Virus record (IMG/VR): IMGVR_UViG_3300006143_000002
Origin: a virus
Taxonomy: Duplodnaviria > Heunggongvirae > Uroviricota > Caudoviricetes
Strand: one strand, 5' to 3'
DNA length: 64,000 nucleotides
Shown: one piece after another, positions 1-64,000 of the stretch
Layout of the letters: each line of letters starts with the position of its first letter
Numbering within the stretch: position 1 is the first letter of the stretch
The notes under the pieces: generated by a model
What the model saw: the letters and a program-made list of their open reading frames with translations, nothing else
The model's database searches: none
Told to the model about the DNA's origin: nothing
Program-made: the position numbers and the translations under genes

Positions 1-44
1 TAAAAAATTATAGATAGGCTTTATAACCTATCTATATCAACATT

Positions 45-617
45 CTAACTTTCAACATCTATATTATATTCTCCATAAAATTTATTTTTTATATCTTTTA
101 TAAATTTATTTTCTGCTGGTTTCTTTGTATATTTCATTTCAATTATTACTGTTTTAGATTCCAATTCAAAGATAGCACTACCTATATACTCTTTTAAAGT
201 TTCCTTATAGTCTAATTTGTAACTTCTTAAATAATCATCATCTACTTCATTTTGACTATATATCATTTTTAACTTTTCATATTCTACTATTGCTATATCT
301 AATGTACTTCCAATTTTATAACTAGGTGACCATATATTATTTCCTATATCATTATAATTTTTCCAAGCATCTTTTATACATATATTTATTCTATCTAATA
401 TAATACTACTATCAAATAAGGGTGTATCTAAATATAACTGATATACTTTCAATATATTATGTCTTATATCTCCTTCATCTCTATGGTCTTTTTTAAAAAA
501 ATGAATTGTATTATATGCCAACTCTGAATTTGGGTCTAAAGGTATTACAATACTATTTGTATTATCAGGAAAATCTTCTTTATTTATTCTATTGACTAAT
601 ACTTCATTAAATAACAT
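45..617 (-). CDS. hypothetical protein
   Basis: 190-aa minus-strand ORF, no recognisable motif. Confidence 0.4.
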   Translation of the reverse strand: MLFNEVLVNRINKEDFPDNTNSIVIPLDPNSELAYNTIHFFKKDHRDEGDIRHNILKVYQLYLDTPLFDSSIILDRINICIKDAWKNYNDIGNNIWSPSYKIGSTLDIAIVEYEKLKMIYSQNEVDDDYLRSYKLDYKETLKEYIGSAIFELESKTVIIEMKYTKKPAENKFIKDIKNKFYGEYNIDVES

Positions 618-844
618 TATACTTTCTTTCCCCTTTCTTTTATCCTTCTTTTCTTTCTCTCATGTTCTAATATTAGCTGACTATATTCTCTTATATTTTG
701 TGTATAGTGCATTACGTCTAATAATACATTCATTCTTTCTAATTTATGTTCTTCTGACATTGTTGTATCATATTTTATATTAGTGGCACTATCTTTTAAT
801 TTAGATAATATTTCATTAACAATTATCTGTGTATTATTTTCCAT
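617..844 (-). CDS. hypothetical small protein
   Basis: 75-aa ORF, start overlaps the stop of the downstream ORF. Confidence 0.3.
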   Translation of the reverse strand: MENNTQIIVNEILSKLKDSATNIKYDTTMSEEHKLERMNVLLDVMHYTQNIREYSQLILEHERKKRRIKERGKKV

Positions 845-918
845 TATAATCCTCCAAGATATAACTTTATATACTTTTACAATTAAATTCCCTAGAAATC
901 AATTCTGGTAATTCCTGA

Positions 919-1419
919 TTATCTTTCTTCCTCATCCTCTAATTCATTATAATACTCGTCTACTTTTCTTTTAAATTCTCTTTTAACTTTTGCCCTGTTA
1001 AATTTAGGTTTCTTTTGATTATCATATACAGGTATTATAATACAATCATCTAAATTAAATTCTAATGGTATATTTGCAATATCTATTTCTATTATACCAT
1101 CTTCTGATGTATTCAACATCTTTAATTTAAAATGTATTAATTCTTTATTTACAGCTTCTTTTTGTTCATCTGGTAATGAATGTAACCAATCATGATTATA
1201 TCTTTTTATCAATGCTCCATTCTCTATTGTTGCTTTTCCTCCTAAATGTTTTTCTTTTATATGGTGATATGTTATCTCATCCTGTTCTCTTCTATACCCT
1301 CTAATAGTTTTTCTTTTCTCTATTGGTATATATCTTATTCCTGCTTCTTCTATCATACATATCCTACCATAAATCTTTTCTAATCTTTTTCTAACAGATT
1401 TATTATCACTCATATACAT
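919..1419 (-). CDS. HNH endonuclease
   Basis: His-Me finger pattern YHHIKEKHLGG...N...NHDWLH (HH-x6-GG-x-N-x-NH-x3-H). Confidence 0.55.
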   Translation of the reverse strand: MYMSDNKSVRKRLEKIYGRICMIEEAGIRYIPIEKRKTIRGYRREQDEITYHHIKEKHLGGKATIENGALIKRYNHDWLHSLPDEQKEAVNKELIHFKLKMLNTSEDGIIEIDIANIPLEFNLDDCIIIPVYDNQKKPKFNRAKVKREFKRKVDEYYNELEDEEER

Positions 1420-1513
1420 TACCTCTATACTAAAAGTAGTGGTAATCCAAGTATTTATATCAGGGGGTGATTACTTGGAAACAGTCAACTGCTGTCCCAC
1501 TACTTATTATCTA

Positions 1514-1756
1514 TTATTTATTATCTACTATCTTGTTATTTATTATTTCGGTATAAAAATAGTCTAATAATTTTGATTGCACACCAACTCTGTACTCAAG
1601 ATTTTTAATATATTTTTGTCTTTCCATATCTTTTAAGTCAGATGATTTAGCTAATACAATACAAAATCCTAATACAATTATATTTATACATATTATTAGT
1701 TTAATTAGTATTCCCCAAGTAACTTCTCTATTTAACCATTTCTTTATACTATTCAT
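1514..1756 (-). CDS. small membrane protein
   Basis: 80 aa with one strong hydrophobic helix (WGILIKLIICINIIVLGFCIVLA). Confidence 0.35.
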   Translation of the reverse strand: MNSIKKWLNREVTWGILIKLIICINIIVLGFCIVLAKSSDLKDMERQKYIKNLEYRVGVQSKLLDYFYTEIINNKIVDNK

Positions 1757-1767
1757 AATATTACCTC

Positions 1768-4323
1768 TTATTTAACAAATATTAAAACTTTTCCATTTTC
1801 ATATTTTTGCATTACTATACCAAACTTTTCAAATGCCTTTTCTTTATTCTTTACTACTGTTCCATTACTTGTAGCTCTTACATGGTCTCCTGGCTTTAAA
1901 TCCATATCATCTGTTTTAACCCATATCTTACCTACTATACCAACTGGGCATTTTTCATCTTCTTCTAATTCTGCACCACCTAAACACATACCTATTGTAT
2001 TTGAACATATTCCAATTAGATTAAATAAATCTTCTTGTGTTTCTACTTTGTGTACTAATCCATCTTCTCTTAAACAAACTATATCCCCATATTCAATAAT
2101 TTCATCCTTATCTTTTCTAAATATTTCACCATAGTCATTATAAACAGCACCAAAAACTCTCTTTCCTGTTATATCTCCTTTTGCATCTATATTACCATTT
2201 TTATCTAGTGTTATTGGATACTTGTTGTCAGAGCCTTTTGGTCCTACATTTATACTTGTATTAGCATAGATATTGTTTACATTTTCTATATTATTGTTAT
2301 CCATATTTAAGTTTGTATTTATGTGTAATTTATCTTCATTATTCAAATGATAGATTTTATATGTTTTAGTACCATCTGTGAAATATAGGTTTGATGTTCC
2401 ACCCTGATTTTTGATATAAACATCTCCACCATTAAAATATCCATCTCCATCTGCTGTTATATTATTTTTTATATGAAGGTTTGTATCAATGTGTAATATG
2501 TTATTATTATGTTCATGCCATATTCTTGCTGTATTTGCTGCACTATTTCCTGTAAACTTAATTTCAGATATTCCTGTTGTATTCTTCAATTCCATATTTC
2601 CATTAGAATAAGCTGTTACACCATTATTACCATTAGTTCCACCAACTTTAATATAACTATTTGTACTACCACCATTCTCATCTCTTAGGAAAATTGTCCT
2701 ATCTGTTAGTTTTAAATCTACATTATCATCTTGATTACTGTCTAATTGTATTTCATTTCTTTTAAAATAATTATCATCATTTCCATCATCAGGTCCAAAA
2801 TACAATGTACCTATACATCTATTCCTTGCATTTTGCATATAGAATTGAGGATATACATTCATCCTAATTGTATCATTTGCAAGTATATTATAGAATTTAT
2901 TATTTAGGTCATATTCTTGTATTGTTTTTCCTGTTGTTGTATGTGCCTTTTGATTTGTACCATCTTTTATCAATTCCCACTCATGTTTTAAGTCTGGTGT
3001 ATTAGGGTCTGTCATTCTTAAAACATTACCTGTTAATCTTAATGTTGGAGCATTACTATCAAATCTTTTCATATAAACATCATTATATGCTTCTAACTTA
3101 ATATCCCCACTACCTGATTCAATACATATACCTTCTGGGTTATGAATATGGAATATATCATCTTGAAAATTAGAATATATTTGAGCATGGTTCATATCAA
3201 TTTCTACTTTAGAATTTGATGCATATATTTCGATTGCTTCTGTTACATCACCTATACCATATATAACTCCAGTTTTTCCTACTAATTTCTTCTCGCCTTT
3301 TACTAAATCTGGTCTAGAACCTTGTACATAATTTCTTAATAATTCTATATCTTTTTCTGTTAAATCACCTTGTCTATTTCCACTAACACAGGCTAGTTCT
3401 TTTTCTAATGGTGTTGGTGTTTTTACACCATTTACAAAATCAGTCAATAATGCTAAGTCAGCGTCATTTATCTCACCATCATTATTTATATCACCATATC
3501 TCATTAATGTAGCATTTTCTAATGATGATGCTTTTAACACCATTTTAGTAGTATTCTTATCATAAGCTCTTAATATAAATCCAGGCATTGGGTCTTGATA
3601 TGGAGATGGATGTGCTCCTCTTCCTGGAACTACATTGATTTCACCATAACAAACATCCCCTTCTTTAGAGAAATACCAGTCTGGAACTTTATATAACCAA
3701 CTTTGTAAATCCATATAATAAACATCAGCATGTTTTGGGTCTTTTATATAACATCCAACATCTTCTGCTTCTATTCTGGAATACTTTTGAGGGTCTTCCT
3801 CTATATTTGTAAAATCATTACCATCCCATTCTATACTACCTAAATAAAGCATATCTGGGTCTTCATTTCCCTCATCTAATCTTTCATTATAATAAGTTAA
3901 ATACATTCCTTCAAATGTTTTTTGTACACCTACTGTTAAATCTCCTAGTACATTTCCTTTTAATTTATATTTTCCAACTGTAAAATCTCTTCCTAGATTA
4001 TCTCTTCCTAATTTAAAAGCAACATACCATTTACCTGCCTCTGCTGGAGGGTCTATTTGAATTGGTACTGATGCTATAATATCCATACCATTAATAGATG
4101 CCTCGCCTTCTGATATTTGTAATACAGTTTTATTTGTTTTTATATCATTTTCAGCACTCAATACAAAACTTGGATTTTTAATACAGAAATTCTTTTTTGC
4201 AACTCTGGTTACAAATCTTGCTTCATTAAATTCTGTATGTAATTTACCAAAATCTTTAGCATTTGATGATGGAAAACAAGTTATATTTTCTCCATCATAA
4301 TATGATACTGGGTTCTTTGCCAT
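1768..4323 (-). CDS. tail fibre / tail spike protein with an internal dockerin type-I module
   Basis: 851 aa with G/N/T-rich beta-repeat composition. Residues ~277-335 read GDINNDGEINDADLALLTDFV...SGNRQGDLTEKDIELLRNYV, a duplicated Ca-binding loop plus helix. A conserved late motif lies upstream at 4368..4389. Confidence 0.6.
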   Translation of the reverse strand: MAKNPVSYYDGENITCFPSSNAKDFGKLHTEFNEARFVTRVAKKNFCIKNPSFVLSAENDIKTNKTVLQISEGEASINGMDIIASVPIQIDPPAEAGKWYVAFKLGRDNLGRDFTVGKYKLKGNVLGDLTVGVQKTFEGMYLTYYNERLDEGNEDPDMLYLGSIEWDGNDFTNIEEDPQKYSRIEAEDVGCYIKDPKHADVYYMDLQSWLYKVPDWYFSKEGDVCYGEINVVPGRGAHPSPYQDPMPGFILRAYDKNTTKMVLKASSLENATLMRYGDINNDGEINDADLALLTDFVNGVKTPTPLEKELACVSGNRQGDLTEKDIELLRNYVQGSRPDLVKGEKKLVGKTGVIYGIGDVTEAIEIYASNSKVEIDMNHAQIYSNFQDDIFHIHNPEGICIESGSGDIKLEAYNDVYMKRFDSNAPTLRLTGNVLRMTDPNTPDLKHEWELIKDGTNQKAHTTTGKTIQEYDLNNKFYNILANDTIRMNVYPQFYMQNARNRCIGTLYFGPDDGNDDNYFKRNEIQLDSNQDDNVDLKLTDRTIFLRDENGGSTNSYIKVGGTNGNNGVTAYSNGNMELKNTTGISEIKFTGNSAANTARIWHEHNNNILHIDTNLHIKNNITADGDGYFNGGDVYIKNQGGTSNLYFTDGTKTYKIYHLNNEDKLHINTNLNMDNNNIENVNNIYANTSINVGPKGSDNKYPITLDKNGNIDAKGDITGKRVFGAVYNDYGEIFRKDKDEIIEYGDIVCLREDGLVHKVETQEDLFNLIGICSNTIGMCLGGAELEEDEKCPVGIVGKIWVKTDDMDLKPGDHVRATSNGTVVKNKEKAFEKFGIVMQKYENGKVLIFVK

Positions 4324-4367
4324 TTGATTACCTCCTTTAATTTATATACAATCTATGTATTTTATTA

Positions 4368-4389
4368 CCTCATTAATATTTTACCAAAA
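4368..4389 (-). promoter_or_regulatory. conserved late-gene motif TTTTGGTAAAATATTAATGAGG
   Basis: Follows a terminator hairpin, ~40 nt upstream of the AGGAGG-ATG of the 851-aa tail-fibre gene. Confidence 0.45.
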
Positions 4390-4420
4390 TAAATAAGGGC
4401 TTATTTGCCCTTATTCAAAT
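4388..4420 (-). terminator. rho-independent terminator
   Basis: AAGGGCAAATAAGCCCTT hairpin plus a T-tract, after the stop of the 4411..4875 gene. Confidence 0.5.
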
Positions 4421-4875
4421 CTTATTTTTAAATCTTCTATTACTGTTCCTATTAAATAATTATTTGTTATTGCAGAATTAGTTACTTGAGAACCATTTGC
4501 ATAGTACACTGGTATTTCAGAAATGAAATTAAACTTTGCAAGTATTGTATGATTATTCATTTTATGTGCAGTATAATCTGAAAATGTAGATTCTTTTAGA
4601 ATAGAATGATTAGCACCTCCGTATGCAGTTTCAAATATATAACCACCTAAAGAATGTCTAATACTTCCACCAAATTTTTCTATAATTATATTATTTATAT
4701 TATACATACTTTTATCTACAACAATAAATATATGTATTGACTTTCTCAAAGATGTAACATATCCTGAAACAAAATAACTATCTGAAATCAAATAGTCATT
4801 TGGTTTATAATATAAATCGTCAATTAACTTATTATATTTTTCTTCTAAATTATTGTTTTTACAATTTGGTATCAT
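4411..4875 (-). CDS. small tail-associated protein, MIPxCK paralogue 1
   Basis: 154 aa, N-terminus MIPNCK shared with the two downstream ORFs, otherwise divergent. Confidence 0.45.
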   Translation of the reverse strand: MIPNCKNNNLEEKYNKLIDDLYYKPNDYLISDSYFVSGYVTSLRKSIHIFIVVDKSMYNINNIIIEKFGGSIRHSLGGYIFETAYGGANHSILKESTFSDYTAHKMNNHTILAKFNFISEIPVYYANGSQVTNSAITNNYLIGTVIEDLKIRFE

Positions 4876-4891
4876 AATTATATATTCCTCC

Positions 4892-5344
4892 TTATTTCCA
4901 TTTTCCTATTGCCATATATCCGATGGCACAACTTACATATTCGCTTAAAGGACCATTTCTTTGTACTACAACTCTTCCTGGATTTTCTGGTGTACTTCTA
5001 AATTGTGGTAAGTATTGTGTTATATATGTTAAATCAGATGATGGATTATAATCAAAATTATATATATTCCAAAATATTTGTGGTCTATCAAATACATCTA
5101 TATCACTTTTAAAGGGTACTATAAAATTCTTGAATCCTATTGACATACTTCTATACCCCACATTAGTTACCATATCTGTTGTAATCCACCCATTCCATTT
5201 ACAATTTATAATTAAATCTCCATTATCATATTTTCTAGCTCTTTGTTTTTCAATTAAATCTTTACCATTAGAATCAACTTCTGTCCACTCTTTTACTATT
5301 TCTTCATAAGAATTGCTATCACCTATCTTACAAAATGGTATCAT
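4892..5344 (-). CDS. small tail-associated protein, MIPxCK paralogue 2
   Basis: 150 aa, N-terminus MIPFCK, RBS GGAGG upstream. Confidence 0.45.
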   Translation of the reverse strand: MIPFCKIGDSNSYEEIVKEWTEVDSNGKDLIEKQRARKYDNGDLIINCKWNGWITTDMVTNVGYRSMSIGFKNFIVPFKSDIDVFDRPQIFWNIYNFDYNPSSDLTYITQYLPQFRSTPENPGRVVVQRNGPLSEYVSCAIGYMAIGKWK

Positions 5345-5376
5345 AGTTATTATAATCCTCCTCTGACTTGCTGTAT

Positions 5377-5817
5377 CTATAAAACTTTATATCCATAAAC
5401 AGCATGTATTTTATTTAGATTTAAGTCCTCATCTGTTATTTCTTGTCCTTCTCTTTTTCTTCTATTAAATAATATAGTTATTGTTTTTCCTTTTTCATCA
5501 TTCCATTTTCCTTGAATACAAGCAAAATATACATAATTACTTCTTAACTGTGTTACATTTAATACTACCTCATTATCTTGCCATAAAGAATTACTATGCC
5601 AACTAGGGTTATACCAAGTTGATACATTTATTGATTTTGATATATCCCCTACTACTGCTGCTAACCAATCAAATCTTATAAAATCATAATCAATCATAGG
5701 TTTATCTAATACAAATATACTTCCCTCTTGTGCAGGTGCAGCACCAGTAGAATATAATATTTCTTGAGTTATATTTCCCTTTGATAGATTTATATTCCTT
5801 TTACAAAATGGCATCAT
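5377..5817 (-). CDS. small tail-associated protein, MIPxCK paralogue 3
   Basis: 146 aa, N-terminus MMPFCK. Confidence 0.45.
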   Translation of the reverse strand: MMPFCKRNINLSKGNITQEILYSTGAAPAQEGSIFVLDKPMIDYDFIRFDWLAAVVGDISKSINVSTWYNPSWHSNSLWQDNEVVLNVTQLRSNYVYFACIQGKWNDEKGKTITILFNRRKREGQEITDEDLNLNKIHAVYGYKVL

Positions 5818-5829
5818 CTCAATAACCTC

Positions 5830-8028
5830 CTAAATTAATCTATTACATCTATCATAAACTATCCTCATATAATTTCTACCACTTCCATCACTTTTAGCTT
5901 CATTGCTGTCTGCTGTTACATATTCTATATATTGAGAAAAGTTCTCTACTATATTGTTTGTATGGTCAAACTTAACATCATTATTATCAAATGAACCATA
6001 ATCATTTACCTGTTTCTTTGTTGCTACTATTCTATCATACCAATTAGCATAAGGGTATTGTGTTCTTAATATAGTTGTTCCTCTTACTACATTATTTGGT
6101 TGATTATTCCATACTACACCATAAGTATTCCTTACTCTATTTATTAATGCTTTAGAATTATTATAATGTGTTGCATATATTATATCTCCTCTAACTGGTG
6201 TAAATGATGCTGGTGTTATTGTAAATGTTCTAACATTACTCCATTCACTCCAATTATTTTTATCACCTGTATATTTCTTTTTAACTCTTACTCTCAATCT
6301 ATATGTTGTTGCAATAGGAAACCCTGATGCTTTAAATGGTGCAAATATCATTTTCCTTTGATATGTTAAATTACTTGCTAATGCACTTGATATAGATGCT
6401 GCTTGTGTACCTGTTGCTGTCTTACCTGCTGGGTCAGATGTTAATCTGAATACTTTATTATTTACTTCTATTTCTATATCATCATAATGATATGTTTCTA
6501 ATTCAGAACCTTTATCTGGGTCTGCTGGTAATTGAAAACATACTCTAAATTTTGTATTTATCCAATCAGAACCTTCTATTGGATATGTTATTGATGGTTT
6601 TGCTAATCTAGCAGCCATTACAACAAAATCACATTGAGTAGGAGATGTGAAATACCAATAATTACTTGCATAAGCTGGATTTGCTAATTGAGCTTGGTCA
6701 TTTCCAAAATAAGGTGTTATATCTACTTTAGTATGTTGCATTTTTGGTATATCTGCTTTTGGTATTACAAAACTCTTACTTGTTGTATAATATGTTTTTA
6801 CTACTGTTCCTGCTTGATTATATAATCTTATTCTATATCCTTGTGTATAACCAGCATCTGCTGTTGTTGTATCATATACCCAACTTAAATATATTCCTGT
6901 CAAACTGGTATCATTTATTACTAAATCGTCTTTACCTATTCCACTTCCACTTGAGTTATTTTTTCTATATGAAAGATTACCACAAGTTACACCTTTTAAT
7001 GGTTTATATATTACTTTAAAGGTGCAAGTCTTTTCTGCACTTTCCCAATTTGCTGAGTTATTTCTTCTTTTAACATGCATTGTTATTATTTGATTATCAT
7101 AAGCTTTTGGTACAAATCCTCTTAAATTTGCTCCACTTAAAGTAAATGTAGAATTATTACCTGCTGTTCCTACTTGTGTCCAAGCATTTCCTATATTTAC
7201 ACCACTATATGAACAATGTGCTAATGTGTAGAATTGTTGTTCTAGTGCTGCCCAAGCTCTATCATTAATTCCTGATTGTGTAAATGTTATTGTTTGATTT
7301 TGTGCATTTACAGCAGTAGGATTTGCAGATACACCTGTTATAGTAGGTTCTTGATATGTATAAAATGTTTTATGTCCTGTTTGATATTCTGCATGACCAT
7401 CACTAAACCTTATCCTAACATTATAAGAACTTCCATGTCTAAACCCATCACCCCAAGTTGGATAGAAACTACCCCATAAAGAATCTCCCTTACCATTTCC
7501 AAAACCAAAATCTCTTACACCATCTACTCTTGCTATTACCCAACCAAGTCCATTAGTACCACCATTTATCTTATAGTTTACATCTACTTTATCTCTATCT
7601 ACTTTTACTATTTGAGTAGCACTCCATATATCATAGGCAGGAGGAGAATATGGGTCTGGTACATATAATGTTAAAGAGCCAATAGTTACAGGTCCTCTTA
7701 GATTGGCAGAACAATGTCTTCCATTTGTAATATCAGGACATTCCATAGTTACTGAAATTGTATGATTTCCAGCACCTACATTTAAAGAACCTGACATAGA
7801 TATTCCACCACCAACCATTGCAACTGTTGTACTGCCAACCTGGTTACCATCTATGTAAAGTCTTACTGTATCTGACATTGAAGAGTGACCTGATGCAGTT
7901 AATACTTGATTTCCACTGAAAGAAGCACTTATGGTTAAACCTGAATAATTAGCACTTAAAGTTCCAGATACTTTTCTTCTAGGTGCTCCACCAGTATGCC
8001 AACCATTATCACACCAAACATCTGCCAT
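5830..8028 (-). CDS. tail fibre / structural protein (Ig/FN3-like, S/T/G-rich)
   Basis: Start moved to the internal Met (MADVWCDNG). The ORF-track N-terminus overlaps a terminator and the late motif. RBS AAGGAG precedes the ATG. Confidence 0.5.
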   Translation of the reverse strand: MADVWCDNGWHTGGAPRRKVSGTLSANYSGLTISASFSGNQVLTASGHSSMSDTVRLYIDGNQVGSTTVAMVGGGISMSGSLNVGAGNHTISVTMECPDITNGRHCSANLRGPVTIGSLTLYVPDPYSPPAYDIWSATQIVKVDRDKVDVNYKINGGTNGLGWVIARVDGVRDFGFGNGKGDSLWGSFYPTWGDGFRHGSSYNVRIRFSDGHAEYQTGHKTFYTYQEPTITGVSANPTAVNAQNQTITFTQSGINDRAWAALEQQFYTLAHCSYSGVNIGNAWTQVGTAGNNSTFTLSGANLRGFVPKAYDNQIITMHVKRRNNSANWESAEKTCTFKVIYKPLKGVTCGNLSYRKNNSSGSGIGKDDLVINDTSLTGIYLSWVYDTTTADAGYTQGYRIRLYNQAGTVVKTYYTTSKSFVIPKADIPKMQHTKVDITPYFGNDQAQLANPAYASNYWYFTSPTQCDFVVMAARLAKPSITYPIEGSDWINTKFRVCFQLPADPDKGSELETYHYDDIEIEVNNKVFRLTSDPAGKTATGTQAASISSALASNLTYQRKMIFAPFKASGFPIATTYRLRVRVKKKYTGDKNNWSEWSNVRTFTITPASFTPVRGDIIYATHYNNSKALINRVRNTYGVVWNNQPNNVVRGTTILRTQYPYANWYDRIVATKKQVNDYGSFDNNDVKFDHTNNIVENFSQYIEYVTADSNEAKSDGSGRNYMRIVYDRCNRLI

Positions 8029-8058
8029 ATATATAATCTCCTTTCTATAATACTTATT

Positions 8059-8080
8059 ACTCATTAATATTTTACCAAAA
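8059..8080 (-). promoter_or_regulatory. conserved late-gene motif
   Basis: TTTTTGGTAAAATATTAATGAG directly after the terminator of the upstream gene, 25 nt before the AAGGAG RBS. Confidence 0.45.
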
Positions 8081-8112
8081 ATAAAGACTACATTATTTGT
8101 AGTCTTTTTCAT
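8080..8112 (-). terminator. rho-independent terminator
   Basis: AAAGACTACAAATAATGTAGTCTTT plus ATTTTTGG, after the stop of the 8116..8868 gene. Confidence 0.5.
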
Positions 8113-8115
8113 ATT

Positions 8116-8868
8116 CTATAAATCTATCCAACTTGAGCCATTGTATTGTTTTACTGTTATATCTTGTCCATTTCCACTTTTTAATCCTATGGTTTCCCAA
8201 GTACCATTTACTAATTGTTTTACTGGGCTTGGTTGATATTTTGGTATATTAAATGTAAATCCATTTCCTACACCACCTCCAGGATTCCAATAACCACCCC
8301 AGCTAGTGTACCATACACCATAGTTACCAAAATGTAATGTAGTATTTCCTGATGTTTCCTGCATAGTCCATGTTTCTGTAAAATATCCACTTCCATCTCT
8401 GCCTATATTTTGAGCATCTCCGTGAATATTATATTGTGCTTCCCCACCATTTTTAGCTGCATAACAATATACTCTCCAATGATAATAAGTTTCTGTTGTA
8501 CCACCTACATTGTTCCACCACCACTCATACTTTACAGATAAAGTTTTATCATTTGCAGCACTTCTAGTTGCTGTTACTTTAAATGAATTTACTCTAAATT
8601 CTCCTGGAGATGGTTGTGCTGGATTAGGATTAGACATAAAAGCATTTGATGTCCACCTATTTGCACTAGGCTCTCTACACCATCCACCATAGTTTTCAGC
8701 AACCCACCACCAATCAGATGGTTGGTGTCGTCCTACTTTAGCATACCCAGTTCCTGGTCCGTTTCTAATTCTTAATATACTTGATACATCATAAGTAGTT
8801 GTAGACGCATGATTATGATAATGTGTATAACCTGTTGCTCCAAAACTTGTTACCTCTTCTAAAGCCAT
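8116..8868 (-). CDS. Gly/Trp/Tyr-rich tail-tip (putative receptor-binding) protein
   Basis: 250 aa, W/G/Y-rich, lies 3 nt upstream of the 733-aa tail gene in the same operon. Confidence 0.4.
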   Translation of the reverse strand: MALEEVTSFGATGYTHYHNHASTTTYDVSSILRIRNGPGTGYAKVGRHQPSDWWWVAENYGGWCREPSANRWTSNAFMSNPNPAQPSPGEFRVNSFKVTATRSAANDKTLSVKYEWWWNNVGGTTETYYHWRVYCYAAKNGGEAQYNIHGDAQNIGRDGSGYFTETWTMQETSGNTTLHFGNYGVWYTSWGGYWNPGGGVGNGFTFNIPKYQPSPVKQLVNGTWETIGLKSGNGQDITVKQYNGSSWIDL

Positions 8869-8880
8869 ATTATCTACCTC

Positions 8881-11706
8881 CTACTTTGTTACTATCCATA
8901 TATCACCATTTGCTGCTCCTGATGGTGTACTACTCTGTATAAATACTTTTCTACCATTTACAGTCAGATTTGTTGTATTTGTAGTTGTAAAATATCCAGT
9001 ACTATATCTTGCAGCAGATGTTCCTATTGCATAAGTATTATTTGCAGATGGTGTTAATGCTCTTGAAGTAATTGTTCCTGTCATTGTTCCCCCAGAAATA
9101 GGTAAGGCTTCTGTTCCTGTACTTCTAGTAATAGCAAAATTAGATATATTACCTGTTCCGTCAAAAGTTACACTTGCTACTGCTGTTTTAGTAACTACTT
9201 TACTATTTTCTAATGTTGTTGAATATTCTCCTGTTGGTATAGAAATAGTTGTATTATCTGCTGCGTCTGCAATACTTCCATTTATTCCAACTAATTGTAT
9301 TCTATTGTTAGCATCTCTATATGCTATATAAAAAGGTCTGTCATTTTTATTATAATAGTTATTAGTTAATCTTTTCTTAAAATCATCTGTAAGCGTTCCA
9401 TTAAAATATAATATTTCATCAACTTTAGTATAATCAGGTTTAATTGTAACTGTATTCGTTCCACTATCATCTGCTATAGCAAAGTCAACAAAGTTCAAAT
9501 TCTTTCTAAATGCTACATTTGAATTATTGTTTTTTATATCTCTTCTTAATTTAGTTGCTATGTTATCATAACCATCTTGTGTAAATTCCATAGTCAAATC
9601 AAAATTCTTTGTACCATCTGTTTTTAGATTTGTACTTTTTGTTGCATTTATTGAAACATCTCCATCAGTACTTCCTACTGTAAATTCTTTTGTTAATTTA
9701 TCAACTGTTGCTCCTGCAATATGTCCTACTTTATCTGTAACTACTATTTTATTTTGTGGAATATCTGCACCTATTGTATAATCTATATAATCTTCTGATA
9801 TTGCTTTTACATCTGCAGGTGTTAATGTAATACTTTCTCCTGACTTACCATTTACAGATTTTACACTTACACCTAAATCAGCTCTATTCCAACTCGAATT
9901 ATAATAATAAATCCAATCTCCTACTTTATAATTCTTTCCACCAAAAGTATTTGCTGTTGTAACTAACCATGCCTGTGATTCTTTAGGTGTTGCTGATGGA
10001 GCTCCTCCACCATCCCAATTTCCCATTATCCTTACTGCTTTTGTCAATCCTTCTGGTAATTGAGATTCTGGAACTATTCCGTTTACTAAACTTGGTATTT
10101 TAACACCAATATCACTAGGAGTTAATACTGCTGCAGAACCGTCAAGTGTAGTTGTTATTTTAAAACTATTTTTAGATGTATCTAATTTTGCATTTCCTTT
10201 TACTGCACCTGTTATTTCAAATGCAATCTCATGGTCTAATTCTTTTGCATTATAAGCAGTTGTTGGTAAATTTCCATCTGTATCTAATTTCAATGCTTTT
10301 CCTGAAGTTGGTGTATCTGATACTATATTAGAAGCATCTGTTGACATTGTTAAAGATAATTTATCATAACCGAATAAAACTTCTCCAGTAATATCTCCTT
10401 CTAATTTAAGTTTAGTATCGTGGTCTAAATCACTTGCTGTTAAAGCATTTCCTGGCAAATTCTTATCACTATCTACAAGTAATGCTTTTCCTGGAGTTGG
10501 AGATGTTGTAAACATATCATTTAATAAATCTTCTGTTTCTTTCTTATTGTAGTAATTTGATAAATCTTTACCTGCAGCTCCTTCTAATGCATCTAATCTA
10601 TCTGTTATATCTTTATGCTTATGCTTATCTGGGTCTATTGTTAAAGGTATTGTTGTATTTGTATTATTGATAACTGTTCCTTGTCCTGTTGCTCCTCCTG
10701 TAAATGCTAATATAAAATTATCTGTACTCAATGTAAATTTCTTTTTAGATGCTGACCATATTATCTTTGCACCTTTATATTCCATATTAGTTAATTTATC
10801 AATCATTTCTTGTAAAGCATTTGATTTAGCAACTGTACTAAAATCTGATATATCTGCTGCTTTATGAACATGTGATTTTAGTGCAAAATCTGTAGCATGT
10901 AATCCATCTAATTTATCTACATTAAAATTAAATGTAGCTGGTAGTGTACCATCTGCTTGTCCTTGCACAAGTTTATTATATATTGCTTCTCCAGATAATT
11001 GTAAATTTTCTAATTGTAAATTTCCTTCATGCCATACTTTATATCTATGTGCATCTGTCTTATATGGATTATTATCTAATGAAGGTCGTTCATTATAATC
11101 TACAAATATTTCATTATTTAGTACATTCCATTCTCCTCTTATATATGCAGTAGATTGGTCATCTATATATAACTCACCTTCAGATGAAAAAGAACCATTT
11201 GGAAGTATTCTTACCCCTCCACCTAAATAAGAAGATAGCACAAGATTATCATGTTTATCACTTACATATAATCTACCTTTGATTATTCTGTTTGCATCTC
11301 TTATTACTACTGAACCATCTCGTAGTAATCCATTATTATCTACTATTGTCGGATTTTGGTCATCTAAATATACTTCTTCTATGAAATCATGGTCTGTTCT
11401 GTATGCACTTGGATACTTATTATCAGAATATATACAAATCCACCTATTCATCCATAGCCACAATGAATTACTCTCCCAACAATAATATGTAATACCCATT
11501 TCTGGTATTATATTATTTTGTAAATCATTAACTGTATCTACTCCAACATATCCATATAATGTTCTTTTTGAATCAGATTCATCATACCATAGTTGTAGTG
11601 TATCTAGGCACATATACATATTATACTTATTACATTTAGTTCCTAGCAAATCATAATTATTCAATCTAATTATTTTATTTATTGTTGGTGTTGTAACTGA
11701 TGCCAT
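8881..11706 (-). CDS. tail fibre protein
   Basis: 941 aa, T/S/G/N-rich repetitive beta composition typical of phage fibres. Late motif and RBS upstream. Confidence 0.55.
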   Translation of the reverse strand: MASVTTPTINKIIRLNNYDLLGTKCNKYNMYMCLDTLQLWYDESDSKRTLYGYVGVDTVNDLQNNIIPEMGITYYCWESNSLWLWMNRWICIYSDNKYPSAYRTDHDFIEEVYLDDQNPTIVDNNGLLRDGSVVIRDANRIIKGRLYVSDKHDNLVLSSYLGGGVRILPNGSFSSEGELYIDDQSTAYIRGEWNVLNNEIFVDYNERPSLDNNPYKTDAHRYKVWHEGNLQLENLQLSGEAIYNKLVQGQADGTLPATFNFNVDKLDGLHATDFALKSHVHKAADISDFSTVAKSNALQEMIDKLTNMEYKGAKIIWSASKKKFTLSTDNFILAFTGGATGQGTVINNTNTTIPLTIDPDKHKHKDITDRLDALEGAAGKDLSNYYNKKETEDLLNDMFTTSPTPGKALLVDSDKNLPGNALTASDLDHDTKLKLEGDITGEVLFGYDKLSLTMSTDASNIVSDTPTSGKALKLDTDGNLPTTAYNAKELDHEIAFEITGAVKGNAKLDTSKNSFKITTTLDGSAAVLTPSDIGVKIPSLVNGIVPESQLPEGLTKAVRIMGNWDGGGAPSATPKESQAWLVTTANTFGGKNYKVGDWIYYYNSSWNRADLGVSVKSVNGKSGESITLTPADVKAISEDYIDYTIGADIPQNKIVVTDKVGHIAGATVDKLTKEFTVGSTDGDVSINATKSTNLKTDGTKNFDLTMEFTQDGYDNIATKLRRDIKNNNSNVAFRKNLNFVDFAIADDSGTNTVTIKPDYTKVDEILYFNGTLTDDFKKRLTNNYYNKNDRPFYIAYRDANNRIQLVGINGSIADAADNTTISIPTGEYSTTLENSKVVTKTAVASVTFDGTGNISNFAITRSTGTEALPISGGTMTGTITSRALTPSANNTYAIGTSAARYSTGYFTTTNTTNLTVNGRKVFIQSSTPSGAANGDIWIVTK

Positions 11707-11755
11707 TCTACACTCTCCTTTACATAATAAAAAATATTAATGAGGTTTTACATTT

Positions 11756-11777
11756 CCTCATTAATATTTTACCAATT
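11756..11777 (-). promoter_or_regulatory. conserved late-gene motif, part of an inverted repeat
   Basis: TTGGTAAAATATTAATGAGG. A second AATATTAATGAGG copy at 11733..11745 on the other strand forms an inverted repeat ahead of the 941-aa fibre gene. Confidence 0.45.
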
Positions 11778-11789
11778 TTGTATATTCAA

Positions 11790-12605
11790 CTAATTACCTA
11801 ACTTTTCATTCATTTTAGAAGATAAATCTGTTATCAGACTTATAGTAGCCTTCATGTCTAATATTGATATTGCAATATGGTCTAACCAACTTTTCATTTT
11901 ATTATATTCTTCATCTGGTATTCCATACTGTCTATACATATCATCCAATTTTAATTTTAAAAGACTTATATATATTGTAGCATTACCTTGTATCTCTTCT
12001 ATATCTTCGTCTGTTTCTGGTGTATTCTTGTTTGTACTAGATATATCATCTATGCTTAATTGTTTTTCTGTTTCTTCCTCTATATTAAGTTCCCTTGCTA
12101 AATCCTCTCTGTGTATATATTCTATCTCAATACTAACATCATAATCTTCTAATGCAGTTATCAAAGCATTTAATACCCATACAACCTCACCACTATATAC
12201 TGCTGTTATATATTTTGGTTCTCCCATAGGTGTTCTAAATATCTCTAACATACTATTCTGGTTATTTTTATACACATTACTTCTTATATGAATTGGTTCC
12301 GTAAATAGTTTCTCTGAAAAACTTGTATTTGTTTTACCTCCCCAGCTTAATATCATATTTCCTAATGCTATATTAAATTTTGTTTCGAATGCCTCCCAAT
12401 TATTTTCAGTTGCTTGTTCAATCTCATAGCTAAATGAGTTAATAACTTCTCTTGCTAATGATGCCCAAGTTGTTGGTTGTCGTCTAACTAATTTTTGTTT
12501 ATTTCCACAAAAACATTTTAATCCCAACACCTTTGTATAATTATAACCTTCAATATCAAAATTAAACTCATTTGGTCTAATTATTAAAAATTTACTATTT
12601 TCCAT
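11790..12605 (-). CDS. hypothetical protein
   Basis: Start set at MENSKF after RBS GGGGAGG. A TTGACA-17-TAAAAT promoter and a late-motif variant lie upstream. Confidence 0.4.
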   Translation of the reverse strand: MENSKFLIIRPNEFNFDIEGYNYTKVLGLKCFCGNKQKLVRRQPTTWASLAREVINSFSYEIEQATENNWEAFETKFNIALGNMILSWGGKTNTSFSEKLFTEPIHIRSNVYKNNQNSMLEIFRTPMGEPKYITAVYSGEVVWVLNALITALEDYDVSIEIEYIHREDLARELNIEEETEKQLSIDDISSTNKNTPETDEDIEEIQGNATIYISLLKLKLDDMYRQYGIPDEEYNKMKSWLDHIAISILDMKATISLITDLSSKMNEKLGN

Positions 12606-12620
12606 AATAGTATTCCTCCC

Positions 12621-12636
12621 CTTAAATATTTTTACC
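12621..12636 (-). promoter_or_regulatory. late-motif variant GGTAAAAATATTTAAGG
   Basis: Abuts the RBS GGGGAGG of the 11790..12605 gene. Confidence 0.3.
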
Positions 12637-12665
12637 ATAATATATGGTATTTTTACTATGGTGCT

Positions 12666-12694
12666 ATTTTATCATAGATATTTTTATCTGTCAA
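12666..12694 (-). promoter_or_regulatory. sigma-A-type promoter TTGACA-N17-TAAAAT
   Basis: Reverse complement reads TTGACAGATAAAAATATCTATGATAAAAT, upstream of the 11790..12605 gene. Confidence 0.5.
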
Positions 12695-12730
12695 TAGTAA
12701 AATAAAAAATTGCATAATATTTTTATCATG
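12694..12730. terminator. bidirectional hairpin terminator
   Basis: TTGCAT-AATATTTTTATC-ATGCAA flanked by T/A tracts on both strands, after the 12747..13262 gene. Confidence 0.45.
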
Positions 12731-12746
12731 CAATTTTTATCTTAAA

Positions 12747-13262
12747 TTATACATCTACTGATTTACTTTCTTTAATTCTGTGTCTGTGTATTGTGTCCCT
12801 ATGACTTTTAATAAATGCATCAATAGGTTGGTCTGGATATAATTCTTTATATCTATCAACAACAGAATGAAATTGTTTATTTGATATTCCAATCTTTCTA
12901 CAATACTCCCTAATAGGTAATGTATCTTTTAAATAATTTTCAACTGTTTTTGTAATATATTCATTTGAACTTGTTCTTAATATATGTGTACCTCTTTTTG
13001 GTACTTTATTTCTAATATCAAATCTTAAACTTTCAGCCTTCTTTTCTTTTTCAGGGTCTTTTCTACATTCATCACAAATAAATGCTATCATATATGGATT
13101 TTCTCTATTATGAAGAATTGCTCCTGGATTTCCACAGACAACACATTTCTTTACTATTCCACTTCTTCTTACAAAGTGAGCTACTTTAGTTCTTGCATTT
13201 GAATATTGGTCATCTGGTTTAACTATTTCACCTTTCTTTGGTCTTCCAGCTTTTCTTGCCAT
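12747..13262 (-). CDS. putative DNA-binding Zn-finger protein
   Basis: N-terminal AT-hook-like RPKKG plus CxxC...CxxC. Consensus promoter upstream. Confidence 0.4.
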   Translation of the reverse strand: MARKAGRPKKGEIVKPDDQYSNARTKVAHFVRRSGIVKKCVVCGNPGAILHNRENPYMIAFICDECRKDPEKEKKAESLRFDIRNKVPKRGTHILRTSSNEYITKTVENYLKDTLPIREYCRKIGISNKQFHSVVDRYKELYPDQPIDAFIKSHRDTIHRHRIKESKSVDV

Positions 13263-13303
13263 TTTACATTACACCTCCTTATAAGTCTATTTTTCCTAAC
13301 TAT

Positions 13304-13332
13304 ATTATACAATAATTTTGCAATTATGTCAA
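13304..13332 (-). promoter_or_regulatory. consensus promoter TTGACA-N17-TATAAT, with a second TTGACA 9 nt upstream
   Basis: Reverse complement reads CACTTGACAAATAAATACTTGACATAATTGCAAAATTATTGTATAAT. Precedes the RBS AGGAGG of the 12747..13262 gene. Confidence 0.6.
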
Positions 13333-13351
13333 GTATTTATTTGTCAAGTGT

Positions 13352-13831
13352 TTATGTAAAATCTTCCAAGACTTCTTTAGGTATAATATAGAAATCCTTT
13401 GATAAATTGCCTTCTATTTTATTATACCCAACATTATTAGATTCTAACCAATTTTTAAGATTAAAAGAAGTAGTATTATTCTTTAATTCAAATTTAGATA
13501 ATTGTACATTTTTCCAATCATCTCTTAAACTCATATCAATAAACTTACTACAAACAGAAAAATTATAGTTGCTATCGAATATATTAATATCTCCACTTAT
13601 CATATCTATATTAACACTCATATATTTATTACAATTTGGACAAATATGATGCATTTCAAATACATCTTTATTAATATCTTTTAAATCTATAATATATAAC
13701 AAATTTTTAAATGATTTTGTTTGCCAAAGAGTTGCTTCTTCTATGTCTGGAACTAAAATCTTTTTGCAAAATGGACATTCTTTTATTATTCTATCTGTAA
13801 CTGTTTTACTCATTTCATCAAACATACCCAT
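13352..13831 (-). CDS. Zn-ribbon protein
   Basis: CPFCKK...CPNCNKY motifs. Confidence 0.35.
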   Translation of the reverse strand: MGMFDEMSKTVTDRIIKECPFCKKILVPDIEEATLWQTKSFKNLLYIIDLKDINKDVFEMHHICPNCNKYMSVNIDMISGDINIFDSNYNFSVCSKFIDMSLRDDWKNVQLSKFELKNNTTSFNLKNWLESNNVGYNKIEGNLSKDFYIIPKEVLEDFT

Positions 13832-13832
13832 A

Positions 13833-14054
13833 TTATTTTACCTCCTGTTCACTTTTACTTTCAGAAACTAAACCATATAAAATATCTGCATTTACTTTAT
13901 CTTTACCATTTTCTTTAACAACATTACATATTTCAGATACTGTTGTTAAAAAATCAATAGTTCCATCTTCTGTTAAACACCATATTTTTTGATTAGGACT
14001 TGTATCTTCCATTTCTAATACATCATCCAATTTTAACCATATTTTGCTACTCAT
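13833..14054 (-). CDS. hypothetical small protein
   Basis: 73-aa ORF in the early operon. Confidence 0.3.
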   Translation of the reverse strand: MSSKIWLKLDDVLEMEDTSPNQKIWCLTEDGTIDFLTTVSEICNVVKENGKDKVNADILYGLVSESKSEQEVK

Positions 14055-14074
14055 TATAATTCACCTTCTTTCAT

Positions 14075-14281
14075 TTAATTTATTTTATCATAAACTATCA
14101 TTGCATAATGTTCAGTAACACACTCTGTATTCGTTACATTTGAAAATCCATTAACACTTCTTAAATGATGTAATTCTGTACTATATTGTACACTTATTAC
14201 ATTAATATTATTTGCTTCTATAAATGAGTTTACTTCTTTTTCAAATGCATCTGGGTTTATTTTATGTATTATTTTAATCAT
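14075..14281 (-). CDS. hypothetical small protein
   Basis: 68-aa ORF. Confidence 0.3.
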   Translation of the reverse strand: MIKIIHKINPDAFEKEVNSFIEANNINVISVQYSTELHHLRSVNGFSNVTNTECVTEHYAMIVYDKIN

Positions 14282-14292
14282 AATAAAACCTC

Positions 14293-14562
14293 CTATTTAA
14301 TTTCTTGCAATTTAATACCAAACCTCTTTTCTAAATCTGCTATCGCTTTATTTTTAATATCATCTTTATCATCTGTTATTACACCTTTATCAATTAATTC
14401 TTCTATTTCTTCTTCTGTATAATTTAATTTTGAAGAAATCTTTTTACTAAATACATATTGTATATCTTTTATTTGTATTTCTTCAATTTCTTTCGTTGTT
14501 TTATTTAGTTTATAAAATTTATCACCTATTTTATACTTATTACCAATTCTATATTTAGTCAC
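14293..14562 (-). CDS. hypothetical small protein
   Basis: 89-aa K/E-rich ORF. Confidence 0.3.
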   Translation of the reverse strand: MTKYRIGNKYKIGDKFYKLNKTTKEIEEIQIKDIQYVFSKKISSKLNYTEEEIEELIDKGVITDDKDDIKNKAIADLEKRFGIKLQEIK

Positions 14563-15478
14563 TATTTGATTCCTCCCTTAATTTTTCTTGTGTTTCTTTA
14601 GATAATTTATTAAAATCCCAATATGCAGAACGAAAACCTCTAGCCATATCTATTAAGTAGATTTCATTAGTTTCTTTTACATACATGAAATCAATACTCC
14701 AAATACCTTTTAATTTATCATCAAATTCTAATGTATCTATCCAATCAAATATTATATCAGCAACATCATTATATTCAACAAAGTGTACATCTGCTTTTAT
14801 AGTATTGCTGTGTAATTGATTATGAAAAACATCAAATATTATTCTATCATTTTTATTACTTAAATTATCTGCACAATAAAAATAATCCCAATAGTCTTTA
14901 ATATATTCTATCTTCTTTGTTTCCATATTATAGAAAACTCTAATCTCTGTTCTTAAAGGCATACCATTATATATTGTTAATGTATTATGGTTGTTATATG
15001 GTATTAACTCTCTAACAACTAATTCTGTATAACCACCTGTACTATACATACAAGATGCATAGTTTATATTCCATAGTTGTTTTGCTAAATTTTGCTCATT
15101 AGTTATACAGGTACTAAAATCAAACTTATTAGAAAAGCATCCATTTTTAATATTATATAATTTATTTCTTTCCATCTTTTCAAATGTAGGTTTTAATATC
15201 TTATTTATTTTATTCCAATCAACCTTATCTATATCATCTGTTTCTTGCATTATTTCTGTTTCTTCAAATGTAAATATCTGATTTGATATAACTTCTGCAT
15301 GACTAAATTTACCAAAATCTTTAATATGAGGATACCAATTTGAAAAGTTTTCTGGATATTCCCTATCATCATTATATGACTTTTTAGCTAATTCCTTAAA
15401 ATATTCTGATGTATATTTTTGCCTTTCTCTCAACATTATCTTTTCTAAATCTTTTAGGTCAAGTTCTGCCATTCCCAA
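14555..15478 (-). CDS. hypothetical protein (possible ATP-grasp-like C-terminus)
   Basis: 307 aa. The C-terminal EIYLIDMARG resembles ATP-grasp E-x-N motifs only weakly. Confidence 0.3.
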   Translation of the reverse strand: MGMAELDLKDLEKIMLRERQKYTSEYFKELAKKSYNDDREYPENFSNWYPHIKDFGKFSHAEVISNQIFTFEETEIMQETDDIDKVDWNKINKILKPTFEKMERNKLYNIKNGCFSNKFDFSTCITNEQNLAKQLWNINYASCMYSTGGYTELVVRELIPYNNHNTLTIYNGMPLRTEIRVFYNMETKKIEYIKDYWDYFYCADNLSNKNDRIIFDVFHNQLHSNTIKADVHFVEYNDVADIIFDWIDTLEFDDKLKGIWSIDFMYVKETNEIYLIDMARGFRSAYWDFNKLSKETQEKLREESNSD

Positions 15479-15660
15479 TAACCTCCTACCTCATTTTCTG
15501 TATAACAATATTCTCTATTACATTTAGGACATTTATAAACTAATTGTATAGGATTTGTTGTTAAAACAAAACTATCTCTATTTAATGGTATATCACAATC
15601 ATCACAATAAGGTGTTCTTTCAACATAACATTTAGGTTTATATCTAGTTTCTTTTATCAT
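15454..15660 (-). CDS. Zn-ribbon protein
   Basis: CDDCD...CPKCN. Confidence 0.3.
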   Translation of the reverse strand: MIKETRYKPKCYVERTPYCDDCDIPLNRDSFVLTTNPIQLVYKCPKCNREYCYTENEVGGYWEWQNLT

Positions 15661-16103
15661 CTATTTATACCTCTTTCATTCAATAATCTATTTGTAGTTT
15701 CTTGTATTTGATTATTCACATCAAATCTATTATAAAATAAATTTGTAGATATATAAGTTACTAATGATTTTACAACAATTTCAGATATATGTTCTTCTAC
15801 ATAATTAGATACATCTTCTATTTTTTCAACAAGTACCTTATTCTGTAATAAATCATTAGTTATATTTTCAGAAACTTTTTCTTTTAACCCATCTATTACT
15901 TTTTTACCAAACTCTGTTAATTCAGTATATGAATTGTGACTCCAACCACTAACTTCTCTATAAAAACCTTTATCCATTTTATCATTTAAGTAACTTTTTA
16001 CTATTTCTGTTTTCTGCTCATCAGATAATGTTTCAATTAAATTTGCTAAACCCTTATCTAATTCATTTAATTGCTCTGTACTTAAATCTAATTCGACTTT
16101 CAT
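15657..16103 (-). CDS. hypothetical protein
   Basis: 148-aa acidic ORF. Confidence 0.35.
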   Translation of the reverse strand: MKVELDLSTEQLNELDKGLANLIETLSDEQKTEIVKSYLNDKMDKGFYREVSGWSHNSYTELTEFGKKVIDGLKEKVSENITNDLLQNKVLVEKIEDVSNYVEEHISEIVVKSLVTYISTNLFYNRFDVNNQIQETTNRLLNERGINR

Positions 16104-16555
16104 TATAATTCACCTAACTTTCTTTTTACCATTTCACTTAACTCTTTCCCATCAACCTGATTTCCAAATTGTTCTTTTGCTGCTCTCATTACAATACCCA
16201 TATCTTTTATTGAATGGGCATCTACTTGATTTATTATTTTTGCAACTTCTATTTCTAAATCTTCTATTGATATTTGTTCTGGTAAATAACCTTCTAATAC
16301 TTGTATTTCTCTTTCTGTTTGCATTATAAGGTCTTCTCTATTTGCTTTCTTAAATTGTTCTAATGCATCTTGTCTTTTCTTCTTTTCTTTCATTATAATA
16401 TTCTCAATATCAACATCATTTAATTCTTTTTGTATATCTTTTTCTTCTTGTAATACGGAAGCTCTAACACTTTGTATTGTATTCTTAACTATTATATCCT
16501 TATTTCTCATTGCTTCCTTTAAATCGTCTAATAATCTCTCTTTCAAGTTTCTCAT
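16103..16555 (-). CDS. yqeY: GatB/YqeY-domain protein
   Basis: 150 aa. Collinear similarity to bacterial YqeY: N-terminal ...AMRNKD..., KKKRQDALEQFKKANREDL, EIQVLEGYLPEQ, MGIVMRAAKEQFGNQVDGKELSEMVKRKL. Confidence 0.7.
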   Translation of the reverse strand: MRNLKERLLDDLKEAMRNKDIIVKNTIQSVRASVLQEEKDIQKELNDVDIENIIMKEKKKRQDALEQFKKANREDLIMQTEREIQVLEGYLPEQISIEDLEIEVAKIINQVDAHSIKDMGIVMRAAKEQFGNQVDGKELSEMVKRKLGEL

Positions 16556-16654
16556 CTTCCTTTCTTCTTTTTATTTCATATATAAGTATTAGCATATATC
16601 CTATTGGTGCAGGAGATAACAATAATATTAATAATAGTAATTCATACCATTTCA

Positions 16655-16837
16655 TTAGTCTTTATCCTCATCTTTCTTATTTACATATACTGCAATTAAA
16701 TATCCTATAATATAACCCATTACAAATCCAAATAATAATATGAATGGATTTGAATTTGTAACAGCCAATGATGTATATATTATAATTATCATTAAACAGA
16801 TTATAACTACTTTAAAAATATTATTCATTATCATCAC
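16655..16837 (-). CDS. small membrane protein
   Basis: 60 aa, two hydrophobic helices. Confidence 0.3.
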   Translation of the reverse strand: MMIMNNIFKVVIICLMIIIIYTSLAVTNSNPFILLFGFVMGYIIGYLIAVYVNKKDEDKD

Positions 16838-17222
16838 TTTCCTCTTCTGTAAAATTTATTCTAATATTTTTATACCCTGCATTATATAAAGATATTATTT
16901 TATAACCTATATCTTGATACCAATCATTATATGTAGTATTTTTAGGTTTATTTGGTTCTATATTTGTTTGAGTTGCAAATTGATTAGATTCTTCAGTAGA
17001 TATAGATTTACTCTCAGCCATTACACTTGAAAATTCTTTCATAATATCTACCATTTCTCCTTTAATTTGATTTTTTAATTCTTTTTCTTTCTTTTCTTGC
17101 TCAAATCTTTCTCTTTCTCTATCTTCCTCTTCTTGGCATGATTTACAATAATAATGTTCATTCATATCTAATGATGTATGACATTTTGCACAATGTGTTA
17201 TTCCTGGATATGCAAAACTCAT
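16821..17222 (-). CDS. Zn-finger protein
   Basis: CAKCH...CKSCQ. Confidence 0.35.
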   Translation of the reverse strand: MSFAYPGITHCAKCHTSLDMNEHYYCKSCQEEEDRERERFEQEKKEKELKNQIKGEMVDIMKEFSSVMAESKSISTEESNQFATQTNIEPNKPKNTTYNDWYQDIGYKIISLYNAGYKNIRINFTEEESDDNE

Positions 17223-17314
17223 ATTAATCTACCTCCTCTGGGTTATATTCTAAACAAAATTCTTTATCTTTTCTCATAATACAATATTCATAATTCAAGC
17301 AAGTTTTACATTGT

Positions 17315-17785
17315 TCATTTTCTTTCAATATAATCATCCCCTTTTAAAATTCTTTTGTATGTTTCATCGATATGCTTAATATTAATTATTTTGCTAACTT
17401 CATAATTAAGTTCATCAACTAACTTTTGTTTACAATTATTACATAGGTCATCTTCTAAATTCCAATTTTCAGGATACTCATAATCATAATCTTCATTATA
17501 ATCATACTTACCACAAATAAATTCACCTTCTGAATAACTAATAAATTTATCTGTTTTAAACCCATCAAACTCTTTACCACAACAATCACATTTATAAATA
17601 TGTACTTCCTTTTCTGCATATTCTTGTTTTATACTTCTATCATCCATCCAATCAGCAGTAATATTATGTGAACCACATTTTTTACAAATTTGTATTGTTT
17701 CTATTTCTTGAGAATTACAATCTTTACAAAAAGGTACTACTACATTACCAGTTTTAACCTTTACTATATCCTTTCTTAAAAACAT
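17315..17785 (-). CDS. multi-Zn-ribbon protein
   Basis: Several CxxC pairs. Confidence 0.35.
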   Translation of the reverse strand: MFLRKDIVKVKTGNVVVPFCKDCNSQEIETIQICKKCGSHNITADWMDDRSIKQEYAEKEVHIYKCDCCGKEFDGFKTDKFISYSEGEFICGKYDYNEDYDYEYPENWNLEDDLCNNCKQKLVDELNYEVSKIINIKHIDETYKRILKGDDYIERK

Positions 17786-17787
17786 AT

Positions 17788-17988
17788 CTAGTCTTCCTCC
17801 AAATATCTTTTATTATTCCTTAATGCTTCATTGTACCCTTGCCTTTTTAAGTCATCATATTTATTTCTTTTATGCTGATAACAATCTGGGCATAAACATT
17901 CTCCATCTAACCATATTCTATCACCATCCCTAACATCATTTTTACAATTAGGACATTTTACAATTCTATCTAACCAATCACTACTCAT
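17788..17988 (-). CDS. Zn-ribbon protein
   Basis: CPNCKN...CPDC. Confidence 0.3.
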   Translation of the reverse strand: MSSDWLDRIVKCPNCKNDVRDGDRIWLDGECLCPDCYQHKRNKYDDLKRQGYNEALRNNKRYLEED

Positions 17989-18208
17989 CTACACAATCTC
18001 CTTTCAGTAAATTAATAAATGTACTAATTGCATCAGCTAAATCTATATATCTATTATTCAGGAATTTACCAATAAGAGCCATTATATGACATATAACAAT
18101 TAAAATAAATGTAGGTATTGATATTATTATAAAAGCTAGTAATAATAAGATGATTATAATATTACACAATAAATTTATAAAATAATCTTTAAGACTTATA
18201 TTCTCCAT
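17981..18208 (-). CDS. small membrane protein
   Basis: 75 aa, long hydrophobic segment. Confidence 0.3.
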   Translation of the reverse strand: MENISLKDYFINLLCNIIIILLLLAFIIISIPTFILIVICHIMALIGKFLNNRYIDLADAISTFINLLKGDCVDE

Positions 18209-18361
18209 ATATTACTCCTTTTCTAATTAAAATGGTAGGATTACCATTAATATTTTGTATATCAATATTAATGGCATCTCCTTCTTTTAGATTCATTTGT
18301 TCCATTACATCCTGAGGTATTGCTAACCTATTTTTATTTCCAATTCTTCTAATTAGTAACA
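18189..18361 (-). CDS. AbrB/MazE/SpoVT-type swapped-hairpin DNA-binding protein (not in the ORF track)
   Basis: 57-aa ORF MLLIRRIGNKNRLAIPQDVMEQMNLKEGDAINIDIQ... matches the RRIG-N-x-RLxIPKE...GikeGDxV signature. Overlaps the start of the next ORF out of frame. Confidence 0.45.
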
Positions 18362-20818
18362 TTATACTCCTCCATTTGCATAATATTCATTTCTTAATGA
18401 AATAATATTATCTTTTTTCCTTAGTTCAACTATCTTACTGATATTTTCTTTACCAATATTAATATTTTCTTTTATATTTTCACAAGTATAACCTGTTTCT
18501 GTTCTAGTTTTTATTTGTTTTTGCATAATTATACTTTCACCATCTTCTGCTAGTTCACATTGTTTTAAATCAGATAATTTTACAAAATCATTATTTATAT
18601 TATCTAATATTTTCATATACTCAACACATTTATCATCATATTTATCTTTAATAAATTTATAAAAATAATTCGCAGTTGCATTATATAGTTTTCTTAATTC
18701 TACATTTTTACCATTCATAGTCATTTCATAAACAGTCCTCATAGACTTCCAAAAAGAATAATAACTAAATTTAAGCTTTGTCATAAATGTTCCACATTCA
18801 ATTACAACGCCTTCTATATCTGTGTCTATTAATTCATTTTGATTTTTATGTTGTTCATAAAATTCAGTTAATTGCCTATATGTATCAAATTTAATATATA
18901 CTTGCTTATAATCTGTATCTTTTAATTTTAACGATTTAGCAATTTGCATTAATCCATCATAAGGTATCTTCTCAAAATCTACTTTATTATGAATTATATC
19001 TAATAAGACAACTCTACTTTCTTTTTCATCTATAATATGAGGGTCATTTTCTAAATCTATAACTTCAAATGTCATTGACATATTATTATTTTTTAGAAAT
19101 ACTGTAATATTGTCTATTTGTTCTTCTGTAAATGTATTATAAAATAAATTTTTAAAATACATTGCATATTCTCCACAATTTGAAGATTTACTATGAAATT
19201 GTAAATTATCATTATAATAACTTAAAATGCCCAAGAAACCATTATATTTTTTATAAGCAACAACTTCTTCATCTGTATCAAATAATCTCTTTAAATTAAA
19301 TAATCTACATGATTCTTGTTCGTTTATATTAAAGAACTTTTCATAACCTCTTGCTACTATTTTATTATTTACAGTATCTATAAATAAACCTCTTGCTTTA
19401 ACAGTTTCCTTATCCCATTTATCTTTTTCAAATGCTTTACGTGTAAAGTTGAATGATGATATTCCACCTTCTAATACACTTTCTCTTATATTTCTATTAT
19501 TTCTTAATCTATCTACAATATTTTCTATATTTATTTCTTGTGTATTTACTATTTGTTGGTGTTCTTCCCAAGATGTATCCCTATATAAGTCATTTTTTAT
19601 ACTATGGAAAAATATACCCTTATTTGTTAATTCTGCTACTTTTAGATTTCCACCAAATTCAACACCATCCTCTAATGAGAATGATAAAGGTAAATCTCTC
19701 ATTGGTTTTTCTGGTGCAATATATCTATGTCCGTGTATTTGTATTATTGATTTATTTTTCATGTTTTCTGTATATGATTCGTCAATAGGGAATTTGAAAG
19801 CTCCAACACCATGTATCATTTGACTTGTTGATATTAAAGGTAAATTATTTGGGATAGTATTCAATCCCCCATGACATACAAAATATGTTTGTCCTTTAAA
19901 GTTTATATAAGCCATTTGTCCTAGTTTTCTATAAAACTTTCTCATACTTGATGGGTCTATTGATTTAATTTGTGGTAATGTAAAGTTCATAAATTCTTTA
20001 CTTTTAATCTCGCTATCCAGTTCATTTGCCCAATACCAAATAAATCTTTCATGATTTCCTTCTAATAAAAGTACATTACTTTTTTGACATATACTAATAA
20101 TAAATTCTAATACTTCCTTATTTTGTAGTCCTCTATCTAAATAGTCCCCTACAAATATATAAGCATCTTCATCATTTAAAAATTGATGTAAATTTTGAGA
20201 ATTTACTTCTTCTTGATATTCTGTATATGTTTGTTTTAGTATATATTCTTTTAATGGGTTAAAACAACCATGAATATCTCCTATAATATGTATTCTTTTA
20301 TACTCATTAAAATCAAATTCTTTATTACTAAATGTTTCCCAAAACTTATCTCTAGGAATATCTACCCAACCACTTGTCTTTTCTTGAGTTTCAAATCTTG
20401 CATACATTTTATCAATTACTTCATCAGGAACTCTTTTATAGGCATTTCTTTGATGATTTCTTTCTATACATACTTCTTTTGGTACATCTGTAAATGATAC
20501 TACATACTTTCTATATCTATATGATTCACATAATGAATTATATCTACTAAAATCTGTTGAACGGCTATGTGTTGCATCTATTATAGTAAAATCTCCATTT
20601 TTCATTCTTTTCTCTAATAATTCATATAATAATGACCATATATAAGATTCATTTTCTTGTGATATAGTTGCATCTGTTCCATTTTCTGTCAATATTGGTG
20701 CAGATGCCATCATTCTTATATTATCTGGGCTTATTGTATATTGCTCTAAACCATTTTCTTTTATCCAGGTTGATTTACCTGAACCTGGGCATCCCCTTAA
20801 AACCACTAAATTTCTCAT
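18362..20818 (-). CDS. pnkp: trifunctional polynucleotide kinase / metallophosphatase / RNA ligase (bacterial Pnkp-like)
   Basis: P-loop GCPGSGKST. Calcineurin-like motifs GDIHG, GDYLDRG, GNHE. C-terminal covalent nucleotidyltransferase motifs I KYNG, III TFEVID, IV EGVVIE, V KLK in order. Start set at MRNLVV after RBS GAGAGGTAGG. The ORF-track N-terminal extension overlaps the promoter. Confidence 0.75.
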   Translation of the reverse strand: MRNLVVLRGCPGSGKSTWIKENGLEQYTISPDNIRMMASAPILTENGTDATISQENESYIWSLLYELLEKRMKNGDFTIIDATHSRSTDFSRYNSLCESYRYRKYVVSFTDVPKEVCIERNHQRNAYKRVPDEVIDKMYARFETQEKTSGWVDIPRDKFWETFSNKEFDFNEYKRIHIIGDIHGCFNPLKEYILKQTYTEYQEEVNSQNLHQFLNDEDAYIFVGDYLDRGLQNKEVLEFIISICQKSNVLLLEGNHERFIWYWANELDSEIKSKEFMNFTLPQIKSIDPSSMRKFYRKLGQMAYINFKGQTYFVCHGGLNTIPNNLPLISTSQMIHGVGAFKFPIDESYTENMKNKSIIQIHGHRYIAPEKPMRDLPLSFSLEDGVEFGGNLKVAELTNKGIFFHSIKNDLYRDTSWEEHQQIVNTQEINIENIVDRLRNNRNIRESVLEGGISSFNFTRKAFEKDKWDKETVKARGLFIDTVNNKIVARGYEKFFNINEQESCRLFNLKRLFDTDEEVVAYKKYNGFLGILSYYNDNLQFHSKSSNCGEYAMYFKNLFYNTFTEEQIDNITVFLKNNNMSMTFEVIDLENDPHIIDEKESRVVLLDIIHNKVDFEKIPYDGLMQIAKSLKLKDTDYKQVYIKFDTYRQLTEFYEQHKNQNELIDTDIEGVVIECGTFMTKLKFSYYSFWKSMRTVYEMTMNGKNVELRKLYNATANYFYKFIKDKYDDKCVEYMKILDNINNDFVKLSDLKQCELAEDGESIIMQKQIKTRTETGYTCENIKENINIGKENISKIVELRKKDNIISLRNEYYANGGV

Positions 20819-20836
20819 AAAATTTCCTACCTCTCT

Positions 20837-20865
20837 GTTTTTGTTTATTATATAATAAGTTTTAA
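20837..20865 (-). promoter_or_regulatory. consensus promoter (extended family member), drives pnkp
   Basis: Reverse complement reads CTTGACATATTTTAAAACTTATTATATAAT. Confidence 0.6.
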
Positions 20866-20881
20866 AATATGTCAAGTATTT

Positions 20882-21112
20882 TTATAACTTTTTTAAATCT
20901 TCTATTAAATCAGTTCCATTATTACTATGAAATAGTGCATCTAAATCATGGTCAATACATATTTCTTTATTAGAATCAAATAACTCTGTATCTATATTAC
21001 TATTATCTAACCATGAATATAACTCACTTTCCAATAATGTTAATTTACTTCCTATTTCCTCTATCTCTGTAATCAAATCTAGTATTCTTTTTGGTATCTT
21101 CATTATCATCAC
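20882..21112 (-). CDS. hypothetical small protein
   Basis: 76-aa ORF. Confidence 0.25.
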   Translation of the reverse strand: MMIMKIPKRILDLITEIEEIGSKLTLLESELYSWLDNSNIDTELFDSNKEICIDHDLDALFHSNNGTDLIEDLKKL

Positions 21113-21114
21113 CT

Positions 21115-21747
21115 TTATTTATTTCTATCCTTATAAACATCTTCATACATCTTTCTCCACAAATTGTAACCATCTGCTTCTCCACCTCGTTTATAATGTC
21201 CCATCGTTGGTATCCAAATACAATCATAATCATATACTAATTCATAACTATTAGAAGTTATTATAATATGTATATCAATATTTTTTTCTTTACAATCATC
21301 TAATATCAACCTGAATAATGACCTATAAGTAAGCATTAAATCTATACTAACACCACTATCACAACCATCAATTAAAATATATCCTTCTTTAATATTACCA
21401 TCAACTAATTGTCTTACATAATCACCTATCTTTGGAACATTTATATCTACAAGTGTATCAAATACTCTTTGCCCCTCAGAACTTACTATATGTTTTGCTA
21501 ATGACTGCATATCACCTGATAATGTAAAACTATCTGCTTTATGTTTTCCTTCTTCATACACATTTACATTTATATATTTCTTTTTCTGCTCATCTAAATA
21601 ATCACAAATTTGGGTACAAGCATAAGTCTTTCCACTACCATTAGGTCCTGTTAAAACAGTTACCCCTGAATTTATTTCAATATCTTTTACATTATAACAT
21701 TTACCCTCTAATTTAAACTTTATCATTAAAAACTGCCTCCTATACAT
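21115..21747 (-). CDS. P-loop ATPase
   Basis: Walker A VLTGPNGSGKT and a Walker B-like ILIDGCDSG. Confidence 0.45.
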   Translation of the reverse strand: MYRRQFLMIKFKLEGKCYNVKDIEINSGVTVLTGPNGSGKTYACTQICDYLDEQKKKYINVNVYEEGKHKADSFTLSGDMQSLAKHIVSSEGQRVFDTLVDINVPKIGDYVRQLVDGNIKEGYILIDGCDSGVSIDLMLTYRSLFRLILDDCKEKNIDIHIIITSNSYELVYDYDCIWIPTMGHYKRGGEADGYNLWRKMYEDVYKDRNK

Positions 21748-21897
21748 GCTAAAATTCCTATAATACTTATCACTATTGCAGATATTCCAGCAAAATCTTC
21801 CATACCTGCAGCAACATCGTCTTTATATTTATATAATATTCCATTTCCTATTATAAATATTATAATACATATAATTATTCCTAATACTCTATTCATC

Positions 21898-22803
21898 TTA
21901 TTTTCCTCCTTTTTCTTCTGGATTTAATATTATATTCCTTTGTAATTTTGGCTTATCCTTTGCCTTTACATAACTTTCAATAAATACAATTTTACCATCT
22001 TTGTAATGTCTATAATGCCCTTTAACATCAAATTGATGAGAATATTCAAATCCTTCCCTTCTTTTAATCATAGTTTGTACTTTTGATTGAGGTGCTTTAG
22101 ATAAATCATAAAAACTTGTTGTAATAATCTTAGTATTTGATACTTTTTTAGGTCTTTTTCTATTTAAAATAGTATCTTTTACTTCTTCTTTAGACAACTG
22201 TTGTTCATATCTATATTTATTTTTATATAAAGTCATATACCACATTGCACTAATAAATAAACCTGTATATATCATCATCATTGAATTTTGGAACTCATGT
22301 TCTCCATCTATTGCACATGAAGCATTTTCTATAATAATTGTATTGCCAATCCCACTAATATCTCCCAAAGATGATAACAACTTATAATCAACATCTCTAT
22401 ATTTCTGCAATGGAATATTTATTATTTGCTGTTCTGTTATACTTGAAAATATAGTTATGTTTGGAAGATTATCTATAAACTTGTAACTTATAACTATATC
22501 ATTTAACATAACTGAATATACATCACGTTCTAATTCTTCTTCAATTACTCTATATGTTGTTTTGCATTCCTTAGCCATCTTCTTTATAAATTCACTTTTA
22601 CAATTATTTATAAATTCACAAGGTATATTAGAAATAGTTATATATCCTTCTTCAAATACTTTTGGAATATCACTTAATCTAGTATTTGAAATATCTTCAC
22701 AATACCACTTTAAAAATGGTATTGTCTTATTACTTGGAATACTTATTATAGGTAAATTATAATCTATTTTTAAATTTTTATTAAATTGTGCTTTATTACT
22801 CAT
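21898..22803 (-). CDS. hypothetical protein
   Basis: 301-aa ORF, no motif recognised. Confidence 0.35.
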   Translation of the reverse strand: MSNKAQFNKNLKIDYNLPIISIPSNKTIPFLKWYCEDISNTRLSDIPKVFEEGYITISNIPCEFINNCKSEFIKKMAKECKTTYRVIEEELERDVYSVMLNDIVISYKFIDNLPNITIFSSITEQQIINIPLQKYRDVDYKLLSSLGDISGIGNTIIIENASCAIDGEHEFQNSMMMIYTGLFISAMWYMTLYKNKYRYEQQLSKEEVKDTILNRKRPKKVSNTKIITTSFYDLSKAPQSKVQTMIKRREGFEYSHQFDVKGHYRHYKDGKIVFIESYVKAKDKPKLQRNIILNPEEKGGK

Positions 22804-22978
22804 ATCTACACAACTCCTTTAAATATGTATCATAATCTATGCTTTTCAATCTATTCTTAATAAACTTATATCTATCTCTTTGTATATAATCTCCACAATT
22901 TCCATCCTTACTTTCAGTTACATTACAAAATGGAAATTTACTACAAGTTCTGCACTTATTACATATAAAATTACTCAT
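22796..22978 (-). CDS. small Cys-rich protein
   Basis: [13 protein letters not shown]. Confidence 0.3.
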
Positions 22979-23876
22979 AGCTACCTCCTAATCTTGATGG
23001 GTGTCTTAATTTCCTAAATGCCCTTGCTTCTATTTGTCTTATTCTTTCTTTTGTTACACCTAGTTGCCTTCCTGTATCTTCTAATGTATATGGTGCATTA
23101 TTTAAACTTGTTCCATCTTTTATTTTTGGTATATCTTTATAATATATATCTGGTAATAGACCATACCTGTACTTTAATACAAAAGATTCTCTTGTTGTAA
23201 GTGTATTATTCAAATGATATATTAACTTTTGTACTATTCTAGAATTATTTTCTATTTTATCTATCTCATTAAGTATAAATTCATCATTTATTATATCTAC
23301 AGTAGTATTACTATATGTATCATCTATATATTCTTCTATTTTACTTGAATTTTGATTATGTATTATTTTTGCATGGTCAAACAAGTGCATTGTTCTTGCA
23401 AAACCTTTATTTCTATTATCTAACATTCTCATTTGATATTCAATTTCCAAATCTTTATCTTCCATAAAATAATCATTAGGATACTTTTTTCTATAATCTG
23501 CTATTGCTTCCTTTATATATTCTTCGTCTGTTTTACTTTCATATACTTTATGAAAGTAACCTCTATCTGTAATTTTATTTCTATAATATAAGTTAGATGC
23601 TAAACAATTAGAAGAATCACCATCTTTAAAATCAACAACATCTAAACCATCTTTATTATCTACAAAATATTCTGCAACTAAATTAGCAAGGTCTATTAAT
23701 CTAAAACCTTTTCGAGTACCTGTTCTCAAATATACTTTTGTTCTAGAACCTCCCGATGTAGATAAAGTATAATGTTTTAAATATTTACCTGTTGATTTTT
23801 CTCTAACTATACTCATATTAGATACTTCATAATCTTGGTTGTTTTCGATTGTTTTCCACTCTATCATAAACCTCAC
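22971..23876 (-). CDS. sigma-70 region-4 domain protein with an N-terminal NUMOD4-like motif
   Basis: C-terminus [15 protein letters not shown]...[29 protein letters not shown] is a near-textbook sigma region 4.1/4.2. N-terminus [20 protein letters not shown] resembles the NUMOD4 motif of homing endonucleases. Confidence 0.55.
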
Positions 23877-23902
23877 CTTCTTATATTATAATCTTATATA
23901 TT

Positions 23903-23977
23903 TGGCAGGAGTGCTAGGATTTGAACCCAGACAAACAGTTTTGGAGACTGCTGTGCTACCATTAACACTACACTCCT
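23903..23977 (-). tRNA. tRNA-Trp (anticodon CCA)
   Basis: 75-nt cloverleaf folded by hand: 7-bp acceptor AGGAGTG/CACTCCT, D-stem GTGT/GCAC, anticodon stem GCAGT/ACTGT with loop CTCCAAA, T-arm CTGGG-TTCAAAT-CCTAG, discriminator G and encoded CCA. Confidence 0.65.
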
Positions 23978-23986
23978 ATATAGGGT

Positions 23987-24062
23987 TGGAGCTTCATATT
24001 GGATTCGAACCAATGGTCACAGATTTGCAATCTGTTGCCTTAACCAACTTGGCTAATGAAGC
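23987..24062 (-). tRNA. tRNA-Cys (anticodon GCA)
   Basis: 76 nt: acceptor GCTTCAT/ATGAAGC, anticodon stem ACAGA/TCTGT with loop TTGCAAA, T-arm ATTGG-TTCGAAT-CCAAT, encoded CCA. Confidence 0.65.
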
Positions 24063-24086
24063 ATATAATTTGGTGGGTTAAGCCCA

Positions 24087-24875
24087 CTACTCTTCTTCTG
24101 GTACTAATAAAAATTTATCTATAAAATCTCTATCTTTATTAAATAATGGTATTTCTGTATCACAGAATATTCCCTCATCTTTTCTATATACACAAAATCC
24201 TCTTTTCCATTTAGTTTCTAAATTATTCCAATTTATATTGTACTTTTCCATTAACATATCTTGTATATCACTTGTATTTTTCTTATCAAGTTGTTTTTGA
24301 CTAAACTTTGATTGTCCTAGTGATTGTATTGAGTTTCTTGATGCATCTTGTTGCCTCCATAAAAAGTAATTACATACATCTTCCTTTGGTATATTAAATG
24401 CTCTTGCATCAAACATTGCTATACCCATTTTCTTTTGCCATTTATTAAATAAGTCTAAATTCTCTGGTTCATCTGAATTTGCATAACCAGACCAAGCTAA
24501 TACCTTTTGTGTTACAAACTTATTAAAATACATTGTTGCTGCTGATGCTATTACTGAACATACCTTTTGTAATCTATAATCAAAATAACTATCAGTAGTT
24601 AATTTATCCCAGTCTGTTAATAATAAACTTATCTCATCAGACTGTGTATATGCTAACTTGCACCCTTGAACACTCAATATAAGATTTTCACAAACATATT
24701 GCATTACTTGTGATAGTATTTCATCAAATGGTTTATCTAAACCTCTTGTAAATGTGTGGAATGCTTTACCATCTATTCTTACTATAACAGGTGTTCTTTT
24801 TGTAAGTTTAACATCTGATACAGATTCATAATCTTTCATTCTATCACTTAATGTTTTTATCTTTGAATTTGACAT
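24087..24875 (-). CDS. thg1: Thg1-like protein (tRNA 3'-5' nucleotidyltransferase, TLP)
   Basis: Collinear matches to the Thg1 family: VIVRIDGKAFHTFT, KPFD, LAYTQSDEISLLL, FDARAFNIPKEDVCNYFLWRQQDASRNSI, KYNINWNNLETKWKRG. Confidence 0.8.
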   Translation of the reverse strand: MSNSKIKTLSDRMKDYESVSDVKLTKRTPVIVRIDGKAFHTFTRGLDKPFDEILSQVMQYVCENLILSVQGCKLAYTQSDEISLLLTDWDKLTTDSYFDYRLQKVCSVIASAATMYFNKFVTQKVLAWSGYANSDEPENLDLFNKWQKKMGIAMFDARAFNIPKEDVCNYFLWRQQDASRNSIQSLGQSKFSQKQLDKKNTSDIQDMLMEKYNINWNNLETKWKRGFCVYRKDEGIFCDTEIPLFNKDRDFIDKFLLVPEEE

Positions 24876-24918
24876 TATATACTCCTCCTTAAAACTATTA
24901 TTTACTTATTATACCTAT

Positions 24919-24947
24919 ATTATACTATAAGTTTTAAAATATGTCAA
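24919..24947 (-). promoter_or_regulatory. consensus promoter (extended family), drives the Thg1-like gene
   Basis: Reverse complement reads CCTTGACATATTTTAAAACTTATAGTATAAT. Confidence 0.6.
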
Positions 24948-24970
24948 GGGTTTTTTCAAAATTTATTAAA

Positions 24971-25021
24971 AAATTTAAGACAGTTGAAATTTATACTTAT
25001 AAACTTATATCAACTGTCTAT
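24971..25021 (-). terminator. hairpin terminator (9-bp stem GACAGTTGA/TCAACTGTC, 22-nt loop)
   Basis: Follows the stop of the nucleotidyltransferase gene, then TTAAATTTTTTAAT, just before the promoter at 24919..24947. Confidence 0.4.
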
Positions 25022-25057
25022 CTAAAATAGTTTCTAGGGAAACCTGATAAAGAAGAA

Positions 25058-25861
25058 CTATATTGTAAAATCATAATTTAAAGCTTTCTCATTTATATCT
25101 ATCAACCATTTATTTATTTTATGATAATCTGGTGTCTTTTGTAATGTACTTTCATCATAGTATTGGTGTATCTCTTTATCTAATCTGTCAAACATATCAA
25201 ATATTTCTTCTAATGTATATTTTCCTGCTCTTATATCTAATAATAATTTTCTCTCTTCTTCTGGTCTGTAAGAACAATAATCATGTGTTAATAATATTTG
25301 TTTTGCACAATATAGTAATCTTATAGCATGATAAGCAAATTTAGTATCATAACCAAATTTTTCAACTAAATCTTGTCTGCCAGTTCCATTTTGCTTCTTT
25401 ATATCTAGTTTATACCTTTGTGACATTGCAAATCCACAAAACTTTTTATATATTTCCTTAGATAAAAATTCTTTTCTTATACTTCTTAACTCTTTTCCAA
25501 AATCATCTATATGAATTATATCTTCATCTCTACAAAATAGTATATCAATATTATTTGGTACACCTTGCATAGCGTCTCTAACAAATTTATTTATATGGCA
25601 TATTACTATATCAATATCTTCTTTTGTATTATGTTCTCCAAAATTTTTACCACCAGACTTATTATATTCATTTATAGATTTTAATCCTAAATAATATTCT
25701 TTTGGTGGAATACATACACCCTTATAATCAGTATCAGATGTTTCTACATTTGTTCCATATATAACTGAACCTGCTTTAGTTAATAATATTGTTCTGTCTT
25801 CCAACCACATCATATTATCTGGTAGAACATGTTCTATATCTTTAAAACTAACTTTTGCCAT
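25058..25861 (-). CDS. Pol-beta-superfamily nucleotidyltransferase (RlaP / PF10127-like, RNA-repair-associated type)
   Basis: GSVIYGTNVETSDTDYKGV matches the hG[GS]...SDxD nucleotidyltransferase signature. 267 aa. Adjacent to the Thg1-like gene. Confidence 0.5.
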   Translation of the reverse strand: MAKVSFKDIEHVLPDNMMWLEDRTILLTKAGSVIYGTNVETSDTDYKGVCIPPKEYYLGLKSINEYNKSGGKNFGEHNTKEDIDIVICHINKFVRDAMQGVPNNIDILFCRDEDIIHIDDFGKELRSIRKEFLSKEIYKKFCGFAMSQRYKLDIKKQNGTGRQDLVEKFGYDTKFAYHAIRLLYCAKQILLTHDYCSYRPEEERKLLLDIRAGKYTLEEIFDMFDRLDKEIHQYYDESTLQKTPDYHKINKWLIDINEKALNYDFTI

Positions 25862-25872
25862 TTATATCACCT

Positions 25873-26679
25873 CTATTTACTTATATTGAATAAAGCTGAA
25901 GTATTCTCACCCATCATAGTAGTAGGGAATTGTCCATTCCATTTTTCAATCATTTTTTGTTTAATTTCTAATTCTTTTAATTGTAATGTCTTATCTGTTA
26001 TTTGATTATTTTGTAGTTCCATTACTTTTGCATCTTTTTCTGCAATACTTATTTCCTTTTCATTTTGAATTTTTTGTTTTTCTAATTCTGCTTGTGCAGT
26101 TACTACCTCTTGTTGTTTAACTGCTTTTGCTTCTATTGCTGCGTTAAAAGCATCACTAAAATCTATATTTGTTGTATTAAATTCTGTTATAGTAATTCCT
26201 CTACTATCTATTTTATTTGTTAATGATTCTCTAATCATTGAAGATACTTCTGCTCTTTTTGTTATTAACTCTTCTGCTGTATATTGTGCCATTACACTCT
26301 TAACACTCTCTAATATAGCAGGATTTATAACTATATTTTCAAAGTCTGTACCAACCTCTCTATATAATTTATTTGCTGTGTCTTTTCTTACATTATAATT
26401 TAATGCTATTGTTACTGATACTGTTTGTAAATCTTTGGTGCTACTTTCAGATGTAGCATCTATTTTCTTTGTTTTGCAATCTACTAATACAATTTTTTCT
26501 ATAAATGGTATTTTACCATTTAGTCCTTCTTGTAATACATCGTTCTGTACTTTCCCAAATTGGGTCTTTACACCAACACATCCTGTTGGAATTGTTTTAA
26601 ATGAATTAAATAATACTATTACTGCAACTATTAAAATTATACCTAATACAATCCATTTAATTGTCTTTCTGTTTTCCAT
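25873..26679 (-). CDS. SPFH / Band-7 (prohibitin/HflK-like) membrane protein
   Basis: N-terminal TM helix, then GCVGVKTQFGKVQNDVLQEGLNGKIPFIEKI, the start of an SPFH domain, and a C-terminal coiled-coil. Confidence 0.6.
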   Translation of the reverse strand: MENRKTIKWIVLGIILIVAVIVLFNSFKTIPTGCVGVKTQFGKVQNDVLQEGLNGKIPFIEKIVLVDCKTKKIDATSESSTKDLQTVSVTIALNYNVRKDTANKLYREVGTDFENIVINPAILESVKSVMAQYTAEELITKRAEVSSMIRESLTNKIDSRGITITEFNTTNIDFSDAFNAAIEAKAVKQQEVVTAQAELEKQKIQNEKEISIAEKDAKVMELQNNQITDKTLQLKELEIKQKMIEKWNGQFPTTMMGENTSALFNISK

Positions 26680-26750
26680 TTAACATCTACCTCCAAATTA
26701 AATTTTGTTGACAGAATTTTTAAAACAACTCTGTCAACATTAATAACATC

Positions 26751-29597
26751 TTATCTATTTAGTCTAGTAATATCTAAAATTTGATATATTGCATTATCAT
26801 TATTTGCACTTATTAAATCAAAATACTCTACACCTTTTTCTTTTGCTGCATCTTCACTTGTTGCTTTAACATCATAATATTTATTTACAAAGGGATTACC
26901 CTTTAATGATAAAAACTCTGCTTTAACTCTATATGTTGATATTCTATGTACATCTTTAGAATTACCTTGTTTTACATCAGGAGCTGTAACAGGTCCTTTC
27001 TCTGTCCAAAAATCTCTTCCTTGTGCTTTACTTTTATTTATTCTATCTATTCTTGCATTTGTTTTTAATATAGGTGTATATGCTCTTTTATTATTTAATT
27101 GTGCTTGTTTACACCAATCAAGTCTATCTATCATATCTGTATCTACTAATGGCATAAAAATAGAATTTTCTCTTAATTTCTTTCTATGTTTTAATGATTC
27201 TAATGTTTTATCATACACATCGCTATTATCATTTATATTTTTAAGTAATATACTCATTAAATTTAGGTCATCTCTAGTATATTTAACTTCTCTTCTTCTC
27301 ATTCCTATTGCTTTTAATTTATTTTGACAATATGTATCTGTTGATTGAAATGGTTGTAACTCAATTTCATGTTCAACTTCTCTTCTATATTGCTCTAATA
27401 TATCTTCATGGTCGTTTGTTAATCTAACTAATTTATTTTTGTTTTTTGCATAATTAGTTAATACTTCTAAAGCATATATAATTTCATCAAGATGAGAATA
27501 TGTATCCCCAGAAATTCCCATTTGATTACATTTTCTTTCAAATGTATTATTAACTTCATCTATAATGGGTTGGTATCTATCTTCTGATTCTTCTGTTATT
27601 ACTTTTACTATATCTGTTAATTGCTCATCTGTAAAGCCACTTTCTATTATTTTTGTATTATCTGCATTTTGTTCAGTAATATTTTCAAGTTCTTCAGGTA
27701 TATCACCTGTCTTATGTATAATTATTTTTCCATTTTCTTTTAACTCTAAATCTCTTAAAAGTTTGTAGAATACATTTGCACCAAATACACCTTGATATTT
27801 TTTACAAAATTGAATATATACTTCTCTTTTTGTTTTACAATTTTTTAATAATTCAAGTACACTTTCTTTCATCTCATCTGTAAATTGGTTATATTTCTTA
27901 AATTCTAATTTACCTCTTCTGTTTGTTAAAGTATCAAGATATGTAGAATTATAGGAAACATTAAATTTCTTGTTTACTATATCCATACATTCTGATTTTG
28001 TATGGTTACTACATATTGTTTTTACAAATTCATATACTTCATCTGCTATTCCTTTATTAGATTTAGTTGTATTTTTATAACTTCTTGAATTAGCCATTCT
28101 ATTACCTATTTCTTCTTTTGTTTCTGTTCTGTAATTTAATTTTCTACTTTTTGCAAAATATATTAAGTTGTTATAAGTCATTTTAGATTGTAATTCAGGA
28201 AATTTAGATTGTAATATTCTTAATGCTTCTCTTATTGTATTACCATTTACTGCTTTAGCAACATCATCATATATGCTAGAATATATAGATTGTTTTATAA
28301 GCTTAGATTGATTATCTGTAACTTTTGATACTCTACTTGTTTTAATACCTTTTTTAGATAATCTTTGTCTAAATGCTACTATTGTTATATCTTTAAGTAC
28401 ATCTATTTTATTTCTAACTTTTTCTAATATTTCTGCTGATGTATAACCTTTATCTACATAACTTTTAATTAGTTCCCAATCATTATCAGTTAATGCACTT
28501 GCTCTTCCACCTCTTACAGATTCTTTTTTAAATGGTATTTCTTTTCTATGTATAAAATTATGTAATCCTTTATAATTGTAATTTTTAAATTCATCATTAC
28601 TATTTACTATTTCTAATAATTCATTTATTGTTTTATCCCCATTAAATGTTCTTAAATATTCCTCTAATTTTATGGATATAGGGTCAGTTTCTCTTCCCCT
28701 TTTAGGTTTTGGAGCTTTAGATACTTTTAAATCATTTAGTTTAGTAATAAATTGTATATAAGGATATTTATTTGGAAACACTAAATTAAATTTAGCAAAT
28801 ATAGATGCATTATCTGTATCTTCCTTTAATAACTCTTCTATATAAATTTCTTCTAAAAATGAGAATTTACCAATAGATTCTTTTGTATTGAATGCTTTAA
28901 CCATATCTAAATTACTAATCTCTTGTATAAATGTTTTTAAATCACATTTATTAGGAAACATACCAATAAATATATTATATACTTCTTTTAACCCACTACA
29001 ACTTTTTATTAGTCTTTCTATTTCTCTAGCCTCTTCATTTGTAAAAATACTTGAATTGTTTTTGAATTTAATTAAATATTTATTACACATTTCCTCTAGT
29101 TTAGGCATTGTCATTCCTAAATATGTATATTTGTTTTGTATCTTTTCTAAACTTTCTTCTATTGTATATTTATTACCTAATTCTTTTACATACTCTACTA
29201 TATCATTTGTATATCGCATGTTGCCCATCTCCTTTCCTGTTCCTATTAAGTTTAATTTTAATAACTTTTCTTCAAATTCTTTTTCTGTTAAATCTATATG
29301 GCTTTTTGGATATTTATTTCTAAATTCTTCAAATACCTCTTTTATCTCATTATTACTGTTTAAACATTCATAGATAAATTCTATTTCTTCTAATGAGAAT
29401 ATATCAAACTCACCTCTTTCAAAATAAGGTATTCCATTTTCTTTACAATACTGCTTTAAACTATTTATTGTATATTTAGATGATGTGTAAGTATTAACTA
29501 ATACTTTACAATTTTCAATATTCATTGATTTAGATATTCCTAAAATATAATTCTTTATGTCAGCATTGCTTTCAAATATCGAATATAAACCTGCCAT
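26751..29597 (-). CDS. large protein with six or more tandem ~30-60-aa repeats, function unknown
   Basis: 948 aa. Recurring module ...EI/VY..F...(F/Y)P.......F/L..L..., for example KEVFEEFRNKYP, KEVYNIFIGMFPNK, ASIFAKFNLVFPNKYP, REVYIQFCKKYQGV. AT-hook-like KPKRGR. Confidence 0.45.
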   Translation of the reverse strand: MAGLYSIFESNADIKNYILGISKSMNIENCKVLVNTYTSSKYTINSLKQYCKENGIPYFERGEFDIFSLEEIEFIYECLNSNNEIKEVFEEFRNKYPKSHIDLTEKEFEEKLLKLNLIGTGKEMGNMRYTNDIVEYVKELGNKYTIEESLEKIQNKYTYLGMTMPKLEEMCNKYLIKFKNNSSIFTNEEAREIERLIKSCSGLKEVYNIFIGMFPNKCDLKTFIQEISNLDMVKAFNTKESIGKFSFLEEIYIEELLKEDTDNASIFAKFNLVFPNKYPYIQFITKLNDLKVSKAPKPKRGRETDPISIKLEEYLRTFNGDKTINELLEIVNSNDEFKNYNYKGLHNFIHRKEIPFKKESVRGGRASALTDNDWELIKSYVDKGYTSAEILEKVRNKIDVLKDITIVAFRQRLSKKGIKTSRVSKVTDNQSKLIKQSIYSSIYDDVAKAVNGNTIREALRILQSKFPELQSKMTYNNLIYFAKSRKLNYRTETKEEIGNRMANSRSYKNTTKSNKGIADEVYEFVKTICSNHTKSECMDIVNKKFNVSYNSTYLDTLTNRRGKLEFKKYNQFTDEMKESVLELLKNCKTKREVYIQFCKKYQGVFGANVFYKLLRDLELKENGKIIIHKTGDIPEELENITEQNADNTKIIESGFTDEQLTDIVKVITEESEDRYQPIIDEVNNTFERKCNQMGISGDTYSHLDEIIYALEVLTNYAKNKNKLVRLTNDHEDILEQYRREVEHEIELQPFQSTDTYCQNKLKAIGMRRREVKYTRDDLNLMSILLKNINDNSDVYDKTLESLKHRKKLRENSIFMPLVDTDMIDRLDWCKQAQLNNKRAYTPILKTNARIDRINKSKAQGRDFWTEKGPVTAPDVKQGNSKDVHRISTYRVKAEFLSLKGNPFVNKYYDVKATSEDAAKEKGVEYFDLISANNDNAIYQILDITRLNR

Positions 29598-29627
29598 AGA
29601 TACACCTCCTTTTTAATATCTGTAATT

Positions 29628-29656
29628 ATATTACTATAAGTTTTAAAATTTGTCAA
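29628..29656 (-). promoter_or_regulatory. promoter TTGACA-N17-TAATAT (extended family)
   Basis: Reverse complement reads CCCTTGACAAATTTTAAAACTTATAGTAATAT. The -35 overlaps the stem of an upstream 14-bp terminator hairpin. Confidence 0.55.
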
Positions 29657-29699
29657 GGGTTTTTACTAAATTTATTAAATTATTTTTAGTAAAAACCCT
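29657..29699 (-). terminator. 14-bp-stem hairpin terminator overlapping the -35 of the next promoter
   Basis: GGGTTTTTACTAAA-(14-nt loop)-TTTAGTAAAAACCC directly after the ligA stop. Confidence 0.5.
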
Positions 29700-29704
29700 C
29701 TTCT

Positions 29705-31694
29705 TTAAAATAAACTATTATTTTTAGTATTTCCACCTATTAAATCTAAAAATGCTTGTTCTGTAATTATTTCAACACCATATTTTTGGGCATCTTTATT
29801 TTTGCTTGAACCACTATCTGGAGTATTTGTTATTAAATACTTACAAGACTTTATAGCACTTGATAGTTCATATCCATAACTTTCAATATACTTTTCAAAT
29901 GCACTTCTTTTCATTGTATTTAATGCACCTGTTACAGCAACTTTAATTATTTCTTTATTAGATACTTCTTTATACTTTATTCTATTTCCTATATATAATA
30001 TATTTTTTAATTTAGTTGTTTGATTTTCTATTATAGATTTAGTTGTAGCTTCTTTGACAATTTTTAATAACTTGTCACTTAGAATATTATCTATATATCC
30101 TAAACCTTTTATATCATTTATTAGCTGCTTTACTGTATTTGTTTCTTTTGCTAAATCTTTTGCAGTTTTATCACCTAATCTTGGGATATTTAAAGCAATT
30201 AAAGCTTTTTCTACATCTACCTTATTATTATATAGTTTTCCAAAAAATTCTACAGCCTTTCTATCTGTTATACTTAAATTAGATAAGTAAGCCCAGCTAT
30301 CAATTTTTTCTTTAGTTTCTAAACAATATAAATCTGATATACTCATGATTCTAAATTTTACTAAATATTGTTCCATAAGTGTCCAAGCCATACCATCTGT
30401 TTCGCCTATTGTTTCACACCATTGTCTTAAATCACTATATTCTATATTTGGACAATCTTTAAATGCACATTTTAAATCTACACCATCCCAAATTAAAGTA
30501 TGTCCACATATTGAGCATTTTTCTGGTAAATCTACATCTGCTGCTTCTAATGTGTCCATGTGCTTTGGAATAACCTCACCACTTCTGCATACAGAAATTG
30601 TAGCACCAACACCTAAACCATTATCTAATAAATATTGAGCATTATTTCCAGTTACATTATGCACTACTGCACCAGACAATTCTATTGGCTCAATTTCTAA
30701 TACTGGTATATATCTTTGTGTTCTTGATAATTCCCATTTAATATTATTTATTGTAGTTTCTTTTTCTTCTGCTGCAAATTTAAAAGCACACTCATCATAA
30801 ATATATGATTTTGCATCTTCATGATATATAACTTCTGTATTTGAGATTACAACACCATCTAATTCGTATCCCATCGTATATTTAAAACTTTCAAATGTAT
30901 CTTTCATATATTCTTCAAATTTATCTTTTCTATCTAATATAGTGGTAACAGTTTCAATAACATTCTTAAAATTCCACTTCAACCAATCTTTAATGTCTTC
31001 TTTGGCTGGATTTCTTCTACTACATACACTATCTGTAACAATATTATTCATATCCCTTTCTTGTCCTGTTATTTTATAAGTTATAAAATCAATTAATTTT
31101 ATATCATCTATTGAATAATCTTTAGAGTTTATCCAACCAGCACATAAATTTCTTGCATTTTTAGCTTCGGGATATTTATATTTAACCTTTTCCCAGTTTT
31201 CAACAGATATTTCTAATTCTCCTCTTACACCACCTGTAAAATTCTTATCTTCTATTTCATTACCTACAATTATTCTCGCCTTATCTGTAATATCTTTTCC
31301 CTCTTGACCATTACCTCTTGTAACTGCTTTAATCAATTTACCACCTTCATAATAAAATACACCAGTTAAACCATCTAGTTTAGGAGATAAAGATACAAAC
31401 CCATTTTTAAATCTTTCAGGAACTTCATCATAAGTTCTACATTTATCAAGACTTTTTACTAATTGATACTTATGTTTTACTTTATGCCCTGTTTGTTTGT
31501 AACCCCATCCGAGGAACTTGCAATATTTTAGAAGTAGGATTTAATAATCTTAGTCTATCAACCAAATTATCAAACTCTACATCTGTCAATGTTTGTGTAC
31601 CATCTGTATAATACTTCTCAGACTGTTCCTTTATAATTCTTTCTAATTTTTCAATTTCTTCTTTTTCATAATCACCGAATAACACAATAGTCAC
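29705..31694 (-). CDS. ligA: NAD+-dependent DNA ligase (LigA), split into two ORFs by a 1-nt frame shift at a CAAACAAACA repeat (~31486..31500)
   Basis: Upstream 70-aa ORF carries domain Ia (YYTDGTQTLTDVEFDNL...PTSKILQVPRMG). After a +1 shift the frame continues HKVKHKYQLVKSLDK...KLDG (adenylation motif I)...TRGNGQEGKDIT, then a Cys4 Zn finger CSICGHT..C and a C-terminal BRCT-like domain. Total ~663 aa. Confidence 0.65.
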
Positions 31695-32565
31695 ACTCCT
31701 TATTAAATATTCCTTTTTTTATATGATGTCTTATGTGCATAGCCAATTTCATACTCTTACCAAAATTTGGATTAGATTTACCTTTCATAGAACCATCTCT
31801 AATACCAGATTTAAGCTCTGCTTTATATGTATTCCACTTTTCTGATTTTATCATGCCATTTTTAGTAGATATAGATGTTTTTTCTCTTTCCAGTACATTA
31901 CTAAATCTTTCTTTCTGTGCATTTGATAAATTTTGTTTCATACTATCTGTAAAATGTTTACCATACATCGGATTTTTATCTCCTGATAAATCAGATTTTT
32001 TATGCCTTCCCTCCTTGTATGCCAATTTTAAAGATATACTTCTTTTATTTCTTTCACTTTCTGTTTGTATTCTTCCTTTATTATACTTACCCATATCTTT
32101 ACTCTTCAATGTTTCTGATATTCTTTTTCTGGTTTCTTCACTGTGATAATATCCATATAACTCTATTTTTCTTTTCATAGATTCTTTTAACTTATTTCTT
32201 GTTTCTTGTGGTATTTTTCTTTCTTTTGCACTTAAAGACATTTTTTCTTTTGTTGATAGAGTATGTTCATCTTTTGAACCTTTTCCACCATGTTGAATAT
32301 TATAACAATATTCATCTTCTAGAACTTCTTTGGTTATGATTTCATTTTCAAATTTCAAAGCTTCATCATGACTTTCAAAAAATTTTATGATTTCTCTACT
32401 AAAACTTTCTTTCCCATACTTTCTAACTGCATTTAAAAAATGATACCCAGAACCAATATAACCATCATTTATGTTATTTGTACTATGAACACCATAGTAA
32501 TAATAAGGTGTTCCAATCCTTCTTGTGATATAAACAAAATGATACTTTTTCATATAATATTTCAC
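31672..32565 (-). CDS. GIY-YIG homing-endonuclease-like protein
   Basis: N-terminus YHFVYITRRIGTPYYYYGVHST...GYIGSG has GIY-x10-YIG spacing. K/S-rich C-terminus. Lies directly upstream of ligA. Confidence 0.5.
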   Translation of the reverse strand: MKYYMKKYHFVYITRRIGTPYYYYGVHSTNNINDGYIGSGYHFLNAVRKYGKESFSREIIKFFESHDEALKFENEIITKEVLEDEYCYNIQHGGKGSKDEHTLSTKEKMSLSAKERKIPQETRNKLKESMKRKIELYGYYHSEETRKRISETLKSKDMGKYNKGRIQTESERNKRSISLKLAYKEGRHKKSDLSGDKNPMYGKHFTDSMKQNLSNAQKERFSNVLEREKTSISTKNGMIKSEKWNTYKAELKSGIRDGSMKGKSNPNFGKSMKLAMHIRHHIKKGIFNKECDYCVIR

Positions 32566-32584
32566 CTCATTAATATTTTACTAA
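32565..32584 (-). promoter_or_regulatory. conserved late-gene motif (AGTAAAATATTAATGAGGTG)
   Basis: Here the GAGG of the motif doubles as the RBS, 9 nt before the ATG of the GIY-YIG gene. Confidence 0.4.
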
Positions 32585-32614
32585 ATATGTTACTAATGAA
32601 GTACCCTGATAATA

Positions 32615-32920
32615 TCATACACTATCAATATAACCATTACCAAATCTATCTCTTACATCATCTATTATATCTTCAAACCTTACCACATTATGTCTTTTTA
32701 GTAATTTTGAAAATGAGATACTTTTTTCTGTACTAACTATAGCACTCCAGAAATAATGTAATATTCCTTCTGGGTTTCTTTGTTGCATTCTCATTCTAGT
32801 ATATCTTGCACCTTGTGACATTTCAGGTATATTATTTTCTGTACCATATTGTATTGCTGGTTCAAATATGGTTTCATTAAAATAATTTAACATTTCTTCT
32901 TTTCTTTCTTGTTCTAACAT
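32615..32920 (-). CDS. hypothetical protein
   Basis: 101-aa ORF. Confidence 0.3.
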   Translation of the reverse strand: MLEQERKEEMLNYFNETIFEPAIQYGTENNIPEMSQGARYTRMRMQQRNPEGILHYFWSAIVSTEKSISFSKLLKRHNVVRFEDIIDDVRDRFGNGYIDSV

Positions 32921-32921
32921 A

Positions 32922-33137
32922 TTATCTACCCTCCATTTCTTCTTTTAAAAATTTTATAAAATCATCTGAATTCATATCACAATTTACTAATCCATTTATA
33001 TTATCTATAACAAAGTTAATATCTAACTCTAAATCATCAATTAAATAATCTTTAAGTTCCCAATATAATTTATGTACTATCTCTGCATGCTTACCTAATT
33101 TTTTTATTTGTTCTTTTCTATATTTTGGTAATTTCAT
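32922..33137 (-). CDS. hypothetical small protein
   Basis: 71-aa ORF. Confidence 0.3.
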   Translation of the reverse strand: MKLPKYRKEQIKKLGKHAEIVHKLYWELKDYLIDDLELDINFVIDNINGLVNCDMNSDDFIKFLKEEMEGR

Positions 33138-33138
33138 A

Positions 33139-33477
33139 TTAATCTACCTCCAACTTATATACTTTTATATTTTTTGGTTCATATATACATATTATAAAAA
33201 TATTATCATAATCCTTTATATATAATACATAAGATTTACCTCTATTATGATTTCCTTCTGCATAGGAACCACATCTATATCTCCAAATAACACTTGCATA
33301 TAAATTTATCCTAGCAACTAAATCTTGGATTACTTCATCTTTTGTAAATTCATTATACTTTGATGATGTCCATTTTATTATTTTGTTTAGATTAGTTCTA
33401 CTATATTTTAAGTTTTCATAACTTCCTATATCTATATAATTTTTAATTATATCTGAAATACCATCATAATATGCCAT
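33139..33477 (-). CDS. hypothetical protein
   Basis: 112-aa ORF. Confidence 0.3.
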   Translation of the reverse strand: MAYYDGISDIIKNYIDIGSYENLKYSRTNLNKIIKWTSSKYNEFTKDEVIQDLVARINLYASVIWRYRCGSYAEGNHNRGKSYVLYIKDYDNIFIICIYEPKNIKVYKLEVD

Positions 33478-33489
33478 GTTTTGTTCCTC

Positions 33490-33900
33490 CTATAATATAA
33501 CCATTTGCTTAGTTTCTAAAAAGTAGTAAATAACTTCTCCATTTTCACATTTATCTTCTACTCCATCAACTATATCTATTGAAAGAGATGTAGTTAAATA
33601 TTTAATACTATCTAAATGTTCTTTTTCTATATATGCTAATATACTTTTTCTAATAACTTCAATAAACTTTTCAATATCTGCATTAGTTAATTTATCTTTA
33701 TCTAAAAATACTTTATCTAATAAATCATGTGCTTCAATATAGAGTTCTCTATATTTTAATAAACTATCATAATCATCTAAATATTTATATTTATCGGAAG
33801 CACTATAATAATTTTTAAACCAAAATCTATCCCAATAGTTCTTTAAATCTTCTGTATAATCATTATCACTAAAACTTGTTCTTATAATCATTTTAATCAC
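33490..33900 (-). CDS. hypothetical protein
   Basis: 136-aa ORF. Confidence 0.3.
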   Translation of the reverse strand: MIKMIIRTSFSDNDYTEDLKNYWDRFWFKNYYSASDKYKYLDDYDSLLKYRELYIEAHDLLDKVFLDKDKLTNADIEKFIEVIRKSILAYIEKEHLDSIKYLTTSLSIDIVDGVEDKCENGEVIYYFLETKQMVIL

Positions 33901-34024
33901 TTCCTTTTCTTTTTATTGCTTCTTTTACTTAGATTTTTAAAAAATCTATCTTGATATTCTTTTACATTTTTCTTTCTCTGTCTTTCTTGATACTCATAAT
34001 TAATATGTTGTAAATCAGGTTCCA

Positions 34025-34513
34025 TTAATTATCTCCTTTCTTTAATCTTTTCTGTTGTTCTTTTTGTAATTTTTCAACTCTTTCTGCATTTAATTTTACT
34101 TGCTTTTGATTTTCTTCATATTCATTCTTTTTGAAATCTCCAAAATCTATAATTGATTTTATTAGACTTTGTGTTCTACCAAGAAAACTATATACATATT
34201 CTATATTATCATTACAATCATTTTTATTTCTTTTGAAGTTTTTAACATCATTTTTAAATAAATTAAAATTATTCATTAGCATATAGATTATATCTAATCT
34301 TTTTTGATTGTCCATTGCAATATATACAACATCTGCCATAAATGATGGTGGTCCTACCTGACTTAAATTCATACATGCTTTCGCAATATCCTCATTCAAT
34401 TTACTTAAATTTATAGTATTTACTACACAATCTTTTAATTCTACTAAATCTTCTGTTGATAATAAATCTATATCTATATTGTTTATATTTTTAATTATTA
34501 ATTCATTTGCCAT
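34025..34513 (-). CDS. hypothetical protein
   Basis: 162 aa, K/E-rich C-terminus. Consensus promoter at 34557..34585. Confidence 0.3.
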   Translation of the reverse strand: MANELIIKNINNIDIDLLSTEDLVELKDCVVNTINLSKLNEDIAKACMNLSQVGPPSFMADVVYIAMDNQKRLDIIYMLMNNFNLFKNDVKNFKRNKNDCNDNIEYVYSFLGRTQSLIKSIIDFGDFKKNEYEENQKQVKLNAERVEKLQKEQQKRLKKGDN

Positions 34514-34556
34514 TTATAACACCTTCCTACAAATATTATAACATCTTCTTATATCT

Positions 34557-34585
34557 ATTATACTATAAGTTTTAAAATATGTCAA
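34557..34585 (-). promoter_or_regulatory. consensus promoter (extended family)
   Basis: Reverse complement reads CTTGACATATTTTAAAACTTATAGTATAAT. Confidence 0.6.
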
Positions 34586-34593
34586 GCATTTTT

Positions 34594-34628
34594 GAAAATA
34601 AAAATAAGTAGGAATAAACCTACTTATT
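34594..34628 (-). terminator. terminator of the tRNA operon
   Basis: AATAAGTAGG-TTTATT-CCTACTTATT plus TTTTTATTTTC. Confidence 0.5.
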
Positions 34629-34767
34629 TATAATTATTTACCCAAGTAACAAATATACTTTCTTTAAACCACTACTCATATATTTGTTATTTAGATAGGT
34701 TATTATCCTGTGGGATTGGCTTTCTTTAGGCTCTTGAAGTGCTATTCCCACCAAGTTGAACCTGTTA

Positions 34768-34859
34768 TGGCGACATAGCTAGGATTTGAACCTAGGAACC
34801 CATTTCTGGATTGCCAGTTTTCAAGACTGGTGCATTAAACCAAACTCTGCCACTATGCC
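34768..34859 (-). tRNA. tRNA-Ser (anticodon TGA), type II
   Basis: 92 nt: acceptor GGCATAG/CTATGTC, 3-bp D-stem with long loop, anticodon stem CCAGT/ACTGG with loop CTTGAAA, long variable arm, T-arm CTAGG-TTCAAAT-CCTAG, encoded CCA. Confidence 0.6.
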
Positions 34860-34872
34860 CTATTTTTATTTA

Positions 34873-34944
34873 CAGCCATTGTTGGATTCGAACCAACCTC
34901 TCCTTACATTAGTAAAGTAATTTTTCCTACTAAACTAAATGACT
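34873..34944 (-). tRNA. tRNA-like gene, non-canonical (good acceptor and T-arm, aberrant D/anticodon region)
   Basis: Acceptor AGTCATT/AATGGCT, T-arm GTTGG-TTCGAAT-CCAAC. The central region folds as CTTTAC-TAAT-GTAAGG rather than a 7-nt anticodon loop. Confidence 0.3.
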
Positions 34945-35032
34945 ATATTAAAAAGATGCTTGATTTCTGCAGCTCTCAGCATCTTTTTGCCTAATCTCTA
35001 TATAGTGAATTCTGCCTATATATTTTAGACTT

Positions 35033-35103
35033 GCCTTTGAAATGGATTCGAACCATTGACTCCCTGTCGCATACAGGGGATTTTCCCACTAAACTATCAA
35101 AGG
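35033..35103 (-). tRNA. tRNA-like gene, anticodon loop TATGCGA (possible TGC/Ala, with A at position 33)
   Basis: Acceptor CCTTTGA/TCAAAGG, anticodon stem CCCTG/CAGGG, T-arm AATGG-TTCGAAT-CCATT. The D-arm is irregular. Confidence 0.35.
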
Positions 35104-35197
35104 GTATAATGTAAAGTAGGAGTAAATTATATTGACGTCAAATATAAATTTTATATCTAATGCGAGATACTATATTAACCTACTTTATTTTTGCATA

Positions 35198-35259
35198 TCA
35201 CCTGTTATGGATTCGAACCACTTTCTCCTATACATATATTTTCATACATGCAGCAGGTG
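35198..35259 (-). tRNA. tRNA-like fragment (T-arm and acceptor only, ~62 nt)
   Basis: TTCGAAT T-loop with a 6-bp acceptor. Too short for a D-arm and anticodon arm, so probably a pseudo-tRNA. Confidence 0.2.
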
Positions 35260-35264
35260 TTATT

Positions 35265-35339
35265 TGGTCGCAGGGGTTGGATTTGAACCAACATCGTCCG
35301 AAATATGGGCTCAGCTATGCTATATTACACCACCCTGCT
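35265..35339 (-). tRNA. tRNA-like gene, possible CAT anticodon, non-canonical
   Basis: Acceptor (A)GCAGGG/CCCTGC(G) with a 1:72 mismatch, T-arm GTTGG-TTCAAAT-CCAAC, encoded CCA. Anticodon stem CTGAG/TTCGG has wobble pairs and loop CCCATAT. D-arm is poor. Confidence 0.3.
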
Positions 35340-35343
35340 ATAT

Positions 35344-35419
35344 TGGGTGCGAGGGCTGGATTCGAACCAGCGAACTCTAGCTTATGAGGCTAGTGAGATG
35401 CCAACTTCTCCACCTCGCA
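35344..35419 (-). tRNA. tRNA-Met/Ile2 (anticodon CAT)
   Basis: 76-nt canonical cloverleaf: acceptor TGCGAGG/CCTCGCA, D-stem GAGA/TCTC, anticodon stem CTAGC/GCTAG with loop CTCATAA, T-arm GCTGG-TTCGAAT-CCAGC, discriminator C and CCA. Confidence 0.65.
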
Positions 35420-35454
35420 GTATTAAATTATTAGCATTACCTAATTAAAGGCTG

Positions 35455-35526
35455 GTCGAGTACATTGGATTCAAACCAATTCCATCATCCACCTGTTGGA
35501 TGCCGTGCACCATACACCATACTCGA
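35455..35526 (-). tRNA. tRNA-like gene, anticodon loop AACAGGT (non-canonical, no U33)
   Basis: Perfect 7-bp acceptor TCGAGTA/TACTCGA, D-stem GTGT/GCAC, anticodon stem CATCC/GGATG, T-arm ATTGG-TTTGAAT-CCAAT with one extra nucleotide before the acceptor. Confidence 0.35.
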
Positions 35527-35700
35527 TATATATATATACAAATGATTTAAGGTATATCATCAACCACACATCGAGCATTATTTATTTTTCATAGACTAAA
35601 CTATGATTAATCTATTTCATCTCATGCTCTATTTTGTTCACCTTTGAGAACCCTATGAAATAGATTATATATTACTTATACATAATATATAACATCTTTA

Positions 35701-35793
35701 TGGCGATAAGGGAGGGATTCGAACCCTCGATACATAATTAAATGTATGTCTCCTTAGCAGAGAGATGGTTTAAACCTACTCACCCACCTTACC
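35701..35793 (-). tRNA. tRNA-Ser (anticodon GCT), type II
   Basis: 93 nt: acceptor GGTAAGG/CCTTATC, anticodon stem TCTCT/GGAGA with loop CTGCTAA, long variable-arm hairpin ATACAT...ATGTAT, T-arm GAGGG-TTCGAAT-CCCTC, discriminator G and CCA. Confidence 0.6.
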
Positions 35794-36007
35794 ATTATAT
35801 TTTTAAATTGGTGAGATTCATAAACAACTAACTTTAGTCCCAGTAGAACGGATATTACCTTCATATTGCAATTCTCTTGTGTATGGTCATAGCAATACAT
35901 ATCTACAAAGTTTTAGTCCAGATATTCCATACATACTAATATCTAGTTTTATTTTAGTTGATTTGTGTACAACTCTGTTTAGTACCACATACACTTTGGT
36001 ACTTTTT

Positions 36008-36078
36008 CAGGGTATTGCAGGACTCGAACCTTAACTCTCTGCAATAGCAGATTGTTTTACCATTTAAACTATCAACCC
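36008..36078 (-). tRNA. degenerate tRNA-like element (perfect D-arm, weak acceptor and T-stem)
   Basis: GGGTTGA-TA-GTTT-AAATGGTA-AAAC D-arm and T-loop TTCGAGT. Acceptor pairs only 4 bp. Anticodon loop has 6 nt. Confidence 0.25.
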
Positions 36079-36313
36079 ATATATCTGTGAGAGCCTAATC
36101 ACTCTCTAGGGAATTGAAACCCTCCCAACTTGCAAAATTGGTACTTGTCACCCTATTATATTTAATCCAGTGTTTGTGTCCTACAAGATTACTCTTGTTA
36201 TTAAACGATACATAAGATTTTTGAGCTGGTTTTCTTATGCAGTAGAACCATCACTCTACATTTCAAACAGTCAGCTTTGTTCACTAGAGGCTACAACTTT
36301 CTCCGTCATGATT

Positions 36314-36342
36314 ATATTACCACAAGTTTAAATATATGTCAA
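36314..36342 (-). promoter_or_regulatory. promoter TTGACA-N17-TAATAT driving the tRNA array
   Basis: Reverse complement reads GCTTGACATATATTTAAACTTGTGGTAATAT. First tRNA-like gene lies ~230 nt downstream. Confidence 0.55.
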
Positions 36343-36358
36343 GCATTTTTTAAATTTT

Positions 36359-37903
36359 TTATTTAATTTTTTTATAAATTCTACTAAATGCCTCATATTC
36401 ACTTAAACATACTGGCTTAAAATTATTAACATCTACACCAACATTATATGAATTTTTAATCTTTTTTATAATATGGCTATTGCTATGAATATGCCCATAT
36501 AGATGAGTGCTACCATATTCTTTTTGTTTCCATGAAGATATTGGAAAATGAAATAATATGTATTTCTTATTATTGACTGTTATTTCTTTATAATCAACTA
36601 TCTCCTCAAATAAAGACTGGTCAAAATCTTTTCCAATACATATATTATCATGATTTCCTAATATAAGTATCTTTCTACCTCGTAATCTCTTAACAATTTC
36701 ATTAGTTTCTTTACTATTTCTAAATGATAAATCACCTAATATGAACACTAAATCATCATCATGTTTTACTGTACTATTCCATCTTCTTATAAGTTCTTCA
36801 TCATGAATTTTTATATATTCCTTATTAACCTCCATTTTATATTTATCCCAAAGGTCATCTGGTATATTATAAATTTCTTCATTTGTCAAACCTTCATCTT
36901 TTAATTTATTTACTATTGCTTGATGTTGGGTTATTCCACATAACTCCCATCTTTTTGGTTCAAAGTCTAATATATTTTCATGTCCAAAATGTAAGTCAGA
37001 TGTAAAAAATATTTTATCTGAGGTTGGTAACGATAGACCGCTTTTTCTTCTCCATTTATTTCTTTTTGGTGTAAAAATATTTCTTAAATATTTTTCAAAT
37101 ATTTTAACAGAGATTTTACTTAAAAATTCTTTAACCATGTCTTCACTATTTACTTCATTAAAAAACATATTTCTATGTGACTTTAATTGATTTATACTAT
37201 CATTTGCCAAATCTCTTGCTTCTTCTAATGAATATTTGCTTAATTTAGCATTAGTTAAAACTTCAATATTATCTTCCATATAATTATGGGAATTCATAGA
37301 TTTTTTAAAATCAAATGTTTCTATATATTTTTCTGCAAATAAATTTAATCTTAGTATATGATGTAATTGTTTTCCATCATATCCATATTTTTCTATCTTA
37401 TCTCTCAACCCTTCATAAGGATGTTCTAATGCTTCTAATTTATTTAAAGCCATACCATAAGTACAAACTATTAATTTTACTGGATTTGCACTAGAAATCA
37501 TATCAGCATTATCTAATATTTCTAACATATCATTTTTAAATAATGGGTTTAATATTCTAAATTCTGTATGTAATATTTCAAGATATTTTATATTTTGTTT
37601 TCTAAATAATTCTGTTATTAACCTAATATCTTTAACATCTATATGTTCATTATTATCTAATATTATTGTTTCAGATATATATTCATCCTTATTTATTAAG
37701 TTTTCAAAGGTAGGTAATACAATAGCTACTGTATCTATATCAGATTTATACTCATCTGTATATAAATCTAAATTATAATTTTGACTTCCTTGTAAGGCTA
37801 CCATTAAAAACTCATATTGTGGTCTCAATCTTTTTAATTCATTTACATGGTACTTTATACCTTTAAATATATTATTTTTTCTTTGTTTATCTATATCTGC
37901 CAT
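36359..37903 (-). CDS. Pol-beta nucleotidyltransferase (RlaP-like) fused to a calcineurin-like metallophosphoesterase
   Basis: N-terminal ALQGSQNYNLDLYTDEYKSDIDTVAIV nucleotidyltransferase signature. C-terminal metallophosphoesterase motifs SDLHFGHEN, ILGDLSF, GNHDN, GHIH. Lies directly upstream of the tRNA-array promoter. Confidence 0.55.
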   Translation of the reverse strand: MADIDKQRKNNIFKGIKYHVNELKRLRPQYEFLMVALQGSQNYNLDLYTDEYKSDIDTVAIVLPTFENLINKDEYISETIILDNNEHIDVKDIRLITELFRKQNIKYLEILHTEFRILNPLFKNDMLEILDNADMISSANPVKLIVCTYGMALNKLEALEHPYEGLRDKIEKYGYDGKQLHHILRLNLFAEKYIETFDFKKSMNSHNYMEDNIEVLTNAKLSKYSLEEARDLANDSINQLKSHRNMFFNEVNSEDMVKEFLSKISVKIFEKYLRNIFTPKRNKWRRKSGLSLPTSDKIFFTSDLHFGHENILDFEPKRWELCGITQHQAIVNKLKDEGLTNEEIYNIPDDLWDKYKMEVNKEYIKIHDEELIRRWNSTVKHDDDLVFILGDLSFRNSKETNEIVKRLRGRKILILGNHDNICIGKDFDQSLFEEIVDYKEITVNNKKYILFHFPISSWKQKEYGSTHLYGHIHSNSHIIKKIKNSYNVGVDVNNFKPVCLSEYEAFSRIYKKIK

Positions 37904-37905
37904 TT

Positions 37906-38496
37906 TTAATCACCTTCTTGCTTAAATAATGTATCTATTAATTCATAATAATAATCAGATGCATCTTTCATTCTTCTAAAAGAATTCATTATAATTCGTT
38001 GTTCTTCTAATGAAATTAAAGGAATAGTAATATTTGATATATCTGCTACAGTAAGTCTTTTTTGTTTTTTATTCTTAGACAATCTATGTATTTTCTCAAA
38101 CATCTTTGTAGATGTAAGTACTTGATATACATAATCCTCATAAACTATATCTCTATTTACTCTTACAATTATATTTGAACTATCATATACATCGTTTAAA
38201 AAATAAGGTTTTATAAAAGGGTTTGATTTAACAATAAGTGTACAGTATCTATTTGGAAATACTGGAAATACTATGTCTGTTGCTTTCACCATACAATCTT
38301 TACGCTTCTTACTAAAGTTATAAGTTTTAACAGGTGTATCTATTTTTCCACCTATAAATGTTGTAAATAAATCATTATATGAAATCAATCGTGCCTCTGT
38401 TCCAGTATCTGATTCCAATATCTGCTGTCCTTTAAATACATCTGCAATATCACCTAATCTTACATGTGAAATAGTATCAAAGTCTATTTTAATCAC
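37906..38496 (-). CDS. half-size type I R-M specificity-subunit (HsdS)-like protein with a single TRD
   Basis: N-terminal VRLGDIADVFKGQ (TRD start), and C-terminal LISLEEQRIIMNSF resembling the conserved PLPPLEEQ helix of HsdS. 196 aa. Confidence 0.45.
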   Translation of the reverse strand: MIKIDFDTISHVRLGDIADVFKGQQILESDTGTEARLISYNDLFTTFIGGKIDTPVKTYNFSKKRKDCMVKATDIVFPVFPNRYCTLIVKSNPFIKPYFLNDVYDSSNIIVRVNRDIVYEDYVYQVLTSTKMFEKIHRLSKNKKQKRLTVADISNITIPLISLEEQRIIMNSFRRMKDASDYYYELIDTLFKQEGD

Positions 38497-38517
38497 CTTC
38501 CTTCTTGTATAAATTAT

Positions 38518-38808
38518 TTATTTTTCATAAGTTTCAGATTCTTGTATTTCTGGATTTCCTTCCTCATTTTCAATTATTTCAAATCTGTGTATTCTAATCC
38601 AACCATTATCTTGATATGTGGATATTTGTAGTCCTACTCCCTTTTGTATTCCAATTATAATATGTTGTCCATTACTATCTGTACCATCTAACATATCACT
38701 TTCAGTATCAATAATAAAATCAATAAGCTTTTGCTCGTTTCTTTCTCCTGATGTAATATTATTAATTATATCATTTAAGATTTCTTTTATCTTATTCACA
38801 TCTTCCAT
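38518..38808 (-). CDS. hypothetical protein
   Basis: 96-aa acidic ORF. Confidence 0.3.
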   Translation of the reverse strand: MEDVNKIKEILNDIINNITSGERNEQKLIDFIIDTESDMLDGTDSNGQHIIIGIQKGVGLQISTYQDNGWIRIHRFEIIENEEGNPEIQESETYEK

Positions 38809-38820
38809 ATTACTATTCTC

Positions 38821-39498
38821 CTATATATTTATTTTAACATCTTGTGCTTTTAATTTATCTAATGCCTCTTGAAAATAATCCATAGTTAAACCTGTTTCTG
38901 TATCTACATGTATTAAATTATCTCCATACTTATATAAATCAAATATATCATCATCTATAATTAGAAAAGGTATATTTTTAAATGTAAACATTCCACTTCC
39001 TTTAAAATGATAATCTTCTATTTCATCTTCTCTCCAAGATATATAATTTTCTTTTGGTATTCTATTAGTCCTACCACCTATATAGGCTTTAACTTTATTT
39101 ATCTTAAAAACTGTATTCCATTCTGTTGGTGTCAATTCATATCTTCTTGTAGTTGTTAATATAATTGTATATGGTGCAACATCATATAACTTATTTAAAA
39201 ATTCAACTGCTTCCTTTTGAAAACACCATTGTTGCATAAAATTTCTATATTCAAAATCTTTATTTTCATCTTCTTTATGAACTAAAGCATTATGGATTTT
39301 TATTATATAATTACTACCTGCAGTTACACCATCCATATCTAAATATAGTATAAACTTATATTTTTCATCTGTTTCTATTTTATATGGCTCTAATGATTTC
39401 ACTAATTCATCTGGTGTATATCTACTTAATAATTTCTTAAAATCTTTCTGTAATTCTTCATTTGATAAATCCTTAAATTTCATTTTACCAACCTTCAC
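38821..39498 (-). CDS. HAD-superfamily phosphatase
   Basis: Motif I ILYLDMDGVTA (hhhhDxDGV), motif II IILTTT, late DDD. Confidence 0.45.
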   Translation of the reverse strand: MKVGKMKFKDLSNEELQKDFKKLLSRYTPDELVKSLEPYKIETDEKYKFILYLDMDGVTAGSNYIIKIHNALVHKEDENKDFEYRNFMQQWCFQKEAVEFLNKLYDVAPYTIILTTTRRYELTPTEWNTVFKINKVKAYIGGRTNRIPKENYISWREDEIEDYHFKGSGMFTFKNIPFLIIDDDIFDLYKYGDNLIHVDTETGLTMDYFQEALDKLKAQDVKINI

Positions 39499-39853
39499 TA
39501 TCTATTTGTTTCGCTCTGTTTATTGCATTTGCAACTACAAATCTATTACTAATAAATCTTTCTTTAGTCATGACATCTACTACTTGCTCTGGTGTAAATT
39601 CATGTTGATAATCACCACAATATATTATTCTACCTTGAACATTAATATCATCTATTGGATAACCATTTACAAAATCATCTACTTGTAATATTTCACATAT
39701 ATCTTCTGCTTCTACAACTTTAATAACTTTCTCATCTCCTGAAACATCTTCATATATACTTTTATTACAACATAATAGTATTGGTTCTCCACTTGATAAG
39801 TCTACACCATAAAATCCACCTTCACTTGTTCTTGCATAACCTAATTTAACCAT
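39485..39853 (-). CDS. hypothetical protein
   Basis: 122-aa ORF. Confidence 0.3.
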   Translation of the reverse strand: MVKLGYARTSEGGFYGVDLSSGEPILLCCNKSIYEDVSGDEKVIKVVEAEDICEILQVDDFVNGYPIDDINVQGRIIYCGDYQHEFTPEQVVDVMTKERFISNRFVVANAINRAKQIDSEGW

Positions 39854-39868
39854 AATTTTAATCCTTTC

Positions 39869-40258
39869 TTAGATTTCATCTGCATAAAATCTACCAAAAT
39901 TATCTAACCATTCTTCTAATTCTGGTGTCAATATACCATCCTTAGTCATGTGTTTTGCTAAACAAACTAATGTATCATTTACTATCATATCTTTATCAAA
40001 ATCTTCTTCATATTTTGATATAATATTTTCTGCATCTAATAGTTCTCTTTCATAATCATTATTTGCATCTTTTAATTCATCTATTTCTTCTTGTAATTCT
40101 TTAATCTTTTCATCCTTTTCTTCTAATTGTTTTCTTAAATCTTCTATTTCATCTAACTTAGAATACCCTAATATTCCACTATCTTTAATTTCATTATTTT
40201 CCATAAGGAATACTCCTTTCACCAAATTTCCAATCAAATATAACTTTACCATTTTCAA
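39869..40258 (-). CDS. coiled-coil protein
   Basis: E/K-rich heptad region. Confidence 0.3.
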   Translation of the reverse strand: MKMVKLYLIGNLVKGVFLMENNEIKDSGILGYSKLDEIEDLRKQLEEKDEKIKELQEEIDELKDANNDYERELLDAENIISKYEEDFDKDMIVNDTLVCLAKHMTKDGILTPELEEWLDNFGRFYADEI

Positions 40259-40559
40259 CCATTACTACAACACCAATAATATTAAGTCTTATTGCATTTT
40301 CAGAAGCTAAAAATAATGTTATTATACTTTGTACTATATCTAAGCTTCCCATAGCAAATGATTCTAGTATTTCTTCTAATAATTCATCTGGTGTTATAGG
40401 TTTACTTCCTATTGGAATTTCTTCAACTACTTCTTTTTTCATATTATTTTTATTAGCATTAACAATCTTTCTTGCTTTAGTTATATCTATAATATTATTC
40501 TTCTGTTGATTTCTTTTTTCTACCTCTTTTTGATTTTGGTTTTGATTCTGTTTTTCCAC
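40194..40559 (-). CDS. hypothetical protein (start uncertain, overlaps the downstream ORF)
   Basis: 121-aa ORF. Confidence 0.25.
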   Translation of the reverse strand: MEKQNQNQNQKEVEKRNQQKNNIIDITKARKIVNANKNNMKKEVVEEIPIGSKPITPDELLEEILESFAMGSLDIVQSIITLFLASENAIRLNIIGVVVMVENGKVIFDWKFGERSIPYGK

Positions 40560-40935
40560 CTATAAAATCCTCCCCATTATGAGCTTCTAAAAATTTATAA
40601 AAATCAATTAAAAATTCTGCAAAATCTTTCTTTGAATTTAAAGTATCTTCATCTTCCTCATCTTCATAATCTTCGTCTTCATAATCTTCGCTCTCATCTT
40701 CACATTCTAAACAATTATCAGATTCTTTTACTAAAAACGAAGATTCTATTCTAATACTATCTTCAGTTACAATCTTTTCAAATACTAACTTATTTACACC
40801 AAATAAATTTGCCTCTTCTGAAAATAAATATGACGTAACAGCCTCAACTAACATTTTCTGCATACCCTTATGTACATCTGTGTACTCTACTTCATTGCTA
40901 CAATTTCCTTTACAATTACTACATTCTTTGTTCAT
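40495..40935 (-). CDS. acidic Cys-containing protein
   Basis: CSNCKGNC, then an E/D-rich tail. Confidence 0.3.
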   Translation of the reverse strand: MNKECSNCKGNCSNEVEYTDVHKGMQKMLVEAVTSYLFSEEANLFGVNKLVFEKIVTEDSIRIESSFLVKESDNCLECEDESEDYEDEDYEDEEDEDTLNSKKDFAEFLIDFYKFLEAHNGEDFIGGKTESKPKSKRGRKKKSTEE

Positions 40936-41101
40936 TTTAAATCTCTCCTTTAATTTTATTTTTCTTTTAAATCATAAAATGTTTCTTTTATTATAATTCC
41001 TTCATTCTCTGCTTTTGAAACACTCCATCCTTCTTTTAATAAATCTTTTGCACTTACTAGTCCATTTTTATCTGCATATTTTCTAAATATTCCTTCTGCT
41101 G

Positions 41102-41809
41102 TCATTTATTAACCATCTTCCTTTCTTTTGTAAACTCTCCTTGTCTTAACATCTTTTGCAAGTCATGTACCTCACTTAGTTCTCTATCTACACAATTTCT
41201 AATATTACATATTTTATCTTCAAGCATTACATAAAGATTTTCAATTTCCATAGTCCAGTTAGAAAATAAAATATCATTATTCATTAATAAAATAACTTTA
41301 TAGTCTTTATAATATATATCTTTTTTAAATCCTTTAAGTACCTTTTCAAGCTGAACCATAGATACAGGATGTAATAAACCATCAATATTTGAAATTACAA
41401 AATGTCTTATTCCACTTAAACTAAATACATATAGATTATAATATAACCAGAATAATGATGTAACACCACTACCATGCTCTTCTTTTATAAAACATTTAAA
41501 CCAATCATTAACTGTGTATTCACTTCTAAACATTTTAAAATTTTTATCTATTATTTTAATACAAAATTCTTCAAATTCTTTAGAAAATGCATCTGTATTA
41601 GTTATCCTTTCACTAACACCCATTTCAGTTAAATCAAATACATGTCCACACTCTATATACCCTATTTTATTATCTGAATATGGTGTAATTATTTCGCAAG
41701 TATGTTCTTTTTCTGTTAAACTAAACTCAACACTTTTTTGTACTACTTTTAATGATGTATTCCATTCATCCTTATCAAACAATTTTGATAATTCCTTAGT
41801 TAAAAACAT
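41102..41809 (-). CDS. hypothetical protein
   Basis: 235-aa ORF. Confidence 0.35.
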   Translation of the reverse strand: MFLTKELSKLFDKDEWNTSLKVVQKSVEFSLTEKEHTCEIITPYSDNKIGYIECGHVFDLTEMGVSERITNTDAFSKEFEEFCIKIIDKNFKMFRSEYTVNDWFKCFIKEEHGSGVTSLFWLYYNLYVFSLSGIRHFVISNIDGLLHPVSMVQLEKVLKGFKKDIYYKDYKVILLMNNDILFSNWTMEIENLYVMLEDKICNIRNCVDRELSEVHDLQKMLRQGEFTKERKMVNK

Positions 41810-41813
41810 CTAA

Positions 41814-42386
41814 TCACCTCCTACCTCTATTATTTCTTCTTAATAATTCTGCTCTAGATATTAACATAAGATTTTCAATTACTAAGTTATCTGGATTTCC
41901 ATCTTTAGTTACAACTACATAACCTTTAGGCAAATCCTTTTGATTATGCAATTCCCATAAATACTTTTTATATAAATTATTAGGTTTTCTATTTCCTCTC
42001 CAATCTATATTTATATAATAATTCCATTCAACTTTTCCTTTATTTTTTCCTTTTCTATGAGTGCTTTTCCTTTTTACTACTGTTCCTTTTCTTAATGTAT
42101 TATAAGGTAAAAACACTCCTTCTTCACTAGACAAAGGAGATGCTGCTGTATTTTGATATTGTATATATGTCTTACTACATTTTTCTTGACTTTCCTTTGA
42201 CATCCATTCTTTTTGAGGTTTTCCTTTATTAAATGAAGGTTGTCCTTTTATAAATTGATTATCTTTAAATCCTTGGGATATATGTTCTCTAGCCCATTGA
42301 CAATAACACCAATAGCTACAAGTTTTTCTTTCTTTATATTCTGGTTTAGGTTCAAACTCTTTTCCACAAACTATACATTTATTCAT
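41814..42386 (-). CDS. HNH homing endonuclease (HNH_3 type)
   Basis: N-terminal Zn ribbon CIVCGK...C, C-terminal H-N-H region HNQKDLPKGYVVVTKDGNPDNLVIENLMLI. Confidence 0.55.
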   Translation of the reverse strand: MNKCIVCGKEFEPKPEYKERKTCSYWCYCQWAREHISQGFKDNQFIKGQPSFNKGKPQKEWMSKESQEKCSKTYIQYQNTAASPLSSEEGVFLPYNTLRKGTVVKRKSTHRKGKNKGKVEWNYYINIDWRGNRKPNNLYKKYLWELHNQKDLPKGYVVVTKDGNPDNLVIENLMLISRAELLRRNNRGRR

Positions 42387-42447
42387 AAAAACCTCCTTAC
42401 AAGAATTGATTTCTAGGGAATTTTATAGAATAACCAATATATCTTCA

Positions 42448-42687
42448 TTACCTGTTTTCTTTTATTACATCCTTAAAAGTGCTTATAAATATGTATGGTA
42501 TATATAAAATCCAAATTGCAGAAGCAAGAAAAGTACATATAAATATTGTTTTCTTATCTCCTATCAATTCTCTATCTTCATTATTATCTATATCTAATTC
42601 ACTTACTAACATAAATTGTAAAATTTTATATACAATAATTCCAACTACTATATAAAATAATATTCCAGTTATTGTTTCTAATCTCAA
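42448..42687 (-). CDS. small membrane protein
   Basis: Two TM helices. Confidence 0.3.
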   Translation of the reverse strand: MRLETITGILFYIVVGIIVYKILQFMLVSELDIDNNEDRELIGDKKTIFICTFLASAIWILYIPYIFISTFKDVIKENR

Positions 42688-42690
42688 TGT

Positions 42691-42984
42691 CTACACCTCT
42701 TTTCTGCCATATAATCCTTCTAGTTCATTTACTGCTTTTGTATATCTTCTTTTTGCCTGTGTTACTTCTTTTTTATCAACTTTATTCTGTATAAATAAAT
42801 CTTCTAATATAGATACTTCTGCTTCTAAATCTGCAACTTTAGTTATTCCTTCTAATATCATCTCTTCTGTAACTTGTTTATCTATTGCAGTATCTATAGC
42901 TTCTTTATATACATCATCTATCCTACTTTGATTTATAAAATTAATATACTCTTCTGTACTATTAAATGTTCTTATTACTTCCAT
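42691..42984 (-). CDS. hypothetical protein
   Basis: 97-aa ORF. Confidence 0.3.
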   Translation of the reverse strand: MEVIRTFNSTEEYINFINQSRIDDVYKEAIDTAIDKQVTEEMILEGITKVADLEAEVSILEDLFIQNKVDKKEVTQAKRRYTKAVNELEGLYGRKEV

Positions 42985-43138
42985 TTAGGTTCTCCTTTAA
43001 ATTTCATTTAGTATCTTCTTTATACCACCCAAAATTTTCATCAATATGAGTTAGTTTACCTACACCCTTATTTAGAAATTCTTTATCTATTCTATCTGCT
43101 TCTTGTAATGATTTATCTTTATATGTCATAAATACCTC

Positions 43139-43540
43139 CTATACTAATTCTGCAATATCACACTCTAGTACTTCTGCAAGTTTCTTTATTGTTTTTAAAG
43201 TTGGGTTATCTCTATCTCCACTTCTTAACATATCTAAATATCTAACAGTCATTCCTGCTTTAACAGCAATTTGTTTACTAGACATATATTCTCTTTGTGA
43301 TATTATCCTATTTAATTTATCTGCAAAACTTTCTTCCTTATTTGATTTTCTAATTACTTTGTCTGTATTTGAATATAATTTAGGAAGTAACCTAGTTATA
43401 ACAACATCTTTGGTTAAATCTTTTTCTTCATCATCTAATAATGATATTGTTTTTATACTTCTGCCTCCATCTGGTCTATTAAACTCAACTACTGGTTCTC
43501 TCAAAAACATTTTAATTGTATTTACCTCTAACTTTTTCAT
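43139..43540 (-). CDS. XRE-family HTH transcriptional regulator
   Basis: C-terminal HTH SSKQIAVKAGMTVRYLDMLRSG...LKTIKKLAEVLECDIAEL. Confidence 0.5.
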   Translation of the reverse strand: MKKLEVNTIKMFLREPVVEFNRPDGGRSIKTISLLDDEEKDLTKDVVITRLLPKLYSNTDKVIRKSNKEESFADKLNRIISQREYMSSKQIAVKAGMTVRYLDMLRSGDRDNPTLKTIKKLAEVLECDIAELV

Positions 43541-43652
43541 AATTATTCTACCTCCCTTAACTTATCTAACATTCTAGTATTCTCTAATACTATTTCATTT
43601 ATTATATAATTATCTATTTCACTATATTCTGTTAAAACATCCTTATACTCTT

Positions 43653-43681
43653 ATTGTACTATAAGTTTTAAAATATGTCAA
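43653..43681 (-). promoter_or_regulatory. promoter TTGACA-N17-TACAAT (extended family)
   Basis: Reverse complement reads CTTGACATATTTTAAAACTTATAGTACAAT, upstream of the XRE regulator gene. Confidence 0.55.
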
Positions 43682-43698
43682 GCATTTTTTAATAAATC

Positions 43699-44169
43699 TT
43701 ATGAATTATCACTAGATTTTGTTTCAACTACAATATCCTTATTTAATATTAGAATACAATCACAGTCCCAACCATATAATGCAAAATATAAATTATCATT
43801 AATTATAAGTTCTATTGCATCATAATCATCTTTAAGTTTCTCAAAATCAAGAAAATAATCATCTTCTGCTGCAAATTTAGGTTTATCTGCTTGTTGTGGT
43901 AAATCTTTTAATTGAGATACATCTGTAATAGTTAATACTTTAGCGTCGTCTTTCAATGTAAATTTAAACCATCTATTATCTGTATATTTATCAAAATGGA
44001 AGTCATTATCATCTACCCATTCTTTCCAGCCATATCTACAATTAATATTACTAGCCCATAAACCTCCTAATGGTTTATTCCAACCATATTTATTTTCTAC
44101 TTCTTTAAAACTATTCTGTCCGTCAAAATGTCTATGCCCATAGTGTATATAGGTATTCATAATAATCAC
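43699..44169 (-). CDS. hypothetical protein
   Basis: 156-aa ORF. Confidence 0.35.
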   Translation of the reverse strand: MIIMNTYIHYGHRHFDGQNSFKEVENKYGWNKPLGGLWASNINCRYGWKEWVDDNDFHFDKYTDNRWFKFTLKDDAKVLTITDVSQLKDLPQQADKPKFAAEDDYFLDFEKLKDDYDAIELIINDNLYFALYGWDCDCILILNKDIVVETKSSDNS

Positions 44170-44366
44170 TTCCTTTCTTTATAAATCTTTATATATTCTA
44201 TTTAAAGTATTCTTTATTTATTTAACATTATTATAGTTTAATACCAATATTTGCTTGTAGTTCTTTCCAAATAACCTAATCAAATCTTCATCTGTATATT
44301 TAAGTAAGCTTATTATTCTTATTTGTGTTAATAAATCTTGTTTATTATTTCTCATATCTATCGTCT

Positions 44367-44810
44367 CTAATCTTTACTCCAATACCCATAAACACATCTT
44401 GTTCCTTCTCTAGTGCAATCGTATGTATCGTATAATACACCATCTTTTACACAAGTTAAATGTTTACTAGCTTTAATTATTAAAATTCCTTTTGGTAATT
44501 CATTCTCATTTAGATGTACTTTACATCCACTTCCTATTGTCATTAAAGGATGCCATTTCCATTTTAATCTTTCTTCTATATATTTTCTTGATAACGGTTT
44601 TGGTACACCATTTCTAACACTACTACTTTCTTTAAATTTATGCTTTCTTCTTTTACTATGTTCCATGTGATATTTAATAAATTTATCTAAATCTTCATAC
44701 ACCTCTTTGTAATCTTTTCCTGTTGCATTGCATATTGCTCTACATACACAATCTCCAGCACTACCTTTAAAATATTTACTTCTACCACCATCACTATATA
44801 CTACTTTCAC
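44367..44810 (-). CDS. hypothetical protein
   Basis: 147-aa ORF, Cys-rich. Confidence 0.35.
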   Translation of the reverse strand: MKVVYSDGGRSKYFKGSAGDCVCRAICNATGKDYKEVYEDLDKFIKYHMEHSKRRKHKFKESSSVRNGVPKPLSRKYIEERLKWKWHPLMTIGSGCKVHLNENELPKGILIIKASKHLTCVKDGVLYDTYDCTREGTRCVYGYWSKD

Positions 44811-45136
44811 TATATCTCAGCTCCTAATCTATATAATCTTTCATCTATTTCTGTTGTAACATATTGCATCATATTTGAATATACATTATAAATTTTTCCC
44901 AATGTTTTATCTATATTAGCTAATTCTCTTGATGCTGTCATTAAATCTGATACAGCATATACAAAACTATTTCTTAAATCCGATAAAGTTTTTATATTAT
45001 TTATTTTAGATAATTTTAGTATTTCATCTACTGCCTTTGTATATTTTACATCCTCTTTTACTATAAATTCGTCATTGTCCTTAAAAGCCTCATATAAGTT
45101 TGTCAATGTTTGGTCTTCTAATTTTAATAAATCCAT
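44810..45136 (-). CDS. hypothetical protein
   Basis: 108-aa ORF with a consensus promoter upstream. Confidence 0.3.
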   Translation of the reverse strand: MDLLKLEDQTLTNLYEAFKDNDEFIVKEDVKYTKAVDEILKLSKINNIKTLSDLRNSFVYAVSDLMTASRELANIDKTLGKIYNVYSNMMQYVTTEIDERLYRLGAEI

Positions 45137-45236
45137 TTTGATTTACCACCTTTCTTAAATAATTCTTTTATATTGTATGATAATAATTTTAAAAATTGTC
45201 AACATTTAAAATTATTATTTCCTTTTACATCTGTTA

Positions 45237-45265
45237 TTATACTATAAGTTTTAAAATATGTCAAG
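45237..45265 (-). promoter_or_regulatory. consensus promoter (extended family). A weaker TTGACA lies at 45198..45203
   Basis: Reverse complement reads CCTTGACATATTTTAAAACTTATAGTATAAT. Confidence 0.6.
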
Positions 45266-45305
45266 GGTTTTTTCAAAATTTATTAAATTTGTTTAAACCT
45301 AGAGA

Positions 45306-45336
45306 CCAAAAAGATAGCATAAATCTATATGCTATC
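45306..45336 (-). terminator. rho-independent terminator
   Basis: GATAGCATATAGATTTATGCTATC plus TTTTTGG after the 651-aa gene. Confidence 0.5.
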
Positions 45337-45351
45337 AATTTATTATTTATA

Positions 45352-47307
45352 TTATTTCTCTTCTAATTCCTCATTTGAATTATTATCTCTAAATGCTTTT
45401 GGCATATTTGATTGATTATTCAAATTATTCGTATCAGGTGTATCATTTGTTTCTTCATTATTTTCTTCTGTCTCTGGTGCATCCTCGTTTGAATCATCTA
45501 TATCTTCTTCACTATCTGCTTCATCAACATCAGGTGTCTTATCCCAGAATTTCTTCATAGCACCATGTTTTCCTAATTGTCTTGCATATTCATCTGGTAA
45601 TTGGAAATCTTCCTCTGATACTTTTAAGAAATCTCTAACCCAGTCTATCTCATCTACTATCCATTGTTGTAATGTTGATGCAACTTGTTTTACCCAAGAC
45701 TTATTTGAAAGTAGTGAAATAAGATGTTTACACATAGCACCATAACCATTTGGATTTGTTATATTAGAAGGTCTGTTTTCTGGTTTCCCATATTTATATT
45801 CTAATACAGAAGCCATATAAGCAAATCTATACACAAAATCTCCACAATTACAATCAACTTTTATATTCATACCATCCATTGCACCTAGTAAAGCTTTTCT
45901 TACTGTTTCTAATGACATTTTCTTATCTCTTGCCTCATCTACTTCTAAACCTACCCAATATAAAATATCATCTAATTCTATTGTATCAAAATAGTCTCCT
46001 ACTCTATTAGTTATTACTATTGCATCTCTTGTTTTAATTGATGTTGTATCTATATCAACTAAACTAAAACCTTTATAACCTGCTGATTTATTATATCTAG
46101 TTATTGTTTCTGCTTTTGATTTTGCTAATAATTCATTTCTTGATGCTTCTTCTAACTTTTTACTTTCTACTTTCTTTTTATTATTTCTATATGCTATTCC
46201 AATTTCATCTATATATCTTTCAAAACTATCTGTATTTTCAAACTTTTTATTATCAGGATACAATAAATAGAATGTTCCATTTCTATTTTTACTAATAGCA
46301 CTTCTAATAAATATTGTTCTAAACTGTCTGTCTGCATATTCAAATTCTAATTTTGGTTTTCCTGTTTTTGCATACTCTAACCTAGAATCTATCTTTAATG
46401 TCTGTTTAAGTCTATCTTGTAATCTTTCTAAATTATCATATTGTGCTTGTACCCATTCATTTCCTATACTCTCTTTCAACTTTCTACTTTCTGTCAAAGA
46501 TATTTTATTTGCATTATCTAATAATTCTTTTAATTTTGCAATTTCATTTTTCTGCCCTAATGCACTAAACCCATTATCTATATCTTTTTGTAGCTCTTTT
46601 ATTCTTTTTTTCACAGCATCCACACTAACAAAATCAGAATTATCTACTAAATACATATCTCTATTATCTTTTATTTTTCTTACCTTATATCCATTACATC
46701 TTAAATCATTTTCAAATGATTTCTTATCTGGATAATCACTATCTTCTATAACTTTAGAATTACCATCTTCATCTGTAACATATCCATATAGATGTATTCC
46801 TTCTGTTATTCTTTTACTTTCTAATATTTGTATTTTACCCTTACAGTATTTATTTTCTGTTTCAATTAAATTTATAAGAGTATCATAATTATATGGAGAT
46901 ACAAATTTACCTTCATTTTTCTTAAACACATTTAGTAACTTATCTTTTCCAAACTTATTTATTATACTTGGTATATCAGATTCAACTGTATTTGTATGAC
47001 CTTGAACACTTGATATAGAAGATACCATTAAATCAATATCAATAATCTCTTCTGGTTTTATATTTCTATATACGATATATTCTGTATCATTTTGTTCAAC
47101 TAAATTTTCATCATTTTCATCTATTTCAAATGTTATAGTTGCACCACCATATCCATATCCTCTTACTGTACTACACCAGATACCAGCACCTTCAGCCTCA
47201 CTACCCTTACCATAAACAGATAATCTCATTCCACCTTTAATGCCTTCTGTGTTTATTTTTACAGCATTTTGATTAGAGGTATTATGATATAATGTAATAT
47301 TTCCCAT
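45352..47307 (-). CDS. hypothetical large protein with a SWIM-like CxC...CxH zinc motif and an acidic C-terminus
   Basis: 651 aa, CNCGDFVYRF...CKHL. Terminator downstream at 45306..45336. Confidence 0.4.
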   Translation of the reverse strand: MGNITLYHNTSNQNAVKINTEGIKGGMRLSVYGKGSEAEGAGIWCSTVRGYGYGGATITFEIDENDENLVEQNDTEYIVYRNIKPEEIIDIDLMVSSISSVQGHTNTVESDIPSIINKFGKDKLLNVFKKNEGKFVSPYNYDTLINLIETENKYCKGKIQILESKRITEGIHLYGYVTDEDGNSKVIEDSDYPDKKSFENDLRCNGYKVRKIKDNRDMYLVDNSDFVSVDAVKKRIKELQKDIDNGFSALGQKNEIAKLKELLDNANKISLTESRKLKESIGNEWVQAQYDNLERLQDRLKQTLKIDSRLEYAKTGKPKLEFEYADRQFRTIFIRSAISKNRNGTFYLLYPDNKKFENTDSFERYIDEIGIAYRNNKKKVESKKLEEASRNELLAKSKAETITRYNKSAGYKGFSLVDIDTTSIKTRDAIVITNRVGDYFDTIELDDILYWVGLEVDEARDKKMSLETVRKALLGAMDGMNIKVDCNCGDFVYRFAYMASVLEYKYGKPENRPSNITNPNGYGAMCKHLISLLSNKSWVKQVASTLQQWIVDEIDWVRDFLKVSEEDFQLPDEYARQLGKHGAMKKFWDKTPDVDEADSEEDIDDSNEDAPETEENNEETNDTPDTNNLNNQSNMPKAFRDNNSNEELEEK

Positions 47308-47327
47308 TATATAACCTCCTAATTATA

Positions 47328-47786
47328 TTATTTATTTTCTGTTTTTACCTCTTCATCTTCCTTACTCTCTTCTTTTACTTCATCTTTTTTACTATCTGTT
47401 TTCTTTTTAACTGTTTTCTTTTCTTCTTTTTTTGCTTCTTCATCTGCCTTGGATTGAGATTGAGCTTGAGCCTGAGCTTTTGCTTCCTCTTCTGCCTTTT
47501 GCATTTCTTTCATCATTCTTTCTTGCTCTTCCATTATTCTTCTATTTTCTGCTTCTTGCTCTTCCATTTTTCTTTGAAATTCTTCTTGTTTTCTTTGTCT
47601 AACTTCATTATCATCAATACCCTCAATATTTGTTTTGGATATTAATCCTAATGAAATTAACTTATTTACTCTCTGTCTTTCCATATCATAATATGAATCC
47701 ATTATTGGTTCAGATGTTTCTCCTTTTGCTAATGAAACACCACATACATTAATAACCTTATTACTTCTGTTAAAAATTGTAAACAT
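47328..47786 (-). CDS. E/K-rich low-complexity protein
   Basis: 152 aa, AEEEAKAQAQAQ repeats. Confidence 0.3.
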   Translation of the reverse strand: MFTIFNRSNKVINVCGVSLAKGETSEPIMDSYYDMERQRVNKLISLGLISKTNIEGIDDNEVRQRKQEEFQRKMEEQEAENRRIMEEQERMMKEMQKAEEEAKAQAQAQSQSKADEEAKKEEKKTVKKKTDSKKDEVKEESKEDEEVKTENK

Positions 47787-47803
47787 TTATATTACCTCCT
47801 AAT

Positions 47804-48550
47804 TTAAAATACTTTTTTAAAATCACTTCCATCATATAATAAATATGACTTATCCCCATATTTAGAACCACCTCTATATGTAGAATGTGTATCTGTAAAG
47901 AATAATCTAAAACCTTCTTCTTTTCTTTCTGTTATTGTTTCTACAGGAGAATGCCCTACTATTTGATTTGGTATTAACATTTTCTCTCTTAATGCAGATT
48001 GAAACAACTCTCTTTTATCTGTCCATACAGGAGAACTACATAAATCATTACCACCTCTCATGTATGAACAATATTTATAATATACTAAATTATTTAATTT
48101 ATCTTCTTGTAACTTATCTATAACTGGTTTCCAATCTCCATAAGTATCCAACACTTGACATATATAATCATTTGTAAATCCTGCGTGAGAACATACATAA
48201 GTAGTATTTTCATCTATTTCAAATTCTGTATATAAATCAAATAAATTTATATTATTTTCTAATAATCCATTTACTTCCTCTTCTCTTTCATACTGATGTC
48301 CTGAACAAGGAAATTGTAAATAACTCAATTCATGATTTCCAATACAAAAAGTATATTTATCTGGATTAGATTTCTTTAATTCTATAACCTTATTTAATGT
48401 TTGTATAGATTCAACATTAGTTGTATTCCAATCATCTACATAATCTCCTAAAAAGATTACTCTGTCTAAATTATATTCTTTATCTAATCTTCTTACATCA
48501 TCAAATATATATTGATGATTATGTACATCCCCTACAAATAAAACCTTCAT
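47804..48550 (-). CDS. calcineurin-like metallophosphoesterase
   Basis: MKVLFVGDVHNH, FLGDYVDDW, IGNHE. Confidence 0.55.
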   Translation of the reverse strand: MKVLFVGDVHNHQYIFDDVRRLDKEYNLDRVIFLGDYVDDWNTTNVESIQTLNKVIELKKSNPDKYTFCIGNHELSYLQFPCSGHQYEREEEVNGLLENNINLFDLYTEFEIDENTTYVCSHAGFTNDYICQVLDTYGDWKPVIDKLQEDKLNNLVYYKYCSYMRGGNDLCSSPVWTDKRELFQSALREKMLIPNQIVGHSPVETITERKEEGFRLFFTDTHSTYRGGSKYGDKSYLLYDGSDFKKVF

Positions 48551-48560
48551 ATACTACCTC

Positions 48561-49331
48561 CTATAATACTGTATCAAGCCCTGTTATATGTTGTACACTA
48601 TCATCTTTATTTACAAATTTTCCATAGAAACCTTGTGTACCATCATTATTAACATCATAATAGAAACTAGTATTAACATCTATTGATACAATAGGTTCGT
48701 GGTGTGCTTTCCATAAGTAACAGTCTTCTGAATAGAATGTAAGAGTTGACCTTACTATATTTCCTTTATTATTCATATTATGAATATCACTATTATCTTC
48801 AATTTCACTATTAAACATTATATTAAATGTATGATACATATTTAATCCATGTAATACTTTAACCAAAAGTGTTGGTCTTAAATGATAATACCATAATATC
48901 TCTCTAACTAATGCATCGTTAGTTATTCTATCTCTAGTCCATACATCTAATTGCCAATTTACTGTTATTGGAATTACTTGAGCTCTTACTTCTAATCTTT
49001 CTTTAGGGTTATCAGGATTTTGCATAAGAATTTTATCACCTACGAAAGTTTGGCTCATTTGTCTATCAAGATTTAATTGCCAACTCAATCTCTGTAAACT
49101 TATAAATGGCATTACAATTTTATCATTATCCATCTGCCCTAATATATTAAATGCTTGGTCAGGGGAAGCCATTATAACTTTACTGTTTATATCACTTTCT
49201 GTTATAGGTGGTTGTTTAAATCTTGCTCTAAAATCATTTACAAGTGCAATATCATAAGCATAAACTGACACATCACTCTCTTTTATATTAGGTTGTTGCA
49301 AATTTTTATTATCTATATTTGCTTCTGACAT
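48561..49331 (-). CDS. hypothetical protein
   Basis: 256-aa ORF. Confidence 0.35.
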   Translation of the reverse strand: MSEANIDNKNLQQPNIKESDVSVYAYDIALVNDFRARFKQPPITESDINSKVIMASPDQAFNILGQMDNDKIVMPFISLQRLSWQLNLDRQMSQTFVGDKILMQNPDNPKERLEVRAQVIPITVNWQLDVWTRDRITNDALVREILWYYHLRPTLLVKVLHGLNMYHTFNIMFNSEIEDNSDIHNMNNKGNIVRSTLTFYSEDCYLWKAHHEPIVSIDVNTSFYYDVNNDGTQGFYGKFVNKDDSVQHITGLDTVL

Positions 49332-49347
49332 TTATTATCTACCTCCA

Positions 49348-49860
49348 TTAATCTGATATTATTTTTCCTTTTGTTATACTAGATGTTTTCAACATTATAT
49401 AAGCCTTCCACCATTTATTTAATTGAACATGATTGAACTTTCTTCTTATAAATTGTATCATTCCAGTTCCCTTTACAATATTATCCCCATTATCAATAAA
49501 TTTTAAGAATTTAGTTATTGGTGTTCTTGTGTTAGGAATTAAAACCCTATTATCAAAATATATCTCCCATGTTTCTTTTCTTTTTCTTATTTTAAAACAC
49601 TTTTTTATACTAGCCATAATCATATCTGTTGTAATATCTTTTGAACTTATCCATTCTATCCATCTAGCTCTTTTTATATAATTTAATCTAGCATCAATTC
49701 TTCTTTTGTTTGCATCTCTATTCATATAAATAAATATTTTCTCACACAACCAATTCAAAAAATCTCTAATTCTATCTCGTTCGTCATCTGTTAAATTTTC
49801 GAACTGCATTCTTACTAACATATCCCATCTCCTATCCGCTAAATGGACTGTCCTCATCAT
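49348..49860 (-). CDS. hypothetical basic protein
   Basis: 170 aa, K/R-rich. Confidence 0.3.
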   Translation of the reverse strand: MMRTVHLADRRWDMLVRMQFENLTDDERDRIRDFLNWLCEKIFIYMNRDANKRRIDARLNYIKRARWIEWISSKDITTDMIMASIKKCFKIRKRKETWEIYFDNRVLIPNTRTPITKFLKFIDNGDNIVKGTGMIQFIRRKFNHVQLNKWWKAYIMLKTSSITKGKIISD

Positions 49861-50437
49861 TAATAAATGTATAATTATTTTCCCATTCTTTAAACTTCTC
49901 TGGTGTTGTATCTATTACTTCTGTATTAGTTGTATATAGTGAATTTTGTTCTTTAGATGTAACCTCACTTTTTTCTTGACTAACCTTTTCATTATTTACT
50001 AATGTATATTGATTTCTTTGTGGGAATTGGTCTAGTACTGGTGCTAAGGCTACTGTATAACTATCAGGATATTCTAAATTACTTCCTATTCTAGTTATAT
50101 CAAAAAGTCTAGGTCTGTCTGTACCTTTAATAGTTGCTAACATTATTCTGCACCCAACCATTAAATTTGGAGTGTCAAATGGTATATGTGCAATTATTGG
50201 CAATGTATCTCCTAATTCAGATAACCATCCATAAGTATTTAATGTTTCTATTGTAGGATTTTCATTTAGTATTATATTCATTCTAATAGGTTGAGAATAT
50301 TTGAAATTCTTTTCGGAATGTATTGTATATTCTTTATCTGTAACCCATTGATAAGCACAACTTATACCAACTAACTTACACATTTCCTTAAAGTATCTTC
50401 TTTGTAATAGTGCTTCATTTCTAATAAGCATTCCCAT
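49832..50437 (-). CDS. hypothetical protein
   Basis: 201 aa. The late motif abuts the RBS upstream. Confidence 0.35.
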   Translation of the reverse strand: MGMLIRNEALLQRRYFKEMCKLVGISCAYQWVTDKEYTIHSEKNFKYSQPIRMNIILNENPTIETLNTYGWLSELGDTLPIIAHIPFDTPNLMVGCRIMLATIKGTDRPRLFDITRIGSNLEYPDSYTVALAPVLDQFPQRNQYTLVNNEKVSQEKSEVTSKEQNSLYTTNTEVIDTTPEKFKEWENNYTFINDEDSPFSG

Positions 50438-50453
50438 ATCTTATTAACACCTC

Positions 50454-50474
50454 CATCATTAATATTTTACCGAA
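50454..50474 (-). promoter_or_regulatory. conserved late-gene motif
   Basis: TCGGTAAAATATTAATGATGGAGGTG after two hairpins, and abutting the RBS of the 49832..50437 gene. Confidence 0.45.
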
Positions 50475-50477
50475 TAA

Positions 50478-50520
50478 TAATAGGGTGTATTATATACACC
50501 CTGTTTTAAGTGCAATTTAA
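50478..50520 (-). terminator. tandem hairpins (terminator-like)
   Basis: GTGCAAATATTACACTTTAAATTGCAC and AGGGTGTATATAATACACCCT followed by ATTATTATT. Confidence 0.4.
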
Positions 50521-50540
50521 AGTGTAATATTTGCACTTTA

Positions 50541-52655
50541 TTATATAATAATCATACCATCTCTATTTCCCCATATCTCATTTATATCTGGTTCTTTTTT
50601 AACTGGTTGATTTACTACTTCTGTTTTTAACTTTTGCATCTCTTCACTTATCATAGTATTTATATCTTCGTCTTTATCTTTATTATTTCCTTGAGATGTA
50701 TCTGCTAAATGTACTACACCTCTTGTATCTACTGTAAACCCAAATCTTTTATTTATTGCATTTACATTTGATAAATCTCTTATAAATGTATTTCCTGTTC
50801 CATCTTTAGTTAATATTTTCTGGTCTAGATAATCTAATTCATCTAAATTTACAGATAGTACAGCATTATATACAGCTCCACCTAAACTATCTGCAATATC
50901 CTTACCCACTGATTTTATCATCTCACCATTTACCATTTTAACAGATTGCTTAGGATGGTCTACTTTACCAGTACTTTCGTTCTTCTCTAATGATGTTAAT
51001 TCTCTTTGTAATTCATACAAATCTAGCAAATATAGTCTTTTTTCGATTAATGTATTTCTAAACGATGTATATCCAACACATTCTTTTTTCTTTGTATCTA
51101 CAATATCCATAGATACTTCTTTTACTTCAAATCCATCTAATTTTAAACTCTGTAATAACATTAATGATTGGTAACCATCACATGATACCCCAGCAATATT
51201 CCAACCTAAATCATATTTTAAATAATGTATGAAATCTTTTACTTTAATCATTGAAAGCTCGTCATTAGGAGGGCATTTTAATCCTACACTAAATACATGC
51301 CTGAATACCATCTCTTTCATAGTATTAACAGCACCTTCATCGCTAAATCTTTCTTGATTTTTATATCCTAATACTGCAACTGCACTTATACCTGTCATAT
51401 CCCCAGATTTTGATAAGTCACAATGCACATATATTTTCTTAGTATATAATAATTCAGGTACTACTTCTGGCATAAAGAAATCTTTTATTTTAATATTATC
51501 CTTTAAACCTGTTTTGACTATTTCTTGTTTGAATGGATTTATTCCATCTCCTAAACAAGGTTCTATTATTCTATGTGTTATATATTTGTAGCTACTTTGT
51601 ACTGCAATACCACAAGTATCTATTAATGTTCTGTTCAAATCCATTTCAAATCTATGTAACATCTCTAAAGGTATATCTATTACTTCATAACCTTGTTTTT
51701 CTGCCTCTTTTATCTGTTCACTTGTAACATCTAAAGACATTATATAGCTTTCTAATGTATCATTACCAACTGCTAACTTAAACCACTCACCAGAGAATTT
51801 AGATGCAGGTAATACTTCCCATTGCTTGTATCTACTTACATGCATTCCTGGTTGCCCTTCATTATCTTTAATAAATGATTCTAAAACTGCATTTGTAGAC
51901 TTTGCTGAGGATATTAGATACATTCTACCTTGAATACGTCCAGCAGATAAGAAACGAGATGATAAACGAAGATATAACTGATTATATATTGCCATCATTC
52001 CTGTTTGTAGATATTCAACATTATCATTACTTCCAAATGACATCTCATCCATGGCTGCGAACATAACTGCAACAGATAAAGCATGTTCCTCTGTTGAACC
52101 AATATCTAATTTTATATCCTTATTTGGCTGATATACTAAATTTGTTTTTCCTGATATAGTTCCTCTTTCTCTAAACCACGGAGACATCTGTAATGCTTTT
52201 TGAAATTTACCCCACATTGTTTTTTCTGCAAGTTTTAAATTAAGGTTAAAAAATAAGAACCAAATAGTTTCATTTGCACCTAAATAAAATCTATTAGGAT
52301 TTTTTAAACACATTAATTTATATAACTCATAACATAATGAATATGTAGCAACTGTTGATTTACCTGTTCCTGTACTTCCTGTTATAGCCCATTGGTCTAT
52401 AAAATTTGCTGGATTATGTACATATTTTAATTCTTTTAACCATGTTTCATATATATCCTTACCACCATTTGTATAAGGTCCTAATAAGTCATCTCTTGAT
52501 AAAAATGTCCATAAGTCAACAGGTATTTCTTCATAATCTGCTAAATTTATTGCATCATACATTTCAGATGTACCTGTTTCTGATATATCATTTAGTATTG
52601 ATTTAACTGCTTCTAATTCATCTGGTGTTAATGATGAAAATTGTTCTTCTAACAT
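50541..52655 (-). CDS. terL: terminase large subunit
   Basis: Walker A GSTGTGKST, Walker B MFAAMDEMSF, C-terminal RNase-H-like nuclease motif YVHCDLSKSGDMTGISAV. 704 aa. Late motif and RBS upstream. Confidence 0.7.
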   Translation of the reverse strand: MLEEQFSSLTPDELEAVKSILNDISETGTSEMYDAINLADYEEIPVDLWTFLSRDDLLGPYTNGGKDIYETWLKELKYVHNPANFIDQWAITGSTGTGKSTVATYSLCYELYKLMCLKNPNRFYLGANETIWFLFFNLNLKLAEKTMWGKFQKALQMSPWFRERGTISGKTNLVYQPNKDIKLDIGSTEEHALSVAVMFAAMDEMSFGSNDNVEYLQTGMMAIYNQLYLRLSSRFLSAGRIQGRMYLISSAKSTNAVLESFIKDNEGQPGMHVSRYKQWEVLPASKFSGEWFKLAVGNDTLESYIMSLDVTSEQIKEAEKQGYEVIDIPLEMLHRFEMDLNRTLIDTCGIAVQSSYKYITHRIIEPCLGDGINPFKQEIVKTGLKDNIKIKDFFMPEVVPELLYTKKIYVHCDLSKSGDMTGISAVAVLGYKNQERFSDEGAVNTMKEMVFRHVFSVGLKCPPNDELSMIKVKDFIHYLKYDLGWNIAGVSCDGYQSLMLLQSLKLDGFEVKEVSMDIVDTKKKECVGYTSFRNTLIEKRLYLLDLYELQRELTSLEKNESTGKVDHPKQSVKMVNGEMIKSVGKDIADSLGGAVYNAVLSVNLDELDYLDQKILTKDGTGNTFIRDLSNVNAINKRFGFTVDTRGVVHLADTSQGNNKDKDEDINTMISEEMQKLKTEVVNQPVKKEPDINEIWGNRDGMIII

Positions 52656-52668
52656 AAAATACCTACCT

Positions 52669-52689
52669 CCCTATTAATATTTTACCAAA
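52669..52689 (-). promoter_or_regulatory. conserved late-gene motif upstream of terL
   Basis: TTTTGGTAAAATATTAATAGGGAGGTAGG directly after a terminator. Confidence 0.45.
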
Positions 52690-52730
52690 ATTAAAGAAGG
52701 GTATTAGTTACCCTTCTTTATTTGCAATAA
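52690..52730 (-). terminator. rho-independent terminator
   Basis: AAAGAAGGGTAACTAATACCCTTCTTT plus AATTTTGG. Confidence 0.5.
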
Positions 52731-53029
52731 TAATCTTTTTTCCACATCGCTAACTCTTCGTCTAAAGTATTTTGATATTTTACCTTCCAACTATTTACAC
52801 CATTAGCTATTTCTGCTTGGTCTTTATACCAACTTGCTATAGCATCTTCTCTTGGTTGATACCAGCTAAAATCACATATATCCCAACTATCAAATAATTT
52901 CTTGTAGCCTTTTCCATTTGCAATTTCACCTTTATATCGTCTTACTTTCCTATTTGCAATGTTTTTCATTCCTGGAGAGTTGAACTTTCTTCCAGGAAAT
53001 TTCCTATAACTCCTAGACATATCTGTCAC
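52718..53029 (-). CDS. hypothetical basic protein (possible small terminase, unproven)
   Basis: 103 aa, immediately upstream of terL. Confidence 0.3.
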   Translation of the reverse strand: MTDMSRSYRKFPGRKFNSPGMKNIANRKVRRYKGEIANGKGYKKLFDSWDICDFSWYQPREDAIASWYKDQAEIANGVNSWKVKYQNTLDEELAMWKKDYYCK

Positions 53030-53114
53030 CTGCTTTCTGGCAGGGTTTCAATAACCTGCCTAGAAAACACTCATTCTTTTTAACATTATTATCACCTCTT
53101 AATATTATAACATC

Positions 53115-55634
53115 TTATATATCCCATCTTATTGGAATTAAAAATTCTTGTAATTCTGCTTGATGTCCATCTAACATATAATCTATGAAGTCACCTGCAT
53201 CATAATATGAATATGCATCATCAAAGTCCTCATAATCATCACCAGTAAATTCATTTACACCTAATTCAATTAGCTTATTATAAATTCCCTCAACATCTCC
53301 ATTAAATGTATATAATGCCATTCTATGAGTACCATCATGATGTATTAAATTTATTGATAGACTTTCGTCATCACTTGTTTCAAACTCTATTATATCATAA
53401 TCTGCAACTAATGATTTAAAATCGTCCATTCCTCTTAATACTTTTCCTGCATTACCAGTTCCTCTCCAAGTTTGTGCTGTACCTAACATTATAACTAAAT
53501 CATTATCATCTAATTGTCTTTCTATCATAGGTAGTATATTCTCGTTCCAATCTTCTGATATTGCTTCATTATCATTTTCATTGTACATTTCTAAATAGTC
53601 TTGAATTAAGCCATCATAAATATTGTCCATCTCTTCTTGGTTATTTGGGTCTATTCCTAAATTTTCTGCTTCTTCTTGTGCTTCTGCATTTACATCATGA
53701 AACTCCGCTAACCACTCTTTAAAGTCAGGGTCATTCTGGTCAACATACTCACTTTCAGAACTCCATACTTTTGTTCCTTCAACTATCTTTTTACTTTCTG
53801 TTTCTTTTCTTCTCTGAATTTCATTATCAACATCCATATATAACTGGTCTAAATAATCAGCTACTTCTGTATTATCTTCTGTTCCTTCTCTTTTATTAAT
53901 TATATCTGTCATATATGCATCTAAATCTTCTGTTGACATATCTTTATAATTTGGTTCTTCTAAATTTTCTGTTATTTTCTTATTTTCTTCATATTCTTTT
54001 CTATATTCACCTGCCACATCTTCTAGTATATTTATTGTTTCTTTAAATCTATTCTCAAAATCGAAATCAGTATTTTTAATATATTCTACTAAACCTTTTG
54101 AACCACCTTTTATATTTAATGCTGGTATTAAGTATCCTATATTTCCCATTATTTTTGATTTATTAGCAGTTATTAAATCTTCATCATTATCTTTTATTGC
54201 ATCTTGTAATTCTTCTAAATAAATATCTAAATTTTGTAATCTATTATTTATTCTTCTGTCTGCCTCATTTCCATATAAGTCTTTAGATAAGTCACCTTCA
54301 ACTTTTTTACTCTCTTCAAGTTCTTCATTATACCAACTACCATCACATGTTATTTGTTGACTTTCACCTGTTTCAGATGATGTTACTGTCCATCCTATAT
54401 TTCTTGTCAAAACACCATCATCTGTAAATCTTGAAGGATTCAAACCTGCATCTTCAAGTGCTTGTTCTATTTCATAAAATATACCTTTATCATAGGTATC
54501 TCCTTCTGTCAATTTTTTACTTTCTTCAAATTCTTCTTCGTCATCATACTCATATAATTCATCATCTTCTACATAACTTGTATCTACTTTACTTAACACT
54601 GTAACAAAGTTATCAGCCCAACTAAATGCACTATCAGCTTTATAATCATTAAATAGTTCATCTATTGCTTCTTCAATAGTATTATTATCTTCTATTAGAT
54701 TTAAAATATTAGATATAGTTAAATCCATATATGAATTTAGATGATGAGATTTATCAGAATTATTTAAAATATCAACAGCTTTCTTTGGAAAATAGAAACC
54801 ATCAACTAATGTTTTATTATCTCCTTCATCTAACATATCTTTTAAATCTTTGAAAGCATCTCTAGCCTCTTGTGGTATATTTTTCTTTACTCTTTCACTA
54901 TAATCTTTTGCTAATGATTTTTCATTTTCTACATAGTCACCATAAGCATCTTCTTGTAGTTTCTTTCCTTCTATTTGTTTACTTTCTTTTCTCAATGGAT
55001 TTTCCTCCTCATCTTCAACCATTTCAGGTTCTTCTAAACTTTCTTGATTTTCTATATCTTCTGGTTCTTCAAGATTTTCTTCGTGTTCTATATTATCCTG
55101 TACTTCTTCTTTATCTGTCACAGCATTTGTATTTTCAACTCTACCATTCACAACAAAACTATCTGGTACTTTACAACATATAGGGCATGTATCTTCTCCA
55201 CTATCTAATAATGTATCATTTACAAATGTTCCTCCACATATAGGGCATGATAAAATATAATCTCCCTCATATTTATCTGTAAATGGTAATTCTCCTACAT
55301 CTGTATTATCAACTATACCCTGTAATTCGTCAGCTACTTCTTCAAATTCCTCACTTGTTATTTCAGGGTCTGTTACTACTAATATTCCATCTGCAATTCC
55401 ATCAACATTTTCCTCATCTTTCTCTGTTTCTGGTTTATTTGGGTCTTCTCTTGTTGGTGCAGATTTAATTATATTTGCAGTATCTATTGCTTCTTGGTTT
55501 GCATCTTTAACATTTTTATCTATTTTTATTTCTGTATCTTGTTTTCCTATTACATTATCTTCTTCTACTTTTTGTGTTTTTCCTAACATTTGAGCCATAA
55601 GTTCATGTAATGATTTTCCGTTTCCTACATCCAT
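53115..55634 (-). CDS. large acidic protein with a Zn ribbon
   Basis: Start set at MDVGNGK after RBS AGGAGG. The ORF-track extension overlaps the promoter. Contains CPICGG...CPICC and is very D/E-rich. Confidence 0.4.
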   Translation of the reverse strand: MDVGNGKSLHELMAQMLGKTQKVEEDNVIGKQDTEIKIDKNVKDANQEAIDTANIIKSAPTREDPNKPETEKDEENVDGIADGILVVTDPEITSEEFEEVADELQGIVDNTDVGELPFTDKYEGDYILSCPICGGTFVNDTLLDSGEDTCPICCKVPDSFVVNGRVENTNAVTDKEEVQDNIEHEENLEEPEDIENQESLEEPEMVEDEEENPLRKESKQIEGKKLQEDAYGDYVENEKSLAKDYSERVKKNIPQEARDAFKDLKDMLDEGDNKTLVDGFYFPKKAVDILNNSDKSHHLNSYMDLTISNILNLIEDNNTIEEAIDELFNDYKADSAFSWADNFVTVLSKVDTSYVEDDELYEYDDEEEFEESKKLTEGDTYDKGIFYEIEQALEDAGLNPSRFTDDGVLTRNIGWTVTSSETGESQQITCDGSWYNEELEESKKVEGDLSKDLYGNEADRRINNRLQNLDIYLEELQDAIKDNDEDLITANKSKIMGNIGYLIPALNIKGGSKGLVEYIKNTDFDFENRFKETINILEDVAGEYRKEYEENKKITENLEEPNYKDMSTEDLDAYMTDIINKREGTEDNTEVADYLDQLYMDVDNEIQRRKETESKKIVEGTKVWSSESEYVDQNDPDFKEWLAEFHDVNAEAQEEAENLGIDPNNQEEMDNIYDGLIQDYLEMYNENDNEAISEDWNENILPMIERQLDDNDLVIMLGTAQTWRGTGNAGKVLRGMDDFKSLVADYDIIEFETSDDESLSINLIHHDGTHRMALYTFNGDVEGIYNKLIELGVNEFTGDDYEDFDDAYSYYDAGDFIDYMLDGHQAELQEFLIPIRWDI

Positions 55635-55665
55635 TTCAAATCCTCCTAATCTTAATATACTATGT

Positions 55666-55694
55666 ATTATAATACAAGTTTTAAAATATGTCAA
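55666..55694 (-). promoter_or_regulatory. consensus promoter (extended family)
   Basis: Reverse complement reads CTTGACATATTTTAAAACTTGTATTATAAT, between a late motif and the RBS of the 839-aa gene. Confidence 0.6.
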
Positions 55695-55721
55695 GCAATT
55701 TTATAAAATATTTAAAACTAT

Positions 55722-55742
55722 CATCATTAATATTTTACCAAT
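55722..55742 (-). promoter_or_regulatory. conserved late-gene motif
   Basis: TTATTGGTAAAATATTAATGATGA after a terminator. The consensus promoter at 55666..55694 follows. Confidence 0.45.
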
Positions 55743-55790
55743 AACAAAAGTGGTATTACAATCTTTTGAAAGTAATACCACAATTCTACA
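55743..55790 (-). terminator. rho-independent terminator
   Basis: GTGGTATTACTTTCAAAAGATTGTAATACCAC plus TTTTGTTATTGG. Confidence 0.5.
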
Positions 55791-55792
55791 AA

Positions 55793-56161
55793 TTATTTTG
55801 TTTCTTCTGTTTTAGCTTCTTCTAATTCAGGTGTTACTGGTGTGTACCAGCTTGCTTTAAATCCTTTTATTGCAGCTTCTATTAAAATTGTTGCTTCTGC
55901 TTCTGTAATAGTTATTCCTTTTTCTTCTAACCATTCAACAGATGTTTCAAGAGCTTTTTGTAATTTCTCTTTTCCATCTAATGCTTCATACACTTGTTGT
56001 ACATACTTAACTGTTGCTTCCACAACTTCTTTTTTAGTATCTGTATTGATTTTTTCTTCAAATTTATTTTTTATCTTTAATGCTACATAACCTGCAATAG
56101 CTGTAACTATTGTAACTACATAAGGCATTAAAGCTGTTATGATTTGATTTACTTGTTCCAT
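55793..56161 (-). CDS. holin-like single-TM protein
   Basis: N-terminal TM ITALMPYVVTIVTAIAGYVALKI with a charged C-terminus, two genes from the endolysin. Confidence 0.4.
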   Translation of the reverse strand: MEQVNQIITALMPYVVTIVTAIAGYVALKIKNKFEEKINTDTKKEVVEATVKYVQQVYEALDGKEKLQKALETSVEWLEEKGITITEAEATILIEAAIKGFKASWYTPVTPELEEAKTEETK

Positions 56162-56166
56162 ATAAA

Positions 56167-56499
56167 CTACCTCCTATTAAAATAACTTGTTATTTCTTTA
56201 ATAACCTTTACATTTCCCAATAAGGGTTCATTATCATGCCCATTTAATCTTATTCTATCTCCTATTACTAGATATACCCTTGAATTTGAATACATTAAAA
56301 ATTCAAAATAATCTAACAATGTACTACTATTAGGATTATCTGGAAGCTTAGGGTAGTAGTATCCATCGGCATAAATTGCTTCATATACAGATACCCCAGC
56401 TTCCTCACCTACAATTTCATCCCCCAAATGGATTTTACTTTTACCATTTTCAGGTATTTCGCCAAATCTAATATATACTGGTACACTTGCTTGTTTCAT
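56167..56499 (-). CDS. hypothetical protein
   Basis: 110-aa ORF between the endolysin and the holin-like gene. Confidence 0.3.
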   Translation of the reverse strand: MKQASVPVYIRFGEIPENGKSKIHLGDEIVGEEAGVSVYEAIYADGYYYPKLPDNPNSSTLLDYFEFLMYSNSRVYLVIGDRIRLNGHDNEPLLGNVKVIKEITSYFNRR

Positions 56500-56528
56500 A
56501 ATTATATTTCCTACCTCTCTAAATATGA

Positions 56529-57710
56529 TTATTGAACATCTTTCTTATATACCCAAGACATAATCTCTTTTAATAGTATTCCATCTGGATGTGTATTACC
56601 ACTTCCTACTTGCATTATAGTATAAGATTTTCCCTTGATTGAACTTGGAATTGTTTGTCCTGTACAATATCTACCTGCTGATGTCTTTAATGTTACTCTT
56701 TGTCCTTTACTAAATCCTGCAGGTGCTGATGGTTGAGGTGTTGGTGCTGAATTTCCACCTACAATACAACTATCATTTACCCATCCAATATTACCATTGT
56801 TTAATAGATATGGATTATTTGCACCATTTACTATTTTTGTAATAGTACCTGATTTAACAGCTGGATTTAATTTCTTTGTTGACATTGATGATGTGAATAC
56901 ACCATTTATTGAAACATTTTCACCTACATAGTGTCCTTTAGGTTGTGTTGGTGCAGATGGTGTTGAACTTCCACCAACTCTCTTTGTAAAATCTAAACAA
57001 ATCCACCCTGTTCCAGATTTTAGTCTACCCCAATTACCTTGAGTTTCAACTATTGTATAAACACCTCTATCTCTTATACAACCTGTTATCGCATTTCCTG
57101 TTCCAGCTCCACTCCTAATATTTAATGCTCTTGTTGTTATTTGTACTAAATAACTGTCACCATTTACTGCTGGAGCAGGAGCTGGTGTTGGTATAGGTGC
57201 AACAGATGTACCAGATAATTCTGCATACTTTTGTCTAACTATATTCCAAAATCTTTCTAGTCCCATATCAAGTGTTCTATGAGGACAATATTTACCACTT
57301 CTACTTTGATGTGTATTTACAACTTTTGTTCCTATTGTATCTACACCCCATCCATATTGAAGCATAATTCTTGCAGTTAATTCAGCAGCATTTCTTTCGG
57401 CTGCTTCAAATCTTGCTCCTCCTGATTTACTATAACATATTTCTATTCCTATTGTTTGTCTATTTCCAAATCCACCACCATCACCAGCATGCCAAGCATT
57501 TCTATTATGTTCTATTGCTTGAACAGCTCTTACATCATCTACTGCCCAGTGGTATGATACTTTATTATTATTTGTAATCATATATGATACTTCATTTTTT
57601 GCAGAAGCATCATTAGCTGTATTATGAATGGTGATTCCTTGTGGATTCATTTCATAGGGTGCTTTACACCAATATTTACTTGATGGGCATAACATTTTTA
57701 CTATTTCCAT
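56529..57710 (-). CDS. endolysin: N-acetylmuramoyl-L-alanine amidase (amidase_2/PGRP) with three SH3b repeats
   Basis: Amidase_2 motifs GITIHNTAND...YHWAVDD...AWHAGD...GIEI...CPH. Three SH3b-like repeats (SYLVQITTRALNIRSG..., HYVGENVSINGVF..., FSKGQRVTLKTSAGRY...). Start set at MEIVKM after RBS AGGAGG. Confidence 0.75.
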   Translation of the reverse strand: MEIVKMLCPSSKYWCKAPYEMNPQGITIHNTANDASAKNEVSYMITNNNKVSYHWAVDDVRAVQAIEHNRNAWHAGDGGGFGNRQTIGIEICYSKSGGARFEAAERNAAELTARIMLQYGWGVDTIGTKVVNTHQSRSGKYCPHRTLDMGLERFWNIVRQKYAELSGTSVAPIPTPAPAPAVNGDSYLVQITTRALNIRSGAGTGNAITGCIRDRGVYTIVETQGNWGRLKSGTGWICLDFTKRVGGSSTPSAPTQPKGHYVGENVSINGVFTSSMSTKKLNPAVKSGTITKIVNGANNPYLLNNGNIGWVNDSCIVGGNSAPTPQPSAPAGFSKGQRVTLKTSAGRYCTGQTIPSSIKGKSYTIMQVGSGNTHPDGILLKEIMSWVYKKDVQ

Positions 57711-57711
57711 T

Positions 57712-57978
57712 TTACTTTTCCTCCTCTTTCTCACCTTTACTTTTTTCTTTTTCTAAAACCTTTGTAAGTTCTTGAATTGTAGTTTGTAAATCATTTATTA
57801 TCATTCTAACAACCTCTGACCTATCTCCTATATCTAAATAATTCTTTGCCATTCCAAATTGATAAGCTGGATAGGTATGTTCTGTATCAACAATGTGTGT
57901 AATACCATCTTCCTGTACTTTAGTTTTTTGATACCATGTTTTATGAATTTCAAACTCAACATCATTACTTAACCTCAT
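57712..57978 (-). CDS. hypothetical protein
   Basis: 88 aa, E/K-rich C-terminus. Confidence 0.3.
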   Translation of the reverse strand: MRLSNDVEFEIHKTWYQKTKVQEDGITHIVDTEHTYPAYQFGMAKNYLDIGDRSEVVRMIINDLQTTIQELTKVLEKEKSKGEKEEEK

Positions 57979-58003
57979 TGTAGATTACCACCTTTGTTAT
58001 TGA

Positions 58004-58153
58004 TTAACCTTGTGCTTCTTCTTCACTTTCAACACCAATGCCATCTTCAATCTTTTCAGACCAATCATTAGCAGGGTCATTCATACATTGTTGTCCCAAT
58101 TCCTCATTGTACTCAATAATCTCATTAGGTTCTAACCAATTCTTTTCTTCCAT
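58004..58153 (-). CDS. small acidic protein (not in the ORF track)
   Basis: 49-aa ORF MEEKNWLEPNEIIEYNEELGQQCMNDPANDWSEKIEDGIGVESEEEAQG, with RBS GAGGAGG and a late motif directly upstream. Confidence 0.3.
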   Translation of the reverse strand: MEEKNWLEPNEIIEYNEELGQQCMNDPANDWSEKIEDGIGVESEEEAQG

Positions 58154-58177
58154 ATTCTTCTACCTCCTCATAGAATA

Positions 58178-58198
58178 TCTCATTAATATTTTACAGAA
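58178..58198 (-). promoter_or_regulatory. conserved late-gene motif
   Basis: TTCTGTAAAATATTAATGAGAT after a terminator, ahead of the 49-aa ORF. Confidence 0.4.
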
Positions 58199-58235
58199 CA
58201 AAAAAAGAAACTCCTATTTGAGTTTCTTTTAAATC
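58199..58235 (-). terminator. rho-independent terminator
   Basis: AAAAGAAACTCAAATAGGAGTTTCTTTTTTTG. Confidence 0.5.
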
Positions 58236-58435
58236 TCAATCTCTAATTATACTACGTCCCAATAATCTAATAATTCTCTTACTGTACTTATATTTTCTGT
58301 TGGTGGTATTTGCCCTAATGAATCTTCTATAACATTTAGTATATTAGATAATTCTAAATCCTCTGGTAAATTCATTAGAAAATCTACAAATTTTTCAAAT
58401 AATTGTTCTTCATTCATTGATATTACCTCCTTCCA

Positions 58436-59038
58436 TTAACCTAAAGTATATATAATAAATCTTTCTTCTGGGAATATTCTATAACAATTATCTTCTTCTC
58501 TTGCTATAAAATCTTCATCAGATTCTTCTTCATCTTTAAAATCGTCAAAGTCACCATAAGAACCATTTACTAATACATTATCTATTACTGCCATTGGATT
58601 ATAATTGATAAATCCTAATTGCTCATCAATAATTTCCATTAGTTCATCCCATACTAAATCTGGTACTTCTCCCCATGATTCTTTTACCCATCCTGCTCTT
58701 GCATCTAGAGCACTTTTATAAACTTCTGGTGCATTATGGAATATTTCTTCCCATTCTCCCTCATCTAAATAATTTGTGTATCCATTTCCATTCCATTCTT
58801 CTGCCATTTCATAAATATTGCTATTTTCAGTAATATATGTGTCTACTACTTCAAATACTATTTCTCTTATTTCATCATAATCACCATTTGTATAACCAAA
58901 ATTTTCTAAATCTTCAGATGATATAAATGTATCAGTAAATTCATCTGTTGCATCATCCACATCTCTGTATCTCATATCATCATCTAACTCACACCAATTT
59001 TGTATTAAATCTCTTAATTCTTGTTCTTTCTTTTCCAT
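58436..59038 (-). CDS. acidic hypothetical protein
   Basis: 200 aa, D/E/W-rich. Late motif and consensus promoter upstream. Confidence 0.35.
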   Translation of the reverse strand: MEKKEQELRDLIQNWCELDDDMRYRDVDDATDEFTDTFISSEDLENFGYTNGDYDEIREIVFEVVDTYITENSNIYEMAEEWNGNGYTNYLDEGEWEEIFHNAPEVYKSALDARAGWVKESWGEVPDLVWDELMEIIDEQLGFINYNPMAVIDNVLVNGSYGDFDDFKDEEESDEDFIAREEDNCYRIFPEERFIIYTLG

Positions 59039-59072
59039 ATTAAATCCTCCAATTCAATTTTAATCTATACTT

Positions 59073-59101
59073 ATAATACTATAAGTTTTAAAATATGTCA
59101 A
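59073..59101 (-). promoter_or_regulatory. promoter TTGACA-N17-TATTAT (extended family)
   Basis: Reverse complement reads CTTGACATATTTTAAAACTTATAGTATTAT. Confidence 0.55.
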
Positions 59102-59138
59102 GCATTTTTTAAAATTTTTAAAATTTCCTAAACTTTTT

Positions 59139-59159
59139 CATCATTAATATTTTACAGAA
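59139..59159 (-). promoter_or_regulatory. conserved late-gene motif
   Basis: TTCTGTAAAATATTAATGATGA, followed by the consensus promoter at 59073..59101. Confidence 0.4.
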
Positions 59160-59180
59160 CAAAATTAAATATTCATAGAT

Positions 59181-59714
59181 TTAGTATTCATCTACTTTTT
59201 TCAAAAATTTGGTTACTGTATAAATCTCGCCATATTCATCTACAATTTCAACTTTATCTTTATACTTTTTCATAAATTCTTTAAATTGTTCTTTACTTCT
59301 TGGGAAACTGTACTCTTTTAATTCCAACCAACCATCATAAGATTTTTCTTCATTTATTTGTTCAATATCATAATATCCGTCTGGTACTGAATTTAACTTC
59401 CAATGAAAACCACCACCTGAATATGTACCTATTTCTATTTTAATATCTTCTATTTCTGATAGGTACACTTTCTTTAAATGATAGTCTTCAGGTTCATCTG
59501 GATAACCACCATACCAACTTGCTGCATTACAAAATTGCTTATTAAAATTATCTTCATTTATAATATTTTGAGTAATATTAGTAACTTTAGTATATAAATC
59601 CTCTGCAATAATTTCTAATGCTTTATTTATTATACTTTCAGTACCTTTTATTGTTTTTCTTATAGTATTTAATTCTTTATCATCTTTTAATCTCATATAA
59701 TAAGTTGTTGACAT
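59181..59714 (-). CDS. hypothetical protein
   Basis: 177-aa ORF. Confidence 0.35.
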   Translation of the reverse strand: MSTTYYMRLKDDKELNTIRKTIKGTESIINKALEIIAEDLYTKVTNITQNIINEDNFNKQFCNAASWYGGYPDEPEDYHLKKVYLSEIEDIKIEIGTYSGGGFHWKLNSVPDGYYDIEQINEEKSYDGWLELKEYSFPRSKEQFKEFMKKYKDKVEIVDEYGEIYTVTKFLKKVDEY

Positions 59715-59715
59715 A

Positions 59716-59961
59716 TTATCTATCCTTTCTGTATCTATTTAATTTTCTTTCTATTTCATATACAATTTCTGTATTAATTTGTTCTGTACTTATAGGATTG
59801 ACTGTGTACCAATCTTCTCCTAAAAAGAACCTACATAATTCATCTACTGCTGTTTGTGCTGTCATTAGGGAAGGAAACATACCATAGTCCTTCATATCAG
59901 TTAGATGGAATAATCTGTCAAAAGTTTCTCTTTCTGTTTCTTTTCTTTTAGGTATAATCAT
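59716..59961 (-). CDS. hypothetical small protein
   Basis: 81-aa ORF. Confidence 0.3.
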   Translation of the reverse strand: MIIPKRKETERETFDRLFHLTDMKDYGMFPSLMTAQTAVDELCRFFLGEDWYTVNPISTEQINTEIVYEIERKLNRYRKDR

Positions 59962-60362
59962 TACTTACCCTCCTTATGTTCTTTTATTAACTCGTCTATA
60001 TCTCTTTTTAAGTTTTCTATTACTTCTGGTTCTAGTTTAGCAAACATATCATCAATTTCTCTATCATCTATTTCATTTTGTTGTTGTACTTTTAGACTTA
60101 TTAGTTCTAATTCCATATCATTTATCTCATCCTGTCTTTTGTATAAACAATATTTATCCTCTACTTCTTTTTGAGTACCTATATGACAACCCACTGGGTC
60201 AGAAACAAGCATACCATCTACAACTATTAAATTACTTATAACTACTAAAATATCATCGTCTAATTCTTTTTTATTTTTATCTTCATCTATGTATGTTGCA
60301 AACCCCTGTATCAGTACAAAATGGTTTGATGTCAACCTTTTATAAATATCTCCTAAGTGCAT
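59961..60362 (-). CDS. hypothetical protein
   Basis: 133-aa ORF. Confidence 0.3.
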   Translation of the reverse strand: MHLGDIYKRLTSNHFVLIQGFATYIDEDKNKKELDDDILVVISNLIVVDGMLVSDPVGCHIGTQKEVEDKYCLYKRQDEINDMELELISLKVQQQNEIDDREIDDMFAKLEPEVIENLKRDIDELIKEHKEGK

Positions 60363-60372
60363 AATATACCTC

Positions 60373-61128
60373 CTAATCTTCTAAATAATTATTTTCTAAA
60401 TACACATATCCAAAATCTAATAATACTATTAATATAATCCATAATAACCAAAATCCAGTTACAGCACCAGTAACACTTGTTTGTCTATTTCTTATGACTT
60501 CATCAATACTACTATTATAATAAAATTCATTATCTACTATTGTATTATTTTCTATATGTGTAAACAACACACCATTAAAAGATATTGGTATTGCATAATA
60601 TTTATATCTAATATAATAACTTTCCTTTACAGTATCTATATATTTATCATTGTTGAATTTAATTGTATTATAATCAAATATAGAATTTAAAAACTTAAAT
60701 TGATTTACGTGTTTAATTTCACTAGACACATAATCCCATTCCCAGTATGTTTCTGTTGTATAATATGTTTCTGTTTTAGTACCACCATTACCATCTGGAA
60801 CTGTTCTTGTATGTTCTACTTGTCTTGTATGTTTAGTATATTCTTCTTTAACCTTCTTTATATAAAAATATTTTCCATTAATTCCATCATAGGAAACACC
60901 ATCTATTCCCTCAACAATTCCTGACGCTAATACATATCCTATATTTGTTTTTAAAGCATAACTAAACATATCCATATCATTATCTACCTTTAATGATTTA
61001 TAATATTTATCATTTGATTCATCTATACTATTTCTAATTGAACTTGCAATAAAAAATCCAATACCAATTAAAAATAAAGTTAATGCAATAGTAATCATTA
61101 TTTCTCTCTTAGTAACTTTAAATTCCAT
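60373..61128 (-). CDS. membrane protein (N- and C-terminal TM helices), LemA partner
   Basis: TM helices at both ends. Adjacent to LemA, as in LemA/TPM-type pairs. Confidence 0.35.
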   Translation of the reverse strand: MEFKVTKREIMITIALTLFLIGIGFFIASSIRNSIDESNDKYYKSLKVDNDMDMFSYALKTNIGYVLASGIVEGIDGVSYDGINGKYFYIKKVKEEYTKHTRQVEHTRTVPDGNGGTKTETYYTTETYWEWDYVSSEIKHVNQFKFLNSIFDYNTIKFNNDKYIDTVKESYYIRYKYYAIPISFNGVLFTHIENNTIVDNEFYYNSSIDEVIRNRQTSVTGAVTGFWLLWIILIVLLDFGYVYLENNYLED

Positions 61129-61140
61129 TTTAAATTACCT

Positions 61141-61683
61141 CTAATTATCTTTAAATAGATTTCTTGGAGCATCTTCTGATGCATCATATTCAAGATAATC
61201 TGTATCTATTTTTTCAAACCCCATCATATTTAATATCATATTATTTGGAAATTTCTTAATATACTTATTATATTTCTTAACTTGAATATTATAATTATTT
61301 CTATGCTCTGCAATTAAATTTTCGGTTGTAGATAATTCTGTCATCAATGTTTTATAATTTTCATTTGACTTTAATTCTGGATATTTTTCTGCAACTGCAT
61401 TTATTAATACCTGTGCTTCTTCTACTTGTCCGTTACTTGCTTTTGTTCTTGCTTCCACTATTTTGGTCATAGTATCCTGCTCATATTTATTATAACTTTC
61501 AACTGTATCTACTAAATTATAAATTAAATCTTCTCTTCTCTTTTCTTGTATATTAATACTTGATTTACTTTCTTTAATTTGTTCACTTAAACTTATTGCA
61601 GTATTATTTATACCTGCAAACATTCCTATAATTAGTATCAATAATCCAAATGCTATGCCTAACATTATCAAACTCTTTTTCAT
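61141..61683 (-). CDS. lemA: LemA-family protein
   Basis: N-terminal TM, then RREDLIYNLVDTVESY...AEKYPELKSNENY...ENLIAEHRNNYN...YNKYIKKFPNN, the LemA signature. Confidence 0.65.
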   Translation of the reverse strand: MKKSLIMLGIAFGLLILIIGMFAGINNTAISLSEQIKESKSSINIQEKRREDLIYNLVDTVESYNKYEQDTMTKIVEARTKASNGQVEEAQVLINAVAEKYPELKSNENYKTLMTELSTTENLIAEHRNNYNIQVKKYNKYIKKFPNNMILNMMGFEKIDTDYLEYDASEDAPRNLFKDN

Positions 61684-61685
61684 CT

Positions 61686-61952
61686 CTATTCTCCTTCCCT
61701 ACATTGACTATATGTTATTGTAGTGTCTTCATAATCTTTAACATTTATTTCAGTTAAATTAGGTCTTTTTAATAAATCTGCAATTTTTGTTGTAATTACT
61801 GTTTGCATACCTTGACCATTACAAGGGCATTCTGTGATAAAGGGTGCTAACACTCTCTTACATATAGGACATTGCCAACCTTGTTGTGCTCCTAGTTGCA
61901 TATATCCTGATGTATAATTTTTTGTTTCTTCTGTTGTCTTTGAAAATTCCAT
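61686..61952 (-). CDS. Zn-binding small protein
   Basis: CPICKR...CPCNG. Confidence 0.3.
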   Translation of the reverse strand: MEFSKTTEETKNYTSGYMQLGAQQGWQCPICKRVLAPFITECPCNGQGMQTVITTKIADLLKRPNLTEINVKDYEDTTITYSQCREGE

Positions 61953-62155
61953 TAATATACACCTCCTTCATCTGTTATATTACTTATTAATATTTCTTCT
62001 ATTTCATCTTCAGATACATAATAATTTCCTGTAACTGCATTTAATACATAATCTATAACATCTTCTGGACAATCTCCTAAAATATTTATTAGTTGATTTG
62101 CATAAAATGTAACATTTTTAATATCTTCTTTTTCCATCTTATTTGTCCTTTCCAT
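61952..62155 (-). CDS. hypothetical small protein
   Basis: 67-aa ORF. Confidence 0.25.
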   Translation of the reverse strand: MERTNKMEKEDIKNVTFYANQLINILGDCPEDVIDYVLNAVTGNYYVSEDEIEEILISNITDEGGVY

Positions 62156-62369
62156 ATTTTCCTATACTCACATTTAATGGACTTACATCAATAATTCCTA
62201 GTTCATGTTCTTCTATAATTTCTTCATGATTTTTAGTTGTCACTATTTTTGCTCTTCCGTTGTGTACTTTTATTTCTGTTAAATAATAATCATCAAAAGA
62301 TTTTTCAAATTTTACTAAACAACTTCCTGTATAGTATTTTGTATATCCATATACTTCCCTATCTGCCAT
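62139..62369 (-). CDS. hypothetical small protein
   Basis: 76-aa ORF. Confidence 0.25.
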   Translation of the reverse strand: MADREVYGYTKYYTGSCLVKFEKSFDDYYLTEIKVHNGRAKIVTTKNHEEIIEEHELGIIDVSPLNVSIGKYGKDK

Positions 62370-62380
62370 ATCTATACCTC

Positions 62381-63229
62381 CTATATTTCATATTGACATT
62401 TAACACAAGCATCTACATTGTTTGAAAACATCATTCTTTCAATAATCTTTCTATCTTTATTTTTCTTTAATGGTTTAGTTATTTCTATTAATATACAACT
62501 TGTATTTTTAGATTCTACAACTCTATTACATATTATACCATTCTTAAATCTAGCAGAAAGAACACTGTTATTTTCAAAATCATAATTATATTGTTCTTTT
62601 AGTATTTTTATAAGTTCTTCGCAAGACTTACTATTTGCATCATTTTTATTTATAAATGTAGATGCTGCATATACAAGTGCATCTCTTCTTGAATATAAAT
62701 GTTTTAAATAAATATAATCGTATAGTCTTTCTTTTGGTAAATTAAATGCTTTTACCTCAAATATTGATTTTAATAATTTTTGTTTATAAACAGATGTATC
62801 TAATATATGTTCTAAATGTCTATTTTTATTTTTATATTCCTGTTGTTTAATTTCATCTTGCAAAGCATCGTTGAATATACTTACAGCTTTACTTGCAACT
62901 ACACTTGATATATAGCTTATTGTTTTACTTCCCTTTAACAGAGATAGTGTACCATTTCCATTTATAGGTACAAATATTAAATCTATTTCATTATGACTAT
63001 AATACCCTAATGTACAACCTGGTAATTCTCTACATAATGTTCTCACAGTCTGAACCATTGCAGATGAATATACAGCATCATAAGGTTTTTTAAACTCTTT
63101 ACAAAACTCCTTAAACTCTTGTTGTTTTACCCTTACTATATAAGGTTCTGTCTTAATTATTTTTAATTCCTTATCGCTTTCATATATTCCAAAAATCTCA
63201 CTCAATTTAATCATTTCTTGTTTAATCAT
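62381..63229 (-). CDS. divergent Thg1-like paralogue lacking the catalytic carboxylates
   Basis: PYIVRVKQQEFKEFCKEFKKPYD, GYYSHNEIDLIFV, KAFNLPKERLYDYIYLKH align with the RIDGxxFH, SDE and FNIPKE...NYFxWR blocks of Thg1/TLP, but D to K and D to N substitutions sit at metal-binding positions. Confidence 0.5.
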   Translation of the reverse strand: MIKQEMIKLSEIFGIYESDKELKIIKTEPYIVRVKQQEFKEFCKEFKKPYDAVYSSAMVQTVRTLCRELPGCTLGYYSHNEIDLIFVPINGNGTLSLLKGSKTISYISSVVASKAVSIFNDALQDEIKQQEYKNKNRHLEHILDTSVYKQKLLKSIFEVKAFNLPKERLYDYIYLKHLYSRRDALVYAASTFINKNDANSKSCEELIKILKEQYNYDFENNSVLSARFKNGIICNRVVESKNTSCILIEITKPLKKNKDRKIIERMMFSNNVDACVKCQYEI

Positions 63230-63410
63230 TTTTATAACCTCCTCTATACTTTAAATTAAACCTCATTGATAAAACTATCAAATGATTACACTCATTGCAA
63301 CAAATACCATCGTTTACTGGATAAGCATTATTCCCATATCCCTTAAATTGTTTATCACAAATACTACAAATTTTGTCTTCCATATTAACTTCTTCACATA
63401 TCTCATTCAA
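63222..63410 (-). CDS. Zn-ribbon small protein
   Basis: CSICDK...CCNECN. Confidence 0.3.
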   Translation of the reverse strand: MNEICEEVNMEDKICSICDKQFKGYGNNAYPVNDGICCNECNHLIVLSMRFNLKYRGGYKND

Positions 63411-63450
63411 ACGAGAATTGGTTTATAGGTAATTTTAAATAATTTATATA

Positions 63451-64000
63451 TTAATCACCTAGCAATACATTATTCTTTGTTACTTTTCCACCTAAAAACT
63501 CTATTCCAAGTTTCTTAATATAATCCATACAAGCATTTATCTCATGCATATCAACTATAACATCCCCCATTGCTTTCTTAGCATATATTTTATCATATAT
63601 ATTCTCATCATAGGTATCTTTCATAATTAAATTAGTAACTGTAACACTATTTTTACTTGTAATTCTATGACACCTATTAAAACACTGTTCAAATGTTGCA
63701 TAATCCCATAGTATTGATATAAATACTACTTGTGTAGTATTAGGCAATGAATGTCCAGCACCTAATGTTTGTGTTTGTGCAAATATAACACTAAACCCAT
63801 CTGTATTTTCATGTGTATTTATTACATTCATTATTTCATTTCCCATACCACCTACAATTTTTTTAGGGCTATATTCTTTAAAATAATCCATTGCAATATC
63901 TATTGCTTGTGTGAATTGACAAAATACTAATACTTTTTCTCCATTAGATTTAGCCTCATCTAATATATCTTTTAATCTTTCAAATTTTGTAGACTTTTGT
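63451..64000 (-). CDS. SNF2-family helicase, C-terminal part (gene continues beyond the window end)
   Basis: Helicase-C motifs FAQTQTLGAGHSL...VVF..ILWDYATFEQCFNRCHRI (motif VI QxxxRxxRIGQ-like). The reading frame stays open to position 64000. Confidence 0.5.
   Translation of the reverse strand, partial: QKSTKFERLKDILDEAKSNGEKVLVFCQFTQAIDIAMDYFKEYSPKKIVGGMGNEIMNVINTHENTDGFSVIFAQTQTLGAGHSLPNTTQVVFISILWDYATFEQCFNRCHRITSKNSVTVTNLIMKDTYDENIYDKIYAKKAMGDVIVDMHEINACMDYIKKLGIEFLGGKVTKNNVLLGD

Follow-up and report, generated by a model that had tools for sequence, protein, structure and literature searches.

Organization of the array

We analysed a window of 64,000 nucleotides from an uncultured, large, AT-rich phage (Caudoviricetes; IMG/VR record IMGVR_UViG_3300006143_000002). 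With ARAGORN and Rfam, a small-RNA operon was identified on the minus strand (36078-34768) that contains three standard tRNA genes and six odd tRNA-like genes. The features of this region are given below in minus-strand order, and L numbers denote individual loci used for comparison.

36359..37903, minus strand: upstream gene for a fusion of an RlaP-type nucleotidyltransferase with a metallophosphoesterase (PHROG 388 and 547)
36314..36342, minus strand: main sigma-70-type promoter, TTGACA-17-TAATAT with an upstream TG, conserved in L012, L024 and L027
36155..36182, minus strand: second promoter-like site, AGGACA-16-TATAAT, stopping a few bases short of element X
36084..36152, minus strand: element X, conserved structured non-tRNA RNA, present in 9 arrays
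36009..36078, minus strand: E1, tRNA-like (RF00005 19.4 bits; relaxed ARAGORN)
35794..36008, minus strand: spacer S1, ~215-nt conserved non-tRNA RNA, 69-82% identity to L024, L027 and L014
35701..35793, minus strand: E2, standard tRNA-Ser(GCU), type II (RF00005 54.9 bits; CCA encoded)
35526..35700, minus strand: spacer S2, ~175-nt conserved non-tRNA RNA, tRNA or tRNA-like genes always at both ends
35453..35525, minus strand: E3, tRNA-like (ARAGORN only; no RF00005 match)
35344..35419, minus strand: E4, standard tRNA-Met(CAU) (RF00005 63.6 bits; CCA encoded)
35265..35339, minus strand: E5, tRNA-like (RF00005 33.9 bits; ACCA encoded)
35198..35259, minus strand: E6, tRNA-like, 62 nt, D-arm absent (motif scan and MFE fold only)
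35033..35103, minus strand: E7, tRNA-like (RF00005 47.3 bits; CCA not encoded)
34872..34945, minus strand: E8, tRNA-like, family 1 (RF00005 41.2 bits; 6-nt loop in ARAGORN)
34768..34859, minus strand: E9, standard tRNA-Ser(UGA), type II (RF00005 54.8 bits; CCA encoded)
34694..34767, minus strand: spacer S3, ~70-nt conserved segment right after the last tRNA, 79% identity to L020, also in L014
34602..34629, minus strand: intrinsic terminator (stem of 11 bp, then a T run)

The three well-formed tRNAs that the first-pass annotation had found by hand folding (Ser-TGA, CAT and Ser-GCT) were all recovered by ARAGORN and RF00005. The odd elements that it had put at "at least five" do exist, but their number is six (E1, E3, E5, E6, E7 and E8). 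A consensus promoter (36314..36342) and a terminator belonging to the array itself were also confirmed, the latter at 34629-34602. The resulting picture of one promoter and one terminator is roughly correct, except that a second promoter-like site and conserved non-tRNA RNAs are present inside the unit. An AGGAC..TATAAT-type motif precedes element X in the relatives too. One additional candidate, a tRNA-Val predicted by relaxed ARAGORN across the terminator, was considered a false positive and disregarded. A protein-coding reading of the array was rejected as well, since only short ORFs are found there, mostly antisense to tRNAs.

Non-standard anticodon loops

The RF00005 gathering score of 29 bits was exceeded by E5, E7 and E8, while E1 reached 19.4 bits and E3 and E6 remained unmatched. 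The rule of a 7-nt anticodon loop with U33 is broken in E1 (4 or 6 nt), in E8 (6 nt), in E3 and E7 (A33) and in E5 (C33). The aberrant loops reported from manual folding, namely TATGCGA (E7), AACAGGT (E3) and a 4-nt loop (E1), were all reproduced by ARAGORN or Rfam, and refolding with the covariance model, which had been proposed as a way to refute them, did not recover normal 7-nt loops.

The anticodon arm of E1 has a 4-5 bp stem with either a 4-nt loop or the 6-nt loop CTATTG (C-UAUU-G), and its orthologs in L024 and L027 have the loops CTGTTG and CCATTG. In E8, the 6-nt loop CUAAUG is able to close into a 6-bp stem with a UAAU tetraloop; cmscan arrived at 7 nt only if the closing pair was broken, and the posterior probability of this alignment was low. 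E7 combines the loop UAUGCGA (A33, G37) with U3-A70, and E5 combines the loop CCCAUAU (C33) with an A1.G72 mismatch and a D-loop devoid of GG. E3 has the loop AACAGGU (A33), a T-loop UUUGAAU (U56) and a 3-bp D stem; the 32:38 pair is closed in its MFE fold, and all differences from the L012 ortholog preserve the structure. E6 consists of a 6-bp acceptor, a 9-bp hairpin and the T arm GGUUCGAAUCC, in agreement with the missing D-arms and the 60-nt length noted earlier. Two odd members encode CCA, as had been reported (ACCA in both E3 and E5). On the other hand, the description of a perfect acceptor stem and T-arm in the odd members has to exclude E1 (acceptor of ~4 bp, T stem of ~3 bp), and the T-arm sequence assigned to them does not apply to E3, whose T-arm is GGTTTGAATCC. 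Taken together, the odd members depart from the standard anticodon loop systematically, in one of two ways: the loop has 6 nt (C-NNNN-G) and is able to zip into a tetraloop, or it has 7 nt, with A33 and G37 invariant and 32:38 pairable.

Selection on the tRNA-like fold

Nine independent related arrays were retrieved via the upstream RlaP-type gene, whose homologs contain PF10127, PF12850 and PF00149. This gene serves as a syntenic anchor, with the array directly downstream in ten loci (L001, L012, L014, L016, L018, L019, L020, L021, L024 and L027); in L022 the gene is present and the array is absent. Each odd element belongs to a family that recurs in related arrays, and the odd families are kept even where the flanking protein is just 55-60% identical. 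Array content varies between relatives, and a copy of a tRNA-Tyr fragment adjoins the L001 array.

Family 1 (E8; 10 sequences) showed 96.6% of cells paired, compensatory changes at 14 of 21 pairs and an invariant CUAAUG loop. Slid controls were 39-52% paired and 0/500 shuffles reached the observed value, although these shuffle statistics overstate independence because all sequences come from one phage clade, and several families have 3-4 distinct members. Family 1 is present as a single copy per array at 66-96 bits, and the next matches do not exceed 48 bits. The E7-like family (n=7) was also 96.6% paired, with 15/21 pairs compensatory; A33 and G37 are invariant in it, and its seven members have seven different triplets. 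Among the four distinct sequences of the E5 family, A1.G72 is found in all four, the loops vary, and the anticodon stem has compensatory changes at 4/5 pairs. Overall, 95-97% of cells were paired in the tested families, against 38-53% in slid controls; two-sided changes affected 6-15 pairs, and compensatory changes were found in all four stems (acceptor, D, anticodon and T). For the small families E1, E3 and E6, covariation was judged by RNAalifold. The E6 acceptor, for example, changes from CACCTG/CAGGTG to CACCTA/TAGGTG in the L024 ortholog, which is compensatory. Families 2, 6 and E1 fold into a long stem with a tetraloop. The whole L-shape of the tRNA-like members is thus maintained by selection.

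These data bear on the possibility, raised in the first-pass annotation, that the odd genes are pseudogenes, considered here as decaying tRNA copies generated by duplication in a fast-evolving array. Several observations fit such decay, including the E1 copy of the window (~4 acceptor pairs, 3 T-stem pairs, 19.4 bits), the poor acceptor stem of the family-1 copy in L024, the tRNA-Tyr fragment beside the L001 array and the differences in array content. However, strong two-sided covariation in every helix, the persistence of families next to a diverged protein, and the single-copy status and invariant loop of family 1 are all contrary to it. We consider this explanation very improbable and reject it for most members, given families in nine arrays with compensatory changes in four stems; only the E1 copy of the window looks partly decayed, as judged from its weak acceptor and T stems. 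The recurrence of the odd genes across related phages implies that they are probably working tRNA look-alikes, neither decoders nor dead copies.

Decoding capacity

The triplet at positions 34-36 of odd members shifts between close orthologs (GGT vs GCT; TAT vs TTT), whereas the Ser-UGA, Tyr-GUA and Met-CAU triplets are invariant in those same arrays. The loops of standard tRNA families are unchanged in the related arrays; that of E9, CTTGAAA, is invariant across 5 arrays. In the E7-like family, G37 is fixed regardless of the triplet. The bodies of the odd members also disagree with their triplets: the "Leu-CAG" gene (E3) has a 5-nt variable loop and no long variable arm, and the "Ala-UGC" gene (E7) has U3-A70, not G3:U70. 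The CUG codon accounts for 5 of 15,286 codons (0.3 per 1000), and AUA is the commonest Ile codon.

Anticodon-loop substitutions by which phage tRNAs evade host tRNases have been documented for mycobacteriophage C1 and coliphage tRNAs (PMC10264068), for the T5 tRNA-Lys that evades PARIS (PMC11464382) and for a phage tRNA-Tyr that evades retron Ec78 (PMC11555353). It might be supposed, as in the first-pass annotation, that the altered loops here likewise decode yet escape host anticodon nucleases. In addition to these precedents, CCA is encoded by E3 and E5, C33 with CAU is present in otherwise standard Met-family tRNAs (L012 and L020), and an extra CAU (Ile2-type) tRNA could help to read the abundant AUA. 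However, U33 is absent, some loops have 6 nt, triplets vary between close orthologs while G37 is fixed, identity elements conflict with the triplets, and CUG is almost unused. An evading isoacceptor should keep its anticodon and change at nuclease positions only, whereas here the triplet is unconserved and the loop length altered. The proposal of nuclease-resistant isoacceptors is therefore unsupported, and we regard it as improbable. The covarying families, the drifting triplets and the conflict between triplet and body together argue that most odd members are neither pseudogenes nor nuclease-resistant isoacceptors. Most of them are probably selected, non-decoding tRNA mimics.

Suppressor tRNAs and an alternative genetic code were rejected as an explanation, as the minus strand is tiled by ORFs of at least 150 aa under code 11 and none of the loops shows a standard stop anticodon. 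Among the standard genes, relatives carry a 1:72 mismatch in the E4 (Met-CAU) family; such a mismatch is a trait of initiator tRNAs.

Element X, spacers and RNA processing

Element X consists, in order, of GGUGACAAGUAC, a hairpin, GGAGGGUUUCAAUUCC and a hairpin with the invariant loop UGAUUAG. RNAalifold predicted 14 pairs in it, 7 of which have compensatory changes. Spacer S1 contains conserved blocks and covarying hairpins. No Rfam match was found for element X. At E values up to 10, Rfam offered no credible candidate for X, the spacers, E3 or E6, and its matches to plastid, snoRNA and miRNA families were dismissed as chance or antisense to tRNA.

The presence of such RNAs raises the main rival of a decoy reading, namely that the odd elements are mainly RNase P/Z modules that set the ends of X, S1, S2, S3 and the real tRNAs, i.e. 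processing handles for conserved spacer RNAs. Processing signals that resemble tRNAs are known from mitochondrial tRNA punctuation and from plant mitochondrial t-elements (PMC1920247). As in those systems, degenerate tRNA folds with a preserved acceptor and T domain would mark RNA ends, and E6 and the spacers fit this scheme: X and S1-S3 abut elements, S1-S3 are conserved with boundaries that are always tRNA or tRNA-like, and E6 is reduced to an acceptor/T minihelix plus a hairpin. The E5 D-loop without GG and the drift of loop sequences in most families point in the same direction. Unlike these known signals, in which anticodon-arm features are not known to be under selection, the array shows covarying anticodon stems and fixed loop positions. 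RNase P/Z can dispense with an anticodon arm. Even so, 4/5 anticodon-stem pairs show compensatory changes, and certain loop features are fixed, namely the CUAAUG of family 1 and, in the E7-like family, A33 and G37. Moreover, several spacers are already flanked by real tRNAs, so that extra handles seem unnecessary. On balance, a role mainly in processing is unlikely.

tRNA-repair genes in the window

The window encodes a tRNA-repair set comprising Pnkp/Rnl-like, Thg1-like, two RlaP-type enzymes and HAD_SAK_2. Besides the upstream gene, these are:

18362-20875: Pnkp/Rnl-like
24087-24875: Thg1-like
25058-25861: RlaP-type enzyme
38821-39498: HAD_SAK_2

Damaged tRNA receives 1-2 nucleotides from RlaP enzymes (PMC12776372), and in jumbo phages tRNAs occur in combination with RNA repair (PMC7824862). 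Neither PDB nor NCBIfam refined the function of the 514-aa upstream enzyme.

Another possibility is that the odd RNAs serve the repair enzymes of the phage itself (RlaP-type, Thg1-like, Pnkp/Rnl) as substrates, cofactors or regulators. They could, for instance, be matured by cutting, addition and ligation, or have their conserved 1:72 mismatch edited at the 5' end. The tight synteny of the array with the RlaP-type gene in ten loci is consistent with this, as are the 6-nt loops, which lack one nucleotide as expected of a wobble-excised tRNA ligated without RlaP (PMC12776372), and the conserved A1.G72 mismatch in a phage with a Thg1-like gene. However, this support is purely circumstantial, L022 has the gene without the array, and no initiating nuclease was identified. 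We give this explanation very little weight.

Possible role in the conflict over tRNA cleavage

We estimate a probability of about 0.4 that the locus is a polycistronic small-RNA operon with tRNA mimics whose likeliest targets would be host tRNA-cleaving defence nucleases. The decoy option of the first-pass annotation is still the best reading, though an inferred one, and it is supported by the tRNA-repair genes in the window. According to this model, the tRNA-like members would be transcribed from the strong promoter, excised by RNase P and RNase Z as tRNAs are, and provided with CCA by addition or from the gene, with no decoding. The mimics would confront shape-recognising factors with a tRNA body whose anticodon loop is closed and cannot be cleaved, and might occupy the host nucleases as decoys or pseudo-substrate inhibitors, while the neighbouring repair enzymes and real tRNAs would restore the decoding pool.

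Some points speak against such a role. A decoy of a loop-reading nuclease should resemble an anticodon loop, and the odd members do not; only shape-recognising enzymes could therefore be the targets. In addition, conserved spacers bounded by odd elements would suit processing equally well, and the E1 copy of the window is degenerate. A more specific version, in which several families of "anticodon-disabled" mimics, complete L-shaped RNAs with loops zipped shut by a tetraloop or by A33/G37 closure, form an RNA anti-defence (pseudo-substrate inhibitors or sponges of host immune nucleases that target tRNA, for example of the PARIS/OLD-, Schlafen- or PrrC/RloC-type) together with the repair set and replacement tRNAs, is conceivable but doubtful.

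Comparison with known systems

Like the evading phage tRNAs mentioned above, the odd members are located in phage tRNA arrays, have loops unlike the host type, may be tied to a conflict over tRNA cleavage and have repair enzymes nearby, which are often co-encoded in those cases too. However, the known cases retain the 7-nt loop, U33, the anticodon and decoding, whereas in the odd members loop size, U33 and triplet are either lost or not conserved, and the identity elements disagree with the triplets.

The tRNA gene cluster of phage T4 produces two stable RNAs, species 1 and 2 (rnaC/rnaD), whose function is not known. It is likewise a phage operon in which tRNAs are co-transcribed with small stable RNAs whose maturation depends on the enzymes that process tRNAs, although the extra T4 RNAs are longer and are not cloverleaf look-alikes. 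No sequence relationship to species 1/2 was detected in a distant search against phages, in which only tRNA-sized segments matched. YrlA contains a tRNA-like module and is encoded in Rsr/RtcB RNA-repair operons. It therefore offers a similar case of non-decoding tRNA mimicry (T-arm and acceptor) with genomic association to RNA repair, but Y RNAs are larger and have a long Ro-binding stem, whereas the array elements are tRNA-sized cloverleaves. Bacterial Y RNAs are mentioned in the paper cited above for RNA repair in jumbo phages (PMC7824862). In our searches, Y-RNA families gave no Rfam match in the array (E up to 10), and no Ro/TROVE domain was present among the scanned proteins of the window.

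Naturally non-canonical tRNAs also have a tRNA-like cloverleaf that departs from the standard geometry. To our knowledge, all of them still carry a conserved anticodon and undergo charging. A review of such tRNAs by Krahn et al. in 2020 is cited in PMC10690425. Literature searches returned no account of phage tRNA-like families with a conserved 6-nt loop or A33.

According to current ideas, phage tRNAs supplement codon usage or, as resistant isoacceptors, take the place of host tRNAs that have been cleaved. The array suggests a third class, conserved tRNA-shaped RNAs that are apparently unable to decode. If their role is to decoy or inhibit defences that target tRNA, they would represent an RNA-only counter-defence and ready-made probes of whether nucleases recognise tRNA shape or the anticodon loop; if they are processing handles, a phage operon would use tRNA punctuation in the mitochondrial style. 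Either way, annotation pipelines call the odd genes tRNA-Leu, tRNA-Ala, tRNA-Ile or "tRNA-???", and such labels inflate and distort phage tRNA repertoires in codon-usage and host-prediction work. As the tRNA-like families are now defined by coordinates and a covariance model, the question is directly testable.

Distribution

Megablast detected no close DNA relatives among cultured phages, and the distant search against phages matched only single segments of tRNA size, of which a few carry unrelated annotations. Matches of the terminase and of the upstream enzyme were remote or partial only. For element X, exact-pattern scans of IMG/VR returned one related contig and otherwise chance matches, and a scan of JGI metagenomes returned no match. 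An IMG/VR scan with the family-1 D-arm pattern found no true members; two other phage contigs, which have no proper acceptor stem, carry a similar D-arm together with a closed anticodon hairpin.

tRNA-like genes in the phage array

Alongside real tRNAs, and in a tRNA-repair neighbourhood, this phage encodes conserved RNAs of tRNA shape whose anticodon loops are disabled. The window (G+C 25-33%) is phage DNA, as its genes for homing endonucleases, an NAD-dependent DNA ligase and a terminase-like protein show, and all ORFs of at least 150 aa except one are on the minus strand. Megablast found no close cultured relative, and terminase identity to any deposited phage was at most 34%. Between 36342 and 34602 on the minus strand no credible ORF was found; six tRNA-like genes are interspersed there among three standard tRNAs, co-transcribed in one predicted promoter-terminator unit.

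Elements of the array and its flanks
36342-36314, minus: array promoter, TTGACA-17-TAATAT with TG
36313-36153, minus: leader, conserved in relatives
36182-36155, minus: promoter-like site ahead of X, AGGACA-16-TATAAT
36152-36084, minus: element X, structured RNA of ~69 nt; also at L001 11734-11800 and in seven other loci
36078-36009, minus: E1, 19.4 bits; C-UAUU-G ends the anticodon arm; weak stems
36008-35794, minus: spacer S1, conserved
35793-35701, minus: tRNA Ser-GCU (E2), ARAGORN and Rfam, 54.9 bits; CCA encoded
35700-35526, minus: spacer S2, conserved
35525-35453, minus: E3, ARAGORN only; loop AACAGGU, T-loop U56, ACCA encoded
35419-35344, minus: tRNA Met-CAU (E4), ARAGORN and Rfam, 63.6 bits; CCA encoded
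35339-35265, minus: E5, 33.9 bits; loop CCCAUAU, A1.G72 mismatch, ACCA encoded
35259-35198, minus: E6, 62 nt, without D arm
35103-35033, minus: E7, 47.3 bits; loop UAUGCGA
34945-34872, minus: E8, 41.2 bits; 6-nt loop CUAAUG
34859-34768, minus: tRNA Ser-UGA (E9), ARAGORN and Rfam, 54.8 bits; CCA encoded
34767-34694, minus: spacer S3, conserved
34629-34602, minus: array terminator

The first-pass annotation had described three well-formed tRNAs (Ser-TGA, CAT and Ser-GCT) mixed with at least five non-canonical genes, two of them encoding CCA, under their own promoter and terminator. ARAGORN and Rfam recovered the three tRNAs; ARAGORN, Rfam, motif scanning and folding confirmed the mixture, with six odd elements instead of five; the two CCA-encoding genes are E3 and E5, and both signals are present. 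Its perfect acceptor stem does not hold for E1, and the T arm it ascribed to the odd elements had to be corrected for E3, which has GGTTTGAATCC. Covariance-model folding, which it had proposed as a check, did not restore normal loops; in E8 a 7-nt loop was obtained only with the closing pair broken and at low posterior probability.

Between E7 and E8 (34988-34950, minus) lies a 9-bp hairpin (AAAGATGCT...AGCATCTTT) with a T run behind it, resembling an internal terminator or attenuator, whose loop exceeded the length covered by our terminator scan. An A/U-rich, TATAAT-like leader precedes almost all tRNA and tRNA-like 5' ends within 34768-36152 (e.g. aatataat|GGTAAGG and ttaatat|AGTCATT) and may provide a processing-site context or multiple weak promoters.

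Conservation of the odd elements

The 514-aa product of the upstream gene (36359-37903) matches PHROG nucleotidyltransferase and phosphoesterase families, and its homologs contain Pfam RlaP (PF10127) and metallophosphoesterase domains. Using homologs with 100% to 50% identity, we fetched relatives' contigs from IMG/VR, ENA and Logan. A tRNA array lies directly downstream of the RlaP-type gene in ten loci (L001, L012, L014, L016, L018, L019, L020, L021, L024 and L027), all with the order HAD_SAK_2, small ORFs, RlaP-type gene, array and NAD ligase; L022 has the gene and no array. L019 and the window come from the same phage, and L013, L017 and L025 duplicate L012, L016 and L024, respectively, leaving nine independent relatives.

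Relaxed ARAGORN and motif scans of all arrays revealed the odd elements as recurrent families. Family 1 (E8 and its orthologs) has one copy in each array long enough to show it, and its covariance model scored nine copies at 66-96 bits and all other hits at no more than 48 bits. In its alignment 96.6% of cells are paired, with both-sided changes in 14 of 21 pairs. Shuffled alignments reached the observed values in 0/500 cases for four of five measures and in 4/500 for the fifth, a comparison that overstates independence because a single clade supplies all relatives; the safer slid-partner controls gave 39-52% paired. The loop CUAAUG is invariant except for one CUGAUG. The E7-like family (n=7) has 96.6% of cells paired, compensatory changes in 15 of 21 pairs, invariant A33 and G37, and seven different triplets at 34-36 (UGC, AGA, GAU(G), GUU, GGU, GCU, UUU). 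The E5 family keeps the A1.G72 mismatch and encoded ACCA in 4/4 members and has compensatory changes in four of five anticodon-stem pairs; its loops vary (CCCAUAU twice, AGCUUGU, AACCUAU). Member counts are small for several of the odd families. The E6 ortholog in L024 shows a compensatory acceptor change, E3 and its L012 ortholog differ solely in structure-preserving ways, and E1 orthologs (loops CUGUUG and CCAUUG) have better stems than the window copy. Two families outside the window, one with a long variable arm and one with 'CCUACUAUGG', fold with an anticodon stem of 6-7 bp under a tetraloop whose sequence varies. The standard tRNA families of these arrays serve as an internal control, and their loops are constant (Ser-UGA, CTTGAAA in five arrays; Tyr-GUA, CTGTAAA in four; Met, always CAT).

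Judged by these substitution patterns, the odd elements are families under selection. That they are pseudogenes, as the first-pass annotation had also considered, is therefore improbable given their recurrence with compensatory stem changes; such a reading applies mainly to the window's E1.

Two unrelated IMG/VR phage contigs (84 and 122 kb, ~40% G+C) contain tRNA-like elements sharing the family-1 D-arm and T-arm (L030 3142-3209; L034 6228-6298), with the anticodon arm a closed GC-rich hairpin with a 3-4 nt loop; an acceptor stem is not obvious in either. The phage clade of the window may thus not be alone in having loop-closed tRNA-like RNAs.

Several further observations concern the arrays. 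L014 carries a tmRNA gene (9203-9567; tag peptide ANNYAEKVAA*) inside its array. In L001 the array is followed by about five direct repeats of TATATGAAATAAYACAGGTGTAAAAG (12430-12700) and by a partial copy of tRNA-Tyr covering its anticodon and variable arm (12560-12593), which attests to recombination and turnover at the ends of arrays. In the Met-CAU family (window 35419-35344; L012, L014, L016, L020, L021, L024, L027), positions 1 and 72 are mismatched (U.U or A.A) in every relative and paired as U1-A72 in the window copy; the anticodon stems of L014 and L016 contain three G-C pairs. The mismatch and G-C pairs are initiator-type features. C33 occurs in two otherwise standard members (L012, L020).

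Decoding capacity

Two loop types recur: a 6-nt C-NNNN-G loop that could close into a tetraloop, and a 7-nt loop with A33, G37 and a pairable 32:38, which RNAfold closes in E3 and E7. U33 is absent from the odd elements and G37 is fixed regardless of triplet. The triplets contradict the tRNA bodies: 'Leu-CAG' E3 has a variable loop of just 5 nt, 'Ala-UGC' E7 has U3-A70 and not G3:U70, and relatives' elements labelled 'Ser' are without a long arm. CUG codons number 5/15,286 in the window's ORFs, and the middle base differs between close orthologs (L014 GGU, L027 GCU). For all these reasons decoding appears unlikely, which also counts against the nuclease-resistant isoacceptors previously suggested. 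Documented nuclease-resistant phage tRNAs keep their anticodon and 7-nt loop (PMC10264068), unlike the elements here, and we regard resistant decoders as improbable; they and pseudogenes both rank below the two readings considered next.

The tRNA-repair neighbourhood and possible roles

Genes for tRNA repair and their neighbours
18362-20875, minus: kinase, metallophosphoesterase and T4-type RNA ligase fusion, 837 aa
22971-23876: sigma-70 region-4 protein, beside the tRNA-Trp/tRNA-Cys genes
23903-24062: standard tRNA-Trp and tRNA-Cys genes
24087-24875, minus: Thg1-like 3'-5' nucleotidyltransferase, adjoining tRNA-Trp and tRNA-Cys
25058-25861, minus: stand-alone RlaP
36359-37903: RlaP-type/phosphoesterase gene, adjoining the array
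38821-39498, minus: HAD_SAK_2 protein

As annotated by homology, this repair set is unusually complete. RlaP enzymes add 1-2 nt to damaged tRNA ends ahead of ligation (PMC12776372), and it has been proposed that jumbo phages counter attacks by the host on tRNA through such repair together with tRNAs of their own (PMC7824862). Evidently, tRNA-directed attack exerts selection on this phage lineage.

The odd RNAs would be processed like tRNAs and would act by mimicking the tRNA body. We tentatively prefer a role as decoys or pseudo-substrates of shape-recognising tRNA nucleases, weaker variants included (probability about 0.4), because selection keeps the full L-shape, including the anticodon stem, and particular non-standard features of the loops do not vary. 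The chief alternative is that the odd elements are RNase P/Z handles that release other RNAs: S1, S2, S3 and X are themselves conserved and always bounded by tRNA or tRNA-like genes. However, this leaves the anticodon-arm constraint unexplained, and we consider it unlikely. It is speculative that the odd RNAs serve the phage's repair enzymes as substrates.

In the literature searched, no conserved families of tRNA-like phage genes with 6-nt or A33/G37 loops are described. The nearest known cases are loop-mutant phage tRNAs, the T4 tRNA cluster, which has extra stable RNAs, Y-RNA tRNA mimics in repair operons, and tRNA-like punctuation elements.

The NAD-dependent DNA ligase gene (29705-32920, minus) appears interrupted, with an N-terminal ORF of 101 aa (32615-32920), a homing-endonuclease ORF (31672-32565) and a remainder of 543 aa (29705-31336). 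In the otherwise near-identical L019 (9986-11545) a single ligase ORF is called, which measures at least 662 aa and extends past the end of the locus. A mobile intron or intein may account for the interruption; Rfam gave no group I intron above its threshold.

Element X and the spacers

Rfam gave no match for X, S1, S2, S3 or the leader. X contains invariant single-stranded motifs (AAGUAC, CAAUUCC and loop UGAUUAG) and two covarying hairpins, with 7 of 14 predicted pairs compensatory. S1-S3 and the leader are 63-82% identical in relatives and contain both covarying hairpins and blocks that are invariant; the spacers resemble additional small RNAs set free between tRNAs.

L014 has family 1, and X was not found within the stretch examined. 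The invariant family-1 loop CUAAU (E8, 34872-34945) is complementary over 5 bp to the invariant X loop AUUAG (36084-36152), and the L018 variant CUGAU would still pair by way of G.U. The complementarity may reflect a kissing interaction or may be coincidental.

What the first reader, a model, noticed from the sequence alone, without database searches (positions are those of the whole stretch)
36359..37903. Nucleotidyltransferase-metallophosphoesterase fusion flanking the tRNA array
An N-terminal Pol-beta nucleotidyltransferase signature (GSQNYNL...SDIDTVAI) is fused to a complete calcineurin-like phosphoesterase (DLHFGHE, GDLSF, GNHD, GHIH). This is a plausible single-polypeptide unit for 3'-end healing (removal of 2',3'-cyclic or 3'-phosphate) followed by nucleotide re-addition. 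A standalone nucleotidyltransferase (25058..25861) and two further metallophosphoesterases (within Pnkp, and 47804..48550) are also present. Three MPE domains plus two nucleotidyltransferases is unusual redundancy for a phage.
Basis: partly seen in the sequence, partly recalled or inferred. Interest (0 to 1): 0.6.

Follow-up and report, generated by a model that had tools for sequence, protein, structure and literature searches.

The report
RlaP nucleotidyltransferase–phosphoesterase fusion for RNA repair
A jumbo gut phage encodes one protein that joins an RNA-repair nucleotide-adding enzyme (RlaP type) to a metal-dependent phosphoesterase, most likely to clean the blocked 3' end of a cut tRNA and then add back lost nucleotides; the fusion is real and recurrent, and is a new arrangement of known repair modules rather than a new kind of system.

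Summary
The ORF at 36359..37903 (minus strand) encodes 514 aa and every quoted motif is present. The identical protein occurs on 21 independently assembled contigs. At least 99 diverged full-length homologues (32-76% identity, all in N-to-C order) keep both catalytic sets, so this is not a frameshift or assembly artefact.

The N-half (residues 1-282) is a divergent RlaP-family Pol-beta nucleotidyltransferase with the RlaP helical domain. The C-half (residues 291-514) is a complete metallophosphoesterase of the uncharacterised AQ_1665/COG4186/PHROG-547 subfamily.

None of 50,697 GenBank phage records, and no BFVD viral structure, carries the fusion. Where the two modules are unfused, they lie next to each other in either order. 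They also lie next to polynucleotide kinase, Pnkp, Rnl1-type ligase, Thg1-like genes and tRNA arrays.

Purified RlaP adds 1-2 NMP only to RNA 3'-OH ends and cannot use 3'-phosphate ends. The best reading is therefore coupled 3'-end healing followed by nucleotide re-addition, before kinase and ligase sealing. This function is inferred, not shown.

The three MPEs belong to unrelated subfamilies, and one sits in the tail module.

Side finding: conserved tRNA-like genes with 6-nt anticodon loops lie in the adjacent array.

The parts
36359..37903 (-). Fusion gene (514 aa plus stop codon): RlaP-like nucleotidyltransferase fused to a metallophosphoesterase.
   Evidence: ORF. PHROG 388 + 547. 99 full-length homologues. 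AF2 model pLDDT 93.8. Identical protein on 21 contigs.
37058..37903 (-). N-terminal RlaP-like module, residues 1-282. It comprises a Pol-beta NTase core (G39-S40, D55xD57, D89/D92) and a helical domain carrying the K172-x-G174-x-D176-x-K178...H182...R185 motif.
   Evidence: Conservation. Alignment to Pfam-verified RlaPs. The N-half profile hits only the canonical RlaP among the 128 window ORFs, E 2.9e-11. 14/74 homologues hit PF10127. Fold resembles KNTase/HalB-type NTases and phage 'nucleotidyltransferases' in BFVD.
37034..37057 (-). Inter-domain linker, residues 283-290. It is low-confidence or disordered in the model.
   Evidence: pLDDT <50 at residues 283-286. The region is poorly conserved and gap-rich in the family alignment.
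36362..37033 (-). C-terminal metallophosphoesterase module, residues 291-514. All metal and catalytic motifs are invariant: D303xH305(xxH308), G390-D391, G416-N417-H418-D419, H452, G470-H471xH473. A variable helical insert (about residues 316-378) lies between motifs I and II.
36314..36342 (-). Promoter-like site (TTGACA-17-TG-TAATAT) directly after the fusion's stop codon, at the head of the tRNA region.
   Evidence: Consensus scan, 10/12 matches with an extended -10 TG. This is a consensus match only, not evidence of function.
34768..36079 (-). Downstream tRNA array. It holds Ser(GCU), Leu(CAG), two Met(CAU), Ala(UGC) and Ser(UGA), plus two tRNA-like genes with 6-nt anticodon loops (34872-34945 and 36010-36079). 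These are candidate substrates or cofactors (inferred).
   Evidence: ARAGORN and Rfam. Conservation in relatives.
38821..39498 (-). HAD_SAK_2 phosphatase ('Swiss-army-knife' RNA-repair HAD), syntenic with the fusion in all close relatives. It is a possible partner for removing the phosphomonoester (inferred).
   Evidence: Pfam PF18143, 8.9e-15. Synteny in L005, L171-174, L178, L179, L180.
18362..20875 (-). Pnkp-like protein of 837 aa: polynucleotide kinase (AAA_33) + Metallophos + Rnl1-type RNA ligase. It is the inferred source of 5'-phosphorylation and sealing.
   Evidence: Pfam.
24087..26679 (-). Thg1-like 3'-5' polymerase (24087-24875), stand-alone canonical RlaP (25058-25861) and Band-7/SPFH (25873-26679). 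These are further RNA-repair modules in the same strand block.
   Evidence: Pfam. The same block is syntenic in L179 and L180.

Best explanation
The gene encodes a bifunctional RNA 3'-end repair enzyme of a ~200-220 kb low-GC gut phage, probably one infecting Clostridia. Host ribotoxins such as anticodon nucleases and other metal-independent RNases cut tRNA and leave a 2',3'-cyclic phosphate or 3'-phosphate end. Some of them also remove one or two nucleotides.

Step 1 (inferred): the C-terminal binuclear metallophosphoesterase hydrolyses that blocking phosphate to a 3'-OH. It may do this alone or together with the syntenic HAD_SAK_2 phosphatase.

Step 2 (inferred from RlaP biochemistry): the N-terminal RlaP-type nucleotidyltransferase adds one or two NMPs to the freshly made 3'-OH, replacing the lost nucleotides. 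RlaP can only use a 3'-OH end.

Step 3 (inferred from gene content): the Pnkp-like kinase-ligase at 18362..20875 phosphorylates the 5'-OH and seals the break. Thg1-like, stand-alone RlaP and Band-7 modules serve related repairs.

Fusing the two activities couples de-blocking to extension on one polypeptide.

Shown here: the identity, integrity and conservation of both catalytic domains; the recurrence of the fusion; and the genomic linkage of both modules to RNA-repair genes and tRNA arrays. Not shown: any enzymatic activity, the substrate, or the site of action.
For: (1) Both catalytic sets are invariant or near-invariant across 99 full-length homologues at 32-76% identity. All 110 fused proteins are in N-to-C order.

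(2) The N-half is RlaP-like. It aligns with Pfam-verified RlaPs through GS, SDxD and the helical-domain KxGxDxK..H..R motif. Its profile hits only the window's canonical RlaP (2.9e-11). 14/74 homologues hit PF10127.

(3) Purified RlaPs add 1-2 NMP to RNA 3'-OH. 3'-phosphorylated RNA is not a substrate, DNA is not a substrate, and Mn2+ is preferred (PMC12776372). A 3'-phosphoesterase is therefore the logical upstream partner.

(4) Rosetta-stone linkage. The unfused N-type NTase and C-type MPE are adjacent in either order: L003/L004 and L018 (N then C); L015, L019, L092 and L026 (C then N). L021 has NTase -> kinase-HD -> MPE. L113 has the MPE directly followed by a canonical RlaP. In 9 of 21 non-redundant NTase lineages a C-type MPE lies within 10 kb. 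In the tree, the fused C-domains' nearest relatives are exactly those NTase-neighbouring MPEs.

(5) Each module on its own keeps RNA-repair company. The MPE lies next to an Rnl1-type ligase (Pfam-confirmed) and large tRNA arrays, or directly after a polynucleotide kinase. The NTase lies next to kinase, kinase-HD, full Pnkp or Thg1. The same holds in cultured phages: Vibrio phiKT1024, E. coli FFH2, Listeria LP-083-2, Phass-1 and Lysinibacillus LC76P1.

(6) The window itself carries Pnkp-like, Thg1-like, RlaP, Band-7 and HAD_SAK_2 genes plus tRNA arrays on the same strand. This arrangement is syntenic in relatives at 57-60% identity.

(7) An intein is inserted in the invariant KYGYDGKQ motif of one homologue. 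This marks the motif as functionally critical.
Against: - No activity has been measured for any member of this fusion or of the AQ_1665/COG4186/PHROG-547 MPE subfamily. Its nearest solved structure is a protein of unknown function, and no literature was found.
- The window protein itself is below Pfam thresholds for both families.
- The residue that aligns with canonical RlaP's third Asp (D89) is D in only 68/99 homologues and N in 20/99. D92 is the conserved one, so the active-site geometry may differ from canonical RlaP.
- Context counts are inflated by related loci. The 41 MPE-only loci collapse to 5 lineages.
- In Staphylococcus Kayvirus, and in many bacterial chromosomes, the stand-alone MPE has no recognisable RNA-repair neighbours.
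- pTM of 0.68 gives no confident relative orientation of the two active sites, so channelling is speculation.
- The phage already has a Pnkp MPE and a HAD_SAK_2 phosphatase. The need for another 3'-healing activity is not self-evident.
Confidence: 0.6

Rival explanations
1. The chemistry is the same but the target differs. The enzyme would work on tRNA 3' acceptor ends, or in maturation of phage-encoded tRNAs and tRNA-like RNAs. It would remove a 3' or cyclic phosphate left by a processing or toxin RNase and rebuild the discriminator/CCA region, rather than repairing anticodon-loop breaks.
For: The gene directly precedes the tRNA array. tRNA-Ala and the two short-loop tRNA-like genes lack an encoded CCA. 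N-type NTases are frequently linked to Thg1-like enzymes, which repair the opposite (5') strand of the acceptor stem: 7/21 lineages, and two genes away in L001/L011. Phass-1 has the NTase beside a tRNA array.
Against: Most tRNA genes in the array already encode CCA. RlaP in vitro prefers the 3' end of the 5' half of a cleaved tRNA mimic over the natural tRNA 3' end (PMC12776372). There is no similarity to CCA-adding enzymes.
Confidence: 0.15
2. The protein is a DNA-end processing enzyme, analogous to the LigD phosphoesterase plus polymerase. The MPE would clean 3'-blocked DNA ends or act as a nuclease, the NTase would add nucleotides, and the nearby NAD-dependent DNA ligase would seal.
For: An NAD-dependent ligase lies 5 kb away in the same block and recurs in some NTase loci: L003, L018, L025. 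There is sub-threshold similarity of the C-half to the ligase-associated nuclease PdeM (E 0.016). Structural neighbours include Mre11/SbcD and P. putida nuclease MPE.
Against: RlaP does not use DNA acceptors (PMC12776372). The linkages to polynucleotide kinase, Rnl1-type RNA ligase, Thg1 and tRNA arrays are far stronger than to DNA ligase, which appears in 3/39 loci. The PdeM hit is far below its cutoff of 150 bits.
Confidence: 0.07
3. The protein is an anti-defence enzyme acting on nucleotide second messengers. The MPE would degrade cyclic or linear oligonucleotide signals (CBASS, Pycsar, type III CRISPR, Thoeris-like), and the NTase would modify or mimic them.
For: The N-domain fold resembles the Hailong HalB oligonucleotide-synthesising NTase. 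MPE relatives include cyclic-nucleotide and Ap4A phosphodiesterases. A variant genome carries an Apyc1-like anti-Pycsar gene in the same region (L172). Calcineurin-like PDEs have been proposed as counter-signal enzymes in jumbo phages (PMC7824862).
Against: There is no PADLOC match. The RlaP-specific helical-domain motif is present. The link to ligase, kinase, Thg1 and tRNA genes is consistent, and none of those has a role in signal degradation.
Confidence: 0.05
4. The fusion is an artefact (frameshift or mis-assembly joining two genes), or one domain is a decayed, inactive remnant.
For: None was found. The only hint is that unfused, adjacent versions of the two genes exist in other phages.
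Against: The identical 514-aa ORF is on 21 contigs from independent samples. At least 99 homologous fused proteins exist down to 32% identity. All catalytic residues of both domains are conserved. A confident two-domain model has a short linker.
Confidence: 0.01

Closest known systems
[quoted passage not shown]
   Same: It shares the Pol-beta NTase core (GS, DxD, a further Asp) followed by a helical domain with the shared K-x-G-x-D-x-K...H...R motif. It shares residence in RNA-repair neighbourhoods with RNA ligases, kinases and phosphatases. Its expected activity is addition of 1-2 NMP to RNA 3'-OH.
   Different: It is a divergent clade: the window protein is below the PF10127 threshold. The conserved third Asp is shifted (D92 rather than D89). 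It is covalently fused to a metallophosphoesterase. The window also carries a canonical stand-alone RlaP (25058..25861), so the two are not redundant copies.
AQ_1665 / COG4186 / PHROG 547 'phosphoesterase' (PDB 1xm7; widespread stand-alone phage phosphoesterases)
   Different: No member has a known function. Here it is fused to RlaP and carries a variable helical insert of about 50 aa between motifs I and II.
Clostridium thermocellum Pnkp (kinase - MPE phosphatase - ligase) and the Pnkp/Hen1 RNA repair system
   Same: A calcineurin-type MPE is used for RNA 3'-end healing (2',3'-cyclic phosphodiesterase and 3'-phosphomonoesterase; established knowledge, Shuman laboratory) within a multi-domain repair polypeptide. 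The window has such a protein at 18362..20875.
E. coli class II CCA-adding enzyme with its HD domain (2',3'-cyclic phosphodiesterase / phosphatase; Yakunin et al. 2004, from memory)
   Same: This is the closest functional analogue. It is a Pol-beta superfamily NTase fused to a phosphohydrolase that can de-block tRNA 3' ends before nucleotide addition.
   Different: The NTase family is unrelated (PF01743, no hit). The hydrolase is HD rather than MPE. It is specific for the CCA end.
Bacterial LigD (3'-phosphoesterase + polymerase + ligase) in NHEJ
   Same: It has the same logic of 3'-end cleaning plus nucleotide addition before ligation.
   Different: The folds are unrelated, it acts on DNA ends, and it includes the ligase in the same polypeptide.

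Membership tests
RlaP (PF10127) | Pol-beta NTase signature: hG[GS], Dx[DE], and a third acidic residue on the following strand. | tested here: met
   G39-S40 in 97/99, D55 and D57 in 97/99, D92 in 98/99. D89, which aligns with the canonical RlaP Asp, is D in 68/99 and N in 20/99.
RlaP (PF10127) | Significant match to the Pfam PF10127 model. | tested here: inconclusive
   The window protein has no hit at E<=1. 14/74 aligned homologues do hit (best 9.7e-8; P0081 scores 24.1 bits against a cutoff of 23). The family N-half profile hits the window's PF10127 protein at E 2.9e-11. Membership therefore rests on transitive, profile-level homology.
RlaP (PF10127) | C-terminal helical domain packed against the NTase domain, forming the substrate cleft. 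| tested here: met
   Helices at residues 120-277 in the AF2 model. The K172/G174/D176/K178/H182/R185 motif is invariant across fusion and canonical RlaPs. BLASTP of residues 147-232 against the window RlaP gives E 1e-7. No solved RlaP structure was available for direct comparison.
RlaP (PF10127) | Genomic association with RNA ligases and end-healing enzymes. | tested here: met
   The window has a Pnkp-like ligase, Thg1, HAD_SAK_2 and tRNAs. Relatives lie adjacent to full Pnkp (L013, L020) or to kinase/kinase-HD (L014, L025, L027, L049, L021).
RlaP (PF10127) | Adds 1-2 NMP to RNA 3'-OH, is Mn2+-dependent, and has no activity on 3'-P ends or DNA. | not testable with these tools
   This is a biochemical property reported for PfRlaP/PaRlaP only (PMC12776372).
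Calcineurin-like metallophosphoesterase superfamily (PF00149/PF12850) | Motifs I-V: DxH, GD, GNH[DE], H, GHxH. | tested here: met
   D303, H305, G390, D391, G416, N417, H418, H452, H471 and H473 are invariant in 74-99 homologues. 46/74 hit Metallophos_2 and 20/74 hit Metallophos. The fold matches. The window sequence itself is below Pfam reporting.
AQ_1665 / COG4186 / PHROG 547 subfamily | Profile-level and structural similarity over the whole small MPE domain, including DxHxxHxN in motif I. | tested here: met
CthPnkp-type RNA 3'-phosphatase (lambda-phosphatase-like MPE) | Sequence or profile similarity to the Pnkp phosphatase domain. | tested here: not met
CCA-adding enzyme / poly(A) polymerase (PF01743) | Match to the PolyA_pol head domain and tRNA-NT body. 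| tested here: not met
   No Pfam or NCBIfam hit. The structural neighbours are KNTase/HalB-type, not class I/II CCA enzymes.
Known anti-phage defence system components (PADLOC-DB 2.0) | Match to any defence-system protein model. | tested here: not met
   0 families at E<=0.01.

The most novel reading that the evidence does not exclude
The fusion may not be merely a generic repair enzyme. It could be the dedicated enzyme of a pathway that acts on the phage's own conserved tRNA-like RNAs with 6-nt anticodon loops (CUAAUG and CUAUUG/CUGUUG classes), which lie in the array just downstream. These RNAs look like tRNAs one nucleotide short in the anticodon loop. That is the same state as a tRNA whose wobble base has been excised by an RloC-type 'smart' ribotoxin. 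Two roles are conceivable. They could be decoys or cofactors, comparable to the predicted Band-7-associated tRNA. More radically, they could be latent tRNAs that become functional only after cleavage by a host anticodon nuclease, 3' healing by the MPE, single-nucleotide insertion by the RlaP domain and religation. That would be a damage-activated, insertion-edited tRNA.
Probability: 0.05. Interest if true: 0.85.

Novelty: new variant of a known kind. Interest (0 to 1): 0.45.

Why it matters
RlaP was characterised only recently, and its proposed role is restoring nucleotides removed by 'smart' ribotoxins before ligation. That role requires someone to remove the 3' phosphate first. This fusion, together with the recurrent adjacency of the unfused genes in either order, names that partner.

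By the Rosetta-stone argument it also assigns a testable RNA 3'-end-healing role to a very common but uncharacterised phage 'phosphoesterase' (PHROG 547/COG4186). That family is present in more than a thousand sequenced phages, including rV5-like, Listeria P100-like, Staphylococcus K-like and Vibrio phages.

It offers a compact single-protein reagent for testing coupled de-blocking and extension of broken tRNA. It also adds to the picture of how jumbo phages counter the growing list of tRNA-cleaving defences.

It does not reveal a new principle. It fits the known modular 'syntax' of RNA-repair systems.

Tried and rejected
- Pfam and NCBIfam on the window protein gave only noise-level hits (GatD_N, PdeM at 0.016). 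They were not used as evidence.
- Megablast of 15 kb around the gene against GenBank phages found no relative.
- The AFDB50 fold library was unavailable.
- Burroughs & Aravind 2016 (NAR 44:8525), the paper that defined RlaP, is not held. I could not check whether it already lists an RlaP-calcineurin architecture. The novelty call is limited by this.
- Literature searches for PF10127, COG4186 and fusion keywords returned nothing on this architecture or on the MPE subfamily.
- Raw context counts in IMG/VR (28/41 MPE loci with an Rnl1-type ligase) looked strong. They collapsed to 3/5 lineages after de-replication, so I report the corrected numbers.
- I considered the 47804..48550 MPE as part of the system and rejected it. 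It lies in the tail module beside a gp15-like gene, has only weak NinI-like similarity, and shows no similarity to the C-half.
- I considered a CCA-adding or maturation role and down-weighted it, because most tRNA genes encode their own CCA.
- Pattern scans for the CUAAUG tRNA-like RNA in IMG/VR and JGI metagenome contigs returned zero matches. Those collections evidently lack this phage lineage. The covariation evidence therefore rests on four sequences only.
- An alternative 7-nt-loop register for the CUAAUG class (tRNA-Ser-like, as ARAGORN calls it in L178) was examined by eye. It was rejected because it breaks in L179 and L180, while the 6-nt register holds in all four.
Full report
OBSERVATION. 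An ATG-initiated ORF of 514 codons lies at 36359..37903 on the minus strand. An RBS-like GAAGGTGA sits 7-12 nt upstream, and the stop codon of the preceding gene is 2 nt before the ATG. PHROGs recognises two modules: phrog_388 'nucleotidyltransferase' (residues 28-140, 1.5e-8) and phrog_547 'phosphoesterase' (residues 291-504, 1.7e-44). Pfam and NCBIfam give nothing significant for this sequence. The gene lies about 280 nt upstream of the first member of a same-strand tRNA array.

IS THE FUSION REAL? The identical protein is encoded on 21 contigs from independent samples, 12 of them >=200 kb. The large protein collection holds >=99 full-length homologues of 430-545 aa at 32-76% identity. All 110 proteins that carry both domains have them in N-to-C order. 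AlphaFold2 with a 74-sequence alignment gives a confident model (mean pLDDT 93.8) of two domains joined by a short low-confidence linker at 283-286. pTM is 0.68, so the relative orientation of the domains is not defined. A frameshift or assembly artefact is excluded.

By contrast, none of 50,697 GenBank phage records covers >=80% of the protein. The two halves hit different genes in different phages. No BFVD viral structure spans both domains. In the GTDB species genomes scanned, no single-ORF fusion was resolved. L137 is a possible broken or divergent copy, and the relatives lie mostly on MAG contigs from animal and human guts labelled Clostridia or Bacilli, some probably mis-binned phage. 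Together with 22-26% GC, this suggests a phage of low-GC Firmicutes.

THE N-HALF IS A DIVERGENT RlaP. Across 99 homologues, G39-S40 and D55xD57 are conserved in 97/99 and D92 in 98/99. Fourteen of 74 aligned homologues individually hit Pfam PF10127 (RlaP), best 9.7e-8.

A profile of the N-half, searched against all 128 stop-to-stop ORFs of the window, finds only itself and the canonical RlaP at 25058..25861 (E 2.9e-11). The match lies in the RlaP helical domain. Pairwise BLASTP gives 1e-7 over the same region.

Aligned with three Pfam-verified RlaPs, the invariant columns are G39, S40, S54-D55-x-D57, D89 and the helical-domain motif K172-x-G174-x-D176-x-K178...H182...R185. There is one wrinkle. 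D89, the residue aligned with the canonical third Asp, is D in only 68/99 family members and N in 20/99, whereas D92 is essentially invariant. Which of the two ligates metal cannot be decided here.

The nearest solved folds are KNTase-type NTases (ANT(4'), Hailong HalB) with HEPN-like helical partners. No RlaP structure is in the PDB copy. In one homologue (P0081, 826 aa) a LAGLIDADG-type intein interrupts exactly the KYGY|GKQLHH motif. Such an insertion is typical of functionally critical sites.

Stand-alone members are annotated simply 'phosphoesterase' or COG4186. They occur in >1,300 GenBank phage records, including Vequintavirus, Kayvirus, Pecentumvirus, and Vibrio, Pseudomonas and Stenotrophomonas myoviruses. 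I found no functional literature. The C-half profile does not hit the window's other two MPE domains, so the three are not paralogous copies.

CONTEXT IN THE WINDOW. On the same strand lie the following:
- a Pnkp-type kinase + Metallophos + RNA_lig_T4_1 protein (18362..20875);
- a sigma factor;
- tRNA-Trp and tRNA-Cys;
- a Thg1-like enzyme (24087..24875);
- a canonical RlaP (25058..25861);
- Band-7/SPFH (25873..26679);
- a 948-aa protein with no hits;
- an NAD-dependent ligase;
- a GIY-YIG endonuclease;
- the tRNA array;
- the fusion;
- a half Type I S-subunit-like gene;
- a HAD_SAK_2 phosphatase (38821..39498).

The order HAD_SAK_2 - small ORFs - fusion - tRNA gap - NAD ligase - ~900-aa protein - Band-7 - RlaP - Thg1 is conserved in phages whose fusion is only 57-60% identical (L179, L180). 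This is the repertoire described for RNA-repair systems of jumbo phages (PMC7824862). The MPE at 47804..48550 sits next to a gp15-like tail gene and has only weak NinI-like similarity. I do not count it as RNA repair.

CONTEXT ELSEWHERE (ROSETTA-STONE TEST). I took the 80 best IMG/VR loci, other fetched loci, and the GTDB loci. I located domains by tblastn with window proteins and assigned them to ORFs. Key partners were confirmed with Pfam.

Unfused N-type NTase and C-type MPE genes are adjacent in both orders. N then C occurs in L003/L004, separated by a 65-aa ORF, with the MPE 28% identical to the C-half (E 7e-14), and in L018. C then N occurs in L015, L019, L092 and L026. L021 has NTase -> AAA_33 kinase-HD -> MPE -> Sir2. 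L113 has this MPE type directly followed by a canonical PF10127 RlaP.

Other recurrent pairs are:
- kinase -> MPE (L029, L031, L038, L039, L043/44/52; also E. coli phage FFH2);
- NTase next to kinase or kinase-HD (L014, L025, L027/28, L049; Lysinibacillus phage LC76P1);
- NTase next to full Pnkp (L013, L020);
- MPE -> RNA_lig_T4_1 ligase amid 11-33 tRNA genes (many of L048-L088).

Raw counts overstate independence. After clustering at 60% identity, the 41 MPE-only loci are 5 lineages, with a ligase in 3. The 39 NTase loci are 21 lineages: a C-type MPE lies within 10 kb in 9, a kinase in 9 and Thg1 in 7.

In NJ trees the fused C-domains form essentially one clade. Its nearest unfused relatives are precisely the MPEs encoded beside N-type NTases, and the ligase-adjacent MPEs are the most distant. 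Cultured phages agree in three of four lineages inspected:
- Vibrio phiKT1024 has the MPE three genes from RNA ligase 1, with a tRNA nucleotidyltransferase gene about 4 kb away;
- E. coli FFH2 has RNA ligase | ATPase -> MPE, with a tRNA array 3 kb away;
- Listeria LP-083-2 has RtcB, RNA ligase, HAD and the MPE within 4 kb;
- Staphylococcus SYL shows nothing recognisable.

In bona fide bacterial chromosomes (Proteus, Flavobacterium and others) the stand-alone MPE has no window-type repair neighbours. The subfamily as a whole may therefore be broader than RNA repair.

MECHANISM. Purified Pseudomonas RlaPs add one or two NMPs to RNA 3'-OH ends. They prefer the 3' end of the 5' half of a cleaved-tRNA mimic, do not use DNA, prefer Mn2+, and cannot use 3'-phosphorylated RNA. 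RlaP treatment before ligation restores aminoacylation of a tRNA missing one anticodon-loop nucleotide (PMC12776372).

Ribotoxin cuts leave 2',3'-cyclic or 3'-phosphate ends (established knowledge). An RlaP therefore needs a 3'-phosphoesterase upstream of it. The fusion supplies one on the same chain.

I propose the following sequence:
1. The MPE de-blocks the end, possibly sharing the cyclic-diester and monoester steps with the syntenic HAD_SAK_2.
2. The RlaP domain extends by 1-2 nt.
3. The Pnkp-like kinase and ligase finish the repair.

The domain identities, their integrity and their linkage are shown. Every catalytic step is inferred. Whether the target is the anticodon loop or the acceptor 3' end is open. 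The link to Thg1-like enzymes, and the CCA-less genes in the array, keep the acceptor-end option alive.

RIVALS. A DNA-end role draws on the NAD ligase nearby, PdeM/Mre11-like neighbours and the LigD analogy. It is disfavoured by RlaP's RNA specificity and by the much stronger links to RNA-specific partners. A nucleotide-signal or anti-defence role draws on the HalB-like fold, PDE-like MPE relatives and Apyc1 in a variant genome. It lacks any PADLOC match and does not explain the ligase, kinase, Thg1 and tRNA linkage. An artefact is excluded.

COMPARISON AND NOVELTY. Both modules are known kinds, and RlaP, calcineurin-like phosphatases, HAD_SAK, Thg1 and Band-7 are all documented in phage RNA repair. 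What appears new is the covalent RlaP-MPE architecture. It is absent from cultured-phage records and BFVD, and was not found in the searchable literature. Also new is the functional inference it allows for the PHROG-547 phosphoesterases. I could not read Burroughs & Aravind 2016, which may already list such an architecture. I therefore rate this 'new variant of a known kind', of moderate interest. The closest functional analogue is the E. coli CCA-adding enzyme with its HD phosphohydrolase domain (from memory). The closest system-level analogue is Pnkp.

SIDE FINDING. The array next to the gene contains tRNA-like genes whose anticodon loop has 6 rather than 7 nucleotides: 34872-34945 (loop CUAAUG; Rfam tRNA 41.2 bits) and 36010-36079 (loop CUAUUG; weak, 19.4 bits). 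The CUAAUG class recurs in relatives at 75, 60 and 57% protein identity, with compensatory changes in 8 of 18 cloverleaf pairs. Only four sequences are available, so the statistics are weak. A CUAUUG/CUGUUG class recurs too. Such calls make up 8/51 tRNA calls in fusion-lineage loci against 2/430 in the other fetched loci, but this is confounded with phylogeny. They may be analogues of the predicted Band-7-associated tRNA cofactor, decoys, or substrates. This underlies the low-probability 'novel case'.

Noticed in passing
window 34872-34945 (-) and 36010-36079 (-); L178:12536-12608, L179:13327-13398 and 10005-10089, L180:10749-10823, 10989-11059, 10175-10248: These are tRNA-like genes with 6-nt anticodon loops (CUAAUG; CUAUUG/CUGUUG; CUUAUG), and most lack an encoded CCA. 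The CUAAUG class is conserved across phages at 57-100% protein identity, with compensatory stem changes in 8/18 pairs (four sequences only). Such calls are 8/51 in this phage lineage against 2/430 in the other fetched loci, but this is confounded with phylogeny. They may be decoys, cofactors (compare b7a-tRNA) or substrates of the repair enzymes.
   Followed up: partly
window 37906-38496 (-): This 196-aa protein is a single Type I R-M specificity-subunit half (PF01420 at 5e-5; PADLOC Specificity_I at 2e-11). Its stop codon is 2 nt before the fusion's ATG, so the two are likely co-translated. It is not conserved next to the fusion in other lineages. The pairing is curious because the PrrC and RloC anticodon nucleases are encoded within Type I R-M loci (from memory). 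It could be an anti-restriction or anti-ACNase decoy.
   Followed up: partly
P0081 (826 aa homologue), insertion between query residues 175 and 177: A LAGLIDADG-type intein of about 350 aa (starts CYTADTKFLT..., ends ...VAVQPN|C) is inserted in the invariant KYGYDGKQLHH motif of the RlaP helical domain, with D176 replaced by the +1 Cys.
   Followed up: partly
window 26751-29597 (-): This 948-aa protein has no Pfam, PHROG or PADLOC hit. It is conserved in synteny (816-953 aa) between the NAD-dependent ligase and Band-7/RlaP/Thg1 in L171, L172, L179 and L180. It is an uncharacterised candidate component of the repair block.
   Followed up: no
window 29705-32565 (-); L171:12738-15586: The NAD-dependent ligase ORF (543 aa) starts at position 65 of the adenylation-domain profile. 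A separate 67-aa ORF matching the Nlig-Ia domain lies just upstream, beside a GIY-YIG/NUMOD3 homing endonuclease. The ligase gene looks split or interrupted (an intron or a homing-endonuclease insertion?).
   Followed up: no
window 18362-26679 (-): This block reads Pnkp-like kinase-MPE-Rnl1 ligase, sigma-70-like factor, tRNA-Trp/Cys, Thg1-like, canonical RlaP, Band-7/SPFH. It resembles the Band-7-centred RNA-repair systems predicted by Burroughs & Aravind, here with two tRNA genes in the place where a 'b7a-tRNA' would be expected.
   Followed up: partly
L172:1320-2030 (variant genome of the same phage): A gene for an Apyc1-like metallo-beta-lactamase (anti-Pycsar) replaces the HTH/HNH segment seen upstream of HAD_SAK_2 in the window and L171. 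This looks like an anti-defence hot-spot beside the repair genes.
   Followed up: no
It is probably unrelated to RNA repair.
   Followed up: partly
L021:12244-13017; L176 (E. coli phage FFH2) 1427-2188: A Sir2-family gene recurs next to the NTase-kinase-MPE operon (L021) and near the RNA ligase/ATPase/MPE cluster of phage FFH2.
   Followed up: no
window 35265-35339 (-): An extra tRNA-Met(CAU)-like gene is missed by default ARAGORN but found by Rfam (33.9 bits) and by ARAGORN at -ps90. Conversely, the ARAGORN tRNA-Leu(CAG) at 35453-35525 was not reported by Rfam at E<=0.1.
   Followed up: partly

Follow-up and report, generated by a model that had tools for sequence, protein, structure and literature searches.

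A diverged, probably non-catalytic Thg1-like protein and a canonical paralogue encoded in one AT-rich phage genome

Enzymes of the Thg1/Thg1-like protein (TLP) superfamily are, to our knowledge, the sole 3'-5' polymerases. Pseudoenzymes are common in large families, and among palm-domain proteins there are degenerate members, such as degenerate GGDEF proteins, that are no longer catalytic but still bind nucleotides and serve as receptors. All biochemically characterised TLPs perform templated 3'-5' addition, and inactive members go unmentioned in the 2019 review of the superfamily (PMC6471195). A full-text literature search on Thg1 pseudoenzymes and on phage or jumbo-phage TLPs found no natural, conserved and catalytically dead member.

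The metal site of these enzymes consists of three carboxylates, which are D29, D76 and E77 in human Thg1 (hThg1) and D30, D75 and E76 in BtTLP, the TLP from Bacillus thuringiensis. Replacement of a metal carboxylate by alanine abolishes every step of Thg1 chemistry (PMC6471195). In BtTLP, D30 and D75 coordinate two Mg2+ ions, and the D75A substitution dramatically lowers activity (PMC3701042). The gamma-phosphate of the incoming NTP is bound by K99' and R131, and the activating NTP is contacted by S74 (at N7) and K43 (at N3), its base being sandwiched by L49 and T38 (PMC3701042).

The gene described here lies in a window of 64,000 nucleotides (the whole stretch of DNA that was analysed) with 27% G+C and almost all genes on the minus strand, including phage genes for a holin, an amidase, a terminase-like protein and tail-like proteins. 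Its product resembles most closely the bacterial and phage TLPs (4KGK/4KGM, and PHROG 4717 of large Bacillus, Fusobacterium and Xanthomonas phages), with which it has family, fold, domain order and a similar length in common. Like the phage TLPs, it is encoded by a large phage with tRNAs and RNA-repair genes. The shared features include the K-P-x-D motif, R33, E81, the F-N and F..FN.PK motifs, G231 and the beta-hairpin, the latter being five residues longer than in the canonical paralogue encoded in the same window. Unlike those TLPs, it has neither of the metal Asp residues; GDRMK and WRQQD are gone, as are the Ser in SDE, the Arg in FDxR and the Lys that acts in trans. It is also much more basic than canonical TLPs, is encoded outside the RNA-repair module and is only 22-29% identical to any of them. 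The fold is common as well to eukaryotic Thg1 (human 3OTB/7CV1, Candida 3WBZ, yeast 5XOX; Foldseek E=1e-8 to 5e-12), from which the protein differs by the absence of D29, D76 and the His-anticodon recognition motif, and to which it is more distant than to the bacterial TLPs.

Table 1. Features of the window discussed in the text.
Feature	Position	Strand	Description
Degenerate Thg1-like CDS	62381..63229	minus	ATG start, 282 aa; matched by Pfam, PHROG, BLASTP, PDB and AF2/Foldseek
Shine-Dalgarno sequence AGAGGAGG	63238..63245	minus	8 nt 5' of the ATG at 63229; read from the sequence
Small Cys-rich Zn-ribbon-like protein	63222..63410	minus	Upstream; CSICxKxFxxxGNNAYPxNxGxCCxxCN; stop codon overlapping the degenerate TLP start
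76-aa protein	62139..62369	minus	Downstream; conserved neighbour in most relatives
Canonical Thg1-like protein	24087..24875	minus	262 aa; comparator; PF04446 E=3e-31, 4KGK E=1.2e-61

The degenerate gene (Table 1) has a strong ribosome-binding site, and its start codon shares nucleotides with the stop codon of the small ORF before it (ATGATTAA), an arrangement that suggests translational coupling with this upstream ORF. The encoded protein is basic, as are its close relatives, which together form what is called here the degenerate clade (pI 8.0-9.3, net charge +2 to +13). The canonical paralogue has a pI of 6.0 and a net charge of -1, and the median pI across 216 canonical TLPs is 7.0.

A preliminary description of this DNA had taken the product for a second, catalytically degenerate Thg1-like paralogue, and this reading has held. 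The Pfam family PF04446 matches residues 16-131 (E=5e-15, 56 bits, gathering score 29.2) and, according to precomputed hits, also matches all close relatives. PHROG 4717, annotated as 'tRNA-His guanylyltransferase', aligns with residues 15-267 (E=1e-20), and BLASTP aligns the two paralogues over 261 columns, essentially their whole length, at 26% identity (E=2e-25). The second Pfam domain of the family, PF14413 (Thg1C), gives no match at E<=1 in the degenerate protein, the BLASTP and PHROG 4717 alignments running nevertheless to about residue 267; in the canonical paralogue this domain scores 24.2, which is also under the cutoff of 26.3. When the single sequence is used, the best solved relative is PDB 4KGK, that is, BtTLP (E=2.7e-7). 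A profile made of the degenerate clade only, without canonical sequences, gives E=1.2e-19 for 4KGK and still finds human Thg1 (E=2.7e-4).

The predicted structure points in the same direction. Structural comparison had been named beforehand as a check on the Thg1 assignment, and the AF2 model of the degenerate protein matches only Thg1 and TLP structures: in a Foldseek search of the PDB these make up 32 of the 32 significant matches, the best being 4KGM_B (E=6e-15, target-normalised TM 0.80), and in the viral structure library BFVD the matches are giant-virus Thg1 proteins. The model has a mean pLDDT of 87.9 and a pTM of 0.88, and was built on an alignment of mostly canonical TLPs, so that it may look more canonical than the protein is. 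In this model the whole Thg1 fold is kept, with palm, fingers and beta-hairpin. Altogether, the Pfam, PHROG, BLASTP, PDB, clade-profile and AF2/Foldseek matches indicate that the similarity is real and is to the Thg1 fold, and the protein is almost certainly a true Thg1 homologue.

The loss of the catalytic residues can be followed position by position, using a BtTLP numbering taken from the 4KGK alignment that agrees with the residue numbers of the published structure (PMC3701042). Three motif blocks of the degenerate protein align with those of the canonical paralogue without gaps (IVRVKQQEF with IVRIDGKAF, YYSHNEIDLIF with YTQSDEISLLL, and FNLPKERLYDYIYLKH with FNIPKEDVCNYFLWRQ), and posterior probability is high around both metal-Asp motifs. 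The proposal that the two paralogues share the same fold-level blocks is thus borne out by the gap-free alignment, along with the agreement of sequence, profile and predicted structure. Within these blocks, IVRIDG becomes IVRVKQ and QSDEIS becomes SHNEID, which are exactly the changes from RIDG to RVKQ and from SDE to HNE described at the outset. In terms of the metal site, D30 of BtTLP corresponds to K35 and D75 to N80, and the third carboxylate, E76, is kept as E81; next to the first Asp, G31 corresponds to Q36. Both metal positions are occupied by Asp in 100% of 216-241 canonical sequences, and in a set of 270 family sequences DG is found in 230 and SDE in 244. The sequence neighbourhood of the two metal positions was also inspected for acidic residues that might occupy the catalytic positions after all, and no conserved acid replaces either of the lost Asp residues.

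The residues that bind the nucleotides have changed to a similar extent. Among the three basic residues for nucleotidyl transfer, R28, which binds the triphosphate of the incoming NTP, is kept as R33 (Arg in five of the seven clade members), while the other two are lost: the trans-acting K99, which reaches the gamma-phosphate site of the neighbouring subunit, corresponds to Y106 (Y/H/V/Q in the clade), and D129 and R131 of the FDxR motif correspond to E158 and K160 (K/N/D/S in the clade at position 160). At the site of the activating ATP, K43 is kept as the clade-invariant K48, within a K48-P49-x-D51 motif; L49, one side of the purine sandwich, is replaced by a clade-invariant Tyr (Y54), and S74, the N7 contact, by H79 (H/T/Q/Y/L in the clade). 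Two segments conserved at 90% or more among 241 canonical sequences, GDRMK near the N terminus and the WRQQD helix, are lost too. Several canonical residues implicated in contacting or positioning tRNA are therefore missing, namely the Arg of the KRG motif, R131 (MaTLP R136) and those of the WRQQD helix.

The degeneration is broader than first described, reaching beyond the metal site to GDRMK, WRQQD, the Ser in SDE, the Arg in FDxR and the Lys that acts in trans (K99 of BtTLP). An identification of BtTLP R16' with the conserved Arg of GDRMK was considered and rejected: the Arg of the motif is R7 of BtTLP, and R16 is absent even from the canonical paralogue.

With the two-metal centre and most of the incoming-NTP site lost, the protein is predicted to be unable to activate or extend an RNA 5' end, and very probably lacks 3'-5' transferase activity. 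Because two of the three carboxylates and two of the three basic residues for nucleotidyl transfer are missing, the annotation 'tRNA-His guanylyltransferase' does not fit this gene. Judged by its family-profile and fold matches, the product is an evolutionary member of the Thg1/TLP superfamily, yet it lacks residues that define the enzyme class.

The replacements are themselves conserved within the clade. The first Asp position holds Lys or Arg in six of seven members and Thr in the seventh (P0124), the Gly position holds Gln in six and Leu in P0124, and the N-E pair at the second metal site is found in seven of seven, with K48, D51, Y54 and E81 equally invariant. Such a pattern looks more like re-tooling than random decay, and together with the retention of R33 and K48 it could be taken to mean that the protein is still an enzyme with altered chemistry, for instance a transferase or hydrolase needing one metal ion or none, which would act on RNA 5' ends or nucleotides through K/R35, N80 and E81. 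This alternative is improbable. We know of no precedent for altered chemistry in the Thg1 fold, and no paper on a re-tooled chemistry of this kind was found in the literature. The known chemistry needs the two-metal site at every step (PMC6471195; PMC3701042), in P0124 positions 35 and 36 are occupied by Thr and Leu, and the clade is not uniform at the Ser, Lys and Arg positions of the NTP sites.

The degenerate clade is small. A word-indexed search of 5.8 billion proteins returned only four close relatives, with 42-99% identity. An exhaustive HMMER scan covering 1.84 billion cluster representatives yielded 1040 family members, five of them at E<1e-30; after a gap, ordinary TLPs begin at E~1e-21. 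The clade amounts to five 50%-identity clusters among these representatives. The full-length members (n=7) are intact proteins of 281-283 aa that represent at least five diverged lineages, with identities down to 38%. No member turned up elsewhere: the sequences returned by a canonical profile included zero degenerate ones, a DNA-level search of cultured phages gave no match, a tblastn search of 50,697 phage records with the protein as query gave a single match, which is a canonical TLP, and pattern scans gave 36 loci in IMG/VR and 41 in GTDB species genomes, all of them canonical TLPs of about 25% identity.

Other metagenomic Thg1-like sequences (such as P0127, P0270, P0137, P0251, P0131, P0153, P0225 and P0266) likewise lack an acidic residue at one of the metal-Asp sites or at both. 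Among themselves they share 35-46% identity, and with the degenerate clade less than 31%; they are no closer to it than canonical TLPs are, which suggests independent catalytic losses; their genetic contexts differ and are uninformative. Their inclusion as relatives of the clade, or as evidence of a recurring phage theme, was therefore rejected, and they are regarded as separate lineages.

The degenerate gene is a real gene maintained under purifying selection, with dN/dS of roughly 0.2-0.6 among the full-length relatives. Against its 70%-identical orthologue in L001, for which dS is still measurable (about 1.05), the Nei-Gojobori dN/dS is 0.19; the values rise to 0.43-0.69 in the deepest comparisons of the clade, where dS is saturated, dS being near saturation in all clade comparisons except two. 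Intact ORFs, this low dN/dS, the conserved synteny and the ribosome-binding site indicate that the gene is functional in an evolutionary sense. A functionless relic, that is, a decaying duplicate heading for loss, might be suspected from the loss of the catalytic residues, from an identity that is the lowest among the neighbouring genes and from those higher pairwise ratios (0.43-0.69, at saturated dS). A decaying duplicate is nonetheless a very improbable explanation, and a decaying pseudogene is rejected, given that each of the sampled lineages, with identities as low as 38%, has an intact ORF of 281-283 aa, dN/dS is 0.19 where dS is measurable, the strong ribosome-binding site comes with translational coupling, 37 positions are invariant across the clade, and the AF2 model is confident and compact. 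Within the clade, the protein is best conserved in the former active-site strands (mean pairwise identity 0.60-0.63, compared with 0.44 for the whole protein). Since they also form the palm core, their conservation is only suggestive of a ligand site.

The canonical paralogue had been described as an ordinary TLP, and indeed its match to 4KGK (Table 1) is accompanied by all catalytic residues (D35, S79-D80-E81, K48, K104 and R158), so that its product is an apparently active enzyme, as judged from these residues. The gene adjoins those for tRNA-Cys and tRNA-Trp and is found near genes for an RlaP nucleotidyltransferase, a sigma factor and a Pnkp-like kinase/phosphatase/RNA ligase, a context that is the same around the canonical TLP of a relative (L090). 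The RNA-repair set of the window comprises the Pnkp-like kinase/phosphatase/RNA ligase (E=1e-201), RlaP, a nucleotidyltransferase-phosphoesterase, eight tRNA genes and the canonical TLP. The degenerate gene lies 38 kb away in a different module, outside this set.

The presence of both paralogues in one genome raises the possibility that they act together, the degenerate protein serving as a heteromer subunit or regulator in mixed dimers or tetramers, in which 5'-end repair would most likely be damped or redirected. The preliminary description had put forward a tRNA-binding regulator, a decoy or a heteromer subunit, all as possibilities only. In Thg1 and TLPs the two subunits of a dimer build the active site between them, lending residues to each other (K99', R16', D6'), and a tRNA is held by more than one subunit (PMC3701042; PMC4820378); the predicted model of the degenerate protein keeps the full fold, including the N-terminal helix. 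Such a partnership is nevertheless unlikely. The canonical gene sits with the RNA-repair genes and the degenerate one, at the distance given above, between those for a helicase and LemA, and the two proteins are no more similar than the BLASTP identity given above (26%). The loss of GDRMK and of the trans-acting Lys means that neither site of a mixed dimer would be fully competent, and the degenerate protein would thus probably only inhibit its canonical partner. In addition, canonical TLPs, which are common in large cultured phages (162 records, 163 places), are essentially always single-copy there, which argues that the enzyme needs no such partner. The sole cultured phage with two TLP-like places, Xanthomonas phage XacN1, has no second copy within +/-20 kb of the first. 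Co-occurrence of a degenerate and a canonical gene has been seen within this window only: among the matches listed in a search with the canonical protein, none lies on the 222-kb contig that carries P0124, and the closest relatives of the canonical TLP come from other samples or short contigs.

On balance, the degenerate protein is best read as a diverged, non-catalytic Thg1/TLP pseudoenzyme that binds without chemistry and belongs to a small AT-rich gut-phage lineage. Binding without chemistry is proposed as its likeliest mode of action because of the retention of R33, K48 and E81, the new Y54, the charge of K/R35 and the shift towards a basic protein. More tentatively, the working principle may be the binding of RNA or nucleotides in the old cleft. 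In such a mechanism the loss of the two-metal centre (Asp to Lys/Arg and Asp to Asn) would leave no 5'-end chemistry. The cleft would still offer R33 to a triphosphate and K48 to an activating purine, besides E81, with an invariant Tyr (Y54) newly placed at the base-sandwich position and a clade-conserved positive charge (K/R35) now at the Mg2+ position, the geometry of K35, N80, E81 and Y54 being read solely from the alignment. It might hold an RNA 5' end, either of a tRNA or of a tRNA fragment, or a purine nucleotide. The protein is probably a homo-oligomer, as are other family members, and the bound ligand would be sequestered, shielded or marked during infection. Degenerate GGDEF proteins could offer a parallel, with catalytic acids replaced and part of the nucleotide pocket conserved, as an analogy only and with no claim of kinship.

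The loss of several canonical residues implicated in tRNA contact is an observation that speaks against binding. If the gene is a selected pseudo-TLP, its presence beside an intact TLP in a tRNA-repairing phage would show that the fold has uses beyond polymerisation, and the protein would offer a natural 'binding-only' variant in which the recognition of the substrate can be studied apart from the chemistry. The interest would be minor if the gene is just a duplicate in slow decay.

The rate of evolution of the gene, in turn, bears on what a non-catalytic protein might do for the phage. At deeper divergences it is the fastest-evolving gene of its module: in the comparison with L006 the protein is 39% identical and 13 other shared genes are 49-87% identical, and in that with L003/L004 the values are 42% for the protein and 53-74% for its neighbours. 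The canonical TLP keeps pace with the rest of its own module (74% versus 48-85%). Such divergence could be that of a gene for counter-defence or host takeover, encoding a Thg1-fold binder that would sequester tRNA 5' ends or cleaved fragments, block a host tRNA nuclease or TLP, or soak up a purine-nucleotide signal. A conserved homologue of the Thoeris inhibitor Tad8 (E=2e-16) is found 2.4 kb downstream in the same co-directional block, in relatives as well, and Tad3-Tad8 are known to bind TIR domains or effectors (PMC13243611). The rich tRNA-repair set of the phage, a heavy investment, implies host attack on tRNA, and the purine-pocket residues are kept. A scaffold re-tuned by Lys/Arg at the Mg2+ position, by a new Tyr for stacking and by its basic surface could then blunt tRNA-targeting or nucleotide-signalling immunity, in an arms race waged beside the Tad8-like inhibitor; this is a doubtful proposal. 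Counter-defence as a whole is rather unlikely: PADLOC gives no defence-system match for the protein or its neighbours, no other defence-related match was found for the protein, and a single anti-defence gene nearby counts for little where the phage genes form a long co-directional block. If the role did turn out to be tRNA protection or counter-defence, the protein would be a new player in the phage-host conflict over tRNA integrity. The fast divergence itself is explained equally well by constraint that relaxed once catalysis was lost and by an arms race.

The surroundings of the degenerate gene are stable. The order of genes, with a LysM protein, an SNF2 helicase, the Zn-ribbon protein, the degenerate TLP, small ORFs, LemA and a 250-aa membrane protein, followed farther along by the Tad8-like protein, the amidase and the holin, is kept in every relative with enough flanking DNA, including the 222-kb contig of P0124. 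For the 76-aa product of the downstream gene, no Pfam, PHROG or PADLOC match was found; it is 60% identical in L003, downstream of P0004, and 86% identical in L001, and the gene is absent in L006. The upstream Zn-ribbon-like protein, whose match to a Pfam treble-clef family is weak and under the cutoff, has homologues of 52-53% identity at the same place upstream of the degenerate TLP gene in L003 and L006.

Degeneration of the catalytic site is not confined to the Thg1-like protein (TLP) of this phage and its relatives. Several metagenomic proteins of the Thg1 family (P0127, P0270, P0137, P0251, P0131, P0153, P0225 and P0266) also lack one or both of the metal-binding Asp residues. These proteins (loci L088, L096 and L097) make up a second degenerate group, unrelated to the first, with motif pairs such as KVGM/RNE, RVKN/SNE and RITG/ADE, and they share 35-46% identity with each other. 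They resemble the window's clade no more than canonical TLPs do, which makes it seem likely that catalysis has been lost more than once within the Thg1 family. The genomic surroundings of this second group were inspected and offered nothing informative. Among the 162 cultured-phage records with a canonical TLP, only Xanthomonas phage XacN1 (AP018399.1, locus L098) has two TLP-like matches; no second copy is found within 20 kb on either side of its annotated TLP.

In all relatives, a tightly conserved pair lies a short way downstream of the degenerate TLP, consisting of a LemA-family protein and, after it, a 251-aa protein with two transmembrane segments (69-87% identity across relatives). The PHROG family matched by the LemA-family protein is annotated as 'virion structural protein'. 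Nearby lies a gene for a small Tad8-like protein, kept in the equivalent position in the related loci L001 and L006. The reported binding targets of Tad3-Tad8 are Thoeris effectors or TIR domains (PMC13243611).

The lysis cassette, composed of an 88-aa ORF, an amidase, a 110-aa ORF and a holin, appears to have a different history from its neighbors. Its proteins are 98-100% identical between the window and L001, whereas the genes flanking it on both sides reach only 45-86%, a discrepancy suggesting that the two phages, diverged elsewhere, have recently exchanged this module by recombination.

Features of the window, with the equivalent lysis cassette of L001
Feature	Coordinates	Strand	Match or call
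Pnkp-like kinase/phosphatase/RNA ligase	18362..20875	-	phrog_8238, E=1e-201
tRNA genes	23903..24062 and 34768..35793		
RlaP nucleotidyltransferase	25058..25861	-	
tRNA, two-base 'anticodon' (aa)	34872..34945	-	ARAGORN; amino-acid identity not called
Nucleotidyltransferase plus phosphoesterase	36359..37903	-	
Lysis cassette, window	55793..57978		
Lysis cassette, L001	7854..10036		
Tad8-like protein, 81 aa	59716..59961	-	PF25189 'Type II Thoeris inhibitor Tad8', E=2.1e-16, 59.9 bits (cutoff 27)
Two-TM protein	60373..61128	-	phrog_3886
LemA-family protein	61141..61683	-	Pfam, E=1e-34; PHROG 1383

The phage additionally encodes an RNA-repair toolkit made up of a Pnkp-like enzyme, an RlaP nucleotidyltransferase, a nucleotidyltransferase plus phosphoesterase that is possibly CCA-adding-like, and eight tRNA genes. 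The genes for tRNA-Cys and tRNA-Trp directly adjoin the canonical TLP, and the module formed by TLP, sigma factor, AAA protein and Pnkp-ligase is kept in L090, a locus with the canonical TLP context. The tRNA call with a two-base anticodon sits within the tRNA cluster, and could represent a tRNA with an unusual loop, a pseudo-tRNA or a miscall by ARAGORN.
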